From: Vicinamibacteria bacterium
GTDB lineage: Bacteria > Acidobacteriota > Vicinamibacteria > Fen-336 > JAGNNV01
Reading direction: 5' to 3'
DNA: 64,000 nucleotides
Assembly: GCA_019694155.1 (NCBI GenBank)
Contig: JAIBCN010000230.1
Location: 3,536-67,535 of the forward strand
Part shown: positions 1 to 64,000 of the stretch, one piece after another
Layout of the letters: each line of letters starts with the position of its first letter
How positions within the stretch are numbered: position 1 is the first letter of the stretch
Made by a program: the position numbers and the translations under genes
The notes under the pieces: model-generated
Told to the model about the DNA's origin: nothing
Seen by the model: the letters and a program-made list of their open reading frames with translations, nothing else
The model's database searches: none

Positions 1-963
1 AATCCCAAGGACTGGCCGGGCGAGGTGGAAGAGCTGACCGGCGATCGCAACACCGGTGATCTTGCTTCACTCAAGGGGCGCACATGGGACGTCTGCATCG
101 ATAACCCGACGACTCTGCCCTTCTGGGTGCGCGACGCGGGGACGATCCTGAAGGGGCAGGTGGGCCATTACATCTTCGTCTCGACCCTCTCCGTGTACTC
201 CGACAATCGCGCGTCGGGAGAGGACGAGTCGGGCGCCCTGTTCAAGTACCAGGGCACCGACGAAGAGGTGATGAAGGAGACGCAGGAGAGCGTTCGCAAG
301 AACATGGGGAACCTCTACGGTCCGCTGAAGGCGCGGTCCGAGAAGGAGGCGGAGAAGTGGTTCCCGGGAATCACCACCATCGTGAGGCCCGGCCTCATCG
401 TCGGGCCGGGCGACGAGACCGATCGCTTCACCTACTGGCCGGTTCGTCTCGACCGCGGCGGCGACGTGCTCGCCCCGGGCGATGGAAGCGACGCGGTGCA
501 GTTCATCGACACCCGCGACTTGTCGGAGTGGATGATCCGGCTCGCGGAGGCGAAGGTCTTTGGGACCTTCAACGCCATGGGTCCGGGCTTCGAGCTGACC
601 ATGCAGGAGATGCTGCTGGGAATCCGCGCCGCCACCACCGCGGGCGCGCGGCTGCGCTGGGCGCCCGCCGACTTCCTCGAGAAGCAGAAGGTAAGTGCGT
701 GGAGCGACATGCCGGTGTGGGTGCCGGGTGGCGGCGAGGATGGGGGTTTCTCGCGGCGCAGCAACAAGAAGGCGATGGCCGCGGGCCTCACCTTCCGGCC
801 GCTCGCCCAGACCGCGCTCGACACACTCGCCTGGTTCAAGTCGCTTCCCGCCGAACGCCAGACGACACTGAAGGCCGGCATCAAACCGGAGCGAGAAAAG
901 GAAGTCCTCGCCGCCCTGGCCGCGGAATCCCGCACGGCGAAGAAGATCTTCACCAAACCCTGA
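1..963 (+). CDS. NAD-dependent epimerase/dehydratase family protein (5' partial; gene starts before the window)
   Basis: ORF 25..963 is in frame with position 1. It contains only the mid and C-terminal part of an extended SDR/epimerase fold (FIFVSTLSVY, YGPLKARSE, RPGLIVGPGD) and no Rossmann GxxGxxG, so the N-terminus lies upstream. Confidence 0.55.
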   Translation, partial: NPKDWPGEVEELTGDRNTGDLASLKGRTWDVCIDNPTTLPFWVRDAGTILKGQVGHYIFVSTLSVYSDNRASGEDESGALFKYQGTDEEVMKETQESVRKNMGNLYGPLKARSEKEAEKWFPGITTIVRPGLIVGPGDETDRFTYWPVRLDRGGDVLAPGDGSDAVQFIDTRDLSEWMIRLAEAKVFGTFNAMGPGFELTMQEMLLGIRAATTAGARLRWAPADFLEKQKVSAWSDMPVWVPGGGEDGGFSRRSNKKAMAAGLTFRPLAQTALDTLAWFKSLPAERQTTLKAGIKPEREKEVLAALAAESRTAKKIFTKP

Positions 964-1151
964 CCTCCTTGCCCCTCGACCCGGGACCCTGTGAGCGCTG
1001 ACCGTCGCACCATCTGATCGCGTCGGCGACGGTCATTGCGAGGAGCCAGCGGAAGGCGACACGACGAAGCAACCCCATCCAACCACTACCCACCCGCGCG
1101 GCGGGCGTCGACGCGGCGACACCCCGAGCCGTATGAGTTGGAGAAGGAGAC

Positions 1152-1733
1152 CTAGTCCGGCTCGCAGGCGACAGGAAACAGCGTGCGCTGGGCGCGGCGG
1201 GCTTCGGCCCGTCGCGTGGCGAGTGTCGATGTCTCACCTCGATGGCAGGTGACGCAGAGCGTGCGGTAATTGTCGAGACCGCAGCCGCCGCCGCCTTCGA
1301 CAACCGGATTTATGTGGTCGGCGTCCCAGAGTACGCGCGACTCGTCGGTGACGCCCCAGGCGGCGAGAATCAGGGCCACGGCCTCGCGTGACACCGCCGT
1401 GCGATCGCGGTTCTCGAGATAGGTGAGGCGGAAGTCCCAGCGGTCGATCCGGCGGATGTGCTCGATGGCGCGCATCGCGGCCCCTGCGTCCGACCCGCAG
1501 ATCGCGCAGATGCCCCGGTCGCGTTCCGCGACGAGGACCGGCGCCTTGACCACGCCGCAGCGCAAGGCCGCGTCGTTGAAGCACGCACGCGAGCACCATT
1601 CAGCCTGGTCGAAGTCGTCGATGACGTTCGGGTCGACGGGCAGACCGCACGCGCACCGGCCCTCGGCCCGCCGCGCCCGCACCGCGTTCCAGTCATGGAA
1701 CCGTTCGAAGTGCTTCTCCGGCCACGCGATCAT
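1152..1733 (-). CDS. HNH endonuclease domain protein
   Basis: 193 aa with Cys-rich N-terminus (CACG, CAICG) and C-terminal HNH-like block ADHINPVVEGGGGCGLDNYRTLCVTCH. Coding-like third-position GC. Confidence 0.5.
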   Translation of the reverse strand: MIAWPEKHFERFHDWNAVRARRAEGRCACGLPVDPNVIDDFDQAEWCSRACFNDAALRCGVVKAPVLVAERDRGICAICGSDAGAAMRAIEHIRRIDRWDFRLTYLENRDRTAVSREAVALILAAWGVTDESRVLWDADHINPVVEGGGGCGLDNYRTLCVTCHRGETSTLATRRAEARRAQRTLFPVACEPD

Positions 1734-1751
1734 GGCCCAGACCGGGGGCGG

Positions 1752-3011
1752 CTAGGCCGCCGCGATTTCCCTGAGGGCCCGCACGAACGCGTCGAGCTCA
1801 CCGGTGGTCGTGTACAGGTGCGGGGTGATGCGCGCGCCATGGACGTTCGCGGTGTCGATCGCCACCGTCCAGATCCTGTACTTCTCGAGCAGCCTCTTCG
1901 ACAACTCCTTCGGAGCCACACCCTCCACCCCCACGTTGGCGATGGCGCATGAACGACGCGGGTCGCTCGGGGTATTGAGCACGATGCGAGGCACGCCGCG
2001 GACCTGCTTCGTCCAGTAGTTCTGCAGGTACCTGAGCCGCGCCTCCTTCCGCGCGATCCCGATGCTCTCGTGGAAGTCGATCGCGCTCATGATCGCGAGA
2101 TCGGTGTGCACGGGGTGGGTGCCGGTGTGATTGAGCTTGCGGATGTCGGTATCGGCCATCCCCTTGTCCCCGTAAATCGGCCACAGCTTCTCGATGCGGT
2201 CCTTCCTGACATAGAGAATCCCCGCGCCGAGGTTCGCGCCCAGCCACTTGTGCAGGCTCGCACCGTAGTAATCGCAGTCGAGATCGGGGATCTTGAAGTC
2301 GAGGTGCGCGAAGGCATGCGCCCCGTCGACCATGACCTGGACGTTCCGGCTGTGAGCCATGTCCACGATCTTCCGCACGGGCAGGATGTGGCCGGTGATA
2401 TTGACCATGTGGCCGATCATGAGCAGGCGGGTTCTTTGGGTGATCGCGCCCGCGTAGAGGTTGACGATCTCCTCGTCCGACTTCGGGTCGAGGGGAAGCA
2501 GCACCCGCCGATTGACCATGCCGTAGCGGCGCGCCTGCAGGTCGAACTGGTCGAGCATGGCGCCGTAGTCCTGCTCGGCCATCACCGCCTCGTCGCCCGC
2601 CTTCCAGTCGAGGCCCGCGATCACGGTGTCGAGCGACTCCGTGGTGTTGCGGGTGATGATCAGCTCGTCGGACGAGCATCCGGCGAGCCCCGCGAGGCGG
2701 GTGCGGACCGCGAGCTTGTCGTCGTACTGCCGGGTGCGCATGTAGTACGACGCCTCGGTGTTGATCTCGCGGACCCTGCCGATGAACGCCTCCAGCACCT
2801 CCTGAGGCTGCATGCAGTAGTAGCCGTTCTCGAGGTTGATGTAGTCCGGCTTGAGCTTGAACTTCGCCCGGATGGCCGACCAGAACGCCTCGTCCCGGGC
2901 AAGTTCGGCGACGGGGATGTGGGCAGCCTCCGCGAAGAGGGATCTCACATCGCTCAACGCCACGCCGACCGAGGCGGCGGAGGTCGCTCGAAGGAAGTCA
3001 CGCTTGTTCAT
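1752..3011 (-). CDS. class V aminotransferase / PLP-dependent enzyme (isopenicillin-N-epimerase-like) with Tat-type signal
   Basis: Sits inside the 1030-aa fusion ORF 1752..4844. Real start is MNKRDFLRATSAASVGVAL (ATG complement 3009-3011), a twin-arginine-like KRDFL motif followed by a hydrophobic h-region. The body shows aminotransferase class V features (GAHAFAHLD..DYYGASLHKWLG). Confidence 0.7.
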   Translation of the reverse strand: MNKRDFLRATSAASVGVALSDVRSLFAEAAHIPVAELARDEAFWSAIRAKFKLKPDYINLENGYYCMQPQEVLEAFIGRVREINTEASYYMRTRQYDDKLAVRTRLAGLAGCSSDELIITRNTTESLDTVIAGLDWKAGDEAVMAEQDYGAMLDQFDLQARRYGMVNRRVLLPLDPKSDEEIVNLYAGAITQRTRLLMIGHMVNITGHILPVRKIVDMAHSRNVQVMVDGAHAFAHLDFKIPDLDCDYYGASLHKWLGANLGAGILYVRKDRIEKLWPIYGDKGMADTDIRKLNHTGTHPVHTDLAIMSAIDFHESIGIARKEARLRYLQNYWTKQVRGVPRIVLNTPSDPRRSCAIANVGVEGVAPKELSKRLLEKYRIWTVAIDTANVHGARITPHLYTTTGELDAFVRALREIAAA

Positions 3012-3016
3012 GGGTC

Positions 3017-4312
3017 CTACTTCTTGATGGTCGCGCCTGTGAGCTGGGCGATGGCCGCGAGCGTCGTCTGCGCGGCGTTCAGGCCCAGGCGGAAGTCCTT
3101 GTCCGAATAGGTCGAATACACGTCGCTCGGCTGGTGCCAGTTGGGATCCCAGCCGGCGCCCACGTGCATGCCGCGCTCGTTCTCGCGCAGGCTGATGGCG
3201 GGGACGAGATCCATGAAGGGAGTGGAGTCGGTGTTGGTCATATGGAAGCCGACCGCGGCCGGATAGTCGGTCGCGTACTTGTCGTTCGCGGCCCGGAAGA
3301 ACCAGGCGAGCTTCGCCGCCGCGTCCGCCTCTTTGGCCGTCGACTGGAACTCGATGTTCACGTCGGCCTCCAGGCGCTGCTCCTTCGGCGAGACGAACAC
3401 GGGCCGGCCGTTCGCGTCCATCACCGGTTTGCCGGCGGCGTCGAGCTGCGGGACCGGCATGCCGTGATCCCACATCATCATGTCGTGCTGGATCATGCCC
3501 AGCCACTTCGGCTCGGGGTACTTCCCCGAGCCCTTCGGGTTCTCGATACCCTGCAGGTCCTTGCGCTGAGCCACGTAGGCATAGGCGCCGTTCAGGCCCG
3601 ACTCCTCGTTGTTCCAGAGGATGAAGCGGATGGACCTCTCCGTCTCGACCCCGGGCTGATGGAAGACGCGCGCGAGTTCCATCACCAGCGCGGTGCCCGA
3701 GCCGTCGTCGTTCGCGGCCTCGCCCCAGCCGATGCCGTCCATGTGGCCGCCCACGATGTACATCTCGTTCGGGAACTTCGTGCCGATCTTGGTGCAATAG
3801 ACCTGCTCGCGCGGCGACGTGCCTTCCGGCGTCTGCTCCGTGTTGAGCGCGCGCAGCTTCTCGTCCTTCTGCGCCATGGGGTCGGTGTTGACCCCGGTGC
3901 GCGCGCGGTTGCCGAAGAGCGTGCTGCCGCCCTGCCCGGCCGGGCCGCCCAGGCCGCCGCCGCGAGGTCCACCCGGCCGGGGCGCAGGTGGCGCCGCCGG
4001 ACTCGCGCCGGGGGCCGGGGTGGGACGGGGCGTCGGCTGGGTGAATTCGTACCTGATCCGCTCGGTGTTCGCGCATCCGTAGCTCTTGAGCTGCCCTTCG
4101 ATCCAGTCCACGGCCTTGCGGTTGCGCTCCGTGCCCTGGCGGCGATCCCCGAACTGCGTCAGGCCCTTGATGGTGGCCTTGTACTTCTCGAGCTCGAGCT
4201 GCTTCACGAGAATGGCGACGGGATCGTCGGCCATGGGAACCGGTGCGGGCGCCTGCGCGTCTGCGACCTGGACGCCGAGGAGAGAAATGAGAATGCTGGA
4301 GGAAATGCGCAT
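3017..4312 (-). CDS. M28 family metallopeptidase (aminopeptidase), secreted
   Basis: Start at MRISSSILISLLGVQVADA (signal peptide), with a GGAG Shine-Dalgarno upstream. Contains HMDGIGWGEAANDDGSGTALVMELARV..NNEESGLNGA, typical of the M28 Zn-binding core, plus a Pro/Gly-rich linker. Confidence 0.7.
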   Translation of the reverse strand: MRISSSILISLLGVQVADAQAPAPVPMADDPVAILVKQLELEKYKATIKGLTQFGDRRQGTERNRKAVDWIEGQLKSYGCANTERIRYEFTQPTPRPTPAPGASPAAPPAPRPGGPRGGGLGGPAGQGGSTLFGNRARTGVNTDPMAQKDEKLRALNTEQTPEGTSPREQVYCTKIGTKFPNEMYIVGGHMDGIGWGEAANDDGSGTALVMELARVFHQPGVETERSIRFILWNNEESGLNGAYAYVAQRKDLQGIENPKGSGKYPEPKWLGMIQHDMMMWDHGMPVPQLDAAGKPVMDANGRPVFVSPKEQRLEADVNIEFQSTAKEADAAAKLAWFFRAANDKYATDYPAAVGFHMTNTDSTPFMDLVPAISLRENERGMHVGAGWDPNWHQPSDVYSTYSDKDFRLGLNAAQTTLAAIAQLTGATIKK

Positions 4313-4389
4313 GAGGGCTCCTTCTGAAAATCGCGCCGGGGTCTTTCGGGAGGGAGTGTAGCCGCTCCGCCCTCCCATAAGATCGCCGC

Positions 4390-5889
4390 ATGATGCAGAT
4401 CAAGCAAGGCCTCCTCGTCGTGGCCGCACTCTTCCTCGGCGTCGCGGCCGCCAGGGCCGAACCCGCCGGGTCGCTGGTGATCGTGGGCGCGCGGATCGCG
4501 GATGGAACGGGCGGCCCTCTTCGCGCGGCGAATGTCCGGGTGAGTGGGGGCCGCATCGCCGAGGTGGGCGAGTTCAAGCCGCTCGAGGGCGACACCGTCA
4601 TCGACGGCGAGGACCGCGTGCTCGCTCCCGGCTTCATCGATGTGCACAACCATTCGACCCAGGGCCTGGTGAAGGAGCCGCTTGCGGTCTCCCAGATCTC
4701 GCAGGGCATCACCACTCTCCTCGTCGGCCAGGACGGGAGTTCGCCCCTCCCCGTACAGGAGTACCTCGACGCGCGAAGGGCCTCACCCGCCGCGGTCAAT
4801 GTCGCCACCTGCGTCGGCCATGCGAGCGTGCGGCGCGCGGTCATGGGCGACGACTACAAGCGCGCGGCGCGGGCCGACGAGGTCAAGCGGATGGAGGAGC
4901 TCGTCGATCGCGGCTTCAAGGACGGCGCCTTCTGCCTGTCGAGCGGCCTCGAGTACGAGATCGGCGGCTACGCGACAGTGGAAGAGGTGATCGCACTCGC
5001 GAAGGTGGCGGCCCGTTACCATGGCTTCTACATCTCGCACATCCGCGACGAGGCCGACCTCGCCTTCGAGGCCATGACCGAGCTCGTGGCCATCGGCGAG
5101 CGCGCGGGGGTCGCGGTGCAGAACACGCACATCAAGCTCGGCACCGCGGGGGTGTGGGGTAAGGCGAAGGATGCCCTGAGGGTCTTCGACTCCGCGCGGC
5201 GCCGGGGCCTCGACATCACCGCCGACTGTTACCCGTGGGAAGCCTGGAGCTCGACCATCCTGGTTCTGATCCCGAACAAGAAGTATGACGATCCGAAGAG
5301 CGTGGAGCGCGGCCTCGCCGACGTGGGGGGTGCGCAGAACGTGATGATCACGTCTTACGAGAAGGACCGCTCGTACGAGTTCAAGAACATGGCCGAGATC
5401 GCGGCCGCCCGCGGAATCACGCCCGTGGATCTGTTCATCGAGATCGCGAAGAACGGCGGCGCCTCCGTGGTGGCGAAGTCGATGATGGACGAAGACATCC
5501 GCGCCTTCTACGCATGGCCCTTCACCATGGTGTCGAGCGACGGCGGCATCGAGTACCGCCACCCGCGCGGCGCCGGCACGTTCCCCCGCGTCCTCGGCCG
5601 CTTCGTGCGCGAGAGGCGCTGGCTCACCCTCGAAGAGGCGATCCGCAAGATGACCTCGCTCCCGGCCTCGCGCCTCGGGCTCAAGGACCGGGGCACGATC
5701 GCGCCCGGCCAGGTGGCGGATCTCGTCCTCTTCAATCCCGCGACCGTCATCGACAACGCGACCTTCCTGGAACCCTTCAAGCTCTCCACCGGGATCGACA
5801 AGGTGTGGGTCTCGGGCGCTCTCGCCTGGGACGAGGGAAAGTCGACGGGCGCCCGCCCCGGGCAGGTCCTCGTAGGCGCCGCGCGCTGA
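4390..5889 (+). CDS. N-acyl-D-amino-acid deacylase (D-aminoacylase) family amidohydrolase, secreted
   Basis: N-terminal signal peptide. GFIDVHNHS metal-binding motif near the N-terminus and a 499-aa amidohydrolase architecture. Confidence 0.65.
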   Translation: MMQIKQGLLVVAALFLGVAAARAEPAGSLVIVGARIADGTGGPLRAANVRVSGGRIAEVGEFKPLEGDTVIDGEDRVLAPGFIDVHNHSTQGLVKEPLAVSQISQGITTLLVGQDGSSPLPVQEYLDARRASPAAVNVATCVGHASVRRAVMGDDYKRAARADEVKRMEELVDRGFKDGAFCLSSGLEYEIGGYATVEEVIALAKVAARYHGFYISHIRDEADLAFEAMTELVAIGERAGVAVQNTHIKLGTAGVWGKAKDALRVFDSARRRGLDITADCYPWEAWSSTILVLIPNKKYDDPKSVERGLADVGGAQNVMITSYEKDRSYEFKNMAEIAAARGITPVDLFIEIAKNGGASVVAKSMMDEDIRAFYAWPFTMVSSDGGIEYRHPRGAGTFPRVLGRFVRERRWLTLEEAIRKMTSLPASRLGLKDRGTIAPGQVADLVLFNPATVIDNATFLEPFKLSTGIDKVWVSGALAWDEGKSTGARPGQVLVGAAR

Positions 5890-5936
5890 CCCCCCGGGTC
5901 ATGCCCCCGCGCGGGGGATATCCCTATAATCCGCGC

Positions 5937-6443
5937 ATGAGCCATCGAATCCCGCACTCGCTCCGTTTCGGATCGTCCGCGCTTCTTGCCCTTGCGCTGT
6001 CCATCCCGGCCGCCGCCCAGACCGCGCCCCCAGCCAAGGCCGAGGCTCCGAAGCCCGCGCCATCGACGCCCACCGGCACCGTCAACGAGAAGGATCCCGA
6101 CGTGGCGCTCGCCAAGAAGGCCGCCCTCGAATGGCTGGCCCTCGCCGACGCGGGGAAGTTCGAGGAGACCTGGGAGGAGGCCGCGAGCTCGTTTCAGAAG
6201 GCCCAGACCAAGGCCGCGTGGGCCAAGGGTCTTGGGGGCGCCCGTCCGACCATGGGCAAGCTCATCACCCGCACGTACCTGAATCACGAAATCCGCACCG
6301 CTCTCCCGAACCTGCCCCCGGGGAAGTACATCACCGTCCGCTTCAACTCCGTCTTCGAGAAGCACAAGGACGGCGCCGAGTCGGTGACGCTCATCAAGGA
6401 CGGAACCCGCGGGTTCCGCATGATGAGCTACTTCCTCAAATAA
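5937..6443 (+). CDS. secreted hypothetical protein (DUF4019-like)
   Basis: Starts at MSHRIPHSL inside ORF 5514..6443 and has a signal peptide (ALLALALSIPAAAQ). A TATAAT hexamer lies 9-14 nt upstream of the ATG. Confidence 0.45.
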   Translation: MSHRIPHSLRFGSSALLALALSIPAAAQTAPPAKAEAPKPAPSTPTGTVNEKDPDVALAKKAALEWLALADAGKFEETWEEAASSFQKAQTKAAWAKGLGGARPTMGKLITRTYLNHEIRTALPNLPPGKYITVRFNSVFEKHKDGAESVTLIKDGTRGFRMMSYFLK

Positions 6444-6468
6444 CCCCGCAGGGCGCGAGGCGCTCCGG

Positions 6469-7077
6469 TCACTTCCGGCAGCGATAGACGAACGCGGGCG
6501 GCACGTTCCGCCACACCACCTTCGAGGTCTCCACCTGCGCGAAGCGCGATTCGAGCAGCTCCCGGAACCGTCGCGCCGGAGGCGTCCAAGCCGCGTGGGA
6601 ATACGCGAAGGTCGAGAACCGGCCGCCAGGCTTGATGGGCATAACCGTCGCATCGAGAAGCCGGCGCTGCCGGTCGGGTGAGAACGCCGCCCACGGCAGC
6701 CCGCTCACCACCGCGTCGACGGTGTCGCGTCCCGCTTCTTTGAGGTAGTGCGCCAGGTTTTCGATCGAGTCGTTCACGACCTGGACATTCGGGAAGTTGT
6801 GTCGCAGCGCTTCCGCCATTTCGGGATTGATCTCGAAGCACAGGAAACAGGCGCCGGGCTTCAGCTCGTCCTGGATGACCCTGGTGAAGGGCCCCGTCCC
6901 CGGCCCCAGTTCGACCACGGTTTCGGCCTCACGCAGATCCATCCCCTCGACCATGGCCTCGGCCAGCTGCGCCGAGCTGGGCGTGATCGAGCCCGTGTCG
7001 AAAGGCCGCTTCACGAAAGCGGCGAGGAATTTGGCGCGGTCTCGCATGAGTGGAGCGCCGATTTTCGCACGGTGCAT
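6469..7077 (-). CDS. class I SAM-dependent methyltransferase
   Basis: 202 aa with motif I VVELGPGTGPFTRVI and a small Rossmann-fold methyltransferase layout. Confidence 0.6.
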   Translation of the reverse strand: MHRAKIGAPLMRDRAKFLAAFVKRPFDTGSITPSSAQLAEAMVEGMDLREAETVVELGPGTGPFTRVIQDELKPGACFLCFEINPEMAEALRHNFPNVQVVNDSIENLAHYLKEAGRDTVDAVVSGLPWAAFSPDRQRRLLDATVMPIKPGGRFSTFAYSHAAWTPPARRFRELLESRFAQVETSKVVWRNVPPAFVYRCRK

Positions 7078-7254
7078 GGGCCCCGGGGCGCTGTCCTGCT
7101 CTCGCAGGGTAGGTGCTGCTCACGCGCCTCGGCGAAGAAGGTCCCATCGAGAACGTCGCATGCAGCGGAGCCTCCGGCTGTCGACTTCGGGATCGTCCTC
7201 GCGGCCTCGCCCCAGGGAGTCATCGCGTCAAACGTACTTCTGGTCCGAGCCCGT

Positions 7255-7291
7255 TGATCGTGTGTGCTATCGTTGCACACGTCTGGGATCA
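7255..7291. promoter_or_regulatory. nested palindromic operator-like element upstream of the giant surface-protein gene
   Basis: TGATC-GTGTGTGC-tatcgtt-GCACACG-tctgg-GATCA. Outer 5-bp and inner 6-7-bp inverted repeats sit about 110 nt upstream of ATG 7402 in a lower-GC intergenic region. Confidence 0.3.
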
Positions 7292-7401
7292 GGTGGTGAA
7301 CGGTGGATCCAACGAATTCCGGGGCTGCTTCCCCCAAAGCACGTGCGGGTCACACGAGGGGTCAGTTTCCAGAAGCCGAAGTACTGTGAAGCGGAGGGTG
7401 T

Positions 7402-10400
7402 ATGGGAGCCAGTCGGTTTGGAGCAGGCGTGCTCTGTGTGCGCGGGTCAAGAAGGTTCCGAGGCGTGCGCGCCGTGACGCTCGCGGTTGGCAGCTGGTTG
7501 GTGTCGGGCGCCCCGGCGGTCGCGCAAGATGCCGTTCGATGGCAGCGCCCCGAAGGGGTCGAGGTTGGGCCCGGAACAGTGGCGAGAGCGGCCGGCGCCT
7601 CCAAGAGCGGAGCGACCTCCGCGCAGTTCATTACTTCCGGGAGTGGATACGCGAGCTTTACAGCCAATGAGGCCGCTGTGGCGAGGGCGTTGGGGCTGGC
7701 CCAAACGCCGCTGAACGACCTGCCGTCAATCAAGTTCGGGATTCAGCTGGGCAGCGATGGGAGCGTGGCCATCGTCGAGGATGGGGTTCCGAAGCCGCCA
7801 ATTGGAACCTATGGAACCGGCGATCAATTCACGGTGGCGGTGGAAGGCGCCAGTGTCGTCTATCGGCAGAACGCAGTCGCTCTCTACACCTCCAGCCTGG
7901 CGCCGGTTTACCCATTGTTTGCCCAGGTCGTTCTTCAGGAGAACGGCTCCCTCGGTTCATGCGTGATGGGAGGAAACCTCGGGGAGTGGGCCGAATGGAC
8001 GAATGTGGGCGCCCACGTCGCCGCTGCTCCAGGCTCGCTGGCCCGGGAACCGTTTTCGCCGGTCGCTTTGGAGGGCGCCACATCCACTCGTGGCATCACG
8101 AGTGGGGGAGGGTTCGTCGAGTTCCGGCTGAACAGCCCCACCAACTACATCTACACAGGACTGAGCCATGGAGACACGGACGGTGGCGCCGCCGACATCG
8201 ATTTTTCGTTCCGAATCTGGTCCACGTCGCTCACCGTCATCGAAAACGGCGTGACCCGTGGGAGCTTCGGCACGGCCGGAATCAACGATGTGCTTCGCAT
8301 TGGCGTCGAGAACGGCTCGATCGTGTATCGCAAGAATGGGACCGTTCTCTACACCTCGTTGACCGCGCCGCAGTTTCCGCTGACGATCGACTCTTCGGTA
8401 AACGCGGGCAGTGCAAGCGCCGCCTCCGTGACTCTCTCCGGAGCCTTGTCGGACGTCGCCGCACCTCCGGTATCCATGTCACCCTCGGGAGGCGCCTACC
8501 CTTCTTCGCAGTCGGTGACTCTCACTTCGGCCCCGGGACAGACAATCTATTACACGTTGGACGGGACCGAGCCCGGGGTCATGAGCCCGAGCGTGGCCAG
8601 TGGCGGTGCCATCACGGTGGATAGCTCGGCCCGCCTTCGCGCCCGAACCATCTCTTCTGGTCTCTGGCCCGGTACGGTGCGAAGCGCCTTCTATTCCATC
8701 GGAGCACCTCCGATTACGGAGGTGGTGGAATGGACCAATATCGGGGCAAACGTGTCTGCGCTCGCGGGCTCGATCTCACGTGATCCGAATGTGGGCTCGC
8801 CGAGCGTGAGTGAAGGCGCGGCGTCCACGAGGGGCATCAACTCGCCCGACGGGTATGTGGAGTTCAGAACCGGCGGATACTCATCCTTGGGCCTGAGCTA
8901 TGGCGATAACGGCGGTGACGCCAGCGATGTGGACTACGCCGTTCGATTTTGGGGTTCCGGCTTTTACATCACCGAAAACGGAACGAGCCTTGGCTATTTC
9001 GGGTCAACGGTAGCGGGAGATGTATTTCGCGTTGGCGTCGAAAACGGGGTGGTGACGTATCGGAAGAACGGAACGCTCGTGTACACATCGAGGATCGGGC
9101 CACGATTTCCGCTACTGGTCGACGCATCCATGCACCCGGCCGCAGGGAACGCAACCGCCGTGGCGCTCTCGGGCCACCTGGTCGATACAGCGACGGCCGC
9201 CGTGCAGATGGCGCCCGGTGGGGGCGCGTTCGGGGAGGCACAGTCGGTGACGCTCACAAGCGGGACGGGCGGGGCTACCGTCCGGTACACCCTGGACGGC
9301 AGTGAGCCCGGGCCAACGAGTCCGAGCGTCGCCAACGGTGGCAGTGTTGTCGTGCCCTCAACGGGCTGGCTCCGGGCCCGTGCCTTTGCTCCCGAAATGT
9401 GGCCGAGTGCCAGTCGCCGCGCCTTCTTCGCGATCGGCACCGCCGCAACAACAGAGGTTGTGGAGTGGGCGAATGTGGGGCCCAATTTGTCCGTCCAGGC
9501 CGGGGCGGTCTGGAGAAGCCCCAACGTAGGCTCGCCATCGCTGAACGAAGGCGCGGTCTCAACCCGCGCCATCAACTCACCGGACGGCTATGTCGAGTTC
9601 AAGGCCGGGGGATATGGATATCTGGGGCTGAGCTACGGCGATGCCGATGGAGGGGCAAATGACGTGGACTACGCGATCCAGTTCTGGGCCAGCGGGTTCT
9701 ACATCACCGAGAACGGAGTGAGCCGCGGCTACTTTGGCTCGCTGGCGGCCGGGGACATCGTGCGGGTCGCCGTTGAAAGCGGCAACGTCGTCTACCGCAG
9801 GAATGGCGCCCAGGTGTACGCCTCGGGGGTGACGCCACGATTTCCCCTTTTGGTGGATGTCTCGATGCACCCGGCGGCTGGAAACGCCACGGGGGTGACG
9901 ATATCGGGCCACCTGGTCGACGTCGCCACACTGCCTCCCTCCTTCAGCCTCCTTCCCGGCGACTACGCAACGGGGCAGGCCGTCACCGTGACCGATGCGA
10001 CTCCGGGCGCGATCATCTACTACACCACGAACGGAGCGGACCCGACCACAAACGATGCCGTTGTGGCGAACGGTGGAATCGTGACCATCGCCGATTCCGC
10101 GACTTTGAAGGCGCGAGCCTTCGCCCCTGGGCTATTTGCGAGCCGGGTGAGTTCGGCTCGTTACACGATCGGCCTGACGAAGGCCATCGAGGCGGTGACC
10201 TGGACCAATATCGTGAATGCTGGCGTAAGTGGCAATTCGATCTACAAGGCCACATCAGGCGCGGCATCAGACGGTGGGGGTGTCTCGCGACGGGCCATCA
10301 CCTCGACGGACGGCTACATGGAATTCACCGCCGGGACGCCCTGGGGGAACCGTGGCGCCGGCTTGAGTTTTGGCGACACCGATCGGAATCTGGCCGACAT

Positions 10401-13400
10401 CGACTACGCGATCTTTCCGAACAACTCCGGCACCATTCAGATTTACGAGGGGGGGGTGCCGCGGGGCGCCTTCGGAAGCTACGTGTCGAGTGACGTGCTG
10501 CGCGTCGAAGTCGAGAACGGGGTGGTGAAGTACAAGAAGAACGGCGCCCTCCTGTATGCGAGCGGCATCGCTCCCCGATACCCGCTGTTGGTGGACACAT
10601 CGCTTGCGATCAAGGGAGCCAACTTCGCCAACGTGATGATCTCAGGGGCGCTGGCTGATGTCAGTGTGGCGCCCGTGACGTTCAGTATCCCTGCCGGGGA
10701 CTACACCGAGCCGCAGGTGGTGACGCTCAACGCACCCACACTTGGCGCGGCGATCTACTACACGACCAATGGCGCGGATCCGACCACGAGCGATACACCG
10801 ATAGCGAGCGGGGCGACGGTGTCGGTCACGGGCACCATGACCCTCAAGGCCAGGGCTTTCCTGGCCGGCCTGTTTGCGAGCCCCACCACGGCCGCGCGCT
10901 ACACCATCGGCCTTGGCTCAACCACCGAGGCGGCCGCCTGGACGAACACCGTGAATGTGACCGCGACGGGGAACTCGATCACCAAGACCTCCGGGGGCTC
11001 ATCGGGTTTCGATGCCGGGGCAGTATCGACCCGGGCGATCTACTCGACGGATGGATATGTCGAACTCTCGGCTGGCACGGCTTTGAGCGGCGTTCGCTAT
11101 GCCGGACTGAGCAACGGCGACACGGATGTTTCGTACGGCGACATCGACTACGCCTTCTGCCCCGCGGGATCAAACGGCCTGCAGATCTGCGAGGGAGGCG
11201 TGGTGCGAGGCACCTTCGGATCCTACCTGGCAACCGATACCCTGCGAGTGGGGGTCGAGCAGGGCGTCGTCACGTACCGAAAGAACGGTGCTTTCCTGTA
11301 CGCGAGCCCTATCCCGCCCGCCTATCCGCTCCTGGTCGACACGACGCTCTACTATCTCTCTCACTCGATCTCGAACGTCTTCATCTCTGGCGCACTCGTT
11401 GACTCGCGGCTGCCCGCGCCCACAGCCGACCCCGCGGCCGGCGCATACGTGCCTCCCGTCAACGTCAGCCTCACGACCGTACCCGGCGCCACGATTCGCT
11501 ACACCACGGATGGCTCGACGCCGACCAGCGCCTCACCCCTCTATGGAGGGACGCCGATCGTCCTCGGAGCATCGACTTCAATCAAGGCAATCGCGGACGC
11601 CCCTGGCTACCTGACGAGCCCGGTCATGACCGCCGCGTACGTGGCTTTGGCTGCGACCCCGACGATCACGCCGAATGGCGGGGCCTTCATGGACTCGGTC
11701 CCCGTCACCCTGGCGACGGCCACTTCCGGCGCGACGGTCCGTTACACGTTGGACGGAACCGAGCCGACGACGGCATCGGTCGCATATTCCACTCCCCTTC
11801 TCCTTGTGTCCACGGCAACCCTCATGGCGAAGGCGTTCCACACCACGCTGGCGCCGAGCAGTACCGCGACGGCATTGTTCACGATAGCCCCAACCCCGCC
11901 GACGCTCTCTCCTGGGAGTGGAACCTACACGACGAGCGTCAGCGTGGCGATGAGCGGGCCGGCGGGGGCGTCCATCTATTACACCACCGACGGAAGCACG
12001 CCGACGCTACTTTCCACCCCGTATGCCGGCGCCGTTGTTCTCACGGAAACGACGACGATCAAAGCAGCAGCGTTCCTGGCTGGAGGGCAGAGCAGCGCCG
12101 TATCTACGGGCGTTTACAGCATCAAGGTGGCGGATCCGGTGTTGAGCCCGGCGTCTGGAAGGTGGTACACGCAGCAGACAATCGGGGTGACCACCGCGAC
12201 GCCTGGGGCGACGATCTACTACACGACGGATGGTACAGAGCCGACGACGAGTTCTGCCACGGTCGCCGGCACCGGCCAGCTGCTGATCGACCGAAGCATG
12301 GCAGTCAAGTTCAAGGCCTTCAAGGCAAACACCCAGCCATCGGCTACAGTGCATGCGAGTTACCTGATCACCGGCCAGATGGCGGCCGGCGACTACCACA
12401 CCCTCGCCCTGAAGGCCGATCGCACGGTGTGGGCCTGGGGTACGAACAACTACGGCCAGGTAGGCGATGGGTCCGCCACCGGCACGGTCCGGTCGAGTCC
12501 GATTCAGATAACGGCCCTGAGTGACATCGTCGAGATCGCCGCGGGCCGCTACTCGTCATACGCTCTCAAGGCCGACGGCACGGTCTGGGCCTGGGGATAC
12601 AACGTGTCCGGCGAGTTGGGAGATGGGAGCAACACCAATCGCTACCTGCCGGTTCAGGTGTCCGGGCTCACGGGCGTCCAGGCCATTGGCGCCGGGGGCT
12701 CGCATGGGTTGGCCGTCCTCTCGGACGGCACCGTGCGCACCTGGGGCCTCAACAACTACGGCCAGTTGGGACGTGGGAACAGCACGAATTCCAATGTTCC
12801 CGTGACCGCTACCGGGCTCGGCAGCGTGCGATCCGTGACGGGAGGCGACTCGCACAGCCTGGCGCTGAGAACGGACGGAACGGTTGCAGGATGGGGCTGG
12901 GGGGGGCTGGGGCAGCTTGGCAACGGAGGACAGAACAGCAATGTGCCGGTCACCCTGTCGGGCGTTGTGGCCACAGCCCTGGCCGCCAATGGGCACTCCT
13001 CGTTTGCCATAGTGGGCGCCACTCGACAACTGAAGGCCTGGGGCTTGAACAGCAACGGCCAGCTGGGCGATGGATCCACAACGAACCGCCTCACGCCGGT
13101 GCTGATCACATCGAACGTCCGCGCGGTGGCCGCGGGCGGAAGCCACATGGCGATGGTGGGCTCGGACGGACGGCTTCAGGGGTCGGGGAACAATGGCCTT
13201 CGTCAGCTCGGAGACGCGACAACGCTGAGCCGGACTTTACCCACCCGCTCGCGCGTCAGCAGGTTTGTCGTGACCCTAGCAGAGGGTTACTACCACTCGC
13301 TGGCCGTGGCCCCTGACGGTGCGGTCTGGGGGACGGGCAACAACATCAACGCGCAGTTGGGGCTCGGGAACAGCGTCTCGCCCGTCCTTCCCACGATGAT

Positions 13401-13782
13401 TCCTGCGTTCTCTCTGTTCAATGCAACCGAACTCCAGCAGGACCTCGACAATGACGGCCTGAACCTGTTCGAGGAGTTCATGTTCGGAACGGACCCGCTT
13501 CTGGGAGACACCAACGGCAACGGGCTGTCGGATGGGGCGGAGTGTGCCCTGGGATTCGACGCGACCGCTCTGGACAGTGATGGAGACGGACTCACGAACG
13601 ACGCGGAGGTCGTTGCCGGAACGAACCCCTTCTCCGCGGACACCGACGGCGATGGGTACGCCGATGGAGTGGACCAGCTTCCGCTCGACAGCAGCCAACA
13701 CACGTTGTCCCCGACGCCCGGCGACACAACGCCGCCCGTGATCACGCTCATCAAGCCCACTGGGGCGATATCCATTCCGTAG
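7402..13782 (+). CDS. giant secreted multi-repeat surface protein (8 chitobiase/hexosaminidase-C-like domains, 7-blade RCC1 propeller, thrombospondin-3-like Ca-binding repeats)
   Basis: ATG 7402 is preceded by a GGAGGG Shine-Dalgarno and a signal peptide follows.
- Six copies of an unrecognised ~150-aa module (W.N.G...GA.STR.I.S.DGYVEF...GLS.GD.DGG..D.DYA...).
- Eight copies of the GATIYYTTDGTEPT signature (CHB_HEX_C-like).
- Seven RCC1 blades (..H.LAL..DGTVWAWG.N.YGQLG.G).
- C-terminal D.DNDG / D.DGDG Ca-binding repeats. Confidence 0.8.
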   Translation: MGASRFGAGVLCVRGSRRFRGVRAVTLAVGSWLVSGAPAVAQDAVRWQRPEGVEVGPGTVARAAGASKSGATSAQFITSGSGYASFTANEAAVARALGLAQTPLNDLPSIKFGIQLGSDGSVAIVEDGVPKPPIGTYGTGDQFTVAVEGASVVYRQNAVALYTSSLAPVYPLFAQVVLQENGSLGSCVMGGNLGEWAEWTNVGAHVAAAPGSLAREPFSPVALEGATSTRGITSGGGFVEFRLNSPTNYIYTGLSHGDTDGGAADIDFSFRIWSTSLTVIENGVTRGSFGTAGINDVLRIGVENGSIVYRKNGTVLYTSLTAPQFPLTIDSSVNAGSASAASVTLSGALSDVAAPPVSMSPSGGAYPSSQSVTLTSAPGQTIYYTLDGTEPGVMSPSVASGGAITVDSSARLRARTISSGLWPGTVRSAFYSIGAPPITEVVEWTNIGANVSALAGSISRDPNVGSPSVSEGAASTRGINSPDGYVEFRTGGYSSLGLSYGDNGGDASDVDYAVRFWGSGFYITENGTSLGYFGSTVAGDVFRVGVENGVVTYRKNGTLVYTSRIGPRFPLLVDASMHPAAGNATAVALSGHLVDTATAAVQMAPGGGAFGEAQSVTLTSGTGGATVRYTLDGSEPGPTSPSVANGGSVVVPSTGWLRARAFAPEMWPSASRRAFFAIGTAATTEVVEWANVGPNLSVQAGAVWRSPNVGSPSLNEGAVSTRAINSPDGYVEFKAGGYGYLGLSYGDADGGANDVDYAIQFWASGFYITENGVSRGYFGSLAAGDIVRVAVESGNVVYRRNGAQVYASGVTPRFPLLVDVSMHPAAGNATGVTISGHLVDVATLPPSFSLLPGDYATGQAVTVTDATPGAIIYYTTNGADPTTNDAVVANGGIVTIADSATLKARAFAPGLFASRVSSARYTIGLTKAIEAVTWTNIVNAGVSGNSIYKATSGAASDGGGVSRRAITSTDGYMEFTAGTPWGNRGAGLSFGDTDRNLADIDYAIFPNNSGTIQIYEGGVPRGAFGSYVSSDVLRVEVENGVVKYKKNGALLYASGIAPRYPLLVDTSLAIKGANFANVMISGALADVSVAPVTFSIPAGDYTEPQVVTLNAPTLGAAIYYTTNGADPTTSDTPIASGATVSVTGTMTLKARAFLAGLFASPTTAARYTIGLGSTTEAAAWTNTVNVTATGNSITKTSGGSSGFDAGAVSTRAIYSTDGYVELSAGTALSGVRYAGLSNGDTDVSYGDIDYAFCPAGSNGLQICEGGVVRGTFGSYLATDTLRVGVEQGVVTYRKNGAFLYASPIPPAYPLLVDTTLYYLSHSISNVFISGALVDSRLPAPTADPAAGAYVPPVNVSLTTVPGATIRYTTDGSTPTSASPLYGGTPIVLGASTSIKAIADAPGYLTSPVMTAAYVALAATPTITPNGGAFMDSVPVTLATATSGATVRYTLDGTEPTTASVAYSTPLLLVSTATLMAKAFHTTLAPSSTATALFTIAPTPPTLSPGSGTYTTSVSVAMSGPAGASIYYTTDGSTPTLLSTPYAGAVVLTETTTIKAAAFLAGGQSSAVSTGVYSIKVADPVLSPASGRWYTQQTIGVTTATPGATIYYTTDGTEPTTSSATVAGTGQLLIDRSMAVKFKAFKANTQPSATVHASYLITGQMAAGDYHTLALKADRTVWAWGTNNYGQVGDGSATGTVRSSPIQITALSDIVEIAAGRYSSYALKADGTVWAWGYNVSGELGDGSNTNRYLPVQVSGLTGVQAIGAGGSHGLAVLSDGTVRTWGLNNYGQLGRGNSTNSNVPVTATGLGSVRSVTGGDSHSLALRTDGTVAGWGWGGLGQLGNGGQNSNVPVTLSGVVATALAANGHSSFAIVGATRQLKAWGLNSNGQLGDGSTTNRLTPVLITSNVRAVAAGGSHMAMVGSDGRLQGSGNNGLRQLGDATTLSRTLPTRSRVSRFVVTLAEGYYHSLAVAPDGAVWGTGNNINAQLGLGNSVSPVLPTMIPAFSLFNATELQQDLDNDGLNLFEEFMFGTDPLLGDTNGNGLSDGAECALGFDATALDSDGDGLTNDAEVVAGTNPFSADTDGDGYADGVDQLPLDSSQHTLSPTPGDTTPPVITLIKPTGAISIP
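7984..12375 (+). repeat. intragenic tandem domain-repeat region (approx. 5 X-modules + 8 CHB_HEX_C-like modules; about 50-70% aa identity between copies)
   Basis: Periodic recurrence of VVEWTN.G and IYYTTDG motifs in the translated giant ORF. Confidence 0.6.
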
Positions 13783-13800
13783 GAAGGCTTCGACAGATCT

Positions 13801-16800
13801 ATGCTGAAACGAACGAGAGTTCTCTCTGCCTTGGTCCTAGCCAGCGCGCTGTCGTTGGCTCCGGCAGACGAGGTAGCCGCGCAAATCCAGGTGGACTGTA
13901 CGGTTGCGCCAATGTTCACGCCCAGCCCGAACTATTGCCTTGGTGTTCAATACGTGTTCCCACCGAACGCCTGTGGGTGCTCCAATCGGCTCTTCGCCAC
14001 GTCGTGCGGTGGGGGTGCGATTACGGGGACAACGCAGGGCGGCGTGGCCGGGTGTCTCCTTTCTTTGGCTTGCAACATCGTTGAAACGGAGACGCCCTGC
14101 AACGGCGTCCTTGAGCCCACGCGTCCTCCGAAGACGCCGAAGGTGCCCTGTCTGGATTGCGGTGAGCCCGTCAACGTGACGACGGGGACGATGTACTTCA
14201 CCCACCGCGACGCCACCATCGGACGCCTCTCGTTCACGCGTACCTTCAGCACGCAGCGATTGTCGGCAAATCGCTATGGGATGTTTGGGCCCGGCTGGAA
14301 CACCGACTTCGAAAAGCGGCTGAGGAGTCTGGGAACCGGCGTTCTCGAGTACCGCGACGCCGATGGCGAGCCCACGTATTTTCAGGATCGAGACCTCGAT
14401 GGGAACTTCGAACAGTATGTTCCTTTCGGAAAGGACTCTTGGATTCTGGACACCGGTGTGGGCTACCAGCTGGTGCGCCGCGCGGGCGGGCACGAAGACT
14501 ACTCGACCACCGGCGTGCTCCTTGCGGAGACGGACGCAGCGGGAACCACGACGACGTACGCCCGTGACGGCAGCGCCCGGCTGACTTCGGTGACCAGAGA
14601 GGGCCGATCGTTCACCCTCACCTATTCGGGCGCCAACCTCAAGCCCGCCACCCTTCAGGGACCGGGCGGCGAGACGCTTGCGACCTATACCTACGAAACG
14701 GCGTCGGGCCGACTTGCCGCGGTTGACTATCCGGAGAGCGCGGGCTATCGGTACACCTACACCTCGGACGGCAAGGTGAGCTTCGTTGACGACGCCGACG
14801 GACGGCCCAGTGAGGCTCACGAGTACGACGCGCAGGGGCGTGCCACCACCTCGGAGATCGGCGACGGCCGGCAGAAGCTCACCTTCTCATATGACACAGT
14901 GAACAAGAAGACGACCGTCACCGACGCGCTCGGGCGACAAACGATCTACGAGTTCCAACTCGTGAAGCACGCGCAGGTATTGAAGAAGCTCATAGGGCCA
15001 TGCGCCGGCGCATGCGGACCGGCGGATGAGACGCGCGAGTGGACGTATGACGCCAGCACCGGGACACTGACGACGATGAAGGACCAGGCGGGAAAGATCT
15101 GGAGCTACACCTATGATCCGGTGACCCTGGACATGCTGACGGAGACCGATCCCCTGGCGCAGGTCACGACCTATTCCTATGACGCGCAAGGGCGCATGCT
15201 CACGCGAACTGGGCCGGACGGAGCGGTCACGACCTACGTTCAGAGCGACGCTGGGCCGACCAGCATCACCCAGAAAGTGGCGGCTTCACCGCTGGTCACC
15301 CGAACGACGGCGATTGCGTACTACGCCACGGCGGATGCCAAAAACGGAAAGGTCCACACGATCCAGGATCCCCGGGGGAAGGTGACCACCATGGACTACG
15401 ACGCCACCAAGGGAGACCTCCTGTCGGTCACGGATCCGCTCGGCCACGCGACCACATTCGGCTACGACGAGTCGCCGAGCCCCGCTGGGAGGGGCTTGCG
15501 GACGAGTGTGACCGATGCCCTCGGCCATGTCACCAAGACGGTGTACGAAGGCCGCAACCGGGTGAAGAAAGTAGTCAATCACGACAACACGTTCACCGAG
15601 TTCGGATATGACGCGGCCGGACGCAGGTCGACGGTGACGGATCCCATGGGTCGGGTGACCCGATACATCTACGATCGATACGGGCGTCTCGATACGGTGG
15701 TGGATCCGATGAATCAGACCACGCGTTATTCATATGACCTGATGGGGAATCTGCTCACGCTCACGGATGCGAAGAGCCAGACGACGACGTTCGAGTATGA
15801 CAGCCACGACCGGGTGAAGAAGACAATCTACCCAGGCGGGGCGTATGAGACGTTCACGTACGACTCGCGGGGGAGGCTTGAGACGATGGTCGACCGGAAG
15901 AACGTGACCACGACCTACGCCTACGACGACCTCGGGAGGCTCTTGGGGAAGACGTTCTCGAACGACCCATCGAATACGCCGCCGTTCAGCTACACCTACG
16001 ATGCGGCGGGAAGGATGCTCACGGCCGCGAACGGGACGGATACCCTCACGTGGACCTACAACCTGGCGGGGGAGTTGCTGAGCGAGCAGAGCGTGAAGAA
16101 CGCCAGCACGGTCGCCTACACCTACGACGACGGCGGCAACCGGCTGTCGGTGAGCCTGGACGGGACGCTCTTCGTCACGTACGCCTACGACGACGCGTCG
16201 AGGCTCACGACGATCACCCGCGGATCGAACGTGTTCGGCTTCGCCTACGACAACGCAAACCGAAGAACCAGCATGAGTTATCCAAACGGAGTCGATACGA
16301 CGTACACGTACGACACGCTCAATCGCCTCACGAACCTCGCGGCGACGAAGACGAGCACCGGAACGCCGATCACGAACTTCGGCTACCAGTACGACGCCGC
16401 GGGCAACCGGACGCAGAAGTCCACCCTCGACTACACGGAGGACTATGGGTACGACCCCCTCTACCGCCTGACCCGCGCGGACCGCACGAACCCAGGCGCC
16501 ACCCCGCCGAATCAGTGGACGTGGAGCTACGACGCGGTGGGCAACCGGACGAGCGCCCAGAAGGACAACGAGGCGACCACGTCCACCCACAACGAGAAGA
16601 ACCAGCTGCTACAGACGAGCGGAGGGGGGAAGATGCTCTGGCGCGGGGTCCTGGACGAGCCCGGGACCGCGACGTTCAACGCGGCCTCTGCGTCGATCAA
16701 CGGTCAGCCCGCGAGGATGCTTGCGGGGAACGTGTTCGAAGCGACGCTGGACCTGCCCGCGGGAGCGAACACGGTGACGATTCAAGCGCAGGACGGGAGC

Positions 16801-17919
16801 GGGAATGTGTCGAGCAAGAGCTACTCGGTGAACGTGCTCGGCGTGCCCGCGACCTACACCTACGACGCGAACGGCAACCTCGCGACGAAGACGGAAGGCG
16901 CGGACGCGTGGGCCTATCAGTGGAACGCTCTGAATCAGCTGACCGCCGTCTCGAAGAACGGCGTGATGGTCGCGTCCTACGGATATGACCCCGACGGGCG
17001 GCGTGTTGAGAAGACCGGTCCCGGACGGCTTCTCGCATGGGTCTACGATGGCGAGGATGTCCTGCGCGAGACCTCGACGTCTAGCGGCGTCAATATCTAC
17101 CAATGGCATGTGCACGGCCACGGTATAGACGAACCGCTCGCGACGGAGACGCTCAACGGAGTGTCTTACAGACACGGTGATGCCATCAACGCGGACCGAC
17201 GTCTAACCGATGCAAGCGGCAATGTCCTCGGCGGAGTGTCTACGGACCCCTGGGGCAACGGGGACTCGTCCTCTATGGGACCTTATGGCTTCGGAGGGAG
17301 AGAATGGGATCCTGAGGCACAGATGCATTTCTTCAGAGCTCGGTGGTACGACCCAAAGATCGGGCGATTTATCTCAGAAGACCCAATTGGATCGAGGGGC
17401 GGCTCTAACCTATTCTCCTACGTCGATTCGTCACCCCCGAACTTCGTTGATTCGCTCGGCCTATTCAAGATGAGCGGCTTTCCGCGGGACGGAGTTGCGG
17501 TATCAAAAGTAATCGACGCGATGGCGGCCGTTCGCAGGAGACTGACTGAACAGCCCTGTTGTACGGCCGACGCGCCTGACATCCTGAACTACATGGAGAA
17601 CGTCGACGTCGACTTCAAGCCCGACCTAAACATCAAGCGACAGAAGAAAGGGCAGAAACTGGCCTGTGCAACTGCTCAAGACACGAATTTCTTCTTCTTC
17701 AAGGTCCGAAAGATCCACTTCGCCCCCGAATCGTTCGGCCCAGAATGCGCGGCGCTCTCTCTGGAATGCATGCTCGTGCATGAGTACACCCATTTCGTGA
17801 CGGGCTATTCCGATACTGACCCTCGATATCACGGCCGTGAGTACAAGAATCAATTCACGTGTTTCGGCTGCGGCGACGGCACGGTCCCGCCGGGCGAGGG
17901 ACCGCGGGGGAAAGAATGA
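13801..17919 (+). CDS. RHS/YD-repeat polymorphic toxin (Sec signal, no PAAR) with HExxH metallopeptidase-like C-terminal domain
   Basis: Signal peptide followed by a Cys-rich region and many YD repeats (TYTYDANGNL, YAYDDLGRL). The RHS core ends in RARWYDP..GRFISEDPIG..DSLGL. After the DPxGL boundary comes a ~150-aa lower-GC tip containing LVHEYTHF (HExxH). Confidence 0.85.
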   Translation: MLKRTRVLSALVLASALSLAPADEVAAQIQVDCTVAPMFTPSPNYCLGVQYVFPPNACGCSNRLFATSCGGGAITGTTQGGVAGCLLSLACNIVETETPCNGVLEPTRPPKTPKVPCLDCGEPVNVTTGTMYFTHRDATIGRLSFTRTFSTQRLSANRYGMFGPGWNTDFEKRLRSLGTGVLEYRDADGEPTYFQDRDLDGNFEQYVPFGKDSWILDTGVGYQLVRRAGGHEDYSTTGVLLAETDAAGTTTTYARDGSARLTSVTREGRSFTLTYSGANLKPATLQGPGGETLATYTYETASGRLAAVDYPESAGYRYTYTSDGKVSFVDDADGRPSEAHEYDAQGRATTSEIGDGRQKLTFSYDTVNKKTTVTDALGRQTIYEFQLVKHAQVLKKLIGPCAGACGPADETREWTYDASTGTLTTMKDQAGKIWSYTYDPVTLDMLTETDPLAQVTTYSYDAQGRMLTRTGPDGAVTTYVQSDAGPTSITQKVAASPLVTRTTAIAYYATADAKNGKVHTIQDPRGKVTTMDYDATKGDLLSVTDPLGHATTFGYDESPSPAGRGLRTSVTDALGHVTKTVYEGRNRVKKVVNHDNTFTEFGYDAAGRRSTVTDPMGRVTRYIYDRYGRLDTVVDPMNQTTRYSYDLMGNLLTLTDAKSQTTTFEYDSHDRVKKTIYPGGAYETFTYDSRGRLETMVDRKNVTTTYAYDDLGRLLGKTFSNDPSNTPPFSYTYDAAGRMLTAANGTDTLTWTYNLAGELLSEQSVKNASTVAYTYDDGGNRLSVSLDGTLFVTYAYDDASRLTTITRGSNVFGFAYDNANRRTSMSYPNGVDTTYTYDTLNRLTNLAATKTSTGTPITNFGYQYDAAGNRTQKSTLDYTEDYGYDPLYRLTRADRTNPGATPPNQWTWSYDAVGNRTSAQKDNEATTSTHNEKNQLLQTSGGGKMLWRGVLDEPGTATFNAASASINGQPARMLAGNVFEATLDLPAGANTVTIQAQDGSGNVSSKSYSVNVLGVPATYTYDANGNLATKTEGADAWAYQWNALNQLTAVSKNGVMVASYGYDPDGRRVEKTGPGRLLAWVYDGEDVLRETSTSSGVNIYQWHVHGHGIDEPLATETLNGVSYRHGDAINADRRLTDASGNVLGGVSTDPWGNGDSSSMGPYGFGGREWDPEAQMHFFRARWYDPKIGRFISEDPIGSRGGSNLFSYVDSSPPNFVDSLGLFKMSGFPRDGVAVSKVIDAMAAVRRRLTEQPCCTADAPDILNYMENVDVDFKPDLNIKRQKKGQKLACATAQDTNFFFFKVRKIHFAPESFGPECAALSLECMLVHEYTHFVTGYSDTDPRYHGREYKNQFTCFGCGDGTVPPGEGPRGKE
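16448..16935 (+). repeat. direct repeat (copy 1) shared with orphan rhs cassette at 22451..22935
   Basis: Nucleotide alignment is near-identical across about 480 nt (GGGTACGACCCCCTCTACCGCCTGACCCGCGCGGACCG... through ...GGAAGGCGCGGACGCGTGGG), with a short diverged patch around the two-thirds point. Confidence 0.8.
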
Positions 17920-18353
17920 ACTTTTCAGTGAGATGTCTCGCAATCGCTTTGCTTTTCCTGCCCGCGCCTTCGTCGGCGTTCACCTGCATGCCCATTCGGC
18001 TCCTAGTCGAGGTACCCTCCCCTGAAGCGGGCTGGGCTTTGGACTTCGTCGCGAAGCCCGACCGCAAGACCCTAAAGGTCGCCCGCGAAGATGCGACTTC
18101 CATGACGTACGCGGTCTTCTTCGACACCCTTCGTGTGCGACCAGGCAAGGCGCAGGACTGCTCATGGGAGCCTTCGTCTCTTGTCGTTCGAATTCGTCAC
18201 GAGGATGGGACGGTGCGGGAGGATCAGATTCCATTCCCTCAGGGCTTTGTCCGAATTGAGGGAACCGCCCGGAGCTTCCGAGCGACGCGGCGCGCCTCTC
18301 TCGCTGAAAAACCGCCCGGCCTCAGTAAGGGCCCAGAAACCCCTCGCCGTTGA
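17916..18353 (+). CDS. putative cognate immunity protein for the RHS HExxH toxin (secreted)
   Basis: ATGA overlap with the rhs stop (ATG 17916, TGA 17917-19). Signal peptide [21 protein letters not shown]. 145 aa with no recognisable domain. Confidence 0.5.
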
Positions 18354-18414
18354 AGTGAATCAGATGGGTCGGGGATTCGGCCACCCAAACCTCGGTCTCC
18401 CAGGCGATATCGGT

Positions 18415-18490
18415 CTTCGCGCATCCGGGCGTCCGTGGTCACGGCCCCTCGCGCCTGGAGGCCCGGGGCGGACTAGCGGGGCTACGGCCG
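18415..18490 (+). other. conserved intergenic element, copy 1 (paralogous copy at 20885..20960)
   Basis: About 70 nt, roughly 80-85% identical to copy 2: GCAkCCGGGCGTCCGTGGTC.CG..CC.TCGCGCCTGGAGGC.CGGGGCGG. The CCGGGCG / CGCCUGG potential stem is conserved. Lies 30 nt upstream of gene A. Confidence 0.3.
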
Positions 18491-18520
18491 TAGGAGGGCG
18501 AAAGGGATAGCCATGAGAGG

Positions 18521-19249
18521 GTGCGAACGCAGATGCTCCAACGGCGTCTGGTCTCGATCGAAATGAGCCGATCGAAGCGCAGAGCACGGACCATCCAGCG
18601 AGATCAGGACATCGTGGATCTGCTCCAGCGAAGTGCCGGCGGCGCGGCATCTCTGAGCGATAGAGTCCACTACGACAGAGAGATCCAGCGCCTGGGAGCA
18701 GAGCTTGCCACAGCGAATGAGGCGTTCCAGTCTGACCTCAAGGAAGAGTACCAGCTGCGCTTGCTCGTGGTCGAGGAAGAGGGAAACCTGCTGCTGGACA
18801 TCCGCGCCCTTGAAGACGAGAACTCCCGTCGGGCCGGGCGTCCCACGCACCTTGAGCAGGCACGAGATGCCCTGCGACGACTACCCGAGGTGCCTGTGGA
18901 GCTCATGCACGCCGTCCCTTTTTGGACCGAGACGGACCTCGGATCTCTTCGGCCTCTGCCATCGCCTCACGCCCTGAATCAATATGAAAGATCCGTCGGT
19001 CGGGCCATTGAACGCTTCGGGCTGATGTCGAGTTGCGTGGAAGACTTCATTGAAGCGACCAGACTCAGGGAGTCCTTGGGGCACGTACCGCCAGGGACGG
19101 CTGACAGGGCCAAGGTTGATTTCGCCACCAATCAGGCGCAGATTCGCGTTGGACTGGACCAGATGGCGTTGCTGCCTCCCAGAATGCGAGCGGACCGGGC
19201 AGCCAATCTCGCGAAGCGCGCAGCCCTCGTCGCAGCATTGAAGCTCTGA
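18521..19249 (+). CDS. hypothetical protein (gene A; upstream partner of HEPN-like protein)
   Basis: 242 aa and protein-like, with GC lower than the flanks. Its stop overlaps the start of the next gene (TGATG). Confidence 0.45.
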   Translation: MRTQMLQRRLVSIEMSRSKRRARTIQRDQDIVDLLQRSAGGAASLSDRVHYDREIQRLGAELATANEAFQSDLKEEYQLRLLVVEEEGNLLLDIRALEDENSRRAGRPTHLEQARDALRRLPEVPVELMHAVPFWTETDLGSLRPLPSPHALNQYERSVGRAIERFGLMSSCVEDFIEATRLRESLGHVPPGTADRAKVDFATNQAQIRVGLDQMALLPPRMRADRAANLAKRAALVAALKL

Positions 19250-19914
19250 TGGTGGTCCATCTGCGTCGCCGCGGCCACAGACTCGAAGGGCTGGTCAACC
19301 GGTTCTGTTGGCATATCGAGAAGACCCAGAAGTACGTGACTGTCGTCATGCCTGCGATTAAGCAGCAAGATGATCCGGGTGTCGAGCAGTACCTATTCCA
19401 GTCTCTGGCCTTGATGCTTCACTCCTACATGGAGGACTTTTTCAAGGGTGTCATCAGAACAGCGGCGCCAAATCGCCCGATGGAATTGCGTGAGCATATG
19501 AGCACGTACTATTCCGAGGACATCAAGGGATCTGGAACTCTTCACATTCTTGAGCTCGCCCGGATGGCCGCGAAGCGCGAGGTGTCGTTCGAAAGGAAGG
19601 CCGAACGACTGAAGCGGGTCTTTCGTGTGCTTTTCGACGCTGATCCGTTTTGCGACGCGGAAGCCGAGTCCGACTGCCTCGACCTAGTCGTGGTTCGAAA
19701 CACCATTACGCACGACGGGGCGTGGCCCGATGGAAGAGTCCACCAGAGCCTCTCCCGGAAAGACATCGTCGTCGAAACTACCCTCGTGAACGGGGCGAGC
19801 TTCTACACACTCCAGATTCCGCCGCAGTTCTTTGCGAACGTGCTGGCAGGCCTTGGCAGAAGCGTCCTCGATTTGGACCGGCAGCTCCGAGAACACCCGG
19901 TCTATCGAATATGA
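19249..19914 (+). CDS. HEPN-like domain protein (gene B; RNxxxHxG motif) - candidate RNase toxin / abortive-infection effector
   Basis: 221 aa. LDLVVVRNTITHDGAW matches the HEPN R-[NHQ]-x3-H-x-G signature. GC is markedly lower than the locus average. Translationally coupled to gene A. Confidence 0.4.
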   Translation: MVVHLRRRGHRLEGLVNRFCWHIEKTQKYVTVVMPAIKQQDDPGVEQYLFQSLALMLHSYMEDFFKGVIRTAAPNRPMELREHMSTYYSEDIKGSGTLHILELARMAAKREVSFERKAERLKRVFRVLFDADPFCDAEAESDCLDLVVVRNTITHDGAWPDGRVHQSLSRKDIVVETTLVNGASFYTLQIPPQFFANVLAGLGRSVLDLDRQLREHPVYRI

Positions 19915-19968
19915 CCTTGAAATCCCCGCAGCTGTCACAACAGAAGGGACCCCAGCCCAAGGAGAGGC

Positions 19969-20667
19969 GTGATGAGCCCAGATGCACCTCTGAATAGTCG
20001 CGACGTTGTCCTCCTGCCGTACCTGCGCCTTGTTGGCAGGCTCTCCGTGGGTCCTTGGGAAGTGATTCCGCGGCCCGAGCTGACGCGGGCTGACACCACG
20101 ACCCAGCAGGTGTTCGAGGTGGTGCCCAAGTATCTCGACCTCTATGCCATCCCGAAGCATCAACCAAGAGAGAAGTGGGGTTGCCTTGTGAAGAAGAAGG
20201 CCGTTCGCTTTGGCGACTTCGTGGAGCGGCACGAGCTGGTGCCAGTACACCATGCGATTCTGGTTGGTGTGCTCGCCAGCAACCCAGAAGCGAACGCGAG
20301 GAACCCCGGTCGCTCAATGTCGACGTCAGAGAGCTGCATGATGTTCGGCCACCCGATCAGCGAGGAAGGTCGAGTCTCGGTCGAAAACGGGGCGATGTTC
20401 CACCAGGTTGTCGTTGCCGGGCTCAGGCTGGGCGACGATGACGGCTACGTCAGCCACCCCACGTCGCTCTGCGCTCCTTGGGACGGCAACCAGGTTGACG
20501 AAGCTCTTGCAGCCGCGACGCATACTGCTTTGACGCTGGGCACGGAAGGCGCCCGGCGCCTGTCGACCGCGATTGAATGGCTCCAAACGGTCTGGATGAA
20601 TACCGAGGCTGTAAGTTGGGACGTGCGCGTCATGGCACTGAAGGCAGCCTGGGTGAGAGCCACGTGA
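19969..20667 (+). CDS. hypothetical protein (gene C)
   Basis: 232 aa with coding-like codon bias and lower GC than the flanks. No recognisable domain. Confidence 0.4.
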   Translation: MMSPDAPLNSRDVVLLPYLRLVGRLSVGPWEVIPRPELTRADTTTQQVFEVVPKYLDLYAIPKHQPREKWGCLVKKKAVRFGDFVERHELVPVHHAILVGVLASNPEANARNPGRSMSTSESCMMFGHPISEEGRVSVENGAMFHQVVVAGLRLGDDDGYVSHPTSLCAPWDGNQVDEALAAATHTALTLGTEGARRLSTAIEWLQTVWMNTEAVSWDVRVMALKAAWVRAT

Positions 20668-20884
20668 TGATCGCTCAAAGGCGGTTGTTGGAAGTCATTC
20701 GGAAGCTGGTCTAGACGGGCGCGATGATCGGAACGTCCGCCACCGCGACCTGGGCCAGCAGGGCAAGCTGTGCCTGCACCCGTTCTCTGGAGATTGCCCC
20801 GTGTTGAGTAGCGGGTGGGTCGGTGAGCGAGTGGTCGCACACGCGTGGTACGGGGGCGCGCCGTCGTTTGTGGCCTTGCACATG

Positions 20885-20960
20885 CGGGCTGTCGAGCCTC
20901 GCGCAGCCGGGCGTCCGTGGTCGCGATCCATCGCGCCTGGAGGCTCGGGGCGGCTCGGCG
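20885..20960 (+). other. conserved intergenic element, copy 2 (see 18415..18490)
   Basis: Aligned to copy 1. Located 220 nt downstream of gene C and 220 nt upstream of gene D. Confidence 0.3.
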
Positions 20961-21176
20961 GGGCTGTGACTGACGGCGTGCGGCTGAGTTGCCTTTCCGA
21001 GGACGCGAGTGGCCTGCTCGGGATGCTGGACTTCACTACGCGCCGCGTCAAGGCTGCTCCGCTGCGCTCCGCACTTTTTTGCTTCGCAAAAAAGCCTTCG
21101 GGCCTGGACACGGCCCTACGTGAAGTCGTGATGAGAGGGCGCAGGCCACTTTCGGCCTGCGGAAAGGCAACCTCTC

Positions 21177-21716
21177 ATGTACACGTCAACCACACAGCCC
21201 CGCAACGCAGGCCCCGAGCCAACGCCGCGGCTTTCGGGTTCTCCCTCGTTCGGCCTTCGCGTCCGCGTGGCACTCGATACCACGCAGCAGTACCTGTTCG
21301 GCAACGATGGTCCGTCGGTCCTCACTCGTCTGGCCGAGGAACTCTGCATTCAGATGGCACGCATCGTCGTCTGCGACTTTCGCATTCACTCTCGGCTGAA
21401 CCGCACGGTTCCGGCAGTTCTGCGGAACGTCCGTCTGAGCTTCTGGTCCTGCGCTCGGCGGGCGGCACTCGATACCTCGGCAGCTCTTGCGGCGGGCGCC
21501 AAGCGTCGCGTGGTCCAGTCGGATCTGGCTATCCAGGCGGCGAATCTCGCTCTGCGCATCGCGGATCTCTGCGAGAAGGCGGAGCAGTCGGTTCGTTCCG
21601 AGAAGCAGATCGTGGAGAACTACGATCGGGCTCGGCGTTCGGAGCTTTCGGCGATGCATCGCGATCGACGGGAGCAGGAAGCTCGGCGTCGTGCCGAAGC
21701 CGAGGAGTCGCTCTAA
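21177..21716 (+). CDS. hypothetical protein (gene D), translationally coupled to Avd-like gene
   Basis: 179 aa. The frame-0 translation is protein-like, whereas the overlapping long frame (ORF 20801..22231) is R/S/G-rich junk upstream of 21716. Stop overlaps the next ATG (TAATG). Confidence 0.4.
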   Translation: MYTSTTQPRNAGPEPTPRLSGSPSFGLRVRVALDTTQQYLFGNDGPSVLTRLAEELCIQMARIVVCDFRIHSRLNRTVPAVLRNVRLSFWSCARRAALDTSAALAAGAKRRVVQSDLAIQAANLALRIADLCEKAEQSVRSEKQIVENYDRARRSELSAMHRDRREQEARRRAEAEESL

Positions 21717-22231
21717 TGAGCGCTGAACTCTCACTTCAGCAGGCCGGGGCTTCCGCCCCGGCCGTTTCCGCTTCGCAGTCGGCCGCTGGGCCTGGTGCCG
21801 AGCTTGCAGCAGTCCTCGCCGGTTCGGCCGCGGCGGAGTCCGCCGCTCGCGAGGACTCGATCCTCCTCGACGCTGAGAAGCTCGAGGTCTACGCGTTGGC
21901 CTTGGAGCTTCACGCATTCGCCGCATCGAAGGTCCCCACGCTGAGCCGTGTCCTCAAGGACCAGCTTGAGCGTGCCAGCCTCAGCGTGGTCTTGAACATC
22001 GCAGAGGGCGGGGGCCGTCGAAGCCGCAAGGACAAGTCGCGGCACTACACGTACGCGCGAGGCAGCGCCACGGAGGTTGCTGCCTGCTTCGACGTGCTCA
22101 AGATCCGGAAGCTCGCTCCGGCGTCCGAGTGCGCTCGTGGCCGAACCCTCGCGCTGCGCGTGGTCCAGATGCTCACGAAGCTCTGCGCATCACTTCAGCC
22201 GAAGTCCACCGAAGCGCAGGAGGCGGCTTGA
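21716..22231 (+). CDS. four-helix-bundle protein (23S rRNA intervening-sequence / Avd-like family)
   Basis: C-terminal 120 aa (LEVYALALELHAFA..LKDQLERASLSVVLNIAEGGGRRSRKDKSRHYTYARGSATEVAACFDVLKIRKL) matches the four-helix-bundle, DGR-Avd-like family. The N-terminal Ala/Ser-rich extension leaves the start uncertain. Confidence 0.55.
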   Translation: MSAELSLQQAGASAPAVSASQSAAGPGAELAAVLAGSAAAESAAREDSILLDAEKLEVYALALELHAFAASKVPTLSRVLKDQLERASLSVVLNIAEGGGRRSRKDKSRHYTYARGSATEVAACFDVLKIRKLAPASECARGRTLALRVVQMLTKLCASLQPKSTEAQEAA

Positions 22232-22431
22232 GCCTCACGCAGTCGTGTTTCAACGCTCGTCAGGCTAAGGCAGGACTGCGTTCGTCTCTCAAGAAGGTGG
22301 CGGTCGGCCAGCCCTTTTCGTGGGCCGAACGCGTTTGTCGTCAATCCGGCCTTCGGCCGGAACGGAGACGGACGGGACACGGGGCACGTTGCACGGCCGA
22401 GGTGGTGCGGCTGGTGACCTCGCCTTCGGCT

Positions 22432-23868
22432 TCGTCACCCAGCCACACCCTCGGGTACGACCCCCTCTACCGCCTGACCCGCGCGGACCGCACGAACCCA
22501 GGCGCCACCCCGCCGAATCAGTGGACGTGGAGCTACGACGCGGTGGGCAACCGGACGAGCGCCCAGAAGGACAACGAGGCGACCACGTCCACCCACAACG
22601 AGAAGAACCAGCTGCTACAGACGAGCGGAGGGGGGAAGATGCTCTGGCGCGGAACGTTGAGCGAGCCCGGGACGGCGACGTTTAGCGCAGCCTCGGCGTC
22701 GATCAACGGCCAGCCCGCGAGGATGCTTGCGGGGAACGTGTTCGAAGCGACGCTGGATCTGCCCGCGGGAGCGAACACGGTGACGATTCAAGCGCAGGAC
22801 GGGAGCGGGAATGTGTCGAGCAAGAGCTACACGGTGAACGTGCTCGGCTCTCCCGCGACCTACACCTACGACGCGAACGGCAACCTCGCGACGAAGACGG
22901 AAGGCGCGGACGCGTGGGTCTACACCTGGAACGCGCTGAATCAGCTGATTGCGGTAACGAAGAACGGCGTGACGCAGGCGACGTATGCCTACGACCCTGC
23001 CGGAAGGCGCGTTCAGAGATCGGCGAGCGTGACCACGACTTGGACCTACGACGACGAAGACGTCATTCGCCAGGCTGCTGGTCCCGTGGTATCGCTTGTT
23101 CTTCACGGGCCCGGCGTCGACGAGACGCTTGCAACTGAGGCACAGGGGATTACGACGTTCCTGCAAGTGGACGGCCTCGGATCCATTGTTCGTCATACGT
23201 CAACGTCTGGCGCCGTCGCGCAATCCGTTGGGTACGATGCTTGGGGCGTTGCCACTAGCACGGCCCCAGACACGTATGGTTTCACGGGAAGAGAGTGGGA
23301 CGCCGATGTGGCTCTCTATTACCTCCGCGCACGGTGGTACGACCCGAGGAGCGGCGGTTTCCTTGGGCCGGACCCGTCGATGACCCCTGGCCTTCCCGGA
23401 CACTACCTTTATGTGGGTGCCAACCCAACGGGATTCAGGGATCCGTCGGGACTGAAGCGCGAAGCGACGTGGATCGACCCGCCGGGCATCAAGGACTTCT
23501 CAGCTACGTATCAAGGGCCGATATATCCGGGGGAGTATTGGTCCCTCTTCCCGCCACAGGTCGGACTATATGGCGAATGGTGGCTCTTCAAAGGGAATGT
23601 CTCAGGGACAGTGAAATGCACGGATACTGACAAGTGTGCTGGGGATCAAACGAAGATCAAGAGTGTCAAGCTTCCGATCTGGAAGACCATTGGCATCGGG
23701 GTTGGAATGACAATGTATCCGTACATTCACTACATGAAGCGAGGCAAGCACATCATTGACGCCTTCCAGGAGGCCTACGACGCCTACTACAATTACTGGG
23801 TCCAGATCGCGAAGAACATGCTTGAAGATCCGATGACGTGGTGTCGAGTCCTCGGGGGGTTCAACTGA
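22432..23868 (+). CDS. orphan rhs C-terminal cassette (5'-truncated RHS core + alternative lower-GC C-terminal toxin domain)
   Basis: Homology to the main rhs begins at LGYDPLYRLTRADRT. The RHS core ends RARWYDPRSGGFLGPDP..DPSGL and is followed by a ~135-aa tip at about 50% GC with no motif recognised. There is no N-terminal signal or repeats. The upstream in-frame part of ORF 22129.. is probably non-coding. Confidence 0.7.
   Translation, partial: SSPSHTLGYDPLYRLTRADRTNPGATPPNQWTWSYDAVGNRTSAQKDNEATTSTHNEKNQLLQTSGGGKMLWRGTLSEPGTATFSAASASINGQPARMLAGNVFEATLDLPAGANTVTIQAQDGSGNVSSKSYTVNVLGSPATYTYDANGNLATKTEGADAWVYTWNALNQLIAVTKNGVTQATYAYDPAGRRVQRSASVTTTWTYDDEDVIRQAAGPVVSLVLHGPGVDETLATEAQGITTFLQVDGLGSIVRHTSTSGAVAQSVGYDAWGVATSTAPDTYGFTGREWDADVALYYLRARWYDPRSGGFLGPDPSMTPGLPGHYLYVGANPTGFRDPSGLKREATWIDPPGIKDFSATYQGPIYPGEYWSLFPPQVGLYGEWWLFKGNVSGTVKCTDTDKCAGDQTKIKSVKLPIWKTIGIGVGMTMYPYIHYMKRGKHIIDAFQEAYDAYYNYWVQIAKNMLEDPMTWCRVLGGFN
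22451..22935 (+). repeat. direct repeat (copy 2) of rhs segment 16448..16935
   Basis: See copy 1. Identity decays gradually 3' of about 22935 while protein-level RHS-core similarity continues. Confidence 0.8.
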
Positions 23869-23869
23869 C

Positions 23870-24223
23870 ATGCGCGGGCAGGGACTAGTCAAGGTTGGAC
23901 TTGGAGTGGCCTTGCTCGTCGCGTTTGGCGTCGTAGGCACCCTGGCCGTTCTCGCGCTCGACGGTCACTTTGCCGTCGCTCGACCCGAGCTGGAATGCGA
24001 GATCGTCAGGCGGATTGCGGCGAGCAGCACACTGGATGGAACCCCCATTTCGTCAGTCTGGGAGATCAAGGTCGCGCAAGGGCGAGTGGAGAAGTTCACG
24101 TTTCAAGGGTCTCCACCCTTGCACGCTGGCGACCGCGTCAAGGTCCGCTACGTCGAGGCGAGGCTCTCCGGAGAGAAGGGCGTCACCTCCTATTACATCA
24201 TCCAAAGACACCCGGTGCCGTAG
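23870..24223 (+). CDS. putative immunity protein for orphan toxin (membrane-anchored)
   Basis: Starts 2 nt after the orphan stop. 117 aa with N-terminal TM helix VGLGVALLVAFGVVGTLAVLAL. Confidence 0.45.
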   Translation: MRGQGLVKVGLGVALLVAFGVVGTLAVLALDGHFAVARPELECEIVRRIAASSTLDGTPISSVWEIKVAQGRVEKFTFQGSPPLHAGDRVKVRYVEARLSGEKGVTSYYIIQRHPVP

Positions 24224-24508
24224 ATTGTGCGTCGAGCGGTCCCGCGTCGGTTGACCTAGAGTGAGGCGCAATGACTGCCAAGGCGAAGAAACCCGAGCCA
24301 CTCTTCAACGTTGGTGATCCAGGGATTCTCCGGACGGGGAACTGACAAATGGGAGTTGTAGGGCGAATCCGTACGCCCCATTAGGCGAGTTTGGACCCGC
24401 AGAGACCAGACGCCGCGACGCTCTCCGCCGACCTGTTTGCCTTCTGAGCCGAGTTCTGGCTGCTCGAGCGCAGCTCCGCCCAGGGTCACTCGTTCGGAGA
24501 CCGTCGGC

Positions 24509-25735
24509 CTATGCGGGCTGGAGGTAGGGAAATCGACGCGCGACCCGATCGAGCCACGCGACGCGCATTGGCGGCGGTCCGTGATTGATGCCGGGTCTTG
24601 CGCGTGGCGGCTGGATGGCGGTCGCGGCCTTCGGTTGGACTCCGGCCAAACGCTCAGCCGGAGTGGCGCCATCGAGAGAGTAGATCGGTCGCTGGTAGGT
24701 GTAGTAGTTCAGGGCCGCGGCGAGCCGCTCTTCGAAGTCTGACAGCGTGAGCGGCTGCGCGAGGGGAAGGCCCATCAGCCAATCGAGAGTTCTCCAGAAG
24801 CGCTCGATGAGCCCGGTGATCGTGGTCCTGCCCGGGCTGCCGAGGCGTATCCGCGAACCCAGGCGCTTGGCTGCCATTCTGAAGGCGCCCTTGAACTCCG
24901 GTCCTCCGTCTATGGCGACGTACCGCGGCCTTCCCCAGGCTGCGGCTACGCGCTTCAGCAGCCTTGCTGCCGCGTCCGCGGTCGGAGGCGTCGCCGAGGC
25001 GTGGATGCCGAGTGGAGCCTGGGAGTAGGCGTCAAGGACCCCAGTGACCCAGAACTTCCGGAAGCCGAGGAAGCTCTTCACCTCGTGAGAGTCGAGGATG
25101 AAGACATGGCCAACGAACGTCGCCTTGAGGGGCATGCGGCTCGAGGAATCCGGAAGGTCGGGTGAGGCTTCCGTGGGTTCGCTCTTGAGGACGCTCTCCA
25201 CGTAGCTCTTCGAGACCTTCCATCCACCACGCGCGACGTGGGCCGCGATCTGATGAGCGCGTCCGAGGTGGAGGCGTTCCGCCAGGCGCACCAGCGCGCG
25301 GACGACATCGGCGTATCGGCGGATGGGCGGGTCGGGTTGGATGTCGGGGCCGACGGTTTGCCGCGCGGGATCGGCGGCGTCTTCCCACCGTGTGAAGGTG
25401 GTGGGAGTGACGACGAACTGAGCGGCGGCCTCCTCGATCGACCAGCCCATTGTCTGACGCAACTGGAGGGCCTTGAAGCGCGCAGGGCCGGAGTAATGGG
25501 GACGCTTCTTGGGAGCGATCTTCCGAAGCCGCGTCTGGAACGTCTCGACCATCTCGGTGAGGATTCCGTTCCGGGTTTCGAGTTCCTTGATGCGGGCAAG
25601 GGCCATCGTGAGCGCATCATCAGAGAGGCGGAGGCGCCGGAGTTGAGCGTCGAGGGCACAGCCCAGGATGCGAACGGCTCTCAAAGTCGCCTTGGACGCA
25701 ATCTTCTCGGCAGCCTCGTGAATGCGCAGGTTCAT
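24509..25735 (-). CDS. DDE transposase (integrase-core rve domain; IS481/IS3-superfamily-like)
   Basis: Start MNLRIHEAAEKIA. N-terminal HTH with coiled coil, and C-terminal rve/rve_3-like YTYQRPIYSLDGATPAERL. Confidence 0.7.
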   Translation of the reverse strand: MNLRIHEAAEKIASKATLRAVRILGCALDAQLRRLRLSDDALTMALARIKELETRNGILTEMVETFQTRLRKIAPKKRPHYSGPARFKALQLRQTMGWSIEEAAAQFVVTPTTFTRWEDAADPARQTVGPDIQPDPPIRRYADVVRALVRLAERLHLGRAHQIAAHVARGGWKVSKSYVESVLKSEPTEASPDLPDSSSRMPLKATFVGHVFILDSHEVKSFLGFRKFWVTGVLDAYSQAPLGIHASATPPTADAAARLLKRVAAAWGRPRYVAIDGGPEFKGAFRMAAKRLGSRIRLGSPGRTTITGLIERFWRTLDWLMGLPLAQPLTLSDFEERLAAALNYYTYQRPIYSLDGATPAERLAGVQPKAATAIQPPRARPGINHGPPPMRVAWLDRVARRFPYLQPA

Positions 25736-26122
25736 GAGGCGAGCATGGCGGACCGAGCGTGCCTGGCCCTCAGGCGCGGTACCGCGGGGCGCGAGGACCC
25801 CGCGGGCGGAGGCCAAAGCACCGTTCCCGAACGGAGTGGGGCCCAAGGCTCCTCTGAGTCAAAGCGGGGCGGTCAGCCCCGCTCCATTCATTGAAGACGA
25901 CATTGGGCCCCACGTATGTGAGGGAACGCCCGGGTGCTTTGGCCGCAGCATGACCACGCGGCCGCGGTGTTCACGGATGGCCCGCGGTCGGCGCGGTGGC
26001 TTTCGCGGGATTGCTTCGTCGCACTACCGACGGAATGGCTCCTCGCAATGACGGGGGGTGCCTCTCCCCGAAGCGCGGAGGAGGCTGGGCGGTGCGGTTC
26101 GCAATGACGTGGGCGGGGCGTT

Positions 26123-26900
26123 TCACCTCACCGAGGAGCGTCGCTCGCGAAAGTGCTCGCGCCATTCGGCGGAGCGGTAGCGGATGACCTTGAGCAGCGC
26201 GAGATCGACTCGCTTCGCGTCGCCGAGGGCTTCGGCGTCGTAGAGGTCGAAGCCGTCGGGCTGGAAGGAGAGGGTCAGGTACTGGCCGTATTGAACCGCG
26301 TTCTGCATGTCCTCGAAGCTCGGGACGTCGCCGCCGGTCCAGTTGCCGTTCGCGTCGTGGGGGGCGTGGGTGTGCCAGCCTCCCACGTAGCGGCCATGCC
26401 AGTCGGTGCTGGTGATGAGGGCCAGTTGTTCCTCGGGGCCGAGGGAGTAGGTGGGGGCGGCGTTTTGGGCCACGGTGAGAAGGGCGCGCCTCACTTCCTC
26501 TGCGCTGCCGGGTGAGCCGAGGCGGAAGCGCGCCACTGCGACTTTGATGAGGCCGTGGGTGTCGACCTTGGCGACTTCGGCCGCGCGGGTTTCGCACAGC
26601 GAGGCGATGGCTTTGGGGTCTCCGGCGACTTTGACGAGGTCCTGGACCGTCGACCACCGCGGGTCGCGGGCCTCGACTAGGCGCAGCTCCTTGTCGATGG
26701 TCGCTTCGCCTCCGGTTTCCGGGGTGAGCCACTTGGGACCGATCCGCACGCCGCGCTCGATCATGGCCTCGAAGAGCGCGCGGATCCGATCGACGGAGGC
26801 GGGTGAGAGAGCGGCCGCGCGGAGCTGGCGTGGGTGATGGGGTTGTTCTTCGGGGCGGCGAGGCCATGCCACTGGTCGAGGCGCGAGAGGGTTCGCGCCA
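26123..26900 (-). pseudogene. fragment (C-terminal ~260 aa) paralogous to secreted protein gene 29076..30146, fused in frame to a truncated transposase
   Basis: About 88% nt identity to 29121..29880. Homology breaks, with a frameshift, near 26860-26900. Confidence 0.5.
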
Positions 26901-27039
26901 TGGTGGCTGAGACTTTGATCGCACCGGCGGCCTGGCGGGATTGCTTCGTCGGGCGGTCTACCGAACCCTCCTCGCAATGATGGAGGAGTGTCTCGTTGAT
27001 TCCTTGCCCCGACCGACATCGCGACCGATGGCATGGGCG

Positions 27040-27787
27040 GGCTCGCCGAGGCGTGGATGCCGAGTGGAGCCTGCGAGTAGGCGTCGAAAACGCCAGTGAT
27101 GAAGAACTTCCGGAAGCCGAGGAAGTTCTTCACCTCGTGAGAGTCGAGGATGAAGACATGGCCAACGAACCTGGCCTTGAGGGGCATGCGGCTCGATGAA
27201 TCGGGCAGGTCGGGCGAGGCCTCCTCGGGCTCGCTTCTGAGCACGCTCTCGACGTAGCTCTTGGAGATCTTCCAGCCGCCACGCGCGACGTGAGCGGCGA
27301 TCTGGTGGGCGCGTCTCATGCCGAGGCGCTCGGCAAGGCGCACCAAATTGCGAACAACGTCGGCATACCGCCGGATGGGCGGGTCGGTTTGGATGTCGGG
27401 TCCCACGGTTTGTCGAGCGGGGTCGGCGGCGTCCTCCCACCGCGTGAAGGTGGTGGGAGTGACGAGGAATTGAGCGGCGGCTTCCTCGATCGACCAGCCC
27501 ATAGTCTGGCGCAGCTGGAGAGCCCTGAACCGCGCGGGGCCGGAGTAGTGGGGACGCTTCTTGGGAGCGATCTTCCGAAGCCGCGTCTGGAACGTCTCGA
27601 CCATCTCGGTGAGGATTCCGTTCCGGGCTTCGAGTTCCTTGATTCGGGCGACGGCCTGCGTGAGCGCGTCATCGGAGATGCGGAGGCGACGGAGTTGTGA
27701 ATCGAGGACCCGGGCGAGGATCCGAACGGCTCCGAGTGTCGCTCTTGTGGCGATGGCCTCGGCCGCATCGTGCAGGCGCAGGTTCAT
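27040..27787 (-). pseudogene. truncated transposase paralog (N-terminal ~250 aa only; catalytic rve core missing)
   Basis: Start MNLRLHDAAEAIA. About 80-85% nt identity to 24985..25735 and ends abruptly at about 27040. Part of chimeric ORF 26123..27931. Confidence 0.55.
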
Positions 27788-27878
27788 GAGGAGAGCACCC
27801 CCTTTTGCAGGTTCCCGAAGGGGATCGGCTCGCAAGGAAGACCGAGCGCATTTCGCCAAGGACGGAATGGCTCCGCCC

Positions 27879-29024
27879 TCAGAGATCCTCCGCGATCCTC
27901 GACGCCGCAAGCGCCGTGATGTCCTTCGCAAGCGGGAAGGTCTCTACTCCCGCGTGGATGATGTACGCATGGCGCAGCCCGAGCACGGAGATTGCCGATC
28001 GGAGGGACTTCGTGACTTGCGGCGCGCTCGTGCGCTTCGCCTCGAACCCGATGCGCCTCGATCCTCTGATCCAGAGCATGTCGAGCTCGGCGCCGCCATG
28101 AGTGGCCCAGAAGAACGTCTCCGAGGAGTCGGCCTCGACCCGGGCCGCCGCCTGCTGAAGCACGAATCCTTCCCACGAGGCGCCGAGGAGAGGGTGGCGC
28201 TCGAGGTCGCGGAGCGTCGGGATTCCCAGGAGGGCGTGAAGAAGGCCGGAGTCGCGGATGAGAACCTTCGGCGCTTTGACCTGGCGACGGTCGATGTTGA
28301 CGTGCCAGGGCTTGAGGGTGCGCACCACGAGCGCCTTTTCCAGGATCTCGAGGTAATGGCCCACCGTTCCCTCACTGACCGCGAGCGAGCGGGCCAGCTC
28401 GGCCGCGTTCCAGGTGCGCGCGTGGTAGTGGGCGAGCATGCTCCAGAAACGCGAGAGGCGCGGCGCTTCGATGCGGATGCCGAGCTGGGGGATGTCCCGC
28501 TCGATGAATGTGCGGATGAACGCCCGTCGCCATTCCAGGCTTCGCGCTTCGGAAGGCGCCGCGTAGCTTCGCGGAAAGCCGCCGCGGAGCCAGAGACGAT
28601 TGAGGTGCGGCGCGCCCACGTCGCGGAGACGCAGCCCTTCGAGGGTGTGGTAGGCGATGCGTCCGGCGAGGCTCTCCGACGACTGCCGGAGCAGCTCTGG
28701 CGATGCGCTCCCCAGGATGAGAAAGCGGGCGGGCAGGGGGTGGCGGTCGGCGAGGACGCGGAGGGTTTCGAAAAGGCCCGGGCGGCGCTGGATCTCGTCG
28801 AGGATCACAAGGCCGCGAAGGGGCTTGAGGGCAAGGCCCGGGTCCGAGAGCCGGGCGAGGTCGTCCGGATCCTCGAGGTCGAAGCTCTCCACCGAGCGGC
28901 TGGCCGCCGCGATCTGGCGGGCCAGGGTTGTCTTGCCCGATTGGCGCGGTCCCAGGAGAGCCACGACGGGGAAGTGCCCGAGAAGTCGGCGAACGGCAGA
29001 GATCTCGTCAAGCCGCGGAATCAC
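27879..29024 (-). CDS. AAA+ ATPase (DUF4143 family)
   Basis: Walker A LLGPRQSGKTTLARQ, Walker B ILDEIQR, and the C-terminal DUF4143-like region. Confidence 0.7.
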   Translation of the reverse strand: MIPRLDEISAVRRLLGHFPVVALLGPRQSGKTTLARQIAAASRSVESFDLEDPDDLARLSDPGLALKPLRGLVILDEIQRRPGLFETLRVLADRHPLPARFLILGSASPELLRQSSESLAGRIAYHTLEGLRLRDVGAPHLNRLWLRGGFPRSYAAPSEARSLEWRRAFIRTFIERDIPQLGIRIEAPRLSRFWSMLAHYHARTWNAAELARSLAVSEGTVGHYLEILEKALVVRTLKPWHVNIDRRQVKAPKVLIRDSGLLHALLGIPTLRDLERHPLLGASWEGFVLQQAAARVEADSSETFFWATHGGAELDMLWIRGSRRIGFEAKRTSAPQVTKSLRSAISVLGLRHAYIIHAGVETFPLAKDITALAASRIAEDL

Positions 29025-29075
29025 GGCCGGAATCGTACTATGAAAATCCGTATCTTAGCTACGGATTTTCATACA

Positions 29076-30146
29076 TCAGGATCCCCCTTTCGTCGAGGGG
29101 TGCAGGCTTCGAAAGTGCTCACGCCATTCGGCCGAGCGGTATCGGATGACCTTCAGCAGGGATAGGTCGACTCGCTTCGCGTCGCCGAGCGCTTCGGCGT
29201 CGTACAGATCGAACCCGTCGGGCTGAAAGGCGAGCGTCAGGTATTGCCCGTACTGAATCGCGTTCTGCATATCCTCGAAGCTCGGGACGTCGCCGGCGAT
29301 CCAGCCGCCGTTCGCGTGATGGGGGGCATGGGTGTGCCAGCCGCCCACGTACCGCCCCTGCCAGTCGGTGCTGGTGACCAGGGTCAATTGTTCCTCGGGG
29401 CCGAGGGAGTAGGTGGGGGCGGCGTTTTGGGCCACGGTCAAAAGGGCGCGGCGGACTTCTTCCGCGCTGCCGGGTGAGCCGAGGCGGAAACGCGCCACTG
29501 CGACTTTCAGCAGACCGTGGGTGTCGATCACCGCGACTTGAGCGGCGCGCCTTTCGCAAAGCCCTGCGATGGCCCTGGCGTCTCCCGCTGCTTTGACGAG
29601 ATCCTGGATCGTCGACCACCGCGGGTCGCGGGCCTCGACGAGGCGCAGCTCGGTGTCCAGCGTTGCTTCACCGCCGGTTTCCGGCGTGAGCCACTTCGGG
29701 CCGATCCGCACGCCGCGCTCGATCATGGCTTCGAAGATCGCGCGAATGCGAGCGATGGAGGCGGGCGAGAGGGCGCCCCCGCGGAGCTGCGCGTGAGTGA
29801 TGGGGTTGTCCTTCGGGGCTTCGAGGCGGCGCCACTGGTCAAGGCGCGAGAGCGTGCGCGCCATGGTGGCTGAGAGTGCGAGCGTTCCCGAGGCCGCGTC
29901 TTGAAGAAGCAGATCGTGCGGCCGGAGGATGAACGGTTTCGGATGCGAGCGGATCCAGGGAATGAGCGCCCGGGCTTCCGCTCCCAGGCCAAGGTGATCG
30001 ATGCCGATGATCTGCGGCAGATCTTCGGCGATCACCGCGTCCTTCAGGGGCACGCTGGCCGGACGGGACTGCGGCGGGCCTGCGGCGATCGAAAAGGCGG
30101 CGAGAGCCGGGATCAGGAGAAACGATCGGGCGGCCCGGTGTGGCAC
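29076..30146 (-). CDS. secreted hypothetical protein with possible JAMM/MPN (RadC-like) motif
   Basis: Signal peptide. GGWHTHAPHHANGGWIAGDVPSFEDMQ resembles the RadC/JAB motif HNHPSGDPTPSQADIQ (HxH...GD.PS..D.Q) with an insertion. Confidence 0.45.
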   Translation of the reverse strand: MPHRAARSFLLIPALAAFSIAAGPPQSRPASVPLKDAVIAEDLPQIIGIDHLGLGAEARALIPWIRSHPKPFILRPHDLLLQDAASGTLALSATMARTLSRLDQWRRLEAPKDNPITHAQLRGGALSPASIARIRAIFEAMIERGVRIGPKWLTPETGGEATLDTELRLVEARDPRWSTIQDLVKAAGDARAIAGLCERRAAQVAVIDTHGLLKVAVARFRLGSPGSAEEVRRALLTVAQNAAPTYSLGPEEQLTLVTSTDWQGRYVGGWHTHAPHHANGGWIAGDVPSFEDMQNAIQYGQYLTLAFQPDGFDLYDAEALGDAKRVDLSLLKVIRYRSAEWREHFRSLHPSTKGGS

Positions 30147-30330
30147 GCCTCATCCTAGAAGACGGAGGCTGGCCACGCCGGATTGCCCCGAGGCGGGGCA
30201 GGCTTGTCCTTGTCCGGGCGGGCGAGAGAGTGCGGGCTGGAGGGCCCAAGTTGTTCGGAAGGAGACGCTTAGAGCTCCCGGATCCGCCTTCGACTACGGC
30301 GGCACAGGCCTTGAACCACAGCCGGCCGTC

Positions 30331-31089
30331 ATGCCCCTCCGAAAGCCCGCGCTCGATCCCGAGACCCTTGCCGAGCTGAGCCTTCTTGGCGAACGGTACG
30401 GTGTCGATTTCACTCGCCCGATCGTGAACCTCTTTCGCCGCGATGCTCCGGCCCGCCTCGAGCAACTTCACAAGGCCGTCGTTTCGGACGATTTCGAAGG
30501 CACCGAGCGGGCCGCCCACAGTCTGCGCGGCAGCGCCGCCCAGGTGGGGGCGATGCGGCTCGCGTCCCTTGGCCGCTACGTGGAGACGCGGCCGACCGGG
30601 CACACCACGCAGAGCCTGCGACGCTGGATTCCCGTTCTCGAGAACGAGCTGAATCGGGTGCTCGCCGCGCTGCCGGGCGACGCCCCGGAAGTTCCTTCCA
30701 CGCCGGCCTCGCGGCGGACTCGCGTTCTGGTGGCCGACGATGAACCTCACATCTCGCTCTTTCTCTCGAGCGTCCTTGGCGCCGAAGGGTACGACACGCG
30801 CGAGGCCGCGACCGAAGCGCGGATCATGGATGAAGTCGCTTCGTTCCATCCGGACCTCCTGCTCCTCGACTGGTTCCTGACCGACACCACGGCCCCCGAC
30901 ATCATGGGGCGGCTCGACGGCACGGTGAACCGGCCCGCCGTGGTCGTGCTCTCGTCTCGCGCGCAGGACTCTTCCCTCCTTCGACAGCTCGACAAGCACG
31001 GCCTCACCGCCTGCCTGCCCAAACCCATCGGCCCGCGCGCCCTCGTCCAGGCGTTGCGCGACGCCGGCTTTGGAGCCCGAACATGCTGA
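30331..31089 (+). CDS. Hpt domain + response-regulator receiver protein
   Basis: Hpt-like HSLRGSAAQVGA followed by a receiver domain (VLVADDEPH..LLLLDW..LPKP). Confidence 0.6.
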   Translation: MPLRKPALDPETLAELSLLGERYGVDFTRPIVNLFRRDAPARLEQLHKAVVSDDFEGTERAAHSLRGSAAQVGAMRLASLGRYVETRPTGHTTQSLRRWIPVLENELNRVLAALPGDAPEVPSTPASRRTRVLVADDEPHISLFLSSVLGAEGYDTREAATEARIMDEVASFHPDLLLLDWFLTDTTAPDIMGRLDGTVNRPAVVVLSSRAQDSSLLRQLDKHGLTACLPKPIGPRALVQALRDAGFGARTC

Positions 31090-32354
31090 TGCACGAAACC
31101 TCGCCGGATGCCGTGGTCTCCGGCCTCGTGGGCGAACTCGCCCGGGCCTGGGACGGACTCGATGCTCTCTCCAAGATCATCGCCGCGCGGGGCGGCACGG
31201 ATGGCGGGGGACCGGTGCTGCACCGGTTGCTGGAAACCGCCTGCATCGCGCGTCCCGAGGTTCGGTCCGCGGTCTGGAAGACCGAAGGAGAGCAGCTGAT
31301 CCCGGTCGCGCAGTTCGGCTGCCTCACCATCGACCCCACGGCCCTCGCTCTGGCCGAGGCGTGCTCGCGGAGCGGCCGCACCCGCATCCTCAACGCTGAC
31401 GGTGTCTCCTCCTCCGACTCCACCGGACGCGACCCCCGGGTCATCGCCACCCCCGGCCGCTCTCCATCGGGCCGCCGGGCGGTTCTCGCTTTCTGGAGTC
31501 CCGCGGACGCCGCGCCGTTCGATTCGCACACCGTGCGGATCGCGGAGGCGCTGGCCCTTCAGGTGGCTCTCATCTTCGAGGAAGAGGAATGGACGAGCCG
31601 CCTCCTCAATCAGGAGCGCGCCGATGCCGACCTCGGGGCGGCCCGCCGCATCCAGGCCTCGCTGCTCGAATCGCCGCGGGTGGGAGAGAGCGGCCCCGTC
31701 TCGTGGGCGAGCTTCTCGCGGCCGTCGCGCGTGGTGGGCGGCGACTTTCACGATGTGAATGTCCGGCCCGGCGGCGGCGTCGACGTGGTGCTCGGCGACG
31801 TGATGGGGAAGGGGCTTCCCGCGGCCCTTCTTGGCGCGGCCTGCCTGAACCATGTCTTTCGCGCCGCCGCGGCGTCGGACCCTTCGGCAAGGCTCTGCCA
31901 GATCCTCAGCCGCACCAACGAAACACTCACGCCGGAGCTCGTCCGCCTGGAGACCTTCGCCAGCATGATCCTCGTCCGCATCGACGGCGACCCGCTGCGG
32001 CTGACCGTGGCGGATGCCGGCCACGCGAGCCTCGTGATCCGCGGCGCCGACGGCGGCGTCTTCAAGCCCCGCGGGCGCGAGACGCTCCTCGGCGTGGAGC
32101 GCGAGCCCTTCGGCGAGACCACGGTGGCGCTGTCCCCGGGCGACCTGATCGTCGTCTTCACCGACGGCCTCACGGACGTGGGGCGAAAGAGCCGCCATAC
32201 CTTCGACGTGGCCGGGTGGCTTGCGGACTCGCGCGCCCTGACGCCTGCCGACGTGGTGTCCGAGCTGTCCGCGATGATCGAGAAATTCTGTCCGGCGGGC
32301 GATGCGCCCGAGGACGACATCACTTTCGTGGCCATCGGGATCGGTGACCGCTGA
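31083..32354 (+). CDS. GAF-domain PP2C-type Ser phosphatase (RsbU/SpoIIE family)
   Basis: C-terminal PP2C motifs GGDFHDV, VLGDVMGKG and FTDGLTD, with an N-terminal GAF-like region. Confidence 0.75.
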   Translation: MLMHETSPDAVVSGLVGELARAWDGLDALSKIIAARGGTDGGGPVLHRLLETACIARPEVRSAVWKTEGEQLIPVAQFGCLTIDPTALALAEACSRSGRTRILNADGVSSSDSTGRDPRVIATPGRSPSGRRAVLAFWSPADAAPFDSHTVRIAEALALQVALIFEEEEWTSRLLNQERADADLGAARRIQASLLESPRVGESGPVSWASFSRPSRVVGGDFHDVNVRPGGGVDVVLGDVMGKGLPAALLGAACLNHVFRAAAASDPSARLCQILSRTNETLTPELVRLETFASMILVRIDGDPLRLTVADAGHASLVIRGADGGVFKPRGRETLLGVEREPFGETTVALSPGDLIVVFTDGLTDVGRKSRHTFDVAGWLADSRALTPADVVSELSAMIEKFCPAGDAPEDDITFVAIGIGDR

Positions 32355-32806
32355 TGGAACCCGTCCCCGTCGCTCAGGTCGACGTCCCCGCCGCGGAGGC
32401 GAGCCTCCCTTTCTTGAGGCGCTGGGCCGAGACGGTGTGGAACGAATCCTGTCCCCTCGCACCTCCGCAAGGCCTCCACACCTTCGTTCTCGCCGTGCAC
32501 GAGGCCTTCCGCAACGTGATCGAGCACGGTTGCGAGGAGGGCCGAGGTCCCATCCGCATCGAGGTGACGCGCACCCGCGGCGCGCTCACCGTGCGCCTCA
32601 CTTATGACGGCATCCCGTTCGACGGGGTCGCCGCGCCCGCGAGCTTCGACGGGTCCCGGGACCGCGGCTTCGGCATGTACCTCATGACCCGCTCCTTGAG
32701 CCGGGTGACGCACACGACGCTGCGCGAAGGCCGGCAGCAAATGGAACTGACCAAGTCGATCCCGCGCCCGAAGCGCGCCGACAACATCTCTGGAGATAAG
32801 AAATGA
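32354..32806 (+). CDS. anti-sigma regulatory factor / RsbW-like Ser-Thr kinase (HATPase_c)
   Basis: 150 aa. EAFRNVIEHG.. (N-box) and DRGFGMYLM (G-box). One-nucleotide start/stop overlap with the PP2C gene. Confidence 0.65.
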   Translation: MEPVPVAQVDVPAAEASLPFLRRWAETVWNESCPLAPPQGLHTFVLAVHEAFRNVIEHGCEEGRGPIRIEVTRTRGALTVRLTYDGIPFDGVAAPASFDGSRDRGFGMYLMTRSLSRVTHTTLREGRQQMELTKSIPRPKRADNISGDKK

Positions 32807-33129
32807 TCAAGAACGCAGGCGTATCGAACGGGTGGACCGTCCTTTCGGTCAACTCGGAAACCGTGGACAGCAGCAACGTCTTCCAGTTCAAGGCCGGCAT
32901 GCAGCCCTTCCGCACCGCGGGAGCGAAGCTCATCCTGGACCTCGGAGCCGTGGAGTTCATGGACAGCTCCGCTCTCGGCGCTCTCCTCACCGCCACCCGC
33001 GCCGTCGAGGCGTCGGGCGGGGCCTTGAGGCTCGTGAGCCTCACCCCGCCGGTGCGGACGCTCTTCGAGCTCGTGCGGCTCCATCGCGTCTTCGACATCA
33101 TGAACGACCTGGCCGAGGCCGCCGCGTGA
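32803..33129 (+). CDS. STAS-domain anti-sigma-factor antagonist (RsbV/SpoIIAA-like)
   Basis: 108 aa containing LDLGAVEFMDSSALGALL, where the phosphorylatable Ser lies. ATGA coupling to the preceding gene. Confidence 0.7.
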   Translation: MIKNAGVSNGWTVLSVNSETVDSSNVFQFKAGMQPFRTAGAKLILDLGAVEFMDSSALGALLTATRAVEASGGALRLVSLTPPVRTLFELVRLHRVFDIMNDLAEAAA

Positions 33130-34334
33130 ACTCTCCGGAACTCCGGCCGGGCCCGCCCTCTTCGCGCGGCAAGAGCCTGACCCTGGCGGTCTTCATCGAT
33201 GCCCTGGGCGCCGAGGTCGCGGAGCGCCACGGTTTCCTCGAAGGACACCTCGAGACCCGCGCCCGCGTCGACACCGTCCTCGGCTACAGCTGCACCTGCG
33301 TCCCGACCATCCTTACCGGCCGCCTGCCCGAAGAGCATGGGCATTTCTCGTTCTTCCGGTTCGATCCCGAAAGGTCGCCCTTCCGCGGCCTCGAGTGGCT
33401 GCGCTTCATGCCGAAGGCCGTGACCTCGCGCGCCCGCGTGCGGAACGCGATCTCCAAGGTGGTGGGGTCGTACCTCGGGTTCAACGGCTACTTCAACCTC
33501 TACAACGTCCCCTTCGAGCGCCTGCCCTACCTCGACTACACCGAGCGCAAGGACCTCTACGAGCCGGGCGGCATCATCGAAGGCCAGGAGACGCTCTTCG
33601 ACCACATGCGCTCGGAGAGGATCTCCTTCGCCCTCGCCGACTGGCGGGCCAATGAGGCGTCGAACGTGGAGGCGCTCGGCCGGGCCATCCGTTCGAGGGA
33701 GGTGGACTTCGCGTATCTCTACCTCGCCCGGCTCGACGGCATCATGCACGCGGCCGGTCCCGAGGACGACGCGGCTTCCGCCCACATCCGCGGTTACGAG
33801 CAGACCATCCTCAGGATGGTCGATCTCGCCCACAAGAACTACGACCAGGTCCGCCTTCACGTCTTCTCGGATCACGGCATGACCCCGATCCGCGAGACGG
33901 TGGACATAAGGTCGCGCATCGACGCCCTCGGCCTCACTTTCGGACGCGATTACGGCGCGGTGTACGACTCGACCATGGCGCGCTTCTGGTACCTGCGCGA
34001 AGGCGTGCAGGGCCGCATCGAAGACGCCCTGCGCCATTGTGCACAGGGGCGCTGGTTCGAAGCGCAGCAGCAGAAGCTCGCGGGATGTCACTTCGAGGAC
34101 GCGCGCTACGGCGAGGGCATGTTCCTGCTGAATCCCGGAGTGCTGCTGTGCCCGAGCGACATGGGCGAACGGCCGATCGCGGGGATGCACGGCTATCACC
34201 CCGCCGATGCCGACTCCACCGCCTTTTTCGGCTCCACGGAGACGATCGCTCCGCCCCGGCGCCTCGACGGCCTTCATGACCTCCTTCTGGGCTCGGCCCG
34301 CGAGAACAGCGCTCTTCGATCGGAGGCCGCGTGA
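33126..34334 (+). CDS. alkaline-phosphatase-superfamily protein (type I phosphodiesterase / nucleotide pyrophosphatase-like)
   Basis: GTG start overlapping the STAS stop (GTGA). The fold has GYSCTCVPTILTG near the N-terminus and FSDHGM near the C-terminus. Confidence 0.55.
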   Translation: MNSPELRPGPPSSRGKSLTLAVFIDALGAEVAERHGFLEGHLETRARVDTVLGYSCTCVPTILTGRLPEEHGHFSFFRFDPERSPFRGLEWLRFMPKAVTSRARVRNAISKVVGSYLGFNGYFNLYNVPFERLPYLDYTERKDLYEPGGIIEGQETLFDHMRSERISFALADWRANEASNVEALGRAIRSREVDFAYLYLARLDGIMHAAGPEDDAASAHIRGYEQTILRMVDLAHKNYDQVRLHVFSDHGMTPIRETVDIRSRIDALGLTFGRDYGAVYDSTMARFWYLREGVQGRIEDALRHCAQGRWFEAQQQKLAGCHFEDARYGEGMFLLNPGVLLCPSDMGERPIAGMHGYHPADADSTAFFGSTETIAPPRRLDGLHDLLLGSARENSALRSEAA

Positions 34335-35899
34335 CCGCCACCGCAGCCGGGGAACAAGGCGTGGTGGGCCGTGTCGCCTGGGGAACCTTCGCGAGCCTGG
34401 GGCGGATCGGCGTCACTTTCGCCGTCTGGTTCCTGCTCACCCCCTTCATGATCCACTCGCTCGGCGCCGAGGGGTACGGCCTGTGGTCGCTTCTCTTCTC
34501 GATGGTGGGTTTCCTCTCCCTGCTCGACCTCGGCACGGGAGCGGGTGTGGTCCGCTGCGTCGCCGAGACGCGCGGCCACGGGCGGCTCCACGAGCGCGAC
34601 GAGGCGCTCTCCACCTATCTTGCGTCGTCCCTGGTGCTCTCCCTGATCGGCGTGCTGGGCATCGGAGCCATGGATCTTTGGGCCCTGCCCGCCCTGGGCA
34701 TTCCCACGGGGGCGCTTCCCATCGCGCGCACGGCTCTGTGGCTCGTCGGCCTGCGCAGTTTCATCCTGGCGGTCCCGCTCGGCTTCGTCCGGGGCGTCCT
34801 CTTCGGAGAGAACCGCCTGGTGGCGCTCAATGTCGCGCAGGCGGTGTCCACGGTGATTGGCGGCCTGCTGACCGCGGGCGTTCTGGCCCTGGGGGCGGGT
34901 GTGCGCGGCGTGGCGTGGGCCGGGCTCTTGGGCATGCTCATCGAGCATCTCTTCTATCTGCGGCTCGCCCTGCCCTACCTGCGCGGCATGCGGCTTTCCT
35001 GGCGGCGCGTGACGCTTCGCGCTCTGCGCCGAGCCTCGTCCCTGGGTTTGGCGCAGCTGATGATTGCGGCTTCCGGCCTCGTCCTGCTTCGCACGGATCC
35101 TCTGATCGTCCAGGCCTTCTTCGGCATGGCCGCGGTATCGATGTACGCAGTGGCCATGAAGGTGGCGGAGAACACGTTCCTCATCATCAAGCAGTTCGTG
35201 AACGCCCTCTCGCCGCTGATCGCGGAGTGGCACGCCGCCGGGAAGACGACCGAGTTACGGGAACTCATGGTGCGGGCCACGAGGCTCGCCGGGATTCCCG
35301 CGGCCCTGATCGGTGGCGCGGCCATCGGCGGCGGCTCTTCCCTCCTGCGCCTGTGGCTTGGTCCCGAGTTCGAGGCGGCGGCGCTGCCCATGCGGATCCT
35401 GGTGCTGTCCATGGTGCTGACCGTGCCGCAGATGGTGGTGTTCGGGCTGCTCACGTATTCCGATCGGCACCACCTGCCCGCGCGGGCCTCGGTGGTGGCG
35501 GCTCTCGTCAACCTCGCCCTCTCCCTTCTCCTGGTTCGCCCCTTCGGTCTATCGGGGGTGGCGCTTGGAACACTGGGGGCGACCGCCATCGTCGATGTGG
35601 TCTACGTTCTTCGCTCAGGGACGTCGGCGTTTGGCCTGTCGTTCCCCGAACTCGCGCGTCGGGCCCTTCTGCCCACGTGGACTCCTCTCGTGCTGCTGAG
35701 CGCGTTCCTCGCGGTCTGGTTCCAGGCGGCTCCGCCGCGAAACCTCGTTGACTTCGCTTTGAAGACGGGCATCGGGATGTCTCTCGGCGCTCTCCTGCTG
35801 GGCCGCCTGGCCCTCGAACCCGAAGAGCGGGCGCTGATCCTGGGGAAGATGCAGCGGCTCGCCGCCTCGTTCCCGAGCCCCTCGTGGAGGACCGCGTGA
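34331..35899 (+). CDS. polysaccharide flippase (Wzx / MOP superfamily)
   Basis: 522 aa with 12-14 predicted TM helices. GTG start coupled to the preceding stop. Confidence 0.7.
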   Translation: MTATAAGEQGVVGRVAWGTFASLGRIGVTFAVWFLLTPFMIHSLGAEGYGLWSLLFSMVGFLSLLDLGTGAGVVRCVAETRGHGRLHERDEALSTYLASSLVLSLIGVLGIGAMDLWALPALGIPTGALPIARTALWLVGLRSFILAVPLGFVRGVLFGENRLVALNVAQAVSTVIGGLLTAGVLALGAGVRGVAWAGLLGMLIEHLFYLRLALPYLRGMRLSWRRVTLRALRRASSLGLAQLMIAASGLVLLRTDPLIVQAFFGMAAVSMYAVAMKVAENTFLIIKQFVNALSPLIAEWHAAGKTTELRELMVRATRLAGIPAALIGGAAIGGGSSLLRLWLGPEFEAAALPMRILVLSMVLTVPQMVVFGLLTYSDRHHLPARASVVAALVNLALSLLLVRPFGLSGVALGTLGATAIVDVVYVLRSGTSAFGLSFPELARRALLPTWTPLVLLSAFLAVWFQAAPPRNLVDFALKTGIGMSLGALLLGRLALEPEERALILGKMQRLAASFPSPSWRTA

Positions 35900-37047
35900 A
35901 GCCGCTTCTCTTTATCGTTCCCGCTCTTCCTCAGCCGCCCACCACGGGCGGGGAGATCTTCAACCAGCGCCTCGCCCACGGGCTCGCCGCGGAATGGGAT
36001 CTCACAGTGGCGACCTTCGCGGACCTGGGCGGCAGCGCGCAGATGACGGCCGCGGAATTTGAAAGGCGTCTCGTCGCGTTCGTGAAGGGCGGCGTGGAGC
36101 CGGGTCCGGTTCTCCTCGACACGTACCTGTACCGTCAGTTCGACGGCGCCCTCGACCGGCTGCGTGCGCTCGGTTTCGGACCCTTCATCGGCTTCGGCCA
36201 GGCCTGGTATCCCGGGCGCTACCGCTCGTTCCTTTCGCGCGCGCGCGTTCAGGCCCGCCTCATGCGCCTCCTGCGAAGGCTCGATCATCACGTGGTGGTG
36301 AGTGAGTCGCTCGAGTCGGATTACGCGCGGCTCGGCATCCCGCCCGCGATGGTCGATGTCGTCCTGCCGGGTTTCGATCTCGCCTCGTCTCTTCCTTCGG
36401 CCCCCTCCGAACGATCGGGCCCCTTGCGCGTGAGGATCGCGGGGACCTACATGCCGGCCAAGGGCCAGCACCTGCTGATCGAAGCGATCGAGCGCCTGGT
36501 CGCGGCGAATCCCGATCTTCCGGCCGTGATGAGGATCGAGGCTATCGGTCCGAAGGGCCAGGCTCCCGAATATGTTCGAGACCTGCAGGCGCGCGCCGAC
36601 CGGCTGCCTCCGGGCCTCGTGACATTGTCCGGCGCCACCACTCAGCCGGAACTGTGGAAGGCCTTCAGCGACACCGATGTCTTCTGCTTCCCGGCCGCCG
36701 GGGAAGGCCTTGGAATGGTCGTGGTCGAGGCGATGCTGTGCGGCGCCTTTCCCCTGGTGAGCCCGGATGGGCCGCTCGTCGAGGTGGTGGGCAAGGCGGG
36801 ACGTGTGGTTCCGCGCGACGCCACGTCGATCGCGGCGGCCCTGTCCGAACTGCTCGCGGACCCCGCGCTCCCGTCCCGGCGAAGGGAAGCGATGGAGAGG
36901 GCCCGCGCGATAGCGCCCGCATGGTCACAATCGGTCGAGCGCGTGGGACACTCGGTCAGCCGCGCTCTCGATCGCGTCATGGCGGGGCAGGATGGCCCCA
37001 GGGTGGGGCTGCTTGGCCGGCTGATACCGGGCTGGCTTCCAAGATAA
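35884..37047 (+). CDS. glycosyltransferase family 4
   Basis: C-terminal GT4 motif FPAAGEGLGMVVVEAMLCGAFPLVS. An alternative GTG start at 35896 would give a GTGA overlap with the flippase stop. Confidence 0.7.
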   Translation: MEDRVKPLLFIVPALPQPPTTGGEIFNQRLAHGLAAEWDLTVATFADLGGSAQMTAAEFERRLVAFVKGGVEPGPVLLDTYLYRQFDGALDRLRALGFGPFIGFGQAWYPGRYRSFLSRARVQARLMRLLRRLDHHVVVSESLESDYARLGIPPAMVDVVLPGFDLASSLPSAPSERSGPLRVRIAGTYMPAKGQHLLIEAIERLVAANPDLPAVMRIEAIGPKGQAPEYVRDLQARADRLPPGLVTLSGATTQPELWKAFSDTDVFCFPAAGEGLGMVVVEAMLCGAFPLVSPDGPLVEVVGKAGRVVPRDATSIAAALSELLADPALPSRRREAMERARAIAPAWSQSVERVGHSVSRALDRVMAGQDGPRVGLLGRLIPGWLPR

Positions 37048-37113
37048 ACCCATAAGAAGCAGTGTGTTGCCGGCCGGGGCAGCGCGGCACGCGGGTTGCC
37101 CGTCTAGCGGCCT

Positions 37114-39567
37114 GTGCAAGACCAGCCTTCCGCCCCTCCGCCCGCCGAAGAGGGCCTCCCGTTCCACCCCGCGACCGTCCTGCGCTCTCTTTGGCGTCGT
37201 CGGACCGTGGTCGTGACCTTCGCCGCCATAGGCGCGGTGATCGGCCTTCTCGTCGCGCTGAGCGTCGGCGAGCGTAAGTTCGTTTCAGAGACGGTGCTGA
37301 TGTTCCGGCCCGCGGCCGCCGGACCCGACGACCCCGGCGCCTCCGTGGAGACCATCCTGAATCTCGTCAAGGTGCCGGCGAACCTGGAGCAGGTGCGCGA
37401 GAAGCTGAACGAGAGCACACCCATCCCCGCCCTTGCTTCATCGTATGAAGTGGCCGCCCTCAAGAACACCGACCTCGTGGCCATCCGCGCGACGGGCGAT
37501 ACAGCGAAGCAGGCCGCCGACCGCGCCAATGCCCTCCGCGAAGCGTTCCTGCTCAACCAGGCAAAGCTCGCGGCCGAGAAGGGCGAGAGGCAGTCCGGCG
37601 TGGTGGCGAGGCAGCTCGAGGAAGTGAAGGCGGCGCTTTCGCTCGCGGATCAAAAGCGGATCGAGATCGGAATTCAGACGGGCATCGTGGATCTCGAGAA
37701 GCAGACCGGCACCTACCTTCAGCAGCAGGCGTCCATGGAGATCTTCTACGGACAGGCGCTCGCCGATCGCACCGCGGTGGACGAGCAGAACCAGACCCTG
37801 GAAAAGACCGCCGCCGAGTTGCAGAAGAAGATCGACAAGGAGCAGAAGATGGCGGGGGCTCAGGAAGACCTGACCTCGCTCAACATCCGCAGCGGCCGGC
37901 TGCGCTCGTCGATCGAGGAAGACCGGAAGGACCGCGCGGCGAAGGCTGAACTCGCGCAGAAGGAAGCCGAGTTCAAGCGGGCGAGCGATCTGTTCGAGCA
38001 GGGCCTCCTGTCCAAGTCCCTCCTCGACAAGGCGCGGGCCGAGTACGAGGCGCAGAAGGCGCGGGCCACCGACACCGATCAGATCCAGCAGTGGAAGGCG
38101 GAGCTCGCACGCCTCGACTCGGGCGTCATTCCCACCAAGCCCACCGACTCGGCCAGCACGGGAATCCTGCGCGAGGTCATGTCGAAGCGCCTCAACCTCG
38201 GTCTCGAGAAGACCGCGGTCGAGGAGCGGGTCAAAGCACTCGATGCCTCGCGCGCGCAGATCAAGGCGCGGGTGGAGGGCCTGCCGGAACTGAAGCGGCA
38301 ACTGGCCAACGTGGAGCGCGAGGTGGAGAGTCTCGAGCAGCGGCGCCGCACCCTCGAGGATCTTCTGGCCAAGGCGCGCGCGGCCGGAGGCGCCACCTCC
38401 GCCGATTTCACCCTCGTCTCGCCCGCGATCCCGCCTCTCTTCCCCAAGTCCTCCAATCGGTCTCTCGTCCTCGTCGCGATCTTCGGCCTTTTCTTCGGCG
38501 CCGGTCTTGTCCTGGTGGTGGGTGTGGAGCTTCTCGACACCACGCTGCGCTCGGGCCCCGAGGTCCTGGTGAAAGCCGGGGCAAGGCTCCTCGCTTCGAT
38601 CCCGAGGCTTCCCGATGACATCGCCTCGCTGCCCACGAGCGAAGACTCGCCCGCCTTCGCCTTCTTCCGCCGCCTCGCCTACCAGATTCGCCGCGACAGG
38701 GACGACGGGCCTCTGCGCATCCTCGTGACCACGCCCCATCGCGGCGAGGGCGCGACCTTCGTCGCCTCGCATCTGGCCGCCGCCTTCGGGCGTCTGGACG
38801 AACGCGTGGTCTACGTGGACTCGCGCCTCGCGGGCGTTAGCCCGGTCGATCTGCGATCTCTGGCACTCACGCGCGACCCGATGCACGGCGGTTTCGTCCT
38901 GCCCTCCGAGATCGAGGAGAAGATCCTGTCCTCGTCCCGCGAGGCCGTGGCGCGCGCCCGGGCGGTTCTCTCCCGCGGGAAGTCCAGGCGAAGGCCGTGG
39001 CCGATCCATGTGAAGCGTCCCCTCGTTCACGTCCGCCGCTTCGTGCGGGCCGGGGCGAATCGCGCGAGCGCCGGATCCCACGCGCTCTATACGCTGATCG
39101 CGTCGATCCTGTGGCCGGCGGCGGTGGCCGAGACCCCTTCCCTCGCCTTCTCGACGCCCGGCGACGAAGGGCTTGGCTCCTACCTTTCATATCAGCGCGA
39201 GTCTTCCCGCGAGGTGGCGCACCCCACACCACTCATGGGTCTTGCCTGCCTCCCCGCGGACAACGTGCCGGCGCCGCTCCGCGAGAGCATCGCCTGGAGG
39301 CGCATGCGGGACCTGGTCGCGGAGCTCTCGGGTCGATACCCCGTGGTGGTGTTCGATGCGTCCGGGCTGCTCGACGATCCTGATCCCGAGGTGCTGGCCG
39401 ATCAGGTCGATCTCGTCCTCGTGGTGGCCCGGGCCGAGAAGACGCCGGTGCGCGATCTCAAGCGCACACTGAATCGTCTCTCGTCCGCGAAGGGGCGGAC
39501 GGCGGGCGTCATCCTGAACGGCGTGGACCGGGCGTTCGCGGATCTTCTGACCGAGGCGGAGGCGTGA
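37114..39567 (+). CDS. Wzc/GumC-like polysaccharide co-polymerase with degenerate BY-kinase domain
   Basis: N-terminal TM followed by a long coiled-coil periplasmic region, a second TM (LVLVAIFGLFFGAGLVLVV), and a C-terminal P-loop-like domain whose Walker A reads TPHRGEGAT (Lys replaced). No C-terminal Tyr cluster. Confidence 0.7.
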   Translation: MQDQPSAPPPAEEGLPFHPATVLRSLWRRRTVVVTFAAIGAVIGLLVALSVGERKFVSETVLMFRPAAAGPDDPGASVETILNLVKVPANLEQVREKLNESTPIPALASSYEVAALKNTDLVAIRATGDTAKQAADRANALREAFLLNQAKLAAEKGERQSGVVARQLEEVKAALSLADQKRIEIGIQTGIVDLEKQTGTYLQQQASMEIFYGQALADRTAVDEQNQTLEKTAAELQKKIDKEQKMAGAQEDLTSLNIRSGRLRSSIEEDRKDRAAKAELAQKEAEFKRASDLFEQGLLSKSLLDKARAEYEAQKARATDTDQIQQWKAELARLDSGVIPTKPTDSASTGILREVMSKRLNLGLEKTAVEERVKALDASRAQIKARVEGLPELKRQLANVEREVESLEQRRRTLEDLLAKARAAGGATSADFTLVSPAIPPLFPKSSNRSLVLVAIFGLFFGAGLVLVVGVELLDTTLRSGPEVLVKAGARLLASIPRLPDDIASLPTSEDSPAFAFFRRLAYQIRRDRDDGPLRILVTTPHRGEGATFVASHLAAAFGRLDERVVYVDSRLAGVSPVDLRSLALTRDPMHGGFVLPSEIEEKILSSSREAVARARAVLSRGKSRRRPWPIHVKRPLVHVRRFVRAGANRASAGSHALYTLIASILWPAAVAETPSLAFSTPGDEGLGSYLSYQRESSREVAHPTPLMGLACLPADNVPAPLRESIAWRRMRDLVAELSGRYPVVVFDASGLLDDPDPEVLADQVDLVLVVARAEKTPVRDLKRTLNRLSSAKGRTAGVILNGVDRAFADLLTEAEA

Positions 39568-40736
39568 AGCTGCTCGTGATTTCGAATCTCTACCCGCCCG
39601 ACGTGCAGGGCGGCTACGAAATCCTGTGCGCGCAGGTGGTGGAGGGCCTCCGGGCCATCGGCCACAGCGTCGTGGTTCTCACTTCCGGATCTGAAGACGG
39701 GAACGCGGATCCCGCGGTGTGGCGCCGGCTCGAACTCACCGGGCGATTTCCCGAGCCGGTGCGCGCCAGCCGCTGGGACTCCCTCGCCATTCACCGTCGG
39801 AACGCCGCGATCACGAGAAGGGCGATCAGGGACCTTCGTCCCGACCGGATCTTCATCTGGAGCCAGCTTCGCCTGACCCTTGGCTGCGCGGAGGCGGCCG
39901 AGGAGTCGGGTCTTCCCGTGAGCTACACCTTCAACGACGAGCATCCCACGGGGTTCTTGCCGCGGACCGCGAACGGCACCGTGCGGTCGCATGTGGGGGC
40001 GATGATCGACGCCGTTTTCCCGCGCCCGACCGCACGGTCGCGCCGCTTCGCGCACACAACCTGCATCAGCGCGACTCTCAAGGAAGCTCTCGTGGCCAAA
40101 GGGATGCAGATTCCGGGCTGCCGCGTGATCTATCAGGGGATCCCGATCGAGCGCTTCCCGCCTCTCCTCGATCGCGTCCGCGGTCCGGAGTTCCGGATCC
40201 TCTACGCGGGGCAGCTCCACGAGTACAAGGGAGTGCACACGCTGCTCGAAGCCGCGGCCCTGCTGTCGCGCCGGGGCAGCCGCCGTTTCGAAGTGTCGAT
40301 CGCGGGCGACGGGCCGTCCGCCTACAAGGCCCGCCTTTCCGAGCTGGCCCGCGTGGTCGGAGCGCCCGTGCGGTTCCTCGGCCGGGTGCCGCACGACAAG
40401 ATCCCCGCCCTCTACCAGACGCACGACGTCTTCGTCTTTCCATCGATCTGGCGCGAGCCTTTCGGCCTGACCCATCTCGAGGCCATGGCCTCGGGCACGC
40501 CCGTGGTGAGCACCACCGAGGGAGGCCCGGGCGAGTTTCTCGAGGACGAGAAGAACGCGCTCACCTTCCCGAAGGCCGACCCTGCGCGGCTCGCCGATGC
40601 CCTCAGACGGCTCGCCAATGACGAGGACCTGGCCCGCCGCATCGCCCGAAACGCCCGGGCCATGGTCGAAACCCGTTTCACCCTCGATCGCTACGTGCGC
40701 GACCTCGAGGCCTTTCTTGGAGAAGCGCCCCAGTGA
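39564..40736 (+). CDS. glycosyltransferase family 4
   Basis: GT4 motif FVFPSIWREPFGLTHLEAMASGTPVV. GTGA start/stop coupling. Confidence 0.75.
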   Translation: MKLLVISNLYPPDVQGGYEILCAQVVEGLRAIGHSVVVLTSGSEDGNADPAVWRRLELTGRFPEPVRASRWDSLAIHRRNAAITRRAIRDLRPDRIFIWSQLRLTLGCAEAAEESGLPVSYTFNDEHPTGFLPRTANGTVRSHVGAMIDAVFPRPTARSRRFAHTTCISATLKEALVAKGMQIPGCRVIYQGIPIERFPPLLDRVRGPEFRILYAGQLHEYKGVHTLLEAAALLSRRGSRRFEVSIAGDGPSAYKARLSELARVVGAPVRFLGRVPHDKIPALYQTHDVFVFPSIWREPFGLTHLEAMASGTPVVSTTEGGPGEFLEDEKNALTFPKADPARLADALRRLANDEDLARRIARNARAMVETRFTLDRYVRDLEAFLGEAPQ

Positions 40737-42022
40737 AGAGCATCCAGATCCCCCGTCGTTTCACCCGCAACGCATGGGGCGGCACCGAGACGGTGGTCCT
40801 CGAAACCAGCAAGCGGCTGAACGCCATGGGCCATGAAGCGAAGATCTTCTGCCCGGGCGCTCTCGATCCCGTCCGCGAGGAGACGATCGACGGGGTGTCG
40901 GTCACGCGCCTGCCTTACTTCTACCCCTACCTCGGCCTGTCCGCCGCATCGAGGTCTCAGATGGACCGTAAGGGCGGCAATCTCTTCTCTCCGCAGATCC
41001 TCGCGCGGCTGCTCCTGGAGCCGGACGTGGATGTCCTTCACGCGCACACCGGCAAGCGGCTCGGCGGCATCGTCCGGCTGGCCGCCCGCCTGCGCGGCAT
41101 TCCCTACGTGGTGTCCCTGCACGGCGGCGCCTACGATGTTTCGAGCGGGGAAGCCGCCTCCTGGACCGAGCCTTCGCGCGGCGCGGTCGAATGGGGCCGC
41201 GCCCTCGGCTTCCTCGTCGGGTCGAGACGCGTCCTGAGCGACGCGGCCGCGGTGATCTGCCTGGGCGAGAACGAACGCCGGCTCGTGGAACGCGCGCATC
41301 CGAGAACGCGGGCGGTGGTTCTGCCGAACGGAGTCGACCCTGTCCGCTTCAAGTCGGGGGACCGGAACTCGCTCCGCGCCCGGCTCGGCGTCGACCCCCT
41401 CGACGAACTTCTCCTCGTGGCCGGACGCATCGATCCGCAGAAGAACCAGGCGCTCGCCCTCGATATCCTGGCCGCCCTGCAGCCTTCGAGGCCTCGCCTG
41501 CGCCTGGCCTTCATGGGGCCCGTCACCTCTCCCGCCTATCTGGAATCGCTCCGGCAGAGCGCCGAGCGGCTCGGCGTCGCGGAGCGCGTCATCTTCTTCG
41601 AGGCGGCTCAGGGGTCGAAAGACCTCGCGGACGCCTACGCCGCGGCCGACGTCGTGCTCGTGCCTTCGGCGCATGAGCCCTTCGGCATTGTCGTCCTCGA
41701 GGCCTGGGCCTCCACTCGTCCGGTGATCGCGAGCCGGGTCGGGGGACTCGTCGACCTCATCTCGGACGGCCGCGATGGCCGGCTGATAGACCCGGCCGAT
41801 GTCGGGTCCTGGATCCACGCCGTCGTGCATGTCCTCGATCGCCGGCCAGCCGCCTGGTCGATGGCCTGCGCGGGCCGCGCGAAAGCGCTCAAGAGCTACA
41901 CCTGGGACGCAGTCGCGGGGAAGCTGCTCGCCCTCTACGAGGAAGTCTCCCGCGCCGGAGTCGCCAAAACGCCCCGGGCCGTGGCGAACCTGAGCGCGGA
42001 GCCGAGCCGGCTGTCTCTCTAA
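40733..42022 (+). CDS. glycosyltransferase family 4
   Basis: GT4 motif LVPSAHEPFGIVVLEAWASTRPVIAS. GTGA coupling. Confidence 0.75.
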   Translation: MKSIQIPRRFTRNAWGGTETVVLETSKRLNAMGHEAKIFCPGALDPVREETIDGVSVTRLPYFYPYLGLSAASRSQMDRKGGNLFSPQILARLLLEPDVDVLHAHTGKRLGGIVRLAARLRGIPYVVSLHGGAYDVSSGEAASWTEPSRGAVEWGRALGFLVGSRRVLSDAAAVICLGENERRLVERAHPRTRAVVLPNGVDPVRFKSGDRNSLRARLGVDPLDELLLVAGRIDPQKNQALALDILAALQPSRPRLRLAFMGPVTSPAYLESLRQSAERLGVAERVIFFEAAQGSKDLADAYAAADVVLVPSAHEPFGIVVLEAWASTRPVIASRVGGLVDLISDGRDGRLIDPADVGSWIHAVVHVLDRRPAAWSMACAGRAKALKSYTWDAVAGKLLALYEEVSRAGVAKTPRAVANLSAEPSRLSL

Positions 42023-42058
42023 GACCCTCATCAATAAAGACTTCTGGGGTCGGGCGGG

Positions 42059-43258
42059 ATGGCACGGAACGCGCTCTCTACAGGCGCCGTGAAACTCCTT
42101 CCTTCCTCACCCATGCGACTCGGGGTGGCCGCGTTCGGGACCGACGGCGCGAAGTCGGGGATCGGTTCGTATCTGCGGCAGTGGCTCGAAGCCTTCGACG
42201 GCTCGGATCCCGCGATCGACATGGACTTTATGGCGCCTCGCTCGGAGATGTCCGAACTGGTTCCGCCGACTCTCCTCGCAAAACTCAGTCCGACTTCGGA
42301 CACGCTGCGCTCGCCCATGCGAAGCGTGGTCTGGCACCAGGGAGGCCTGCCCCTCGCGGCGCGGCGCGGCTCGTGGGACGTCGCGTTCCTTCCCGCCGCC
42401 AACCGGAGACTCGCGGCCTGGATGCCCTGTCCGACGGTGGGAACGGTCCACGACATGTCCATGGCCCGGGTGAAGGGGAAGTACGACCGCTTCCATTCCG
42501 CCTACTTCCATACCCTCCTGCCCGCCCTCATCCGCCGGCTCACCCGCGTCGTCACGGTGTCCGAATGCAGCAAGCGCGACATCGTCGAACTGGCCCAGGT
42601 CGACCCGGGGCGCATCGATGTGATTCCCCATGGCGTCAATCGCGAGCGCTTCCACCCGCGGGACGATGCGGCGGCCCAGGCGACCCGCTCGGCGATGGGC
42701 CTCACCGCTCCCTACCTGCTCTACGTGGCCCGGTTGGAGCATCCGGGCAAGAACCACGTGGCTCTCATTCGCGCCTTCGATCGGATGAAGACGCGCCTTG
42801 GAGCTCCGCACCAGCTCGTGCTCGCGGGTTCACCGTGGAATGGAGCCGAGGACGTCTACGCGGCGGCGCGGGCGGCGCGGCACTCCGCGGACATCGTCTT
42901 CACCGGGTTCACTTCCGAGGCTTCCCTTCCCGCTCTCTACCGCGGTGCTTTCGCTTACGTCTTCCCTTCGCTCTACGAAGGTTTCGGGATGCCTCTTCTC
43001 GAGGCCATGGCATCGGGGACACCCGTCGCCTGTTCCAATACGTCCTCGCTTCCGGAAGTGGCGGGGGACGCCGCGCTCTACTTCGATCCCGCCGACCAAG
43101 ATGCGATGGAAGCCGGACTCGAGACGCTCGTCTCGGATCCGGCCCGCCGCCAGGATCTCATCGAGCGAGGGCTGCGCCGGGCTTCGGCATTCAGCTGGCG
43201 CGCGTCCGTGGACCGGACCGTCGCCGCCTTTCGACAAGCCGTGAAGGAGGCCGCATGA
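42059..43258 (+). CDS. glycosyltransferase family 4
   Basis: GT4 motif VFPSLYEGFGMPLLEAMASGTPV. Confidence 0.75.
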   Translation: MARNALSTGAVKLLPSSPMRLGVAAFGTDGAKSGIGSYLRQWLEAFDGSDPAIDMDFMAPRSEMSELVPPTLLAKLSPTSDTLRSPMRSVVWHQGGLPLAARRGSWDVAFLPAANRRLAAWMPCPTVGTVHDMSMARVKGKYDRFHSAYFHTLLPALIRRLTRVVTVSECSKRDIVELAQVDPGRIDVIPHGVNRERFHPRDDAAAQATRSAMGLTAPYLLYVARLEHPGKNHVALIRAFDRMKTRLGAPHQLVLAGSPWNGAEDVYAAARAARHSADIVFTGFTSEASLPALYRGAFAYVFPSLYEGFGMPLLEAMASGTPVACSNTSSLPEVAGDAALYFDPADQDAMEAGLETLVSDPARRQDLIERGLRRASAFSWRASVDRTVAAFRQAVKEAA

Positions 43259-43953
43259 GCATGACCCACACTCTCGACGCCCGCGACCGGGCGCTGCGCC
43301 GGTTCCGGCATGCCGCGGGACTCCTGCGCGCCCGATGGTCCTTCGCCCTGGGTCCCGCTCAGAAGCGCGCGCTCGACATCCTTGTCTCCGGCCTGGCCCT
43401 TCTGGCACTCGCGCCTTTGTTCGCGGTCGTCGCGCTGGCCATCAAGCTGACGGACTTCGGGCCCGTGCTGTTCTGGCAGACGCGAGTGGGCCGCTACGGA
43501 AAGCCGCTTCGGTTCCCCAAGTTCCGTTCGATGGTCTTGGACGCCGAGGCGGTCAAGCAGCGCCTGCTCGCCGAGAACGACCACGGCGGCGGTGGAGTCA
43601 CCTTCAAGATGAAGCGCGATCCCCGCATCACGGGAATCGGCCGCATCATCCGCCGCCTCAGCATCGACGAGCTGCCCCAGCTCTACCTCGTACTCAAGGG
43701 CGACCTGACCCTCGTGGGCCCGCGGCCCCCCGTGCCCGCGGAAGTCGCGCGCTACACCCTGCGTCAGCGCCGCCGCCTCGATGTTGTCCCCGGCCTCACC
43801 TGCATCTGGCAGGTGTCGGGACGCTCGGAGATCCCCTTCGAGCGCCAGGCGCGCATGGACATCGAGTACATCGACCGCCGCAGCCTCTGGTTCGACCTCG
43901 CCCTCCTTCTTCGCACCATTCCGGCCGTTCTCTTCGGCCGCGGAGCCTACTGA
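43255..43953 (+). CDS. bacterial sugar transferase (priming polyprenyl-phosphate hexose-1-phosphate transferase, small WbaP/EpsL type)
   Basis: GAAGGAGG Shine-Dalgarno. Motifs KFRSM, DELPQLYLVLKGDLTLVGPRP, GLTCIWQVSGRS. ATGA coupling. Confidence 0.8.
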   Translation: MSMTHTLDARDRALRRFRHAAGLLRARWSFALGPAQKRALDILVSGLALLALAPLFAVVALAIKLTDFGPVLFWQTRVGRYGKPLRFPKFRSMVLDAEAVKQRLLAENDHGGGGVTFKMKRDPRITGIGRIIRRLSIDELPQLYLVLKGDLTLVGPRPPVPAEVARYTLRQRRRLDVVPGLTCIWQVSGRSEIPFERQARMDIEYIDRRSLWFDLALLLRTIPAVLFGRGAY

Positions 43954-43955
43954 TC

Positions 43956-45209
43956 ATGAGAATCCTCGACTTCGTCGCGGGCGCCCTCGGGCTGCCCCTG
44001 TTCTCTCTCGCCCTGGGCTTGCTCTCCGCGCTGGGTCTGCGCTTCGACGTGAAAGAAACCCTCACTGTGACCGCGGGAGCGCGGCTCTTCTGGCGGCGCC
44101 GCCTCGTGTTTCGCGACGGGCCGCTCGCGGGATTCGCGAACCGGCTCGGCCTCGCGCACACCCTCGATTGCCTGGCCCTGATGAGGGGTCACCTCGCTCT
44201 CGTGGGCCCGCGGCCGCTGCCGCCCCTCGCCGCCCATGCCGTCGCGTCATACCGGATCGCGCTGCGGCCCGGCCTCGTCTCACCCTTCGCGGTGCGCCAG
44301 TGGGCGCATATCGCCTACGACAGTGAGGAAGCCGTCGACTTCGCGTATGCCGGGAATCGTTCGTGGCGCGGCGACCTCGGCATCCTCGTGCGCTCTCTTC
44401 TCGCCCGCGCTCACGGCTCCGTCCGCGCGTCGAGCCTCGACCGTGTGGAGATCGACGGCATCCCGGTCGACAACCTGACCCTGGGAGACGCGGTCGGGCG
44501 CATCGTCGGCTTCCTGGACAAACCGCAGCACAGAGTGGTGAGCTTCGTGAACGCGGACTGCATCAACAAGGCCGCGCACGACGAGAAGTACGGGAGCGCC
44601 CTGCGCGTCTCCGACCTCGTGCTCGGCGACGGTGTGGGCGTGCGCCTCTTCAGCCGCCTGATCGGGGAGCCGTTGCGGGAGAACGTGAACGGCACCGATC
44701 TGTTCCCCCGTCTGTGCGAGGCGCTTCAGGGCACCTCTCACTCCATCTATCTCCTCGGCGGCCTGCCGGGCGTCGCGGGCGCGGTGAGCACTTGGATCCA
44801 GTCCACCTATCCCCGATGCCGCGTGGCGGGGTTCTATGACGGCTACTTCTCCGCGGAGGAGGAGCGAGAGGTGATCCGGGACATCGAACGCTCGAAGCCG
44901 ACGCTGATCCTCGTGGCGTTCGGTGCGCCGCGGCAGGAGATCTGGCTGCGCGAGAATCTCGCGTCCACGGGAGCGAAAGTGGGCATCGGTGTGGGCGGGC
45001 TTTTCGACTTCTTCTCGGGGCGGATTCCGCGCGCGCCCATGTGGATGCGCGAGGCCGGCCTCGAATGGGTGTACCGGCTCAGCCGCGAGCCGAAGCGTCT
45101 CTTCTGGCGCTACGGTCCCGGCAATGTGGAATTCCTCGGCCGGGCTCTGTGGGCCGCGTTCCGAAGGCAGCTGGAGCGACGTCGTCTCGTCGCCCGCAAC
45201 GCCCATTGA
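43956..45209 (+). CDS. fusion protein: degenerate Bac_transf-like N-terminal domain + WecB/TagA/CpsF (GT26) glycosyltransferase
   Basis: The N-terminal 150 aa parallel the preceding sugar transferase (LALMRGHLALVGPRPL, PGLVSPFAV) but lack KFRSM. The C-terminal part is GT26 (LLGGLPGVA..FGAPRQEIWL..GIGVGGLFDF). Confidence 0.65.
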   Translation: MRILDFVAGALGLPLFSLALGLLSALGLRFDVKETLTVTAGARLFWRRRLVFRDGPLAGFANRLGLAHTLDCLALMRGHLALVGPRPLPPLAAHAVASYRIALRPGLVSPFAVRQWAHIAYDSEEAVDFAYAGNRSWRGDLGILVRSLLARAHGSVRASSLDRVEIDGIPVDNLTLGDAVGRIVGFLDKPQHRVVSFVNADCINKAAHDEKYGSALRVSDLVLGDGVGVRLFSRLIGEPLRENVNGTDLFPRLCEALQGTSHSIYLLGGLPGVAGAVSTWIQSTYPRCRVAGFYDGYFSAEEEREVIRDIERSKPTLILVAFGAPRQEIWLRENLASTGAKVGIGVGGLFDFFSGRIPRAPMWMREAGLEWVYRLSREPKRLFWRYGPGNVEFLGRALWAAFRRQLERRRLVARNAH

Positions 45210-45235
45210 GACTCCCGGCAACGAAAGGCATCTCC

Positions 45236-46723
45236 ATGAAAGGCCTCATTCTCGTCAGCGATGCCGCCCACAGCGCCTCCGTCCTGGGCGTCGAGGGCCT
45301 TCGGCCCCTGCTGGGCCGTCCCTTCGTCGTTCACGTGCTGGAACAACTCGTCTTGAAGGGGATCACGGATATCGATGTGGTCCTTGATACCCCGCGGCCG
45401 CTCGACTACGAGCGGGCCCTCGGCACGGGCGAGCGACACGGCGCTTCCATCCGATATCACCTGGTGCGGGATCCGGGCCGGCCTGGATCCAGGCTGCGTC
45501 GCTTCCGCGGGCCCGTCCTGCTGGCGCTCGCCCATCGCCTGGTGAACGTCGCCCAGATCCTCGATTCCAACGACGCGCCGGAGCGGCCGATCGTGTGGTG
45601 CTCGTCGATCGCGTCTTCCACCCGCTGGTCGGGCTGGGCGGCGCTTCCGGAAGCAGCGCTCGCCGACATTCCCGAATCGATCACTCTCAACGAGCTCGCG
45701 GAGCGGTTCCTCCTCATGGGAGAAGAGGATGGCCTCCTCTCCGCCGCGCGCCCCCTGCTGGCCGCAGACGATGCGGCCCTGCTCCTGCGGGCGCAGGGTG
45801 TGGCCTTCCATGCCGACTTCCTGCAGCTGCGCGGAGAGACGCTGCCCGGCGACATCCGGGTGGGCCGGGGAGTGAGGATCGACCCCTCGGCCCGCCTCAT
45901 CGGCCCGGTGTTCCTGGGAGACCAGTCGCGCATTGGCGCGGGCGCGGTGATCGGTCCGCATGCCTACATCGGCGGCGGCGCGATGGTGGGCCGGAACACC
46001 GTGCTCCGGGACGCCGTGGTCACGAGGCGCACGAGCGTCGGTGAGCGGCTCGACATCGAGAGCGCGATCGTGTCCGGCGCCGGCATCGCCCGGGCCGCGG
46101 GCGCCCTGGAGATTCGCGTGACGGATCCTTTCATCCTGAGTCCGCTGAGCCGGCCGCCGGTCGATGTCCGCGGCCTGTCACAACGCGCGGTCGCCGCCGG
46201 TCTCTTCGTCGGGGGCGTCCCCCTGACTCTCCTCGCCCTTCCCTGGCTTGCCGCGACCGGCTACCGCCTCCGCGCGGAGCCCGTTCCCGGCTCGCGCACC
46301 GGTGAGCGGACGTGGAGGTTGCGCCGCCACGCGAGCGCGATGGCGGCGCCCGACCGGCCGTCCCTGCGAGACTTCCTGACGCGTGTCGTGCCGTCCCTCC
46401 CTTCGGTCGTGCTCGGGCGCGTCGCCCTTGCCGGCAGGGAAGCGGCGCGCCTGGAATCGCCCGAGGCCATGCCGGCCGGCTGGCGCGAGCGCCTCCAGTC
46501 GCTTCGGCCGGGCGTCATCTCGGCCGCCGTCGTGGATGGGGACCCGACGCCGCTCGTGCGGCATCTGAGCGACCTCACGTTTGGCGCCGCTCCCTCGGTT
46601 CGCGCGGATCTGAAGCTCGTGCTTCGCTACTTCGTCGAGGCGGCCAGACGCCGCGCGGCGCGCGCCTTGCCCGCGCAGGACGCGGCATGGGCCATGGCGG
46701 CGGCGGCCAGGATCAGGAACTGA
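45236..46723 (+). CDS. sugar-nucleotidyltransferase-like / left-handed beta-helix protein with degenerate Bac_transf-like C-terminus (probable pseudo-enzyme)
   Basis: The N-terminal NTP-transferase-like fold has lost LAGGxGTRL (it reads LVSDAAHSAS). Hexapeptide repeats follow (IRVGRGVRIDPSARLIGPVFLGDQSRIGAGAVIGPHAYIGG). The C-terminus has a TM segment and SLRDFLTRVVPSLPSVVLGRVALAG, which resembles the sugar-transferase DELPQL..LKGD.SLVGPRP block. Confidence 0.5.
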   Translation: MKGLILVSDAAHSASVLGVEGLRPLLGRPFVVHVLEQLVLKGITDIDVVLDTPRPLDYERALGTGERHGASIRYHLVRDPGRPGSRLRRFRGPVLLALAHRLVNVAQILDSNDAPERPIVWCSSIASSTRWSGWAALPEAALADIPESITLNELAERFLLMGEEDGLLSAARPLLAADDAALLLRAQGVAFHADFLQLRGETLPGDIRVGRGVRIDPSARLIGPVFLGDQSRIGAGAVIGPHAYIGGGAMVGRNTVLRDAVVTRRTSVGERLDIESAIVSGAGIARAAGALEIRVTDPFILSPLSRPPVDVRGLSQRAVAAGLFVGGVPLTLLALPWLAATGYRLRAEPVPGSRTGERTWRLRRHASAMAAPDRPSLRDFLTRVVPSLPSVVLGRVALAGREAARLESPEAMPAGWRERLQSLRPGVISAAVVDGDPTPLVRHLSDLTFGAAPSVRADLKLVLRYFVEAARRRAARALPAQDAAWAMAAAARIRN

Positions 46724-47961
46724 TACACGATCGGGGTCACCCGGAACCCCCATTCGAGAAGGCCCTGCGTGTGCAGGGCCATCATCCCGAGCGCGAACGC
46801 GATCTGCAGGCCGCCGTCGAACCCGGGCGTCCGAAGGCCCGTCCAGGCGGGTATGGCGAGAAACCGCCCGAGGACGAGCAGGAAAACGGCGAGCGCCGAC
46901 CAGCCCATTTCCGCCGCGGTGAGGAGATAGATGTGATGGGCCACCCCGCCCTGCTCCTCGCTCTTCATGACCACGAGATGGGCGTGATAGCTCTCGTTCT
47001 CGGTGAGGGCCCGCGAGAAGTTGTTGAGACCCACGCCGAGTGCGTGATCCCGCGCCATGTCCAGGGCCGCGGCGTTGAATTCCTTGCGCGCCTCCTCGCT
47101 GCTTTCCGGCGCCTCCTGGAAACGGCGGATGATGGTGTCCGCGGCCATGGCGCCTCCGATCGCGAGGATCACGAGAACCGCCCACGAGACCCGGGTGACG
47201 CGCCGCGAAGGAGCCTTCCACCTTGCCACGATCAGGGTGGCCGCGACGAGGCCTCCCGCGAGGATGGTGCCCGCTCGCGACTGCGTGGTCACGACGGAGA
47301 AGACCAGGCCCAATGCGGCGGCGAGGGTCATGCGGGCCTCGCGGCGGGCGAGCATCCGATCGCTCACCGCGCAAAACAGGAGCAGGGGAATCGCCAGGTT
47401 GGCATAGAGGGGAACCCCGTTTGAATGGTCGAAGGTGCCGTGGATGCGGTACAGGCCTTCGATGTACTTCTGCTTGACCGCGAAGAGCGTCATCCACAGG
47501 CCCGCCGCGACGAGCCCCCGGCGGATCCAGGCCAGGTCGACGCCCGAGGCCACCGCGTTGTAGACGGTCCAGTAGAGGAGGTACAAGCGCAGGCCCTTGA
47601 AGAGGGTGAACGCCGAGAGGAGCGGAGACGAGGCTCCGAACATGGAGGCCACGCCCCAGGTGAAGAGCAGGGCCATCGGGAGCGTGTTGGTGGGGATCCA
47701 GCGGAGATGCTTCGAGCTCTTGAGCACGACGGCCAGGGCAAGAGCCAGGACGAGCAGGTCGGTGAGTGTGACTTCGAAGCCTCGATCGGGCCCGCGGTAG
47801 AGCTCGGTGGAAAAGAAGTTGATGCCCGCCGCGTCTCCAAGGACGGCGGAGGCGGCGATGGCGCCGAGGAGAAGGCCGCGTTTCCGCTCCGAGCCGAACG
47901 CCAGCATCGCGAGGACAGGGACCAGAACGACGAGGGCGAACGCGAACGCGATGTACTTCAA
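46627..47961 (-). CDS. O-antigen ligase / Wzy-family polysaccharide polymerase
   Basis: 10-12 TM helices with the Wzy_C-like stretch VVTTQSRAGTILAGGLVAA. Start uncertain: TTG at 47961 is assumed, because the ORF's first ATG (48156) overlaps the upstream gene and the next ATG would cut off the first TM helix. Confidence 0.55.
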   Translation of the reverse strand: MKYIAFAFALVVLVPVLAMLAFGSERKRGLLLGAIAASAVLGDAAGINFFSTELYRGPDRGFEVTLTDLLVLALALAVVLKSSKHLRWIPTNTLPMALLFTWGVASMFGASSPLLSAFTLFKGLRLYLLYWTVYNAVASGVDLAWIRRGLVAAGLWMTLFAVKQKYIEGLYRIHGTFDHSNGVPLYANLAIPLLLFCAVSDRMLARREARMTLAAALGLVFSVVTTQSRAGTILAGGLVAATLIVARWKAPSRRVTRVSWAVLVILAIGGAMAADTIIRRFQEAPESSEEARKEFNAAALDMARDHALGVGLNNFSRALTENESYHAHLVVMKSEEQGGVAHHIYLLTAAEMGWSALAVFLLVLGRFLAIPAWTGLRTPGFDGGLQIAFALGMMALHTQGLLEWGFRVTPIVYQFLILAAAAMAHAASCAGKARAARRLAASTK

Positions 47962-47974
47962 AACGTCCGTATTC

Positions 47975-49039
47975 TCACTGAACCAGACGCCGGATGCCGG
48001 GAACGCGCGAAAGCACCCACGCGAGCGCGAGAGAGATGCAGGCGATGAGGCCGAAGCTCGCGAACTCGAGCCCGGCCTGATGGGGCGGACGCGGCCCCAG
48101 CCGCCGCACTCCGTCGAGGACGAGCACGGCGACGAGGGTGTGGCACGCGTAGACACCCAGAGTCAGCCGGCCGACGATGGCGAGGCGGTGCACGATGACT
48201 CCGCGCGCCGATCGGGCCAGGGTCAGGATGAAGGGGCCGGCCAGGAAGAAGCCCACAAGCGCGTCGTGCGATACCGGAGACGCGCCGCGGCGCTCGGAGA
48301 ACCACAGCCCCTCGAACGCGGTGAGGGCGAGGGCCGAAGCAAGGCCGGCCCAGGCCAGGCGCATCCGGATTCTCGCGCCCGTGGCGCACCAGGCTCCGAT
48401 GGTGACGAGCGGGAATGCCAGCAGCGGGCCGCTGCGGGGATTGAGAGTGATCGGAAGGTCGATGAGGCCATACGACCCGGCCGCGAGGCCGATGAGCGCG
48501 ATGGCGGCGGCGGCCGCGGGGCGCCAGGCCCGCCAGGACGGACGATGATCGAAGGCCACGTAGAGAAGCAGCCCCATGACGAGCGCCGGCAGGAACCAGA
48601 GATGCTCCTCGGGCCCGCAGAGAAGAACGTCCACCGGCCGAGCTAGGAAGTCGCTCCCAAGACGTGCGAATGGTTCGAGGAATTCGGCGCCCGAACCGCG
48701 ATGAAGGGCCCGGAGTGCGCCTCGGAAGCAGAGGGCTATCAGGGACCACGCGGAGAACAGGAACAGGATGCGCCTTGACTGGGCCCGGGCCGCGGACGCG
48801 AGCGTTCCCGGTTCCCCTCGCCGGGCCAGGAGATAGCCGGAGGTGGCGAAGAAGAAGGGAACGGCCATCCGGGCCAGGAAGGACGCAAGCAGAGAGAGCA
48901 TGCCGAGCGCCGTTCCGTCGTATTCGGAGCCTCGGAATGGACCGAAATGGAGCTGGATCACCCCCAGGGCGCCGAGGGCGCGGAAGGCATCGATCCCGTC
49001 CTCGCGAGACCTCGAGCCTGGAGGAGCCTGGAGAAACAT
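47975..49039 (-). CDS. acyltransferase family 3 (polysaccharide O-acyltransferase, OafA-like)
   Basis: Start MFLQ..GIDAFRALGALGVIQLHF. Ten TM helices with acyltransferase-3 topology. Confidence 0.7.
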   Translation of the reverse strand: MFLQAPPGSRSREDGIDAFRALGALGVIQLHFGPFRGSEYDGTALGMLSLLASFLARMAVPFFFATSGYLLARRGEPGTLASAARAQSRRILFLFSAWSLIALCFRGALRALHRGSGAEFLEPFARLGSDFLARPVDVLLCGPEEHLWFLPALVMGLLLYVAFDHRPSWRAWRPAAAAAIALIGLAAGSYGLIDLPITLNPRSGPLLAFPLVTIGAWCATGARIRMRLAWAGLASALALTAFEGLWFSERRGASPVSHDALVGFFLAGPFILTLARSARGVIVHRLAIVGRLTLGVYACHTLVAVLVLDGVRRLGPRPPHQAGLEFASFGLIACISLALAWVLSRVPGIRRLVQ

Positions 49040-49296
49040 GGGCAGCCGGTGCGCGGAATGAACGTGGTTCAAGATGCTCGTCTTTAGTGCAACGCGCGTT
49101 CCAGGCTTAACGGTCCCCGGGCCCTCTCGGTTTGAACGACTTGAGTCAATTGGAGCGCCGCGCGGACGGGGCAAAGTGCCTCGCCTTGGGGCGTGGAGGG
49201 TCGGCTTCGAGCCCGCCCTTCTCCGCGCTCACCGTTGGAAATGAGGGACTTAACCCCTCCACCGGAACGGCACAGGCCTTGAAGTAGGAATCGCGC

Positions 49297-50499
49297 GTGA
49301 ACACTCTGACCTCCCGAAGCTTCCCACCCTCGTCCAGGCCCCTTCCCACCGCCGACATCAGGCGCGTGGCCTGGGTGAATGAACACGCCGCCTTCGTGGG
49401 CGGAGCCGAGCAGTACGTCTTCGAAGCCGCCTCTCTCCTGGCCGCGGAAGGCGTCGAGAACACGCTGCTCTACGACCCCCTTTCGCGCTTCGACCCTGCC
49501 TTTCTCAAGCCCTTCGCCCGCGCCTATCCCCTGATCAAACCCGCCGACCAGCTGCCCGCCCTTCGCGCTGATGTCGTCTACATCCATCGGGTCGCGGGAG
49601 CGGAGCGCCTGCGGCAGATCGGCGAAGCCACGAGGCGAGCCGTCCGGTTCTTCCACGACCATCGGTCTCTCTGCCTGCGCGAGCACAAGTACACGACCCT
49701 CGGTCAGCACACCTGCGTGCGCCCGATCGGCGCCCACTGTTACACCTGCCTGGGATTCGTGGCGAAGACCGGCGGCTCGCTGACCTTCCGGACTCTCGGA
49801 CCGCTCCGGGACGAACTCGACGAGAGCCGGAAGCTCGCGGGTTCGGTCGTGGCTTCGCACTACCTGAAGAAGCACCTCGTGGCCCACGGCTTCGATCCGG
49901 CCCGCATCCACGTCGCCCCCCTGTTCTCGGCTCCGCCGCCCGCGGTTCTGGTTCCGCGCGATGAGAAGCGGATCGTGTTCGTCGGGCAGCTCGTGCGCGG
50001 CAAGGGCGTCGACGTGCTGCTCGAGGCCATGAAGATCCTGCCCGAATACACGCGGCTGACCGTCGTGGGCACAGGAAGCCAGGAACTCGAACTTCATGCG
50101 CTCGCCGACAAGCTGGGCCTCTCGACCCGCGTGCTCTTCGTCGGCGAGAAACGGGGGCTCGACCGCGATCGCCTGGTGGCCTCGGCGGCGGCGCTCGCTC
50201 TGCCGAGCCGGTCGCCCGAGACCTTCGGCCTCGCGGGTCTCGAGGCCTTCCGTCTGGCGACGCCGGTGATCGCGTCGAACGTCGGTGGGATTCCCGAATG
50301 GCTCATCGAGGGCGAGGGCGGCCATCTCGTTCCCTCAGGGAGCCCGGAGAAGCTCGCCGAGGCCTTGCGTCTCCTCGTGGACGCGCCCTCCTACGCGCGC
50401 GCCCTCGGCGAGCGCGGCCGGGACGTCTGGCGCTCGCGGTTCCAACCCCACCACCATCTCGGCCGATTGAAGGCCGCTTTCACCAAGGTGATCTCATGA
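49297..50499 (+). CDS. glycosyltransferase family 4
   Basis: GT4 motif LALPSRSPETFGLAGLEAFRLATPVIAS. Confidence 0.75.
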   Translation: MNTLTSRSFPPSSRPLPTADIRRVAWVNEHAAFVGGAEQYVFEAASLLAAEGVENTLLYDPLSRFDPAFLKPFARAYPLIKPADQLPALRADVVYIHRVAGAERLRQIGEATRRAVRFFHDHRSLCLREHKYTTLGQHTCVRPIGAHCYTCLGFVAKTGGSLTFRTLGPLRDELDESRKLAGSVVASHYLKKHLVAHGFDPARIHVAPLFSAPPPAVLVPRDEKRIVFVGQLVRGKGVDVLLEAMKILPEYTRLTVVGTGSQELELHALADKLGLSTRVLFVGEKRGLDRDRLVASAAALALPSRSPETFGLAGLEAFRLATPVIASNVGGIPEWLIEGEGGHLVPSGSPEKLAEALRLLVDAPSYARALGERGRDVWRSRFQPHHHLGRLKAAFTKVIS

Positions 50500-51722
50500 A
50501 CGAAACGACTCTGGGCCGGCTGACCCTGATCGGCGGACCGCAGGTGGAGAAGACCCTGCGCGAGCTGGTCGTGAAGGCGACGCGCGCCATCTGCGGCCTC
50601 GTGCCGAAGGAGAACCTCAAGGCTCTGGTCCTCGCCGGGGGCTATGGCCGCGGCGAAGGAGGGATCCGCGTCGGCGAGGACGGCGAACGTCCGGCCAACA
50701 ACCTCGACCTGCTCCTGTTCACGGTCGGGCTTCGGGCTTCGGCCCGCGCCCAATTGACCGCGAAGGTGAATCACGCGCTCGACACCCTGCGCCGTCGGTC
50801 GGGGATGGGCTTCGACTTCTCTGCGGTCGACGCCCGCCGGGTGGAGCGGGACCGGGTGCGCGTGCTTTGGTACGACGTGCGGCACGGGCACAAGCTGCTC
50901 GCGGGCGACCCGGAGTTCCTGCCCGGACTGAAGCGCTTCACCGCGGAGAACATCGACCGCACGGAAATGGCGGACCTCGTGATCAACCGGGGCGCCCTCC
51001 TGGTGCTGAACGACATCATCCTCGCGAACGGCCCCCTGACGCCCGTAAGGCGGGAGGCTGTCCTGACCCACACCGCCAAGGCGGTGATCGGCTACGGCGA
51101 CGCCTTCCTCTTCACGCGCGGCGCCTACCACTGGAGCTACGCCGAGCGGCGGCACACGATGGCCGATATGAAGATCCCGGCCTCCCAGGAGTTCAAGGCG
51201 CTCTACGAGACGGCGATGCGCTACCGGTTCTCAGGCGAGTCCCGGGCCGCCGATCGCCTCGTGGCCGAAGCGGAGAGCGGGAATCTCACCCGCGTCCTCG
51301 CCGCCGTTCATCTGGAAGTCGAAAGACGGCGCTTGCGCGCGCGCCACATGACCTTCGACGGTTATGTCGCCCGCTCCCTTCGTCACGAACTCGACGACTT
51401 CAAGTCCTCGCTGCGAAAGCTGGCCAAGGGAGCCCTGGTTCTCGTGAGGGGCGGCCTGGGGGTGGGCGGCGGAGCGATATCACTGCGCATGGCCCTGCAG
51501 GCGGGAGGCGAGCAGGGGGTGGTGCGCGCCCTCTTCCCCCTGATGCTCTACGGCCAGGGCGGCGCGGAAGACCTGGCGGCGGCACGCTCCCTCCTCGACG
51601 TGAAGAAGCCGAAGTCGACCGCCGGCAAGATGGCCTGGCTTCGTCTGTGGGGCCGGGTGTTCGATCCCAATCTCGTGTTCACCTTCAAGCGGCTCGGCCT
51701 GCCCGTCGAGGTCGCGGCATGA
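50496..51722 (+). CDS. GlnD/GlnE-like nucleotidyltransferase-fold protein (variant catalytic motif)
   Basis: LVLAGGYGRGEGG..NNLDLLLF resembles the GlnD NTase motif GGYGRGEL..SDIDLL, but with N-L-D in place of D-x-D. ATGA coupling to the preceding GT4. Confidence 0.4.
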   Translation: MNETTLGRLTLIGGPQVEKTLRELVVKATRAICGLVPKENLKALVLAGGYGRGEGGIRVGEDGERPANNLDLLLFTVGLRASARAQLTAKVNHALDTLRRRSGMGFDFSAVDARRVERDRVRVLWYDVRHGHKLLAGDPEFLPGLKRFTAENIDRTEMADLVINRGALLVLNDIILANGPLTPVRREAVLTHTAKAVIGYGDAFLFTRGAYHWSYAERRHTMADMKIPASQEFKALYETAMRYRFSGESRAADRLVAEAESGNLTRVLAAVHLEVERRRLRARHMTFDGYVARSLRHELDDFKSSLRKLAKGALVLVRGGLGVGGGAISLRMALQAGGEQGVVRALFPLMLYGQGGAEDLAAARSLLDVKKPKSTAGKMAWLRLWGRVFDPNLVFTFKRLGLPVEVAA

Positions 51723-52549
51723 AGATCTGTCTTACCGGCGATCTGCACCACGCGAGCCTGCGCACCGGCAACCAGGCGCACGCCGACCGTTCGGAGATCG
51801 ACATCGCCGCGGACTACACGCGCACGCTCGCCCGGGCCGGCGTGAAGGTCACGTACTTCGTGAGCGGCCGGGCCATGGAGGAGGAATGGCCGTCGCTCCA
51901 GTCCATCTGCGCGAACCCCAACGTCGAGCTGGGCGGCCACAACTACTCCTGCTTCACGCCGCCTCTCGCCCACCGGATCTACAAGAAGGTCGTGGGCTCC
52001 TACAACGGGCCCGCCTTCGTGCAGCGGCGCGACTGCCTGCGCACGATCGACGCCATCGAAAAGCGGACGGGCCGGCGGATCCGCGCCTTCCGCAACCACA
52101 TGTACATGCATGGTCCCGGCACCGAGGCGGTTCTCGCGTCCTGCGGCATCGAGGTCTGTTCGGATGGCGTGCGCGCGGCGTCGCGGGGCCCCGAGTGGCA
52201 CGAGGGGGGCCTCTTCAACCTGCCGCTCAATGTCATTCCAGACCACGAGCACCTCTATCACGCGGAGCGCACCCGCGAATGGGTCGACGCCTGGCAGCGC
52301 CGCTACCGCTTCTCCGACGACTTCGGCTCCCTCTCCTATGAGGTGGAGGAGTGGACCGATCTCGTGATCTCCCAGCTCCACGCAAACGCGGAGCGGGGCG
52401 CCCTCTCCACCATGATCATTCACCCGATCACCCTGTATCTGTGCGATCGGTTCCGCGCCTTCGAGCGCATTCTGGACGTCCTCTCCCGCGCCGAGACGCT
52501 CTTCGTCAGCGAAGCGCTCGCCGCCCTCGCCACCCGCCGCGCCGCATGA
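51719..52549 (+). CDS. putative polysaccharide deacetylase-like protein (divergent)
   Basis: 277 aa with His/Asp-rich putative metal site (LTGDLHHAS, GGHNYS). Sits in a polysaccharide operon. Family assignment is tentative. Confidence 0.35.
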   Translation: MKICLTGDLHHASLRTGNQAHADRSEIDIAADYTRTLARAGVKVTYFVSGRAMEEEWPSLQSICANPNVELGGHNYSCFTPPLAHRIYKKVVGSYNGPAFVQRRDCLRTIDAIEKRTGRRIRAFRNHMYMHGPGTEAVLASCGIEVCSDGVRAASRGPEWHEGGLFNLPLNVIPDHEHLYHAERTREWVDAWQRRYRFSDDFGSLSYEVEEWTDLVISQLHANAERGALSTMIIHPITLYLCDRFRAFERILDVLSRAETLFVSEALAALATRRAA

Positions 52550-53478
52550 ACTCCTTCAAGGACGAACAAAACCCCATGACTCATCCCTCCGTCACCGTCA
52601 TCATGCGCACCAAGGATGTGGAGGACATCGTCGGGCAGACCCTGGCCGCCCTCTACTCCCAGACCGTCACGGATTTCGACCTCCTGGTCGTCGATTCGGG
52701 CTCGAAGGACCGGACGCTCGAGATCGTCGGGCGCTATCCCGCCCGGGTGATCTCCATCCGCCCCGAGGACTACTACCCGGGCCGCGTGCTGAATCGAGCG
52801 ATCGCCGAGACGGACGGAGACATCGTGGTCTTCATGAACTCCGATGTGGTGGCCCTGCGGCCCGATACCCTCGCCCGGCTCCTCGCCGCCTTCTCCAATC
52901 CGACGACCATGGCTGCCTTCGCCCGCCAGCTGGTACGGCCGGAGGCGCACGACTGGGTGATCCGCGACTACATCGAGGCGTACCCTTCGGTGGGTGAGGC
53001 GCCCGTCTGGCAGCCCTACTCCCTGCCCCTCGCCGCCATGCGCCGCGAGGCCTGGCAGATCCAGCCCTTCTATACCGATGCCTGGGGATCCGAGGACACG
53101 GAGTGGGGCGTGCGCGCCCGCGAACGCGGATTCGAGGTCGCCTACGTGCCGGAGTCGCTCGTGATGCACTCGCACAACTACACCCTGCGCCAGCTCTACG
53201 GGCGCCGCTTCATCGAGGGCGAGGCCGACGCCTTCATCTACAGGAATCACGACTCGCGGCGCGCCCGCGTCCTTGCCGCGATCCGATCCATGGCGCACGA
53301 TGTCGCGTTCTCCCTCTCCCGCGGGCATCTGTTCCAGGCCGCTCTCGCCATTCCCCGTCGCGTCGTCTACCACTGGGCCTATTTCAAGGGCCGCGCGCTC
53401 GGCGAGAGGCGGCGTCTTCAGAACGACAACGACACGAGTCTCGGTCAGAAAGCCGTCCTTTCGCGCTATGCCGCCTGA
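52546..53478 (+). CDS. glycosyltransferase family 2
   Basis: SVTVIMRTKD..DLLVVDSGSKD..FMNSDV (DxD) layout. ATGA coupling. Confidence 0.7.
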   Translation: MNSFKDEQNPMTHPSVTVIMRTKDVEDIVGQTLAALYSQTVTDFDLLVVDSGSKDRTLEIVGRYPARVISIRPEDYYPGRVLNRAIAETDGDIVVFMNSDVVALRPDTLARLLAAFSNPTTMAAFARQLVRPEAHDWVIRDYIEAYPSVGEAPVWQPYSLPLAAMRREAWQIQPFYTDAWGSEDTEWGVRARERGFEVAYVPESLVMHSHNYTLRQLYGRRFIEGEADAFIYRNHDSRRARVLAAIRSMAHDVAFSLSRGHLFQAALAIPRRVVYHWAYFKGRALGERRRLQNDNDTSLGQKAVLSRYAA

Positions 53479-53485
53479 GGTGAAC

Positions 53486-54664
53486 ATGAAGCGAGCGTCT
53501 CTTATGTCCGGACCCGCCTTGAAGGCGATGATCCTCGCCGCCGGGCGCGGCACGCGGGCGAGGCCCTTGAGCCTCACCGCACCCAAGCCCATGATCCCGA
53601 TCCTCGGCCGGCCCGTCCTCGAGAGGCTCCTCGAGTATCTCGCGGCCGCGGGCTTTGCGGACGTGGTCATCAACACCTCCTACCGCGCTCCGGAAATCGA
53701 GGACGCGATCCGCGACGGGTCTCCCTACGGCCTCTCCGTGGGCTACTCGTTCGAGGGCCACATCGACTCCCAGGGGCGGGTGATCGACGTGCCCCTGGGC
53801 AGCGCGGGAGGCATGCGGCGGGTTCAGGATCATTCCGGCTTCTTCGACTCGACGTTCGTGGTCCTGTGCGGCGACGCGCTTATCGACGTCGACCTGCAGG
53901 ACGTCGTGGCGGAGCACCGCCGGCGCGGCGCGCTCGCGACCCTCGTCGCCAAGAGAGTGCCCATGGACGAGGTGTCGTCCTACGGCGTCGTGGTCGCGGA
54001 GTCCTCGGGCAAGGTGGTTTCCTTTCAGGAGAAGCCTCAGCCGGAGGACGCGAAGAGCAACCTTGTGAACACCGGCATCTATGTCTTCGAGCCCCGGATC
54101 TTCGATTTCATCCCGAAGGACTCGACCTACGACATCGGATCCCAGCTTTTCCCCGACCTCGTGGAAGCAGGCGAGAGCCTGTTCGTCAGCGAGCGGGAGT
54201 TCCGCTGGGTCGACCTCGGCTCCGCCAAGGACTACTGGTCGGCCACCCAGTTTCTCCTCACCGAAGGGCGGGATCTCGCAAGACCCGCGGGACGCGAGGT
54301 GCGTCCCGGCCTCTTCGTTGGCGCGAACGTCTCCGTGGACCTGAGCAAAGTGCGAATCACCGGACCCGTGATCCTCGGCTCGTCCTGTCGGGTCGCCGAC
54401 GGCGCCACCATCGTGGGCCCGTCGGTCATCGGGCAGGGCGCGGTGCTCGCGGCCGACGTGAATCTCGTCCGCTCCATCGTCTGCGACCGGACGCGCCTGT
54501 GGCTGGCCCCCATCGAGGACGCGATCTACACCCCGTCCCACCTCATCATGAGCAGCGGAGCGGTGATCCCCTCGCCGAGCCTCTCGGGCGTTCCGCTTGT
54601 GGGGGACCGCCGGGCGAGCCCGCACCAGACCGGGCAGGTGCGGGCGTTTCCCGCCTCCGCCTGA
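53486..54664 (+). CDS. sugar-1-phosphate nucleotidyltransferase (mannose-1-P guanylyl / glucose-1-P nucleotidyltransferase-like) with C-terminal hexapeptide domain
   Basis: MILAAGRGTRARPLS..PKPMIPILGRP signature followed by a C-terminal left-handed beta-helix. Confidence 0.75.
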   Translation: MKRASLMSGPALKAMILAAGRGTRARPLSLTAPKPMIPILGRPVLERLLEYLAAAGFADVVINTSYRAPEIEDAIRDGSPYGLSVGYSFEGHIDSQGRVIDVPLGSAGGMRRVQDHSGFFDSTFVVLCGDALIDVDLQDVVAEHRRRGALATLVAKRVPMDEVSSYGVVVAESSGKVVSFQEKPQPEDAKSNLVNTGIYVFEPRIFDFIPKDSTYDIGSQLFPDLVEAGESLFVSEREFRWVDLGSAKDYWSATQFLLTEGRDLARPAGREVRPGLFVGANVSVDLSKVRITGPVILGSSCRVADGATIVGPSVIGQGAVLAADVNLVRSIVCDRTRLWLAPIEDAIYTPSHLIMSSGAVIPSPSLSGVPLVGDRRASPHQTGQVRAFPASA

Positions 54665-54741
54665 GTTGCGCGCTTGGATTTCCGGGCACGAGTCGCGTGA
54701 CGTAGCCGCAGTGGCGGAGCGAGGCTAGACTGATCGCCTCC

Positions 54742-56103
54742 ATGTCCGCCATCCTGATCGTCGACGATGACGAGTCGATCTGCACGCTTCTGGAACAGGC
54801 CCTGGCGAAGCCCGGGCGAAGGGTTCAGACGACCACCGACGACGAAGAGGCCCTCGCCCTCGCCGAAGACTCCCACTTCGATGTCGTCCTGTCGGACGTC
54901 AACCTGAAGTCCCGCCGCAACGGCATCGACGTCCTGAAGGCTTTTCGCGCGCGGTCGCCCCGCACCCAGGTCATCCTCATGACCGGCTACGGCACGGTGG
55001 AGAGCGCGGTCGAGGGCGTCCGGGCGGGCGCCTTCGACTATCTGAGCAAGCCCTTCGATGTCCGGGATGTGATCGCCACGGTCGAGCGGGCCCTGACCAG
55101 CGCCTCCGAGGAAGCGCCGAAAGACGCGCCGCTGCGGGCGCCGATGCCGGTGGGGCTCGTCGGCCGGACCGCCTCGATGCTCGCCGTCTACAAGCAGATC
55201 GCCATGGCCGCGGACGCCGCCACCCCCATCCTCATTGTCGGCGAGACAGGCACGGGCAAGGAACTGGTGGCGCGGGCGATTCACTCGTTCGGGAAGGTCT
55301 CGGGCCGGCCCTTCGAGGCCTTGAACTGCGCGGTGGTCCCCGAGACCCTTCTCGCCTCCGAACTCTTCGGTCATGTGAAGGGCTCGTTCACGGGCGCGGT
55401 GGCGGACAAGAAGGGGCTCTTCGAGGTCGCGAACGGCGGCACCGTCTTTCTCGACGAGATCGGAGAGACGACCCCGGGCCTTCAGGTGAGTCTCCTGCGC
55501 GTCCTGCAGGAGGGCGAGATCCGGCCGGTGGGCGGCACCCGCACGGTCAAGGTGAATGCGCGCGTTCTCGCGGCCACCAACCGTGATCTCGATCTCGAAG
55601 TCGCGGAGAAGCGTTTCCGGCAGGACCTCTTCTATCGCCTGAGCGCTTTCGTGATCCGCGTGCCGCCGCTTCGAGAGAGGCGCGAGGACATTCCCCTGCT
55701 GGTCCTGGCCTTCCTTCGAAACGCCTGCGCGCGCGCCGGGCGCCACGTCGAATTGACTCCGGCCGCGGTCGACCTGCTCTCCTCCCACTCCTGGCCCGGG
55801 AATGTGCGCGAACTTGAGAACACCATCGAGCGCCTGGTCCTGACCACGCGGAGCGCCCGCGTGCGCGAGGAGGAGGTGGCCGAGCACTTCCGCGGCCTGG
55901 TGAGCCCCGCCGCGCGCGCCTTCGCGGACCTTCCCTCGCTCGAGGAACTGGAGCGCCGCTACCTGATTCACGTCATCGATGCCGCGAAGGGGAACCGCAC
56001 CCGCGCCGCGGAGATCCTGAAGATCGACCGGCGCACGCTCTACCGGATGGCCGCGCGCTTCGGCATCGAGCTCAACGCGGACGGCGACGAGTCGGGCGGT
56101 TAG
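54742..56103 (+). CDS. sigma-54-dependent Fis-family response regulator (NtrC-like)
   Basis: Receiver domain, AAA+ sigma54-interaction domain (GETGTGKELVARAIH, GAFTGA, ESELFGH) and C-terminal Fis-type HTH. Confidence 0.85.
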   Translation: MSAILIVDDDESICTLLEQALAKPGRRVQTTTDDEEALALAEDSHFDVVLSDVNLKSRRNGIDVLKAFRARSPRTQVILMTGYGTVESAVEGVRAGAFDYLSKPFDVRDVIATVERALTSASEEAPKDAPLRAPMPVGLVGRTASMLAVYKQIAMAADAATPILIVGETGTGKELVARAIHSFGKVSGRPFEALNCAVVPETLLASELFGHVKGSFTGAVADKKGLFEVANGGTVFLDEIGETTPGLQVSLLRVLQEGEIRPVGGTRTVKVNARVLAATNRDLDLEVAEKRFRQDLFYRLSAFVIRVPPLRERREDIPLLVLAFLRNACARAGRHVELTPAAVDLLSSHSWPGNVRELENTIERLVLTTRSARVREEEVAEHFRGLVSPAARAFADLPSLEELERRYLIHVIDAAKGNRTRAAEILKIDRRTLYRMAARFGIELNADGDESGG

Positions 56104-56118
56104 CCCTCCGATCGAGGC

Positions 56119-56487
56119 TCAGGCGAGTCCCGCAGCCGCCCTCACCTGCGCCGCCAGCTCCCTCGGGTCGAAGGGCTTGGTAATGACGCCCCGCGCTCCC
56201 GCCGCCACCAGGCGCTCGATCTCGCTGGACATCGCCTTGGCCGTGAAGAAGACAACGGGAATCGAGCGCGTGCGCTCGTCCGCCAGCAGCACGGCGAGCG
56301 CCGTGGGCCCGTCGACTTCCGGCAGCATCACATCGAGCAGGATGACATCCGGCTTTTCCGCGACCGCCGCTTCGACGAGGGTGCGGGCCTCGGCCCGCTC
56401 CACCACCTCGAACTTCCCGACGAGTCTCAGGGCCATGGCGGAGAGGGTCCGGGCGTCCTCTTCGTCGTCGACCAGCAGGATTTTCAT
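56119..56487 (-). CDS. single-domain response regulator (CheY-like receiver)
   Basis: MKILLVDDEED..ILLDVMLPEVDG..TKPF. ATGA overlap with the upstream histidine-kinase stop. Confidence 0.75.
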   Translation of the reverse strand: MKILLVDDEEDARTLSAMALRLVGKFEVVERAEARTLVEAAVAEKPDVILLDVMLPEVDGPTALAVLLADERTRSIPVVFFTAKAMSSEIERLVAAGARGVITKPFDPRELAAQVRAAAGLA

Positions 56488-58856
56488 GCGGCGGCCACGA
56501 TGGGAATGGTGAAGTGGAAGACCGAGCCGCCCGCGGGGGTCGAGCTCACGCCGATGCTGCCGCCATGCAGTTCCACGATCGCCTTGCAGATGGAGAGGCC
56601 CAGGCCGCTCCCGCCCTTCCTTCGCGAATCGGACCCCTCGATCTGCCGGAAGGGTTCGAAGATCATCTGGCGCGCGTGCTCGGGGATGCCCGGCCCCTGG
56701 TCCGCCACCGCGAAGCGCACCAAAGCCCCCTCGGGCGAAGCGCTCACCGTGATGGAGGTGCCGCCGGGCGCGAACTTCACCGCGTTCGAAAGGAGGTTCA
56801 CGAGGACCTGGGTCAGCCGCTCCGCGTCTCCCGCCATCTCGCCATGGACCCCGGCCACGACCAGGGTCATGTGCTCGTGGGCGGCGAGAGGCGAAACCGC
56901 CTCGATCGCGCGATCCACCACCGCGCGGGCGCTCACGGGCGCGATCTTCAGTTTCAGATGCCCTCCTTCCGCACGTTCGAGGTCGATGATGTCGTTGATC
57001 AGGCCGACCAGGCGATCGGTGCTGCGCTCGGCGATGGCCACGATCTTCGCGGCCTCGGGAGGCAGTTCGCCCGCGGATCCGAGGGCGAGCAGTCCCAGCG
57101 AAACGCGAATCGAGGTGAGCGGCGTCCGCAGCTCGTGGCTCACCGTGGATACGAACTCTTTCTTGAGGCGATCGATCTCTCTTCGGGCGGAGAGATCGCG
57201 GACATGGGCCACGAGCAGGCGTCCCTCGTCGGTCACGATCGGATGCACGAGCACGCTCGCGGGGAAGGTGGAACCGTCGGCCCGGCGGGCTTCGCACTCG
57301 TGCGAGGGCAGCCCCCGCTCCGGGTCGATGGCTTCGGCCCGGGCGGTCTCGACGTACCTTTGAAGCGGTGTGCCCGGAAGCGCGTCCTTTCCCGGGCTCA
57401 GCAGGCGCTTGGCCGCGGGGTTCGCCTCGAGGATCGAGCCCCCGGTCTCACAGAGGAGCAGACCCTCATCGATGCTCTCGACCACCGCGCGGAATCGCGC
57501 CTCGCTCGATCGCACGCGCGCCGTCGCCCGCTGGCGGGCGAGGAACTGGCCGAGCTGGTCCGCCGCGCCGGCGATCACGCGCGTTCGCGCGTCGCTGGGC
57601 TCCCGGGGCTCCGCGTCCAGCAGTTCGAGGACGCCCACGATGCGGTTGTCCCCGTGCACGGGGGTAAGCGTCGCCGCGCGCAGGCCCATCTCCGTCAGCA
57701 GGTTGGCGCGCGGGAAGTCGGGCGCGAGGCCGATGTTCGGGATCCAAAGCGCCTGCCCCACGGACGCGCAGCGGCGCAGCACGTCGCGCTCTTTCTCGAG
57801 GGCGGGATCACGGGAGGCGGCCGCGAAGCGGCCCCGATCGAAGGCATCGTCGGTCCAGCAGGCCGTGAGACCGAGACGTCCTTCCGCGTCCAGTTCCCAG
57901 AGGCTGCCGGCGTGAAAGTCCAGCCCCTCCATGAGCGTTCTCAAGACCCGTTCCGACGCGTCGACGGCGTCGTTCGACATGACCAGGGCGAGGCTCACCT
58001 GGAACCAGGTGTCGAGGGAGCGCAGGTTCCGGACCCGCTCCGAGACATCGCGGAACTGGTAGATGTGTCCCACGCCGTCGGGACCTCGCACGGGCAGGGA
58101 GTCGATCTCGAGAGTGCGGCCGTCCGTGGTCTCGAAGGTCTGCCCCAGTTGTCGCTGGGTGCTGCGCCGCTCCGGTTCGGCGAGGGCGACGAAGTCTTCG
58201 GGCTGGGAGAAGCGGATGGCCATCTGCGCGAACACTTCGAGGGTGGGGCGGCCGATGACCGAGGCCCCGCTGATGGACAGGGCGAAACGCCGCAGGAAGG
58301 CGCCGTTCACCACCACCACCCGGCGGTCATCGTCCTCGAGGAGGAGCCCGGAGTCGAGGCCCTCCACGAGAGTGGAGAAGTTCGCCTGCGCGCGGCCGAG
58401 CGCGGCTTCCGCGGCGCGGAGGTCGCGGGCCTGCTGGCGCAGTTCCAGGCTCTCGGCCAACCGGCGACCGAGGGTGCGCAGGGTGGCCTCGTCCGAGGGA
58501 TCGGCTTCGCGCGGCTCGGTGTCGCCGACGAGCAGGAAGCCGATCACCGGCCCGCCGGCCGCGGAAACAGGAGATGCCACCAAGTAACGAAGTCCGAGCG
58601 GGATTTGACCGATGTAGGAGCCGCCCGCGGCGAGCTTGCGGGCCACGGCCGAGAGGGCCGCGAGGGTCTCCACGTCGTCGGGGTCGAGGCCCAGCAGCCC
58701 CAGGAGGGGGGTGCCGCTTTCCACCTCGACGCGCGCGAAGGCGATGGGAGCGCGACAGACCTTGCCCGCGAGGCGCGCGGTTTCGGCGGCCTCCGCGGCG
58801 AAGTAGGAGAGAGCCGAGTGCGGGACGGTTCCCGGCGCGGTCCCTGCGGGCGACAT
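56484..58856 (-). CDS. sensor histidine kinase with GAF/PAS sensory domains
   Basis: HisKA block HELRTPLTSI, and HATPase_c blocks (N, G1 DQGPGIP, G2 GGSGLGL). Confidence 0.8.
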   Translation of the reverse strand: MSPAGTAPGTVPHSALSYFAAEAAETARLAGKVCRAPIAFARVEVESGTPLLGLLGLDPDDVETLAALSAVARKLAAGGSYIGQIPLGLRYLVASPVSAAGGPVIGFLLVGDTEPREADPSDEATLRTLGRRLAESLELRQQARDLRAAEAALGRAQANFSTLVEGLDSGLLLEDDDRRVVVVNGAFLRRFALSISGASVIGRPTLEVFAQMAIRFSQPEDFVALAEPERRSTQRQLGQTFETTDGRTLEIDSLPVRGPDGVGHIYQFRDVSERVRNLRSLDTWFQVSLALVMSNDAVDASERVLRTLMEGLDFHAGSLWELDAEGRLGLTACWTDDAFDRGRFAAASRDPALEKERDVLRRCASVGQALWIPNIGLAPDFPRANLLTEMGLRAATLTPVHGDNRIVGVLELLDAEPREPSDARTRVIAGAADQLGQFLARQRATARVRSSEARFRAVVESIDEGLLLCETGGSILEANPAAKRLLSPGKDALPGTPLQRYVETARAEAIDPERGLPSHECEARRADGSTFPASVLVHPIVTDEGRLLVAHVRDLSARREIDRLKKEFVSTVSHELRTPLTSIRVSLGLLALGSAGELPPEAAKIVAIAERSTDRLVGLINDIIDLERAEGGHLKLKIAPVSARAVVDRAIEAVSPLAAHEHMTLVVAGVHGEMAGDAERLTQVLVNLLSNAVKFAPGGTSITVSASPEGALVRFAVADQGPGIPEHARQMIFEPFRQIEGSDSRRKGGSGLGLSICKAIVELHGGSIGVSSTPAGGSVFHFTIPIVAAA

Positions 58857-58880
58857 CGGGTCGAGGGTAGCACGGCCGGG

Positions 58881-60206
58881 CTAGGGCGTCTTCCGCGCGA
58901 ACCTCTCCGCGTAGCCGCTCGCCTTCAGGAAGGCGCCGCAGTCCTTGATCGCGAGCATGTCCCGAACCGCCGCATCCTTCGCTGGCGCATTCTGGAAGTA
59001 CGCCTCGCCGATTTTGAATCCCATCCAGTAGCCGAGGTCCACCGGCCGTCCGTTCCCTCCGCTGCTGCCATACAGCCAGCGCGACGTGTCCTTTCCGTCC
59101 ATGTCCTTCTCGAACTCGGTCCACAATTCGCGCTCGCGGGCGTTCGCCCAGGCGTGGGTCTGGTTCATGCGTGCGATGAGCTCCCCGGAGGTGAGCTGCC
59201 CGAGGAAGTCCGCGATTCCTTCCTTCAGCACCGAGCACAGCAACGTACCCTGAGGGTACTCCTGAAGGAAGTGGATCGACTCGTGCGCCACCAGGGCCGG
59301 GATCTCCGCGGGAGCCATGATCGCGGTTCTTTCCCAGTCGTTGAGCTCGGCGGTGGGCACGGCCGGGTCGCGCGCGAACATCTCCGCGCCCATGAGCAGG
59401 CCGCTCCCAGCCGAAGTGCCGCCGCTGTTCACCTGCCCGACGACGAAGTAGACGTCGGGGAAGACCGCGTCCTTGTCGAACGATTTCAGCTTGCGGAAGG
59501 CTTCGATGATGCGGGGGAACCGGGCGCTCAGGTGCTTGGTGAGAGGCCGGATCGCCCGATAGAAGTCCGGCCGCGCTTCGACGGCCTTGACCAGGGCCGC
59601 GGCTTTGAGCCGCCCGCTCGCTGCCCAGTCCCGCAGGCCCGGCGTGCCGGGATCCAAGTATTCGCTCTGAAAGATCGCCGCGCGCTCTTCGGCGGGTGAC
59701 TTCATCGCGTGATCGTAGGCCGGCCAGAACCGGTCGATATCGGTGGTGATGAAGCGGGCCCGGTCCGGGTCGGAGTGGTCCTTCCTCCATTGGGCCTGCT
59801 GCGCCTCGGCGGCCGCGAGGGTCTTCGCCCAGCGCGAGTCGTCACGGAGGGATTTGAGATCGGGATCCGCCTGGAGGACGCCCACGCTCCGGAATCCCTC
59901 CTCCGTTGCGGCCTCGAGGAACCGGAAGGCGGCGTCGCGATCGCCGGAGAGGGCGAGCGAACACGCCGTGTTGTACAGGGTGTCCGTATCGCGAGCGCCG
60001 CGCTCGGTCGCGGCCTGGAAGAGCCTGGCGGAGAGAGCGTAGTCCTTCTTCTGGTAGGCGGCCATGGCCTCGGCCGCGAGTTCAGCGGCCGTCTTCGGGG
60101 ACTGGACTGCCGGTGGCGCCTGACCGGCCCGGCCTCCCCCCGCGAAACCGGCCACAAAGACGAAGAGCCCGAGGGTCAGTCGAGGGAGACGGCGAGGCGG
60201 TGTCAT
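58881..60206 (-). CDS. secreted TPR-containing putative Zn-dependent peptidase (HExxH)
   Basis: Start MTPPRRLPRLTLGLFVFVAG (signal peptide), then TPR-like helices, and LVAHESIHF (HExxH) in the C-terminal half. Confidence 0.5.
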   Translation of the reverse strand: MTPPRRLPRLTLGLFVFVAGFAGGGRAGQAPPAVQSPKTAAELAAEAMAAYQKKDYALSARLFQAATERGARDTDTLYNTACSLALSGDRDAAFRFLEAATEEGFRSVGVLQADPDLKSLRDDSRWAKTLAAAEAQQAQWRKDHSDPDRARFITTDIDRFWPAYDHAMKSPAEERAAIFQSEYLDPGTPGLRDWAASGRLKAAALVKAVEARPDFYRAIRPLTKHLSARFPRIIEAFRKLKSFDKDAVFPDVYFVVGQVNSGGTSAGSGLLMGAEMFARDPAVPTAELNDWERTAIMAPAEIPALVAHESIHFLQEYPQGTLLCSVLKEGIADFLGQLTSGELIARMNQTHAWANARERELWTEFEKDMDGKDTSRWLYGSSGGNGRPVDLGYWMGFKIGEAYFQNAPAKDAAVRDMLAIKDCGAFLKASGYAERFARKTP

Positions 60207-60228
60207 GGGTGCTTCGAGGAAGCGCGGT

Positions 60229-61635
60229 TCAGCGCGCCCGGGCGAGCGACTCCACGATGTCGTGCTGGAAGCGCACGAATCGGTAAAGCTCGGACTCGAG
60301 GATGCGTTCCTGATCGGAGTGCGCCCCGAAGCCTTTGGGGCCGTCCTCGGCATCGAGGCCGGGCCCGATTCCGTAGCACTGCATGCCCTTCGCGCGCAGG
60401 TAGGACATGTCGGTGGCGCCCGTGCTCATCATGGGGATCATGGTGGTGTTGTAGGTCTTCTTCACCGCGGCTTCGATCGCGACCATGGCTTCCGAATCGA
60501 GGCGGGTGGCGATGAACGCGGGCCGGACATCGCGCGACGCGTAGGCCACCTCCACGCTCGGGTCCCCGATCACGCCGCGCACGATGTCGAGGAACTTTGC
60601 GGGGTCCTCATCGGGCAGGGTCCGCACATCGAGGGTTGCCTTCGCCTCCGAGGGAATCACGTTCACGCGGTACCCGCCGCTGAGCATGGTGGGCGATACC
60701 GAGGTCCGCAGCGTCGAGGCGGTGCGCGGCTCGTTGGTGAGGAACCACTCATCCGCCGCTTCGACGGCCCGGGCGTCGCCCGACACCACCGCCTTGTACC
60801 GCGCCGATTCCTCACCGCTGCTCACGCTCGCGAGCCTCGTGAAGTACGCGCGCGTCGTGTCGTTGAGGCGAACCTCCGGCTTCCAGGCTCCGATCTTCGC
60901 CACCGCCGCGGAGAGGCGCACCACCGCGTTCGCGCGCAGGGGAACCGAGGCGTGACCGGAGACACCTCGCGCGGTGAGCTCGATCGCGCGGGGGATCTTC
61001 TCGAGCGTCTGCACGCCGGCGAACTTCACCGCTCCACCGCCGCGCACGACATTCGCGCCCTCGGCGAAGCAGTACTCGGCGTCAATCTTCTGGAAATTCT
61101 GCTCGGTCATGAACTTGATGCCCACGCGGGTCGTTCCCTCCTCGCCCGCCTCCACGAGCAGGATGACGTCACGGTCGAGGGGCACGTTGCGGCGCTTGAG
61201 AGAGAGCAGGGTCATGAGGCCCGCGATCACGTTGTCCTTGTCATCGACGGTTCCCCGCCCGTAGATGTAGCCGCCCGTCCGAGCCGCGGAGAAGGGGGGC
61301 TCGGTCCACTTCTTCTCGTCGATATTCACGGTGTCGGAGTGTCCCATCATCAGGAGAGGCTTCTTCTTGCCGGAGCCCCGGAGCCGCGCCACCAGATTGG
61401 GGCGGTTGGGCTCGACGGCGAAGGTCTCGACGGGGATTCCCTCGGCCTCGAGAACGCCCTTCAGGTATTCCACCACCGGCTTCTCGTTCCCCGGCGGGTC
61501 GGTCGAGTTCATTCTCACGATGGCCTGGAAGTGGCGCAAGGTCTCTTCGTCGGAGAGAGGTTGCGCGGCAGGGGTCTGGGCCGAGGCGGCGGCCGAAAGA
61601 GCGACGAGCAGGGCGAGAGCGGGGGTGAATCTCAT
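60229..61635 (-). CDS. M20 family metallopeptidase (dipeptidase/carboxypeptidase), secreted
   Basis: Start MRFTPALALLVALSAAASA. Motifs HSDTV, GTVDDKDN, EEGT. Confidence 0.7.
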   Translation of the reverse strand: MRFTPALALLVALSAAASAQTPAAQPLSDEETLRHFQAIVRMNSTDPPGNEKPVVEYLKGVLEAEGIPVETFAVEPNRPNLVARLRGSGKKKPLLMMGHSDTVNIDEKKWTEPPFSAARTGGYIYGRGTVDDKDNVIAGLMTLLSLKRRNVPLDRDVILLVEAGEEGTTRVGIKFMTEQNFQKIDAEYCFAEGANVVRGGGAVKFAGVQTLEKIPRAIELTARGVSGHASVPLRANAVVRLSAAVAKIGAWKPEVRLNDTTRAYFTRLASVSSGEESARYKAVVSGDARAVEAADEWFLTNEPRTASTLRTSVSPTMLSGGYRVNVIPSEAKATLDVRTLPDEDPAKFLDIVRGVIGDPSVEVAYASRDVRPAFIATRLDSEAMVAIEAAVKKTYNTTMIPMMSTGATDMSYLRAKGMQCYGIGPGLDAEDGPKGFGAHSDQERILESELYRFVRFQHDIVESLARAR

Positions 61636-61685
61636 GCCGCGGATCGTACCGCGTTCCTTTCCGCCCAATGGCCGCCCGAACGCCC

Positions 61686-63278
61686 TCACGCCCGTTCGCG
61701 CAGGCGGCCCAGGTCCACCGCGATCGTTCCCGGGCTCGTGCCCCTCAGGGCCACTCGCCTCAGGGAGGCCCCTTTGACGCGCCACCACTCTCGAGCGGTC
61801 TCCATGTCCCACACACGATCGTGCGACGCGGAGAGTTCTTCCGCGGCCTCGATCGCTCCGGCTGGCCGGCGTGCGGGCGCCTTCTCGAGGCAGCGCAACA
61901 CCCACGCTTCCAGCCGTGGCGGAAGGGAGCGGCCGGAGCGTTGTGAGGGCGGGACCGGGGGCGTCAGCAGATGGTGGCTGCACACTTCGAGAGCGGTCTT
62001 CCCCGTGAAAACGTGGGAGCCGGTCAGCAGGTAGTAGGCGACGGCCCCCACGGCGTACAGGTCGGAGGCGGCGGTCGCTTCGCCGGAACCGATGGACTCG
62101 GGAGCCATGTAAAGAGGCGTGCCCACGAGAGCATCCTCCCGGCTCTCACCGGCCGAAGCGTCCACCTCCTTCACCAGGCCGAAGTCGACCACCTTGGCCA
62201 CATCGGGCAGGCCGCCCCTCTCGCACAGGATGATGTTCGCGGGCTTGATGTCGCGGTGGATCAGCCCGACGCCGTGGGCTTCCGCGAGAGCCCCGAGCAC
62301 CTGGCGCAGGACATGGACGACCCGCTCGGGCGGCTGCGCGCCGTCTTCCGCGACGAGCCGCTGCAGGTCGGCTCCGTCGAGATACTCCATCGCGTAGTAG
62401 AAGACGCCGTCGCGCGTGCGGCCGTAGTCGTGGATCGCCACGGTGTTGGGATGGCTCAGCGCCGCCGTGCGCTGCACCTCGCGCTCGAAGCGCTCCAGGC
62501 CGCGTTCTCCCGAGTTCTCGGGGCGAAGCAGCTTCACCGCCGTCGGGCGGCGCAGCATGGCGTGGCTCGCCCGGTAGACGACGCCCATCCCGCCTTCTCC
62601 CAGCTTCTCCTCCAGGGTGTACTGCCCGAGGCGCCGGGCCGCCGCCACCTCGAGCCCCAGTCCGTAGATGACGCGCGAGCCGAAGTAGGCGAAGGCCACG
62701 GCCACCAGGGGGCCGAACGCGATCGCGAAGTAGGCGTCGACCGGGGCCTCGACCCAGCCCGCGAGGCTGTCGATAAAGAGGCCGACGGGCGCGGTGGCGG
62801 CCGCGATCGCCGCGGTGATCAGAGTCCGTCGGGGCGGGCAGGGCACGATCAGGGGGAAGAAGATGATGAGGGGTGTGACCCAGGTGAGGACCGGGACCGA
62901 TTTGTGGTCCTGGTAGAAGCTCACGGGGTTCGAGATCGAGATGAAGAAGCAGTGCGCCACTTCGAAAGCCAGGGCATAGGAGAGGAGCGCCCCATCGCGC
63001 ACCCGGAGGCTTCGAGCCGCCACGATCATCCCGATGGTGATGACGAGAGCGATGGGGCTGCAGACCATCCAGACCAGCGGCGGCCGATCCGTGAGGATGC
63101 CCTGCTCGAAGCTGATCAGGTTACCCACGAGCATCACGGTGTCGAGGCCGGTGCCGAGCAGGATCAGCCAGGCCACGGTTTCGATGCGCCGGCGCGACTT
63201 GTCGAGCAGATCCCGGGGCAGGCCGAAACCCGAACTCGTGTCGACCCGCGTGTTCGTGGGAGGTTCGAAAGAAGTCAT
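61686..63278 (-). CDS. membrane-anchored Hanks-type Ser/Thr protein kinase
   Basis: About 6 N-terminal TM helices, then a kinase domain (GEGGMGVVYRA, VAIK-like AVKLL, HRDIKPANI, DFG, APE). Confidence 0.8.
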   Translation of the reverse strand: MTSFEPPTNTRVDTSSGFGLPRDLLDKSRRRIETVAWLILLGTGLDTVMLVGNLISFEQGILTDRPPLVWMVCSPIALVITIGMIVAARSLRVRDGALLSYALAFEVAHCFFISISNPVSFYQDHKSVPVLTWVTPLIIFFPLIVPCPPRRTLITAAIAAATAPVGLFIDSLAGWVEAPVDAYFAIAFGPLVAVAFAYFGSRVIYGLGLEVAAARRLGQYTLEEKLGEGGMGVVYRASHAMLRRPTAVKLLRPENSGERGLERFEREVQRTAALSHPNTVAIHDYGRTRDGVFYYAMEYLDGADLQRLVAEDGAQPPERVVHVLRQVLGALAEAHGVGLIHRDIKPANIILCERGGLPDVAKVVDFGLVKEVDASAGESREDALVGTPLYMAPESIGSGEATAASDLYAVGAVAYYLLTGSHVFTGKTALEVCSHHLLTPPVPPSQRSGRSLPPRLEAWVLRCLEKAPARRPAGAIEAAEELSASHDRVWDMETAREWWRVKGASLRRVALRGTSPGTIAVDLGRLRERA

Positions 63279-63406
63279 TCGCCGGCCCCGAGGCCCGACC
63301 GCGGTTGGGAACGACAGGAGGGCCGTCGGCGCGCCCTTCCTGACGAGCGAGGATCTGCCCGGAGCCTAACCGAGAAGCGCTCGATCGGGCGAGGGACGCC
63401 TGGCTT

Positions 63407-64000
63407 CTAGGCGCTCCTTCGTATCTCCTTGACTCCAAGGCCGAGGCGCCGCCGCAGGAGCGTTCTCAAGGTCACGCCGTCCGAGTAGCCCACCCGGGCC
63501 GCGATCTCCTCGACTCCGTGATCCGTGGTCTTGAGAAGGTGCACCGCGCGTTCGACCCTCAGGTCCTGGAAGTAGGCGTGGGGCGACTTCCCGAGAACGG
63601 TCTGCATGCGGCGGGCGAGTGTGCGCTTGCTCGACGAGGTCGCCTCGGCCGCTTCTTCCAGAGAGAACCCCCGCTCCAGTGCGCCCCGCGCCCAGTTCTC
63701 GAACCGCTCGACCAGCGGGTCGGTGTGGGCGAGATGGTCGACGAGGACGTAGGCCGACTGCGACGGCCGGGAGTCGACGATCAGATAGCGCGCGGTGAGA
63801 GCGGCGAGACGCGGGCTCTTCTGGCGGATGATCCACAGGGCCAGGTCCATGTGCCCAAGGGCCGCCCCTGCGGTGACGACCTTTCCCGACTTCACGATCA
63901 TGCGTCCTTCGTCGAGGCGCACGCTCGGATAGCGATGGCGGAAGAGGGGAGCGAGCCACCACGTCGTGGTCGCCTCGCGGTGGTCGAGGAGGCCCGATTC
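63407..64000 (-). CDS. AraC-family transcriptional regulator with DJ-1/PfpI-like domain (GlxA-like); N-terminus beyond window
   Basis: C-terminal AraC HTH (VEEIAARVGYSDGVTLRTLLRRRLG). The upstream part resembles a class-I glutamine-amidotransferase-like domain. The gene continues past position 64000. Confidence 0.55.
   Translation of the reverse strand, partial: ESGLLDHREATTTWWLAPLFRHRYPSVRLDEGRMIVKSGKVVTAGAALGHMDLALWIIRQKSPRLAALTARYLIVDSRPSQSAYVLVDHLAHTDPLVERFENWARGALERGFSLEEAAEATSSSKRTLARRMQTVLGKSPHAYFQDLRVERAVHLLKTTDHGVEEIAARVGYSDGVTLRTLLRRRLGLGVKEIRRSA

Follow-up and report, generated by a model that had tools for sequence, protein, structure and literature searches.

What might a repeat protein of 2126 aa do when its gene directly precedes an RHS polymorphic toxin gene? 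The question arises from a locus within a 64,000-nt stretch of Vicinamibacteria DNA, from a soil acidobacterium (here called the window), where ORF coordinates place the stop codon of the giant protein 18 nt before the rhs start codon, as noted previously from the DNA sequence alone. This sequence-only reading had suggested that the giant is an adhesin or scaffold presenting the RHS toxin, by analogy with the TcB partner of Tc toxins.

Domain anatomy of the giant protein

The giant is recorded at NCBI as MBX7187475.1, a 'chitobiase/beta-hexosaminidase C-terminal domain-containing protein' of a Vicinamibacteria MAG. The architecture described in the sequence-only reading proved to be real (Table 1). 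Pfam and a profile free of window sequences identified six copies of a ~150-aa module, eight CHB_HEX_C_1/Fn3_assoc stretches (E 1.5e-112), seven RCC1 repeats (E 2e-56; WD40_RLD 248 bits, cut-off 150) and a TSP3 part (TSP3_bac 30.1 bits, cut-off 25). Module 1 is a divergent copy, with 27-33% identity to the other five. Four DxDxDG motifs in the predicted Ca-binding TSP3 part are kept across relatives, and the C-terminal tail follows the pattern D.TDGDG..DG.D..PLD ... D.TPP.ITL.[EK]P..A...P-stop. In the AF2 model of this C-terminus the pLDDT is 95-97 for the TSP3 part and drops to 71-78 in the final 25 aa, and a structure search with the model of TSP3 plus tail returned no significant fold match.

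Read by eye, the N-terminus consists of an Arg-rich n-region, AVTLAVGSWLVSGAPAVA, and then AVA|QD. Together with the clear, classical signal peptides that relatives carry immediately ahead of their first module, this predicts that the giant is secreted. Pfam and NCBIfam scans found no catalytic domain of any kind in the 2126 aa; the GH20 catalytic domain is absent (Pfam), just its C-terminal accessory family being present in 8 copies. Pfam found neither an SpvB domain nor RHS repeats, and no part of the protein was recognised as a membrane or cell-wall anchor.

Table 1. Features of the giant-rhs locus (positions in the window).
Feature	Residues (aa)	Position (nt)	Strand	Basis or remark
Giant protein gene	1-2126	7402..13782	+	ATG start, TAG stop (13780-13782); 2126 aa; ORF confirmed
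Sec-type signal peptide (putative)	1-42	7402..7527	+	read by eye
SPRY-like module 1	43-190	7528..7971	+	window-free profile E 1.3e-33
SPRY-like module 2	195-349	7984..8448	+	window-free profile E 2e-41
CHB_HEX_C_1/Fn3_assoc domain 1	~355-438	8464..8715	+	Pfam + motif positions; bounds approximate
SPRY-like module 3	440-593	8719..9180	+	alignment + profile; copy used for AF2 model
CHB_HEX_C_1 domain 2	~600-683	9199..9450	+	Pfam + motif positions
SPRY-like module 4	685-838	9454..9915	+	alignment + profile
CHB_HEX_C_1 domain 3	~845-928	9934..10185	+	Pfam + motif positions
SPRY-like module 5	930-1084	10189..10653	+	window-free profile E 6e-58
CHB_HEX_C_1 domain 4	~1090-1174	10669..10923	+	Pfam + motif positions
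SPRY-like module 6	1176-1332	10927..11397	+	window-free profile E 2e-56
CHB_HEX_C_1 domains 5-8, four in tandem	~1338-1639	11413..12318	+	Pfam + motif positions
RCC1 beta-propeller, 7 repeats	~1640-2000	12319..13401	+	Pfam RCC1, WD40_RLD
TSP3 repeats + conserved extreme C-terminal tail		13417..13779	+	Pfam TSP3_bac, relatives' alignment, AF2
Intergenic gap, 18 nt		13783..13800	+	GAAGG Shine-Dalgarno-like motif ahead of rhs ATG
RHS polymorphic toxin gene, 1372 aa		13801..17919	+	Pfam, NCBIfam
145-aa ORF, candidate immunity protein		17916..18353	+	ATG overlaps rhs TGA (ATGA)
Orphan rhs C-terminal cassette		22129..23868	+	similarity to RHS gene
117-aa ORF, candidate second immunity gene		23870..24223	+	directly after orphan cassette; transmembrane-like N-terminus

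The repeated module: a large family with a predicted SPRY-like fold

A module profile built from unrelated metagenomic proteins matched all six copies in the giant (E 1e-33 to 6e-58), and the weakest copy, shuffled 200 times, scored at best 9 bits against the same profile. The alignment consensus contains all four conserved blocks singled out earlier (WTN.G..V...G, GA.STR.I.S.DGYVEF, GLS.GD.DGG..D.DYA and VYRKNG.L.Y.S). The module had been left unassigned in the sequence-only reading, and database searches agreed: six window modules and ten divergent relatives had no Pfam match at E<=10, PF00622 included, no NCBIfam family covers the module, and searches of PDB sequences with module profiles gave no catalogued family. 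The family is uncatalogued in the domain databases searched, yet it is widespread and large, with 9245 representatives of clusters defined at 50% identity (E<=1e-3) and up to 25 copies per protein. Its partner domains (PKD, Calx-beta, TSP3, RTX, F5/8C, M23) are all extracytoplasmic. With >9000 such clusters, the analysis delimits a very large family of extracytoplasmic domains. Its members are labelled by their other domains or as 'hypothetical': 'chitobiase C-terminal domain', 'RCC1 family', 'PKD repeat', 'DUF4215' and even 'ribosomal protein S4E'. One checked module protein sits amid polysaccharide genes.

Whether a module would adopt a beta-sandwich or lectin fold had been raised as a question, and the AF2 model of module 3 is indeed a beta-sandwich (pLDDT 94.3, pTM 0.90) of the SPRY/lectin type. 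In a Foldseek search of the PDB the top 10 were nearly all SPRY domains (TM 0.68-0.74); the best matches were the SPRY domains of RanBP9/10, TRIM, DDX1 and SPSB2 (TM 0.65-0.74, E down to 3e-6), with L-type lectins, CBM66 and PL7 ranking below. The best viral match (BFVD) was a phage 'ash2-like' protein (TM 0.86, 31% identity), followed by phage tail-fibre and minor tail proteins. The module is thus modelled as a SPRY-like, concanavalin-type bent beta-sandwich of two antiparallel sheets, and because its best structural matches are SPRY domains, its fold is known while the family is uncatalogued. A new fold was considered and rejected, given that the model matches SPRY and concanavalin-type sandwiches. 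Profile-profile comparison by hhalign, with SPRY profiles built from first 3 PDB sequences and then 56 proteins annotated PF00622, gave P values of 3e-4 to 1e-2 and probabilities of 4-40% against a narrow, RanBP9-like only SPRY profile, in the structurally expected register (G.Y.E ... GDV..V.V....V.Y.KNG ... YP against RanBP9 SPRY).

The downstream toxin genes

The RHS protein consists of a signal peptide, a Cys-rich N-domain, DUF6531, an RHS/YD shell, Rhs_assc_core and a ~150-aa C-terminal domain with HEYTH, in this order; Pfam and NCBIfam detected RHS_repeat in 15 stretches, DUF6531 and TIGR03696 (70.7 bits), and the C-terminal domain received no family assignment. A signal peptide was the only export signal found for this protein, as the Pfam/NCBIfam scans, which covered the rest of the window in part, yielded none of the markers PAAR/VgrG (T6SS), LXG/WXG (T7SS) or SpvB/TcdB. 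The two candidate immunity ORFs, of which the 145-aa one has an N-terminal hydrophobic, signal-like segment, had no family match. From ~nt 22453 the orphan cassette is 67% identical to RHS aa 883-1221, the first ~180 aa being nearly identical, and past this RHS-like stretch its C-terminal domain differs and is unrelated to that of the RHS protein. This orphan rhs-CT cassette marks the locus as one of polymorphic toxins. As had been proposed, the giant gene and rhs appear to form a single operon: the 18-nt gap carries GAAGG, and no terminator or promoter match lies inside it.

Adjacency and fusion of module proteins to RHS toxins

The RHS adjacency of tail-bearing module proteins is conserved. 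When we followed up the suggestion to inspect this adjacency in relatives, 10 of the 11 informative ones with the same C-terminal tail had an RHS gene 10-45 nt downstream. The RHS-adjacent loci are the window, P0181, P0176, P0144, P0175, P0127, P0156, P0122, P0141 and L021; modules were confirmed in nine of the ten tail-bearing cases, one being cut N-terminally. The giants of these metagenomic loci, whose independence was judged from sequence divergence alone, are ~40-45% identical, and their flanking genes are unrelated. P0122 and P0141 keep the RHS neighbour without an RCC1 propeller, and transposase or integrase genes follow the cassette in P0175, P0127 and P0122. Two tail-bearing proteins, P0118 and L024, are without an RHS neighbour. 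The N-terminal regions of the RHS proteins vary between loci, and therefore no matching docking domain is evident. The sequence-only reading had named a known domain family combined with non-conserved synteny as what would speak against it; we found an uncatalogued family and conserved synteny.

Three proteins contain a module array and an RHS toxin in one chain. That of Verrucomicrobium sp. BvORR106 (WP_265595231.1) has a signal peptide and 8 modules with TSP3, followed by DUF6531, RHS, core and toxin, and no RCC1 domain; the other two are metagenomic giants (P0151 and P0179) with 14 module matches each and Rhs_assc_core at 47.7 and 37.9 bits (cut-off 32.5). Adjacency and fusions establish a genetic link. 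Since module proteins repeatedly adjoin or fuse to RHS toxins, binding to target cells is probably the task of the giant.

Proposed function and alternative explanations

We consider it moderately probable that the giant belongs to a split RHS polymorphic toxin system exported by Sec, in which it serves as the subunit that binds the target or a surface. It would be a Sec-exported, non-enzymatic, multivalent binding protein, in which Ig-like CHB_HEX_C_1 domains separate the six SPRY-like modules, and the RCC1 propeller and a TSP3 stalk stiffened by Ca come after them; it would be co-expressed and work with the downstream Sec-exported RHS toxin and immunity gene. The modules may bind glycans or proteins on the cell surface; giant and RHS protein may associate physically, possibly via the conserved C-terminal tail, and this would raise the local toxin concentration on target cells. 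Here the subunit would be encoded separately; in other phyla the same module array is built into the RHS toxin chain, at its N-terminal end. The fusions strengthen the proposed adhesin or scaffold role, and the giant becomes a concrete, testable candidate for the targeting step of Sec-exported RHS toxins without T6SS, T7SS or Tc partners. More tentatively, and with less probability, giant and RHS protein might form a new two-component, T6SS-independent RHS delivery system of diderm phyla, in which the SPRY-like array sets the target range as receptor-recognition determinant and the conserved tail docks the RHS cage non-covalently; it would occur in Acidobacteriota and, in fused form, in Verrucomicrobiota and in metagenomic giants of low GC that may be from Bacteroidota.

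Alternatively, the giant could be a secreted lectin or adhesin of general use, serving the biofilm matrix, cohesion between cells or the binding of polymers, its gene co-travelling with rhs on a mobile competition island without a mechanistic tie to the toxin. Most module family members have no RHS link (among the top 150, 118 lack both tail and RCC1, and most of these show none), and some tail-bearing proteins have no RHS neighbour. The lower GC content of the region (0.60-0.64 against 0.67-0.69), its rve transposases at the end and the mobile-element genes after three of the related cassettes also fit this explanation. Hitch-hiking leaves unexplained, however, why the 10-45 nt spacing persists in ten differently flanked loci despite ~40% identity, and why there are three single-chain fusions; we regard it as rather unlikely.

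A TcB-like role, in which, as in Tc toxins, the RCC1 propeller would cap or gate the RHS cage and pass the toxin on to a translocator, appears very improbable. Although a seven-repeat propeller is encoded directly upstream of the RHS cage, and RHS shells with a propeller as decoration or lid are known from TcB, teneurins and mosquito SGS1 (PMC9935623), the giant has neither RHS repeats nor SpvB, the RHS protein already has its own DUF6531 plug and core, and there is no TcA-like gene among the scanned neighbours. As P0122, P0141 and the Verrucomicrobium fusion illustrate, the RHS link does not require the propeller, and therefore the TcB analogy fails. Less probable still is that the giant acts on polysaccharide as an enzyme or glycoside hydrolase accessory protein, as its NCBI name implies. 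This would agree with the eight CHB_HEX_C_1 domains and with a module fold common to lectins, CBM66 and PL7 lyases, but CHB_HEX_C_1 is an Ig-like accessory domain, the scans detected nothing catalytic, and the genes nearby encode toxins and candidate immunity proteins rather than proteins for carbohydrate use.

Comparison with known systems

In its signal peptide, DUF6531, RHS repeats, Rhs_assc_core, variable C-terminal domain, coupled small ORF and orphan CT cassette, the rhs locus resembles the Sec/T2SS RHS/YD polymorphic toxins of the B. subtilis WapA type (PMC3482391). For Sec-dependent RHS toxins, the survey of Zhang et al. (2012) names no neighbouring gene as a signature (PMC3482391), whereas a giant, putative binding protein is conserved here, upstream or N-terminally fused. 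In Neisseria, the conserved partner gene mafA precedes every full-length mafB toxin gene (PMC3482391). What the two loci share is a polymorphic toxin, predicted to be Sec-exported, whose gene follows a conserved partner gene. The partner proteins are related neither in sequence nor in domains. MafA is a small surface lipoprotein, whereas the giant is a 2126-aa repeat protein.

Tc TcB/TcC, teneurins and mosquito SGS1 combine an RHS shell with a beta-propeller and lectin/CBM-type receptor domains (PMC9935623), and the same kinds of parts meet at this locus. Their receptor domains form part of the RHS chain or are inserted into its shell, whereas here a second protein, encoded upstream, would carry them; the propeller is of the RCC1 type, and SpvB, TcA, NHL and EGF parts are absent here.

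With SPRY/B30.2 domains (PF00622) the module shares, according to its model, the bent beta-sandwich and SPRY topology; it differs in having no Pfam match and low profile-profile probabilities, and in being bacterial, extracytoplasmic, arrayed in up to 25 copies and tied to RHS toxins. SPRY and Laminin_G3 domains also occur in phage tail fibres (PMC7824862), and by analogy the module may have a similar recognition role. Kaur et al. (2021) stated that they had so far seen no prokaryotic conflict system using SPRY-like domains (PMC8195603). The present locus places such predicted recognition domains within a bacterial conflict system, which, if the two-component delivery reading is true, would be the first prokaryotic one built on SPRY-like sensors.

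Domain architecture of the giant protein

The window comes from a metagenome-assembled genome of the Vicinamibacteria (Acidobacteriota). The 2126-aa giant protein that it encodes falls into a cluster that takes in the NCBI entry MBX7187475.1, whose sole name is 'chitobiase/beta-hexosaminidase C-terminal domain-containing protein'. Pfam recognised eight CHB_HEX_C_1/Fn3_assoc (CHB) domains, a seven-repeat RCC1 propeller and TSP3_bac repeats in the giant, and an NCBIfam scan added nothing relevant. Set among these domains are six copies (M1-M6) of a module of ~150 aa (alignment A1), of which M1 is the divergent one. All six were matched at E 1e-33 to 6e-58 by a profile made from unrelated metagenomic proteins only, and shuffled module controls reached no more than 9 bits against that profile. 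ORF, Pfam and profile analyses confirmed in every detail what had been read from the sequence alone, namely the six-fold ~150-aa domain, the eight CHB domains, the seven-fold RCC1 propeller, the TSP3 repeats and the 18-nt spacing to the rhs toxin gene. Anchoring of the giant by a PEP-CTERM, T9SS or autotransporter route was ruled out, as inspection revealed no transmembrane helix or barrel beyond the tail (the TSP3 repeats and the conserved extreme C-terminus).

Features of the giant/rhs locus and its surroundings (window positions)
Feature	Position (strand)	Description
Long ORF	1752-4844 (-)	class V aminotransferase at C-terminus; overlaps D-aminoacylase gene
D-aminoacylase gene	4390-5889 (+)	
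Giant ORF	7402-13782 (+)	signal peptide-M1-M2-CHB-M3-CHB-M4-CHB-M5-CHB-M6-CHB x4-RCC1-TSP3 tail
rhs	13801-17919 (+)	1372 aa; signal peptide, DUF6531, 15 RHS repeats, Rhs-associated core
Cys-rich segment of RHS	13880-14160	short, N-terminal; RHS aa ~28-120
145-aa ORF	17916-18353	ATG overlaps rhs TGA as ATGA; signal-peptide-like N-terminus
ORF, weak RiboL-PSP-HEPN match (E 0.007)	19249-19914	between RHS gene and orphan cassette
ORF, C-terminus matching 23S_rRNA_IVP (E 3.5e-16)	20801-22231	between RHS gene and orphan cassette
Orphan rhs C-terminal cassette	22129-23868	repeats RHS aa 883-1221, 67% identical overall
117-aa TM-like ORF	to 24223, directly after orphan cassette	candidate immunity
ORF	24509-25846 (-)	HTH_23 match; end of toxin region
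ORF	26123-27931 (-)	HTH_23 match; end of toxin region

The module forms a large uncatalogued family with a SPRY-like fold

Pfam returned no family at E<=10 for any of the six window copies or for ten divergent relatives, and searches of PDB sequences with module profiles gave chance hits, bar one marginal match. The module had been called unassigned, and at the sequence level it remains so in the copies of Pfam-A, NCBIfam and the PDB that were searched. The one marginal match was to 26gp_Q, a 620-aa solved 'Structural protein' (E 0.0023, residues 107-195), and spans the G.S and GxS.G motifs; the same protein is present in entries 26la and 44nx. This chain may be a solved relative of the module, possibly viral. 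None of 50,697 phage records matched a module in a tblastn search.

Using a profile of 49 domain sequences (A2) and counting representatives of 50%-identity clusters, we obtained 9245 family members at E<=1e-3 and 2388 at E<=1e-30, with up to 25 modules in one protein of 6469 aa (P0114). The module array is not reflected in the names of P0114 ('ribosomal protein S4E' at JGI) or of the 6283-aa relative P0124 ('DUF4215 domain-containing protein' at NCBI). Partner domains in the relatives include PKD, Calx-beta, TSP3, RTX, F5/8 type C, SprB, LRR and M23 peptidase, and the N-termini are ordinary signal peptides, which together argue that the module is an extracytoplasmic domain. In one Sorangium protein (P0129, WP_437968808.1, strain So ce260) six modules share a chain with an M23 peptidoglycan metallopeptidase, a further case, as judged from its domains, of the module being joined to a cell-envelope-attacking enzyme. 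In one subfamily of the relatives' modules, ..GW.NAGA.. is replaced by a loop with Cys-x2-Cys (..GCDGCADAGA..); this loop may form a disulfide or bind a metal on the putative binding face.

AlphaFold2, run on module 3 with alignment A2 as input, predicted an all-beta structure (pLDDT 94.3, pTM 0.90). The top ranks of a Foldseek search against the PDB were SPRY domains (RanBP9/10, TRIM PRY-SPRY, DDX1, SPSB2 and SPRYD7; TM 0.65-0.74), followed by L-type lectins, CBM66 and PL7 lyases. Among predicted viral structures, the best match was a marine phage protein annotated as ash2-like (TM 0.86, 31% identity), with phage minor tail and tail-fibre proteins next. For hhalign, SPRY profiles were made from RanBP9/10 and SPRYSEC sequences from the PDB, and 120 PF00622-annotated proteins were collected; module and SPRY aligned with P 3e-4 to 1e-2 and a probability of 4-40%, in the register predicted by the structure. 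This alignment is no more than suggestive of sequence-level homology. On the predicted model, the module has a known fold, the SPRY-like branch of the concanavalin sandwich.

The giant is genetically coupled to RHS toxins

The stop codon of the giant lies 18 nt before the rhs ATG, and this gap holds GAAGG and no terminator-like or promoter-like sites. We looked up relatives with the giant's architecture on their own contigs, identifying RHS by precomputed Pfam hits or phmmer. For P0181, P0176, P0144, P0175, P0127 and P0156, an rhs gene began 10-18 nt after the giant gene. Flanking genes vary from locus to locus, and identity between the giants is only ~40-45%. An RHS-repeat gene was also found 10 nt downstream of P0122 (modules, PKD and tail; neither RCC1 nor CHB) and 45 nt downstream of P0141 (modules, CHB, PKD and tail; no RCC1), and an RHS gene downstream of the N-terminally cut L021 protein from the metagenome scan (RCC1 and tail). 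The adjacency noticed in the window is conserved in these nine related loci. Exceptions are the tail-bearing P0118, which has no RHS neighbour; L024, a LamG/CHB protein with tail and no RHS in the 1.8 kb downstream; and P0116, which has modules only and is set among polysaccharide genes. Taken together, the loci indicate that the RHS link goes with the subfamily that has the conserved TSP3 tail and not with the propeller. The analogy once drawn between the giant and the propeller-bearing TcB partner of RHS-like Tc toxins is therefore rejected, since P0122 and P0141 have kept their RHS neighbour.

A genome-contig scan with the whole giant returned RCC1-region relatives only and no orthologue; its only long match, in a Fibrobacteres MAG (L001; RCC1 x19, CHB, TSP3), has no Pfam-unassigned stretch of module length, as judged from Pfam, and no long ORF downstream. 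When metagenomes were scanned with the tail alignment, matches to the generic TSP3 pattern predominated. The whole tail was covered in only 5 of 28 loci, with RHS downstream only in L021; apart from this locus and L024, the downstream sequence was too short or without RHS match. L021 also holds three further RHS-homologous segments on the same strand (6696-12139), beyond the tail-bearing gene and the RHS gene, in what looks like an orphan array resembling that of the window.

Gene fusion is classical evidence for the joint action of separately encoded parts. Fusions surfaced here through source annotation and a count of YD motifs, having been missed by phmmer with the window RHS. The P0218 cluster includes WP_265595231.1 of Verrucomicrobium sp. 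BvORR106, annotated at source as 'RHS repeat-associated core domain-containing protein', in which a single chain of 4554-4913 aa runs from a signal peptide through eight modules alternating with TSP3 repeats to DUF6531, the RHS repeats and core, and a C-terminal domain. Similarly, P0151 (5606 aa) and P0179 (5233 aa) each have 14 module hits and a terminal Rhs_assc_core, at 47.7 and 37.9 bits respectively (NCBIfam cut-off 32.5).

The conserved tail follows the pattern D.TPP.ITL.[EK]P..A...P-stop. In an AlphaFold2 model of the giant's C-terminal 134 aa the TSP3 repeats were modelled confidently, and Foldseek found no significant match to this model. The tail is a candidate docking element. The tail profile had no match in the Verrucomicrobium fusion proteins save generic TSP3, which would fit, weakly, a tail function that matters only if the two parts are encoded apart. 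On the toxin side, the Cys-rich N-terminal domain of the window RHS had no family match. In the five syntenic loci compared, the RHS proteins have a different N-terminal region of about double that length, and conservation is thus lacking in the portion closest to the tail of the giant.

Polymorphic-toxin island around rhs

The orphan cassette matches RHS aa 883-1060 almost residue for residue before it diverges to a different C-terminal domain; with the ORF behind it, it has the make-up of a typical displaced toxin/immunity pair. The C-terminal toxin domain of RHS contains HEYTH, consistent with a non-significant SprT-like match (E 0.13), and neither this domain nor either candidate immunity ORF belongs to a family. 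If the 145-aa ORF encodes an exported immunity protein, the HEYTH toxin would be expected to act outside the cytoplasm. The first of the two HTH_23 ORFs (24509-25846) matched the integrase families rve (30.0 bits, Pfam cut-off 32.6) and rve_3 (23.1, cut-off 26.5), both sub-threshold, and this ORF and its neighbour are putative rve transposase genes. The HTH_23/rve ORFs and a GC content of 0.60-0.64 over 8-24 kb, versus 0.67-0.69 elsewhere in the window, suggest a mobile island. By gene content, the locus reads as a polymorphic-toxin island. Upstream of the giant, the 1030-aa reading of the long minus-strand ORF is over-extended, because on the Logan contig the gene as called starts near 4312.

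Discussion

The giant is a secreted multidomain protein of recognition-type domains that is genetically coupled to an RHS toxin, and their functional link is well supported. As to mechanism, we infer that the SPRY-like modules would bind surface glycans or proteins multivalently, that the CHB_HEX_C_1 and Ca-loaded TSP3 segments would serve as spacers, and that the giant may hold or target the RHS toxin at a cell surface. We consider the finding real and of interest beyond a routine annotation gap.

The literature searched contained no description of the giant/RHS pairing. Sec-dependent RHS toxins are given no signature neighbour in a 2012 survey of polymorphic toxins, which cites MafA-MafB to illustrate the conservation of a partner encoded upstream (PMC3482391). 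The origin of SPRY has been traced to phage tail proteins (PMC8195603; PMC7824862), and Kaur et al. 2021 stated that they had yet to see SPRY-like domains used by a prokaryotic conflict system (PMC8195603). Mosquito SGS1 has an RHS cage that bears propellers as well as lectin/CBM domains (PMC9935623). We read the locus as an RHS polymorphic toxin system in which a separate protein, encoded upstream and carrying the array of uncatalogued SPRY-like domains, would supply the binding part.

Follow-up and report, generated by a model that had tools for sequence, protein, structure and literature searches.

WapA of Bacillus subtilis and MafB/MafA of Neisseria are polymorphic toxins that depend on Sec; immunity genes lie downstream of them, and orphan cassettes occur as well. 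In MafB a lineage-specific domain follows the leader and a secreted partner, MafA, is conserved in the same operon. The locus described here lies in a 64-kb stretch of DNA that was analyzed as a whole (the window). Its Cys-rich N-terminal region and the giant protein encoded upstream parallel the lineage-specific domain and the partner of MafB, but MafB has no RHS shell, and a MafA-like partnership in the window is putative. WapA differs in its monoderm source, its tRNase tips and its cytoplasmic immunity proteins. PMC3482391 provides a precedent both for small Wss1-like zincin tips on RHS toxins and for a Sec-dependent export class: the Tox-MPTase1-5 tips (Zhang et al. 2012) are, like the tip analyzed here, HExxH zincin-like domains at the extreme C-terminus (about 130-150 aa), distantly related to Wss1-like peptidases and including Sec-dependent ('T2SS') examples, and the portion of its table consulted gives no immunity protein for Tox-MPTase1 and Tox-MPTase2. 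In contrast, the tip family of the window has seven conserved cysteines and a dedicated exported immunity family. VgrG2b/PA0261 of Pseudomonas aeruginosa (Wood et al. 2019, PMC6899460) is a precedent for a periplasm-acting HExxH toxin paired with a signal-peptide immunity protein: VgrG2b is a zinc metallopeptidase toxic only in the periplasm, and the adjacent PA0261, which needs its own signal peptide and whose conserved cysteines are DsbA-dependent, neutralizes it. However, VgrG2b is a VgrG fusion delivered via T6SS, whereas the window encodes a putatively Sec-exported RHS shell, and neither sequence nor Foldseek similarity between the tip and VgrG2b was detected. Finally, the minigluzincins (projannalysin 4JIX, proabylysin) and the SprT/Wss1 zincins (PMC4559962) are like the tip in size and secondary-structure order, the aligned elements being HExxH and a downstream Glu-bearing helix; they are, however, cytoplasmic or nuclear proteins and not toxins, their matches to the tip are sub-significant, the Cys pattern is peculiar to the tip family, and the window copy has a Gln for the Glu.

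The features of the locus are collected in the table. The open reading frame at its center is a genuine bacterial polymorphic toxin gene that encodes a shell-forming RHS protein, as the initial annotation had recognized: Pfam gave 15 RHS_repeat matches (E 9e-70), NCBIfam matched YD_repeat_2x and Rhs_assc_core, and DUF6531 is the usual N-terminal element of RHS shells. The core was said to end in DPxGL, but its actual end is ...PPNFVDSLGL at aa 1221 (nt 17463); this DSLGL reads as a variant of DPxGL, and DSLGL, DLLGL, DPFGL, DPYGL and DPRGL all occur at the core end of relatives. From what is known of the family, we take this site to be the aspartyl autoprotease/cleavage site of the Rhs core. 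The N-terminus (MLKRTRVLSALVLASALSLAPADEVAA↓Q) is signal-peptide-like, in line with the initial annotation: a K/R-rich n-region (3 K/R) is followed by a 12-aa hydrophobic core (aa 7-18, mean Kyte-Doolittle hydropathy 2.2) and a VAA↓Q cleavage-like site, which by this heuristic suggests a Sec-type leader. Signal peptides of the RHS protein and of the immunity family were called by eye and hydropathy alone. The Cys-rich N-terminus that had been noted was also found, with 10 Cys in aa 29-121 as compared with 2 in the 1100-aa repeats and 7 in the 151-aa tip; the region gave no Pfam match, and no homologue in a word-indexed search.

Features of the RHS toxin locus and its surroundings (window coordinates)
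Feature	Position	Strand	Basis
Upstream secreted giant protein, 2126 aa	7402..13782	+	
RHS/YD-repeat polymorphic toxin gene, 1372 aa	13801..17919	+	ORF and domain matches
Predicted signal peptide, Sec-type (aa 1-28)	13801..13884	+	heuristic
Cys-rich N-terminal region (aa 29-121, 10 Cys)	13885..14163	+	
DUF6531 (aa 121-194)	14161..14382	+	Pfam, E 1.4e-12
YD/RHS repeat shell, 15 Pfam repeat matches	14383..17244	+	
Direct repeat copy 1, 522 nt, 94.8% identical to 22453-22972	16447..16966	+	nucleotide and protein comparison
Ig-like insertion in repeat shell (aa 960-1011)	16678-16833	+	
Rhs-associated core domain (aa 1149-1221), ends DSLGL	17245..17463	+	TIGR03696, E 1e-19
Toxin tip, 151 aa, Cys-rich rare family, predicted zincin-like fold	17464..17916	+	
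Exported immunity candidate, 145 aa, new family, ATGA overlap with toxin stop	17916..18353	+	
Orphan RHS C-terminal fragment, 5'-truncated, core ends DPSGL	22453..23868	+	
Tip of orphan fragment, unrelated, 137 aa, no known domain	23455-23865	+	
117-aa ORF, N-terminal transmembrane/signal segment, likely immunity gene for orphan tip	23870..24223	+	
Two transposase-like genes (rve integrase core; HTH_23) flanking the RHS island	24509..27931	-	

The part beyond the core boundary had been described as a tip of about 150 aa with HEYTH and visibly lower GC; it comprises 151 aa, and HEYTH occurs once in the RHS protein, at aa 1327-1331 (nt 17779-17793). In sliding 453-nt windows the tip has a GC content of 0.567, against a core mean of 0.624 and a core minimum of 0.578, and it falls within the lowest 1.7% of such windows over the whole 64 kb, so that the drop from core to tip is real, though modest. 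No family match was found in Pfam (including Tox-MPTase2-5), NCBIfam, PADLOC or the PDB. When 1.84 billion representatives were searched exhaustively with phmmer, only five true relatives emerged, with E-values from 4e-7 to 8e-5; a DPxGL-type junction precedes three of these, and a profile search together with a metagenome scan added P0009, P0010 and L039. The family is very rare, with some nine relatives known among 1.8 billion representative proteins, and the RHS DPxGL-type junction precedes the tip in most of them. A leave-one-out tip HMM matched the RHS protein at aa 1229-1369 with an E-value of 7.8e-23. Seven Cys positions are conserved over the family (PCC...C...C...C...CxxC), 8 of 9 members carry HExxH (P0003 has DExxH), and the Glu of a Y-x-x-E motif is likewise conserved in 8 of 9. 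The window tip is the most divergent member: it has a Gln (CAA, nt 17851-17853; Q130 in tip numbering) in place of this Glu, just after a 5-residue loop insertion, and an independent assembly confirmed the sequence with the Gln. On the assignment to the Tox-MPTase type, what stood was the generic part, a small Wss1/SprT-like zincin at the C-terminus of an RHS protein; the Pfam models Tox-MPTase2-5 gave nothing even at E<=10 (Tox-MPTase1 has no model), and by sequence comparison the tip appears to represent a new, rare Cys-rich family set apart from the curated Tox-MPTase families.

An AlphaFold2 model of the tip built from a 6-sequence alignment (pLDDT 86.7, pTM 0.84) places a three-stranded sheet before helix 100-113, which carries HExxH, and helix 125-134, so that the predicted helix/sheet topology is zincin-like. 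Foldseek searches of BFVD (viral structures) returned named matches that were all zincins (SprT-like, IrrE-N, M34, matrixin and 'zincin protease'), with probabilities up to 1.0 and TM of 0.38-0.49, and in the PDB the top TM scores were those of clostridial collagenase peptidase domains. The only PDB match of the tip-family profile was the minigluzincin projannalysin 4JIX, at a sub-significant E of 0.47 that improved to 0.073 as family members were added; this alignment spans the strand, the HExxH helix and the Y..E helix. Weak Pfam matches were to SprT-like and DUF2268. Each of these zincin links is weak (Foldseek E 2e-3 to 0.3 and TM 0.4-0.5; projannalysin E 0.07), yet they agree with one another and with the zincin type named at the outset. 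The strongest candidate for the third zinc ligand is the family Glu. Since the window copy has Gln at this position, its catalytic competence is uncertain; with the Gln and the loop insertion, the tip may be a weakened toxin, or a residue such as E126 or H122 (tip numbering) may serve as the ligand instead.

The ATG of the downstream ORF, at 17916, overlaps the RHS stop (17917-19) as ATGA, the 4-nt overlap that had been reported. On a Logan contig of identical sequence (L038), the same 145-aa gene had been called independently. Its product starts with 21 residues followed by ↓FTC, and its family consists of signal-peptide/lipobox proteins, so that the export signal ascribed to this candidate holds throughout the family. 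An immunity homologue directly follows the tip in 7 of 8 independent loci (the window, L001, L002, L003-6, L007, L039 and L040, with L041 having a tip without a recognizable homologue), usually overlapping the tip stop codon; such tip-adjacent conservation is as would be expected of an exported immunity protein. Similarity within the family is low: two Cys are conserved, and the window protein resembles its relatives only marginally (BLASTP E 6e-4 and 5e-3; HMM E 0.002), although a leave-one-out HMM ranked it first of 787 window ORFs (E 0.0019).

The tip had also been proposed to be horizontally exchanged. Orphan tip copies were found elsewhere, after other RHS ends (L003) and beside integrases (L040), and the orphan RHS end 4.5 kb downstream of the RHS gene shares a 522-nt, 95%-identical tract with it. 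Together with the GC drop, these observations identify the part beyond the core boundary as a separate, exchangeable cassette, and the near-identical tract makes a tip swap by homologous recombination possible.

That the tip is zincin-like in fold but no protease, in the window copy or throughout the family, seems unlikely; such a tip might bind or block an envelope target, perform other metal-dependent chemistry, or be a decaying allele in the window. The Gln at Q130, the loop insertion, the divergence of this copy, the DExxH of P0003 and the lack of a significant match to any characterized peptidase would favor this reading, but the H, E and H of HExxH are intact in the window copy, E126, one helical turn off, could replace the Glu, the gene has its full length and its coupled immunity gene is intact, and the other members of the family retain the HExxH...E signature in full. 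It is quite improbable that the 145-aa protein is an exported accessory factor, acting for example in folding, disulfide formation or release of the toxin. The immunity role is assigned from sequence, the members are little alike and two Cys are conserved, all of which such a factor would accommodate; however, the family accompanies truncated orphan tips without an RHS body (L003-6, L002, L007), with which an accessory factor of the RHS body would not travel, and its genes are positioned and translationally coupled as immunity genes are.

Two further alternatives concern delivery and target. Most studied Gram-negative Rhs toxins are T6SS cargo, and the view is confined to 64 kb of the genome, so a VgrG/PAAR spike might be encoded elsewhere; we consider this highly improbable, because the RHS protein starts with a Sec-type leader and then a Cys-rich region rather than with PAAR or another spike-binding domain, and no PAAR, VgrG, Hcp or other T6SS Pfam family, nor an Eag chaperone, was found among about 45 ORFs across the window. 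The absence of PAAR and VgrG had been noted before, and the non-T6SS delivery deduced from it is, with the leader and the missing PAAR, a reasonable inference that covers 64 kb of genome. RHS shells are also known from Tc toxins (PMC3482391, Table 1), and the giant protein has 8 CHB_HEX_C_1/Fn3-associated modules, an RCC1 beta-propeller and a TSP3 repeat. Its gene ends 18 nt before the RHS gene in the same reading frame, with a single TAG between them, and the order CHB_HEX/RCC1 gene, RHS, tip and immunity gene recurs in the divergent locus L001; the two genes may share an operon, and the giant protein could be a surface partner. An anti-eukaryotic Tc-like toxin, in which this protein binds and translocates, the RHS shell is the cargo capsule and amoebae, fungi or nematodes are targeted, is nevertheless very improbable: the RHS protein has no SpvB or TcB-type propeller and the giant protein no TcA-like domains, and interbacterial toxins are typified by what is seen here, an exported immunity gene that is tightly coupled to the toxin and co-varies with it, and tip-immunity cassettes that occur as orphans.

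We therefore favor, as the fairly probable reading in its full mechanism, a T6SS-independent, Sec-exported RHS polymorphic toxin with a zincin-like cargo and an exported immunity protein. The signal peptide would carry the RHS protein over the inner membrane; DUF6531, the YD repeats and the Rhs core would form a closed shell around the C-terminal 151-aa cargo, and the core aspartyl protease would, as in the family, cleave after DSLGL. The released cargo, a minimal zincin-like domain that is rich in disulfides and of the SprT/Wss1/minigluzincin type, would most likely bind zinc and, as a metallopeptidase, attack a target in the envelope of rival bacteria, either in the periplasm or at the cell surface. 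The exported product of the translationally coupled gene, apparently lipid-anchored in some relatives, probably binds the toxin in the periplasm of the producer itself and blocks it there. This kind of weapon is already well known, and the toxin of the window does not found a new one; its tip and immunity gene would move jointly as a cassette, and the downstream orphan RHS end, with a different tip/immunity pair and the shared tract, would allow tips to be swapped by recombination.

The RHS protein carries 15 RHS_repeat matches (Pfam, E 9e-70) and the YD_repeat_2x family TIGR01643 (NCBIfam, E 3e-51). Repeats, Rhs core, a variable tip and an adjoining candidate immunity gene were all present, as expected from the initial annotation, which had assigned the locus to the RHS/YD polymorphic toxins. 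The core ends in ...PPNFVDSLGL (nt 17463). Its last residues read DSLGL, with Ser in place of the Pro, and not DPxGL as given initially; this variant is also present in P0001, a protein relative of the tip. The YDP, EDP and VDSLGL Asp residues of a candidate aspartyl autoprotease were all found in the sequence, and the tip is predicted to be released inside the shell. At the other end, the protein starts with MLKRTRVLSALVLASALSLAPADEVAA, followed by Q; the n-region is basic, and aa 7-18 form a hydrophobic core with a mean Kyte-Doolittle value of 2.2. The n-, h- and c-regions are discernible and the hydropathy is in agreement, so that, judged by these features, the N-terminus resembles a Sec leader; the signal peptide that had been claimed thus stands as a heuristic assignment. 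The Cys-rich character of the N-terminus was confirmed, with 10 Cys within aa 29-121, compared with 2 in the 1100-aa repeat body and 7 in the 151-aa tip. A word-indexed search with this Cys-rich region returned zero homologues, and the N-terminal 133 aa gave zero Pfam matches. The lower GC reported for the tip was also borne out (0.567 vs 0.624 for the remainder of the gene): when sub-windows were compared, the tip fell below every equal-sized core sub-window and within the lowest 1.7% of such windows over the 64 kb. The Logan assembly of run SRR1027651 was 100% identical to window 17249-21074. An Ig-like domain inserted in the shell is kept in an orphan RHS fragment too (ORF from 22129, aa 187-237).

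Features of the RHS locus and its surroundings (nt positions in the window)
Feature	Protein (aa)	Window (nt)	Strand	Remarks
Giant secreted protein	2126 aa	7402-13782	+	eight CHB_HEX_C_1/Fn3-associated modules, RCC1 propeller, TSP3 repeat
RHS protein	1372 aa	13801-17919	+	coding length of the ORF
DUF6531	RHS aa 121-194		+	Pfam
Ig-like insertion	RHS aa 960-1011	16678-16833	+	Glucodextran_B-like, sub-threshold; in shell shortly before core
Rhs-associated core	RHS aa 1149-1221		+	NCBIfam TIGR03696, E 1e-19
Tip	151 aa	17464-17916	+	C-terminal end of RHS protein
Immunity candidate	145 aa	17916-18353	+
Three co-oriented genes	242, 221 and 232 aa	18521-20667		no family assignment; middle one: weak HEPN_RiboL-PSP, E 0.007
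23S rRNA intervening-sequence (IVS) family gene		21800-22231		four-helix bundle; abuts orphan RHS fragment start
5'-truncated orphan RHS fragment		22453-23868	+	unrelated 137-aa tip after DPSGL, no known domain
Membrane-anchored ORF	117 aa	after orphan fragment (pair region 22453-24223)		N-terminal transmembrane or signal segment
Two transposase-like genes		24509-27931	-	beyond the 117-aa ORF
AAA/DUF4143 gene		27879-29024	-

HEYTH occurs once in the RHS protein, at aa 1327-1331, inside the tip. When the tip alone was compared with Pfam (Tox-MPTase families included), NCBIfam and PADLOC, no curated family recognized it; PDB sequences gave only chance matches (EGFR and arrestin), and 5.8 billion clusters gave nothing when searched by word index. 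With phmmer, run exhaustively over 1.84 billion representatives, eight matches were obtained at E<=1e-3. Five were genuine relatives (P0001, P0003, P0004, P0006 and P0007, E 4e-7 to 8e-5), and the other three were low-complexity repeats. P0009 and P0010 came from a profile search. Profile A1 was too variable for scanning loci, and a metagenome scan with the narrower profile A5 yielded one extra locus, L039. In the GTDB species-representative genomes a protein pattern detected no tip relatives, and the 30 matches of a degenerate CFGCGTGK DNA pattern were all due to chance on HMM check; hence the family is either absent from these genomes or too divergent in them. Plasmid and phage collections contained no tip relatives. 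An HMM built without the window sequence had RHS aa 1229-1369 as its sole match within the window (E 7.8e-23).

In P0001, P0004, P0007, P0009 and L039 the tip domain directly follows a DPxGL-type RHS junction and shares a G-F-P-P-D start. Conserved in the nine-member alignment (A6) are P-C-C, three more single Cys, L-E-C-T-x-L-H-E-x-x-H, Y/W-x-x-E and C-F-G-C-G-T-G. The HExxH motif is present in eight of the nine members and is replaced by DExxH in P0003, in keeping with the HExxH-bearing small domain first proposed for this C-terminus. The Tox-MPTase type, which had also been proposed, was not recovered among the curated families: a Pfam search with six family members gave no Tox-MPTase2-5 match at E<=10, in libraries without a Tox-MPTase1 model. 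The conserved Cys residues of the family number seven, an odd number. The 'LEC' Cys is lost in P0007 and P0010, and both have gained an adjacent 'CC' upstream; this compensatory pattern suggests that disulfides are formed in the tip family, and by analogy with Wss1 one unpaired Cys could serve as a cysteine switch.

We then considered which fold the tip may adopt. AlphaFold on the single tip sequence gave a pLDDT of 35, and AlphaFold2 with a six-sequence alignment gave a pLDDT of 86.7 and a pTM of 0.84, across all five models. The model consists of helices 11-29 and 37-46, strands 48-51, 69-76 and 79-86, and helices 100-113 and 125-134; H106, E107 and H110 of the HExxH motif lie on helix 100-113, after the sheet, and the Y..E position lies on helix 125-134. 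The modelled order of secondary structure matches the minimal zincin layout. Two other readings of the conserved residues were rejected. A deaminase-like reading of 'H-E ... CxxC' would need H/C-x-E spacing and PCxxC, and the tip has HExxH on a single helix; a zinc ribbon at the CxxC had as its sole support a match to Pfam Zn_ribbon_DnaG with E 0.37. Database similarities to zincins were individually weak or non-significant. Foldseek against the PDB gave a best E of 0.5, which is not significant, the top TM scores (0.39-0.43) being those of collagenase M9 peptidase domains; against BFVD the matches were weak (E 1.8e-3 to 0.3, probability up to 1.0, TM 0.38-0.49), and the named ones were all zincins (putative peptidase, M34, IrrE-N, several SprT-like, matrixin and 'zincin protease'). 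The only PDB match of the tip-family profile was the minigluzincin projannalysin 4JIX, with E 0.47, and E 0.073 when nine sequences were used. This alignment runs from the strand through the HExxH helix to the Glu helix, and places the family Y/W-x-x-E against projannalysin FENE. Sub-threshold Pfam matches of the family were to SprT-like (E 0.13) and DUF2268 (E 0.037), and Wss1 and SprT are themselves minigluzincin-like (PMC4559962). Taken with the model, these comparisons suggest that the tip works like a minimal zincin domain of the Wss1/SprT kind, yet outside the curated Tox-MPTase families. Thus, the zincin-like fold first claimed for the tip is predicted by the model topology and the HExxH helix, and the database similarities point the same way but are weak. 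The tip is a putative zinc-binding peptidase. The window copy, however, has Y-K-N-Q at the conserved Y-x-x-E (CAA, 17851-17853), with a five-residue loop insertion just before it; E126 and H122 (tip numbering) are near this Gln. The third metal ligand, and hence full activity, is therefore uncertain in this copy.

The ATG at 17916 overlaps the RHS stop as ATGA and opens the 145-aa immunity candidate, in which the first 21 residues are followed by FTC; the same gene was called independently on the Logan SRR1027651 assembly. A homologue of 133-145 aa was found after the tip in L001 (4-nt overlap), L002 and L007 (8-nt overlaps), L003-6, L039 (ATGA overlap) and L040, where the downstream protein matched the immunity-family HMM with E 3.8e-30. 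Tip and homologous downstream gene were paired in seven of eight loci, so the ORF is conserved beside homologous tips; the exception, L041, has no recognizable immunity homologue and carries a 67-aa lipobox ORF instead. The family is characterized by a hydrophobic leader, often with a lipobox (LVAC or LSAC), A-K-C right after the leader, and F-D-x-T-R...D-C-S-x-x-P-x-x-V. The exported, 4-nt-overlapping immunity gene described initially agrees with the overlap at 17916 and with the leader common to the family. The window copy is the most divergent one (BLASTP E 6e-4 and 5e-3); with an HMM built without it, it ranked first of 787 window ORFs (E 0.0019; next E 0.67). No relatives of the family were found in Pfam and PDB, and PADLOC found nothing for this gene or for the three genes downstream.

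Tip and immunity gene also occur away from complete RHS genes. In L002 and L007 no more than a stub of the RHS core precedes the pair. In L003-6 the tip is truncated and comes after another RHS end, one that has its own transmembrane immunity gene, and in L040 the pair lies beside another orphan tip and two tyrosine recombinases. The other RHS end of L003 (3-1398) has DPLGL followed by VSRAADCSQCC..., an unrelated uncharacterised Cys-rich tip, and a 78-aa two-TM immunity-like ORF; downstream of the pair in L040 (1669-3989) lie an orphan CT fragment (…DPTGL then WDWPTT…) and two phage-integrase-family genes. The paired presence and the orphan copies argue for toxin-immunity cassette behaviour. 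In the window itself, the 137-aa tip of the orphan fragment and the 117-aa ORF are probably a second, uncharacterised envelope-acting toxin-immunity pair. The first 522 nt of this fragment (22453-22972) share 94.8% identity with 16447-16966 in the main RHS gene. If these direct repeats recombined, the tip would be exchanged, a mechanism established for Salmonella orphan Rhs. The GC drop, the orphan copies elsewhere and the shared 522-nt repeat all favour the exchangeable tip of the initial annotation.

GC3 is 0.66-0.80 from the giant gene to the transposases (7400-29000) vs 0.80-0.92 for most genes at 30000-64000, and the RHS region has the look of an acquired island. The three genes at 18521-20667 have a GC3 below that of flanking core genes. 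The rest of the window codes for peptidases, two-component and sigma-54 regulators, a Ser/Thr kinase and a large exopolysaccharide/O-antigen cluster. This O-antigen-type cluster (34000-54700) includes several GT4 and GT2 glycosyltransferases, Wzy-like, WecG, an acyltransferase and a nucleotidyl transferase; after it come genes for a sigma-54 response regulator and a PAS/GAF histidine kinase. No tRNA was found in the 64 kb.

How the toxin might be delivered was considered from the same neighbourhood. Among the ~45 ORFs of the 64-kb window there is no PAAR, VgrG, Hcp, Eag chaperone or other T6SS family, and the RHS N-terminus lacks PAAR, so the exclusion of T6SS delivery proposed initially is reasonable as far as the window goes. 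The RHS protein showed neither the SpvB nor the beta-propeller domain expected of Tc TcB/TcC; in the giant protein an RCC1 propeller was found, but no TcA-like domains. In Table 1 of PMC3482391, Sec-dependent 'T2SS class' polymorphic toxins have a cleavable N-terminal signal peptide as their only trafficking signature. In the favoured reading, Sec would export the RHS protein, the shell of which would enclose a disulfide-rich minimal zincin; the core aspartyl protease would free the zincin, which would then act on an envelope target, and the exported or lipid-anchored immunity protein would block it in the producer periplasm. The closest functional precedent is the VgrG2b C-terminal domain, a metallopeptidase with HExxH whose toxicity is confined to the periplasm; its immunity protein PA0261 depends on a signal peptide and on DsbA (PMC6899460). 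This toxin is delivered by a different device.

The giant gene lies 18 nt upstream of the RHS gene in the same frame, with one TAG between them. Stop-codon readthrough into RHS is conceivable, though RHS has its own leader. In L001, at only 35-40% identity, the order giant gene, RHS, tip and immunity gene is repeated, and this recurrence suggests a functional pairing. L001 (region 1-8000) comes from a 301-kb ENA contig, and its giant and RHS coding sequences are split among the three reading frames; the breaks are probably long-read assembly indels and not true pseudogenisation. From these two loci one may speculate that surface anchoring falls to the giant neighbour and to the orphan Cys-rich domain at the RHS N-terminus, in analogy to MafA/MafB (PMC3482391). 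A further, rather improbable extension is that both proteins form a two-component, T6SS-independent contact delivery system of a diderm, bringing the zincin into the periplasm of neighbours. In such a system, the giant protein (CHB_HEX/LamG-like modules, RCC1, TSP3) would hold the RHS capsule at the surface or display it there, by analogy with MafA/MafB or TcA/TcBC, and the disulfide-locked minimal zincin might stay inactive through a cysteine switch on the seventh, unpaired conserved Cys. The Sec leader, the disulfide-rich cargo and the exported or lipid-anchored immunity protein together predict the cell envelope as the site of toxin action.

Interchangeable tips are a familiar feature of RHS polymorphic toxins, and small zincin-like RHS tips were already predicted in 2012 (PMC3482391). 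To our knowledge very few metallopeptidase tips have been tested experimentally. The locus described initially is real and largely as described, corrections on motif and tip class aside. On sequence grounds, the tip and the immunity protein each represent a new family in a familiar type of system. The tip family is extremely rare, with about nine members among the billions of proteins searched, and neither family is in Pfam/NCBIfam. For annotation, the locus provides two new family profiles, and the Glu-to-Gln change in the window copy calls for caution. The interest is moderate and lies chiefly in an experimentally tractable envelope-acting RHS toxin, the locus being a clean example of the poorly understood Gram-negative-type RHS toxins without any T6SS signature. 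If the tip is a protease, it could help to identify an essential substrate in the periplasm or the outer membrane.

Follow-up and report, generated by a model that had tools for sequence, protein, structure and literature searches.

An overlapping gene pair inside an RHS toxin locus

The two genes described here, A and B, come from a soil acidobacterium (Vicinamibacteria), where they lie within an RHS toxin locus. The whole stretch of DNA that was analysed, 64,000 nucleotides long, is referred to below as the window, and the features of the locus are collected in Table 1. The A stop codon and the B start codon have one base in common. This TGATG overlap had been claimed in a first-pass annotation of the DNA; both ORFs are present, the junction reads as claimed, and the arrangement is consistent with translational coupling of A and B. 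The true start codon of A is uncertain from the sequence. The candidates are GTG 18521, ATG 18533, which is the NCBI call (P0004, 238 aa), and ATG 18563, and the closest homologue of A (P0005) begins at a methionine equivalent to the third of these. The DNA around the cassette showed neither a sigma-70-like promoter nor an intrinsic terminator, and that upstream of A showed no convincing operator palindrome. Both genes had also been described as lower in GC content than their surroundings. That description holds for B, at 56.8% against 66.5% for the window, but not for A, which at 61.4% is not below the locus because the RHS gene itself has 61.7%.

TABLE 1 Features of the A-B locus, in window coordinates
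Feature	Position	Strand	Remarks
91-nt direct-repeat copy	18410..18500	+	Directly upstream of A; partial copy of the leader 20812-21176
Gene A, all-helical partner (predicted)	18521..19249	+	242 aa counted from GTG
TGATG junction	19247..19251	+	CTC TGA TGG: TGA 19247-19249 (A stop), ATG 19249-19251 (B start)
Gene B, HEPN-domain protein, predicted metal-independent RNase effector	19249..19914	+	221 aa, ATG
E62-D-F-F-K66, Ex3[KR]-type acidic motif	19432..19446	+	Predicted helix 43-75; second conserved HEPN active-site element
R150-N151-T-I-T-H155, Rx4H HEPN catalytic signature	19696..19713	+	Conservation, and end of predicted helix 137-154
ORF C, adjacent cargo in the repeat-bounded segment	19969..20667	+	232 aa; SD-like GGAGAGG before ATG 19972
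Conserved noncoding leader, right-hand boundary of the variable slot	20812..21176	+	Holds repeat copy 20892-20982

Gene B very probably encodes a HEPN ribonuclease

Few effectors are commoner in bacterial immunity and toxin-antitoxin (TA) systems than HEPN RNases. Protein B contains VVVRNTITHDGAW, with the R150 codon at 19696-19698 and the H155 codon at 19711-19713, and this is the RNxxxHxG motif on which the first-pass annotation had based its HEPN proposal. Judged as sequence, the presence of RNxxxHxG alone is not beyond chance: translating the window in all six frames gives two occurrences, one of them in a spurious frame, and 67 of R[NDHQ]xxxH. The weight comes from conservation in homologues. 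Loss of the RN...H residues in relatives had been named as one of two findings that would overturn the proposal, the other being a fold of B that is not HEPN, and among 52 aligned B relatives (16 to 52% identity), R150 and H155 are invariant (52/52) and are the only columns that are so. The residue that follows the motif arginine is N in 37 relatives, Q in 8, and H in 5, and thus N, Q, or H in 50 of the 52; D145 is likewise D or E in all but one. Upstream, 47/52 have an acidic residue (E/D) at position 62, and only 26/52 have K or R at position 66. HEPN proteins are characterized by an Rx4-6H motif at a helix end, a polar residue (N, D, or H) after the arginine, and an upstream Ex3[KR] acidic motif (PMC3710099); the B family has the Rx4-6H motif, the polar residue after R, and the upstream acidic residue.

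The HEPN fold is a four-helix up-and-down bundle in which the acidic residue lies in helix 2 and the Rx4-6H motif closes helix 3 or opens the loop after it. An AF2 model of B, made from an alignment of only 3 sequences (pLDDT 76, pTM 0.76), suggests a HEPN-like fold in which the motif ends helix 137-154 and is followed by a loop. The model has two additional features, a beta-hairpin at residues 173-189 and a helical insert at residues 77-129. Foldseek comparison of the B model with the PDB gave nothing significant, and searches of PDB sequences with 3-sequence and 52-sequence B profiles gave nothing meaningful. The only family match that recurred was to Pfam HEPN_RiboL-PSP (PF18735), which aligned residues 39-155 of B with profile positions 19-158 of 191 at 16.8 bits (E value of 0.0068), without reaching the gathering threshold of 28.4 bits. 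The same profile matched 9 of the 52 relatives at an E value of <0.01 (best, 2.9e-5). Five outlying members were scanned separately, and the best of these, P0036, gave 27.6 bits; the threshold was reached by none of the B-family members tested.

Other family models gave less. HepT-like PF01934/DUF86 had no match in B and a weak match only in a distant relative, P0079 (E value of 0.018), and PF07751 (Abi_2) and PF18728 (AbiV) had none in B or its family. No B match at an E value of ≤1 was found in PADLOC-DB v2, which includes PD-T4-2, PD-T4-5, PD-T7-3, ApeA, and AbiD/F/V/U2/J; across the 52 relatives, PADLOC gave scattered single matches to unrelated models with E values of 0.0015 to 0.01. None of A, B, and C could be assigned through PADLOC, NCBIfam, or PHROGs. 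When the B-family profile was compared by hhalign with a bona fide Pfam-HEPN protein encoded at a related RHS locus (L021), the RNxxxH motifs were aligned at a nonsignificant score, and the comparison with a 222-aa neighbor in locus L024 was likewise not significant. In light of the conserved signature, we consider B to be very probably a HEPN RNase, with a predicted activity that would be metal independent and would depend on the conserved R and H. Within this well-known superfamily, B represents a branch that has not been catalogued.

Gene A encodes a predicted helical protein with a basic tail

The model of A is all-helical and resembles a bundle (pLDDT 87). The protein carries a basic tail at its N terminus, MSRSKRRAR, and the strongly basic charge of the N-terminal 20 residues (+2.5 to +6.6) is conserved in A homologues. 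The motifs HYD(K/R) and RRAGRPT are kept among the closest homologues, and once distant members are included, no invariant functional residues are found. The first-pass annotation had recognized no domain in A, and we agree, as there was no match in Pfam, NCBIfam, PADLOC, or PHROGs. An RHH, HTH, or AbrB domain was not detectable, nor was a ligand-binding or NTPase domain. Since A is predicted to be an all-alpha bundle and has neither an NTase Pfam match nor a GSx10DxD-type motif, neutralization of the AMPylation type would not be expected. We also tested for charge complementarity between an acidic A and a basic B, and it is absent. By sequence comparison, A belongs to no known family. The cassette had been put forward as possibly novel; the word is fair for A and for the A-B pairing, but B belongs to the well-known HEPN superfamily.

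Distribution and genomic context of the pair

In the window, L001-L008/L011-L013, L009, L014/L015, and L019, a gene for a recognizable A homologue directly precedes that for a B relative. The dyad is thereby conserved with tight junctions in at least five lineages, the window and four others. The homologous junctions are overlaps of 11 nt (L009), 4 nt (L014/L015), and 1 nt (L019) or gaps of 6 nt (L001) and 3 nt (L016). In L016, the place upstream of the B relative is taken by an unalignable helical partner of 249 aa with the same basic N terminus, for which hhalign/HMM comparison gave no homology to A, and on the contig of P0007, the upstream partner has 180 aa and a 4-nt overlap. The divergence of A tracks that of B but is the faster of the two, with identities of 33% for A and 52% for B, 23% and 38%, and about 17 to 24% and 27%. 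The generic layout is that of a type II-like TA operon, with a coupled upstream partner, coinheritance across lineages, and a setting in mobile or defense DNA.

Only 2 of the 6 lineages that have an upstream partner on an informative contig hold the pair in RHS loci. Elsewhere, the neighbors are an SF1 helicase-MTES_1575 nuclease with HsdM of a type I restriction-modification (R-M) system, a HEPN_AbiV gene, and a KAP NTPase gene, and another A-B-type context has an integrase, a PIN TA system, and a MobA relaxase. Because the dyad is found in unrelated contexts, most of them without RHS, A-B appears to be autonomous mobile cargo. It had been suggested that the genes are a stand-alone pair that carries no RHS fragment and is not an RHS orphan module. 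RHS_repeat indeed has no match in A or B and strong matches in the flanking ORFs 13801..17919 and 22129..23868, and the occurrence of the same dyad in defense-rich and mobile-element-rich loci that lack RHS supports the suggestion.

A link to the RHS system could still take several forms, with A-B acting as an orphan toxin/immunity pair yet to recombine onto the RHS core, as an additional set of immunity genes, or as an addiction module dedicated to stabilizing the swapped RHS-CT/immunity cassette. The pairs in the window and L009 both come after an RHS-CT and its immunity gene and before the same conserved leader, the corresponding slot in L021 is occupied by another HEPN gene, a member of PF05168, and a variable block between conserved flanks is expected of exchange by homologous recombination. 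However, A and B have neither RHS repeats nor an RHS core/DPxGL junction, their order is the reverse of toxin-then-immunity, the C-terminal toxins and the immunity genes are unrelated between the two A-B RHS loci, and RHS is absent from most A-B or B-family loci. We therefore regard such a link as very unlikely, and for the orphan toxin/immunity module in particular, the lack of an RHS core or junction and the presence of the pair in non-RHS loci led us to reject it.

Some distant B-family members are solo genes with no A-like partner. P0018 lies directly after hsdS, and P0019 lies in a TIR/NYN island. Another member, P0044, is a fusion whose N-terminal domain of 411 aa is unrelated and had no homology to A by hhalign. 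The B family is rare, patchy, and metagenomic only, with 83 representatives among 1.84 billion, and no relatives were found in GTDB representative genomes, IMG/VR, PLSDB plasmids, or INPHARED phages. Some HEPN families are noncatalytic or act in RNA processing (PMC3710099), and B might be such a housekeeping or regulatory RNA-processing protein, or a nucleotide-binding protein, with A as a structural partner and no role in conflict. Against this, the full catalytic signature is strictly conserved in the B family, and so rare and patchy a distribution and fast evolution among mobile-element and defense genes are the opposite of a housekeeping pattern, making a nontoxic role highly improbable.

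Proposed function of the A-B pair

On balance, with somewhat better than even confidence, we favor the view that A and B make up an autonomous conflict module that moves horizontally, is of the toxin-antitoxin or abortive-infection type, and has A holding B inactive. B would be a HEPN-fold, metal-independent endoribonuclease with an active site made of R150, N151, and H155, probably with E62, and probably completed by dimerization as in other HEPN enzymes. A would be a fast-evolving, nonenzymatic helical bundle, made first from a common transcript, that binds B directly and thereby keeps a potentially toxic enzyme inactive. If A were lost, titrated, or displaced, for instance upon phage infection or loss of the element, B would be released and would cut cellular RNA, halting growth. 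The pair would be lodged as cargo in the variable RHS slot, with no mechanistic part in RHS toxin delivery.

A 5' partner followed by a HEPN gene is the order used to infer antitoxin and toxin roles in MNT-HEPN and ParA-HEPN dyads (PMC3710099), and by analogy the same order in A-B would count for a TA pair. A is unlike a classical antitoxin in that it is large (about 230 aa), is well folded in prediction, and has no RHH or HTH; type II-like antitoxins usually autoregulate through a DNA-binding domain. Moreover, the solo and fused B-family members imply that constitutive toxicity is not required of B-type enzymes, and A might then be a sensor or adaptor. B would in that case be a latent HEPN RNase, harmless alone, and A would be its positive regulator or specificity subunit, a helical scaffold with a basic, nucleic-acid-binding tail, detecting a cue from an invader or bringing B to its RNA target, the two forming a two-component antiphage defense system and not a TA pair. 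The partnerless B-family genes that adjoin type I R-M genes or occur in the TIR/NYN island fit this proposal, as does the member with the large unrelated N-terminal domain, which is like sensor-effector Abi proteins. So do the size, confident fold, and conserved basic N terminus of A, and HEPN defense proteins such as DARNA/PD-T7-3 are latent and ligand activated. However, a 5' partner before the HEPN gene with a stop/start overlap is the classic antitoxin-toxin layout, the faster evolution of A and its lack of invariant functional residues are more typical of a neutralizing binder than of a ligand sensor, and A has no detectable ligand-binding or NTPase domain. An activating role for A is thus possible but unlikely.

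Relation to known HEPN systems

The PF18735 domain occurs in the validated antiphage systems PD-T4-2, PD-T4-5, PD-T7-3 (DARNA), and ApeA (PMC10952713). PF18735 proteins resemble B in having Rx4H with a polar residue after the arginine and in their defense-island or mobile-element contexts. Their typical architecture is an L-PSP fusion or a ParB operon, whereas B is a single domain and its neighbors A and C lack matches to L-PSP and ParB. In Anantharaman et al. 2013, this Pfam family is called Ribo L-PSP-HEPN. DARNA has a C-terminal sensor domain of its own, whereas B is short and single-domain and has a separate partner encoded upstream.

The HepT-MntA (HEPN-MNT, type VII) pairs (e.g., PDB 7ae2, 5yep, and 8xdj) resemble A-B in that the partner gene comes first and is tightly joined to the HEPN gene, whose product is, as predicted for B, a small RNase that stands alone and has Rx4H. 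Their partner, however, is an MNT that AMPylates the toxin, unlike the predicted all-alpha bundle of A, and B differs in having no PF01934 match and in its extra beta-hairpin and helical insert. With the Abi-type HEPN proteins (AbiD/AbiF [Abi_2], AbiV, AbiU2, and AbiJ) and the HEPN genes embedded in R-M operons, B shares the same predicted chemistry, and distant B-family members directly follow hsdS or adjoin an AbiV gene, the very arrangements reported for HEPN families (PMC3710099). The Abi HEPN proteins are mostly encoded by single genes or paired with an RNA antitoxin (AbiF), whereas A-B has a conserved, dedicated protein partner. In RnlA-RnlB and LsoA-LsoB, a HEPN RNase with an antiphage role is checked by a nonenzymatic protein, much as proposed for A-B. 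RnlA, however, has three domains and its antitoxin gene is downstream, whereas the A-B partner is upstream, and neither A nor B gave a sequence or structural match to that system.

Across the superfamily, control of HEPN enzymes varies and includes AMPylation by MNT, RNA antitoxins, cyclic-oligoadenylate sensing, and, in DARNA, single-stranded DNA (ssDNA) sensing. A matches none of the MNT, RNA-antitoxin, cyclic-oligoadenylate, or ssDNA-sensing regulators, and it could add one mechanism to this range, just as A-B could be one more entry for the catalogs of defense systems. RHS loci in the poorly studied Acidobacteriota (Vicinamibacteria) can evidently be hotspots for autonomous conflict modules. 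A more far-reaching set of proposals, which we consider unlikely when taken together, is that A, as an elongated helical bundle whose basic tail binds nucleic acid, is the first known protein of a novel class that regulates HEPN enzymes, that A and B constitute an uncatalogued antiphage system, and that the Vicinamibacteria-type RHS slot repeatedly captures unrelated HEPN RNase genes. If true, such capture would suggest that HEPN RNases and polymorphic-toxin cassettes are functionally linked, with HEPN modules serving, for example, to guard toxin-immunity cassettes or to make the cell dependent on them. In its general kind, A-B is a rare mobile toxin/defense-type pair of a familiar sort and is not fundamentally new; its practical value is modest, the family being rare and purely metagenomic, and current understanding is not overturned.

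The RHS slot and its flanking elements

The slot that holds the pair is bordered on one side by an RHS-CT/immunity pair and on the other by a conserved unit consisting of the leader, ORF179, and IVP. The leader is 92.5% identical to that of L009 and about 91% identical to that of L021, its substitutions have no codon periodicity, and it gave no Rfam match and no significant fold. The direct repeat (family D7) upstream of A has its second copy at 20892-20982, with 77% identity over 91 nt, and its 33-nt core is present exactly 2 times in the window, where 0 are expected. The 91-nt repeat is absent from GTDB representative genomes and IMG/VR. We considered it as a structured RNA or a recombination hairpin and rejected both, given no Rfam match and fold z-scores near 0 on both strands.

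ORF C has no family or plasmid matches. It was not found after B in L009 or L001, which places it outside the conserved A-B pair. Three related RHS loci have different HEPN genes in the same slot: A-B in the window and in L009 and a PF05168 HEPN gene in L021.

Structure of the A-B gene pair

Genes A (upstream, encoding a helical protein) and B (downstream, encoding a predicted HEPN protein) come from a Vicinamibacteria MAG, in which both are annotated as hypothetical (K1Y01_20200 and K1Y01_20205). The TGATG overlap described in the first-pass annotation is present: the junction reads ...CTC TGA TGG..., and the stop codon of A shares base 19249 with the start codon (ATG) of B. Where A starts is ambiguous, with candidates at GTG 18521, at ATG 18533, which is the NCBI start (P0004, 238 aa), and at ATG 18563, which matches the start of the nearest homolog, P0005. 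Both genes had been described as lower in GC than the locus. This holds for B (56.8%, against 66.5% for the window) but not for A, which at 61.4% is close to the adjoining RHS gene (61.7%).

Coordinates of the features (window positions unless another locus is named)
Feature	Position	Strand	Remarks
2,126-aa protein gene	7402-13782		19-nt gap to RHS gene
RHS gene, full	13801-17919		RHS_repeat E 9e-70, DUF6531
RHS C-terminal tip together with the overlapping ORF	17401-18353		MLVHEYTHF in the RHS tip
ORF overlapping and downstream of RHS	17859-18353		
Direct repeat, copy upstream of A	18410-18500		91 nt
ORF A	18521-19249	+	ORF call
ORF B	19249-19914	+	ORF call
ORF C	19969-20667		232 aa
Leader	20812-21176		noncoding, 365 nt; substitutions without codon periodicity
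Direct repeat, leader copy	20892-20982		91 nt
Hairpin in leader	21068-21095		
ORF179	21177-21716		substitutions 2/1/9 and 3/1/13 by codon position
PF05635 four-helix-bundle gene	21716-22231		TAATG-coupled; substitutions 9/9/42 by codon position
Transposase-like gene	24509-25846	-	rve family
AAA_14/DUF4143 ATPase gene	27879-29024	-	
307-aa protein gene	L021 2557-3480		
Stretches corresponding to the ORF179-PF05635 region	L009 3307-4217; L021 3912-4963		
Distant B-family loci	L022 2737-8630; L023; L017 5001-7091; L024 2834-4285		

Gene B and the HEPN superfamily

The B sequence includes VVVRNTITHDGAW. By itself the HEPN motif is weak evidence, because RNxxxHxG occurs twice, and R[NDHQ]xxxH 67 times, in the six-frame translation of the window. 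A word-indexed search returned only two relatives of B, at 52 to 53% identity. A profile search run exhaustively over 1.84 billion cluster representatives gave 83 proteins with E values of ≤1e-3 (44 of them ≤1e-10), which makes the family rare. In an alignment of 52 near-full-length members, 16 to 52% identical to B, no columns other than R150 and H155 are invariant, and the R and H of the RN...H motif noted earlier are thus conserved in homologs. Position 145 (D in B) is D or E in 51 of the 52 members, position 151 holds N, Q, or H in 50, and E62, of E62-DFF-K66, is acidic in 47. In the HEPN signature, Rx4-6H closes helix 3, the R is followed by a polar residue, and helix 2 carries an Ex3[KR] upstream (Anantharaman et al. 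2013, PMC3710099); the conservation pattern of the B family matches it.

The AlphaFold2 model of B, built on an MSA with just three sequences (pLDDT 76, pTM 0.76), is a helical bundle. The motif forms the C-terminal end of helix 137-154, and after it come a loop of low confidence, a beta-hairpin (173-189), and a last helix. A Foldseek comparison of this model with the PDB gave a best E value of 0.77, which is not significant, and the B-family profile matched no PDB sequence. The sole curated family recurring among the relatives is Pfam HEPN_RiboL-PSP (PF18735), found at E<0.01 in 9 of the 52; one homolog, P0036, reaches 27.6 bits and B itself 16.8 bits, where the gathering score is 28.4. Neither PADLOC nor NCBIfam has a model covering B. 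B passes the sequence tests for the HEPN superfamily, and since it scores below the threshold despite the recurrent family matches, we file it as a predicted member of an uncatalogued branch near PF18735, outside that family itself.

Gene A and the dyad in other genomes

As the first-pass annotation had stated, A has no recognizable domain; none of the libraries assigned one. Its homologs number only four among 5.8 billion clustered proteins, profile query included. The first 20 residues are strongly basic in every A partner (net charge, +2.5 to +6.6), and with the distant partners included in the alignment, invariance is limited to M1, three leucines, and R219. So few invariant residues argue for a putative binding or scaffold protein over an enzyme.

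In other lineages, too, an A homolog directly precedes a B relative. P0002 (53% identical to B) has an A partner of 33% identity across a 6-nt gap (loci L001 to L008 and L011 to L013), and P0003 (52%) has one of 33% with an 11-nt overlap (L009). The partner of P0006 (38%) is 23% identical, with an E value of 1e-10 to the L001-type A and a 4-nt overlap (L014 and L015), and that of P0010 (27%) is found by HMM at an E value of 2e-19, with a 1-nt overlap (L019). At L016, the locus of P0008, the A position holds a 249-aa gene with the same basic N terminus and no detectable sequence similarity to A, and a 180-aa gene on the P0007 contig shares 4 nt with the HEPN gene. Divergence is faster in A than in B but runs in parallel in the two, which indicates coinheritance across lineages.

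Among the A-B loci, only the window and L009 are RHS loci. One of the others contains Metallophos and KAP NTPase genes, and another contains an SF1-helicase/MTES_1575 nuclease and a type I hsdM. A convergent HEPN_AbiV gene is found at L016, while the P0007 contig carries an integrase, a PIN toxin-antitoxin pair, a MobA relaxase, and an HNH gene. The RHS C-terminal toxins and immunity genes of the window and L009 are unrelated, so A-B is not tied to one RHS toxin. Together with the non-RHS contexts, this upholds the earlier proposal of a stand-alone pair, and we regard an RHS-linked role for A-B as improbable.

Proposed function and comparison with known systems

We lean toward A-B being a module of the toxin-antitoxin or abortive infection type. 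The conserved R/N/H/E signature and predicted fold suggest that B would be a metal-independent HEPN endoribonuclease. On the basis of gene order, coupling, coevolution, and analogy, A would be translated first from the same message and its binding would hold B inactive; release of B would then lead to growth arrest. The analogy for the role of A is the reasoning on MNT-HEPN and ParA-HEPN dyads (PMC3710099). A nontoxic role is judged less likely on the points against it, and is marginally the least probable reading.

The more remote members of the B family are organized differently. P0018 stands alone, right behind hsdR-hsdM-hsdS, within a conjugative element; on a second contig, the truncated ORF preceding it was read by eye as a putative HsdS-like C terminus. 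P0019 lies in a TIR/NYN/integrase island, and one distant member in such an island is preceded by a 222-aa gene with its own RNKVAFH motif. P0044 is a fusion of 696 aa with an N-terminal domain of 411 aa that is unknown; it is flanked on one side by a ThiF/multi-ubiquitin pair of genes and on the other by a DUF433/DUF5615 pair. Such solo and fused forms favor A being a sensor or adaptor for a latent RNase B, as do the large, well-folded A protein, its basic tail, the absence of toxin/antitoxin charge complementarity, and the precedent of ligand-activated HEPN defense proteins such as DARNA. We consider this the main rival, possible but rather unlikely next to the toxin-antitoxin or abortive infection reading.

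Functionally, A-B resembles HEPN toxin dyads (HepT-MntA and RnlAB) and the HEPN proteins associated with Abi and restriction-modification systems. It differs from HEPN-MNT in that A is not an NTase, and from PF18735 in the subthreshold score of B and in its architecture. B had no matches to Abi_2 or AbiV, and A-B had none to PADLOC systems. Because the pair fails these named-family tests and passes the sequence-based ones for HEPN, it joins a known effector fold to an undescribed family of helical partners. The RHS orphan module reading is rejected, since A and B, as had been claimed, carry no RHS fragment; no RHS repeats were found in either.

The variable slot of the RHS locus

Three related loci (the window, L009, and L021) have in common a conserved RHS core to the left and a conserved unit to the right, with window positions 20804-22277 90.6% identical to L021 and 20812-21469 92.5% identical to L009. 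The right-hand unit is made up of the leader, ORF179, and the PF05635 gene. Between these flanks, each locus has a different RHS C-terminal toxin, immunity gene, and cargo: A-B-C in the window, a diverged A-B in L009, and a 307-aa protein in L021 (metagenome contig Ga0315271_10016272). The last scores over the Pfam HEPN (PF05168) threshold (25.3 versus 22 bits) and contains RNPAIH, so HEPN genes from two families occupy this position across the three loci. To a specialist, one more HEPN dyad in a variable region would be no surprise; what merits follow-up is the novel partner, along with the repeated presence of HEPN genes in one RHS-locus slot.

ORF C, an orphan gene 55 nt after B with a good SD before ATG 19972, had no match in Pfam, NCBIfam, PADLOC, PHROGs, or PLSDB. 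Since the other A-B loci lack it, it was left out of the module. The leader is approximately 91 to 92% identical in L009 and L021, both metagenomic, and a 91-nt piece of it is repeated upstream of A (77% identity, with a 33-nt core exact in both copies), so that A-B-C is bracketed by direct repeats in the window. The repeat gave no Rfam match and no significant fold, and neither GTDB representative genomes nor IMG/VR contained a match to repeat or leader. The repeat may represent a scar of recombination or a regulatory region that was duplicated. The leader also contains an A/T-rich perfect hairpin (CTTTTTTGC-TTC-GCAAAAAAG) amid 66% GC sequence, beside which positions 21100-21200 are nearly free of substitutions among the three loci.

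ORF179 is a real gene, as its substitutions are biased toward the third codon position, and the region of ORF179 and the PF05635 (23S_rRNA_IVP) gene corresponds to stretches of L009 and L021. The L009 homolog of ORF179 keeps the N-terminal ~97 aa and continues into an unrelated Cys-rich C terminus, and the ORF after it is a different one, of 134 aa. Small polymorphic proteins with a conserved N terminus, a variable C terminus, and a cognate partner show this pattern.

The RHS C-terminal tip, which has no Pfam match, contains an HExxH-like motif that suggests a metallopeptidase-type toxin. The ORF overlapping its end, also without a Pfam match, is likely an immunity protein because an internal Met is followed by a hydrophobic, signal/lipoprotein-like stretch. 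The gene directly preceding the RHS gene encodes the 2,126-aa protein, which combines eight CHB_HEX_C_1/Fn3_assoc repeats with an RCC1-like propeller and a TSP3 repeat; this protein may partner the RHS toxin at the surface or in delivery. On the other side, an orphan RHS C-terminal ORF ends at 23868, and a minus-strand region (24337-30150) contains the ATPase gene and the transposase-like gene, the latter 84% identical in DNA to a gene of L009. Direct repeats spaced ~3 kb apart (26148/29110, 24984/27036, and 26828/29791) and the ATPase gene follow the transposase-like gene. Taken together, this indicates that the RHS locus is directly followed by several IS-like copies.
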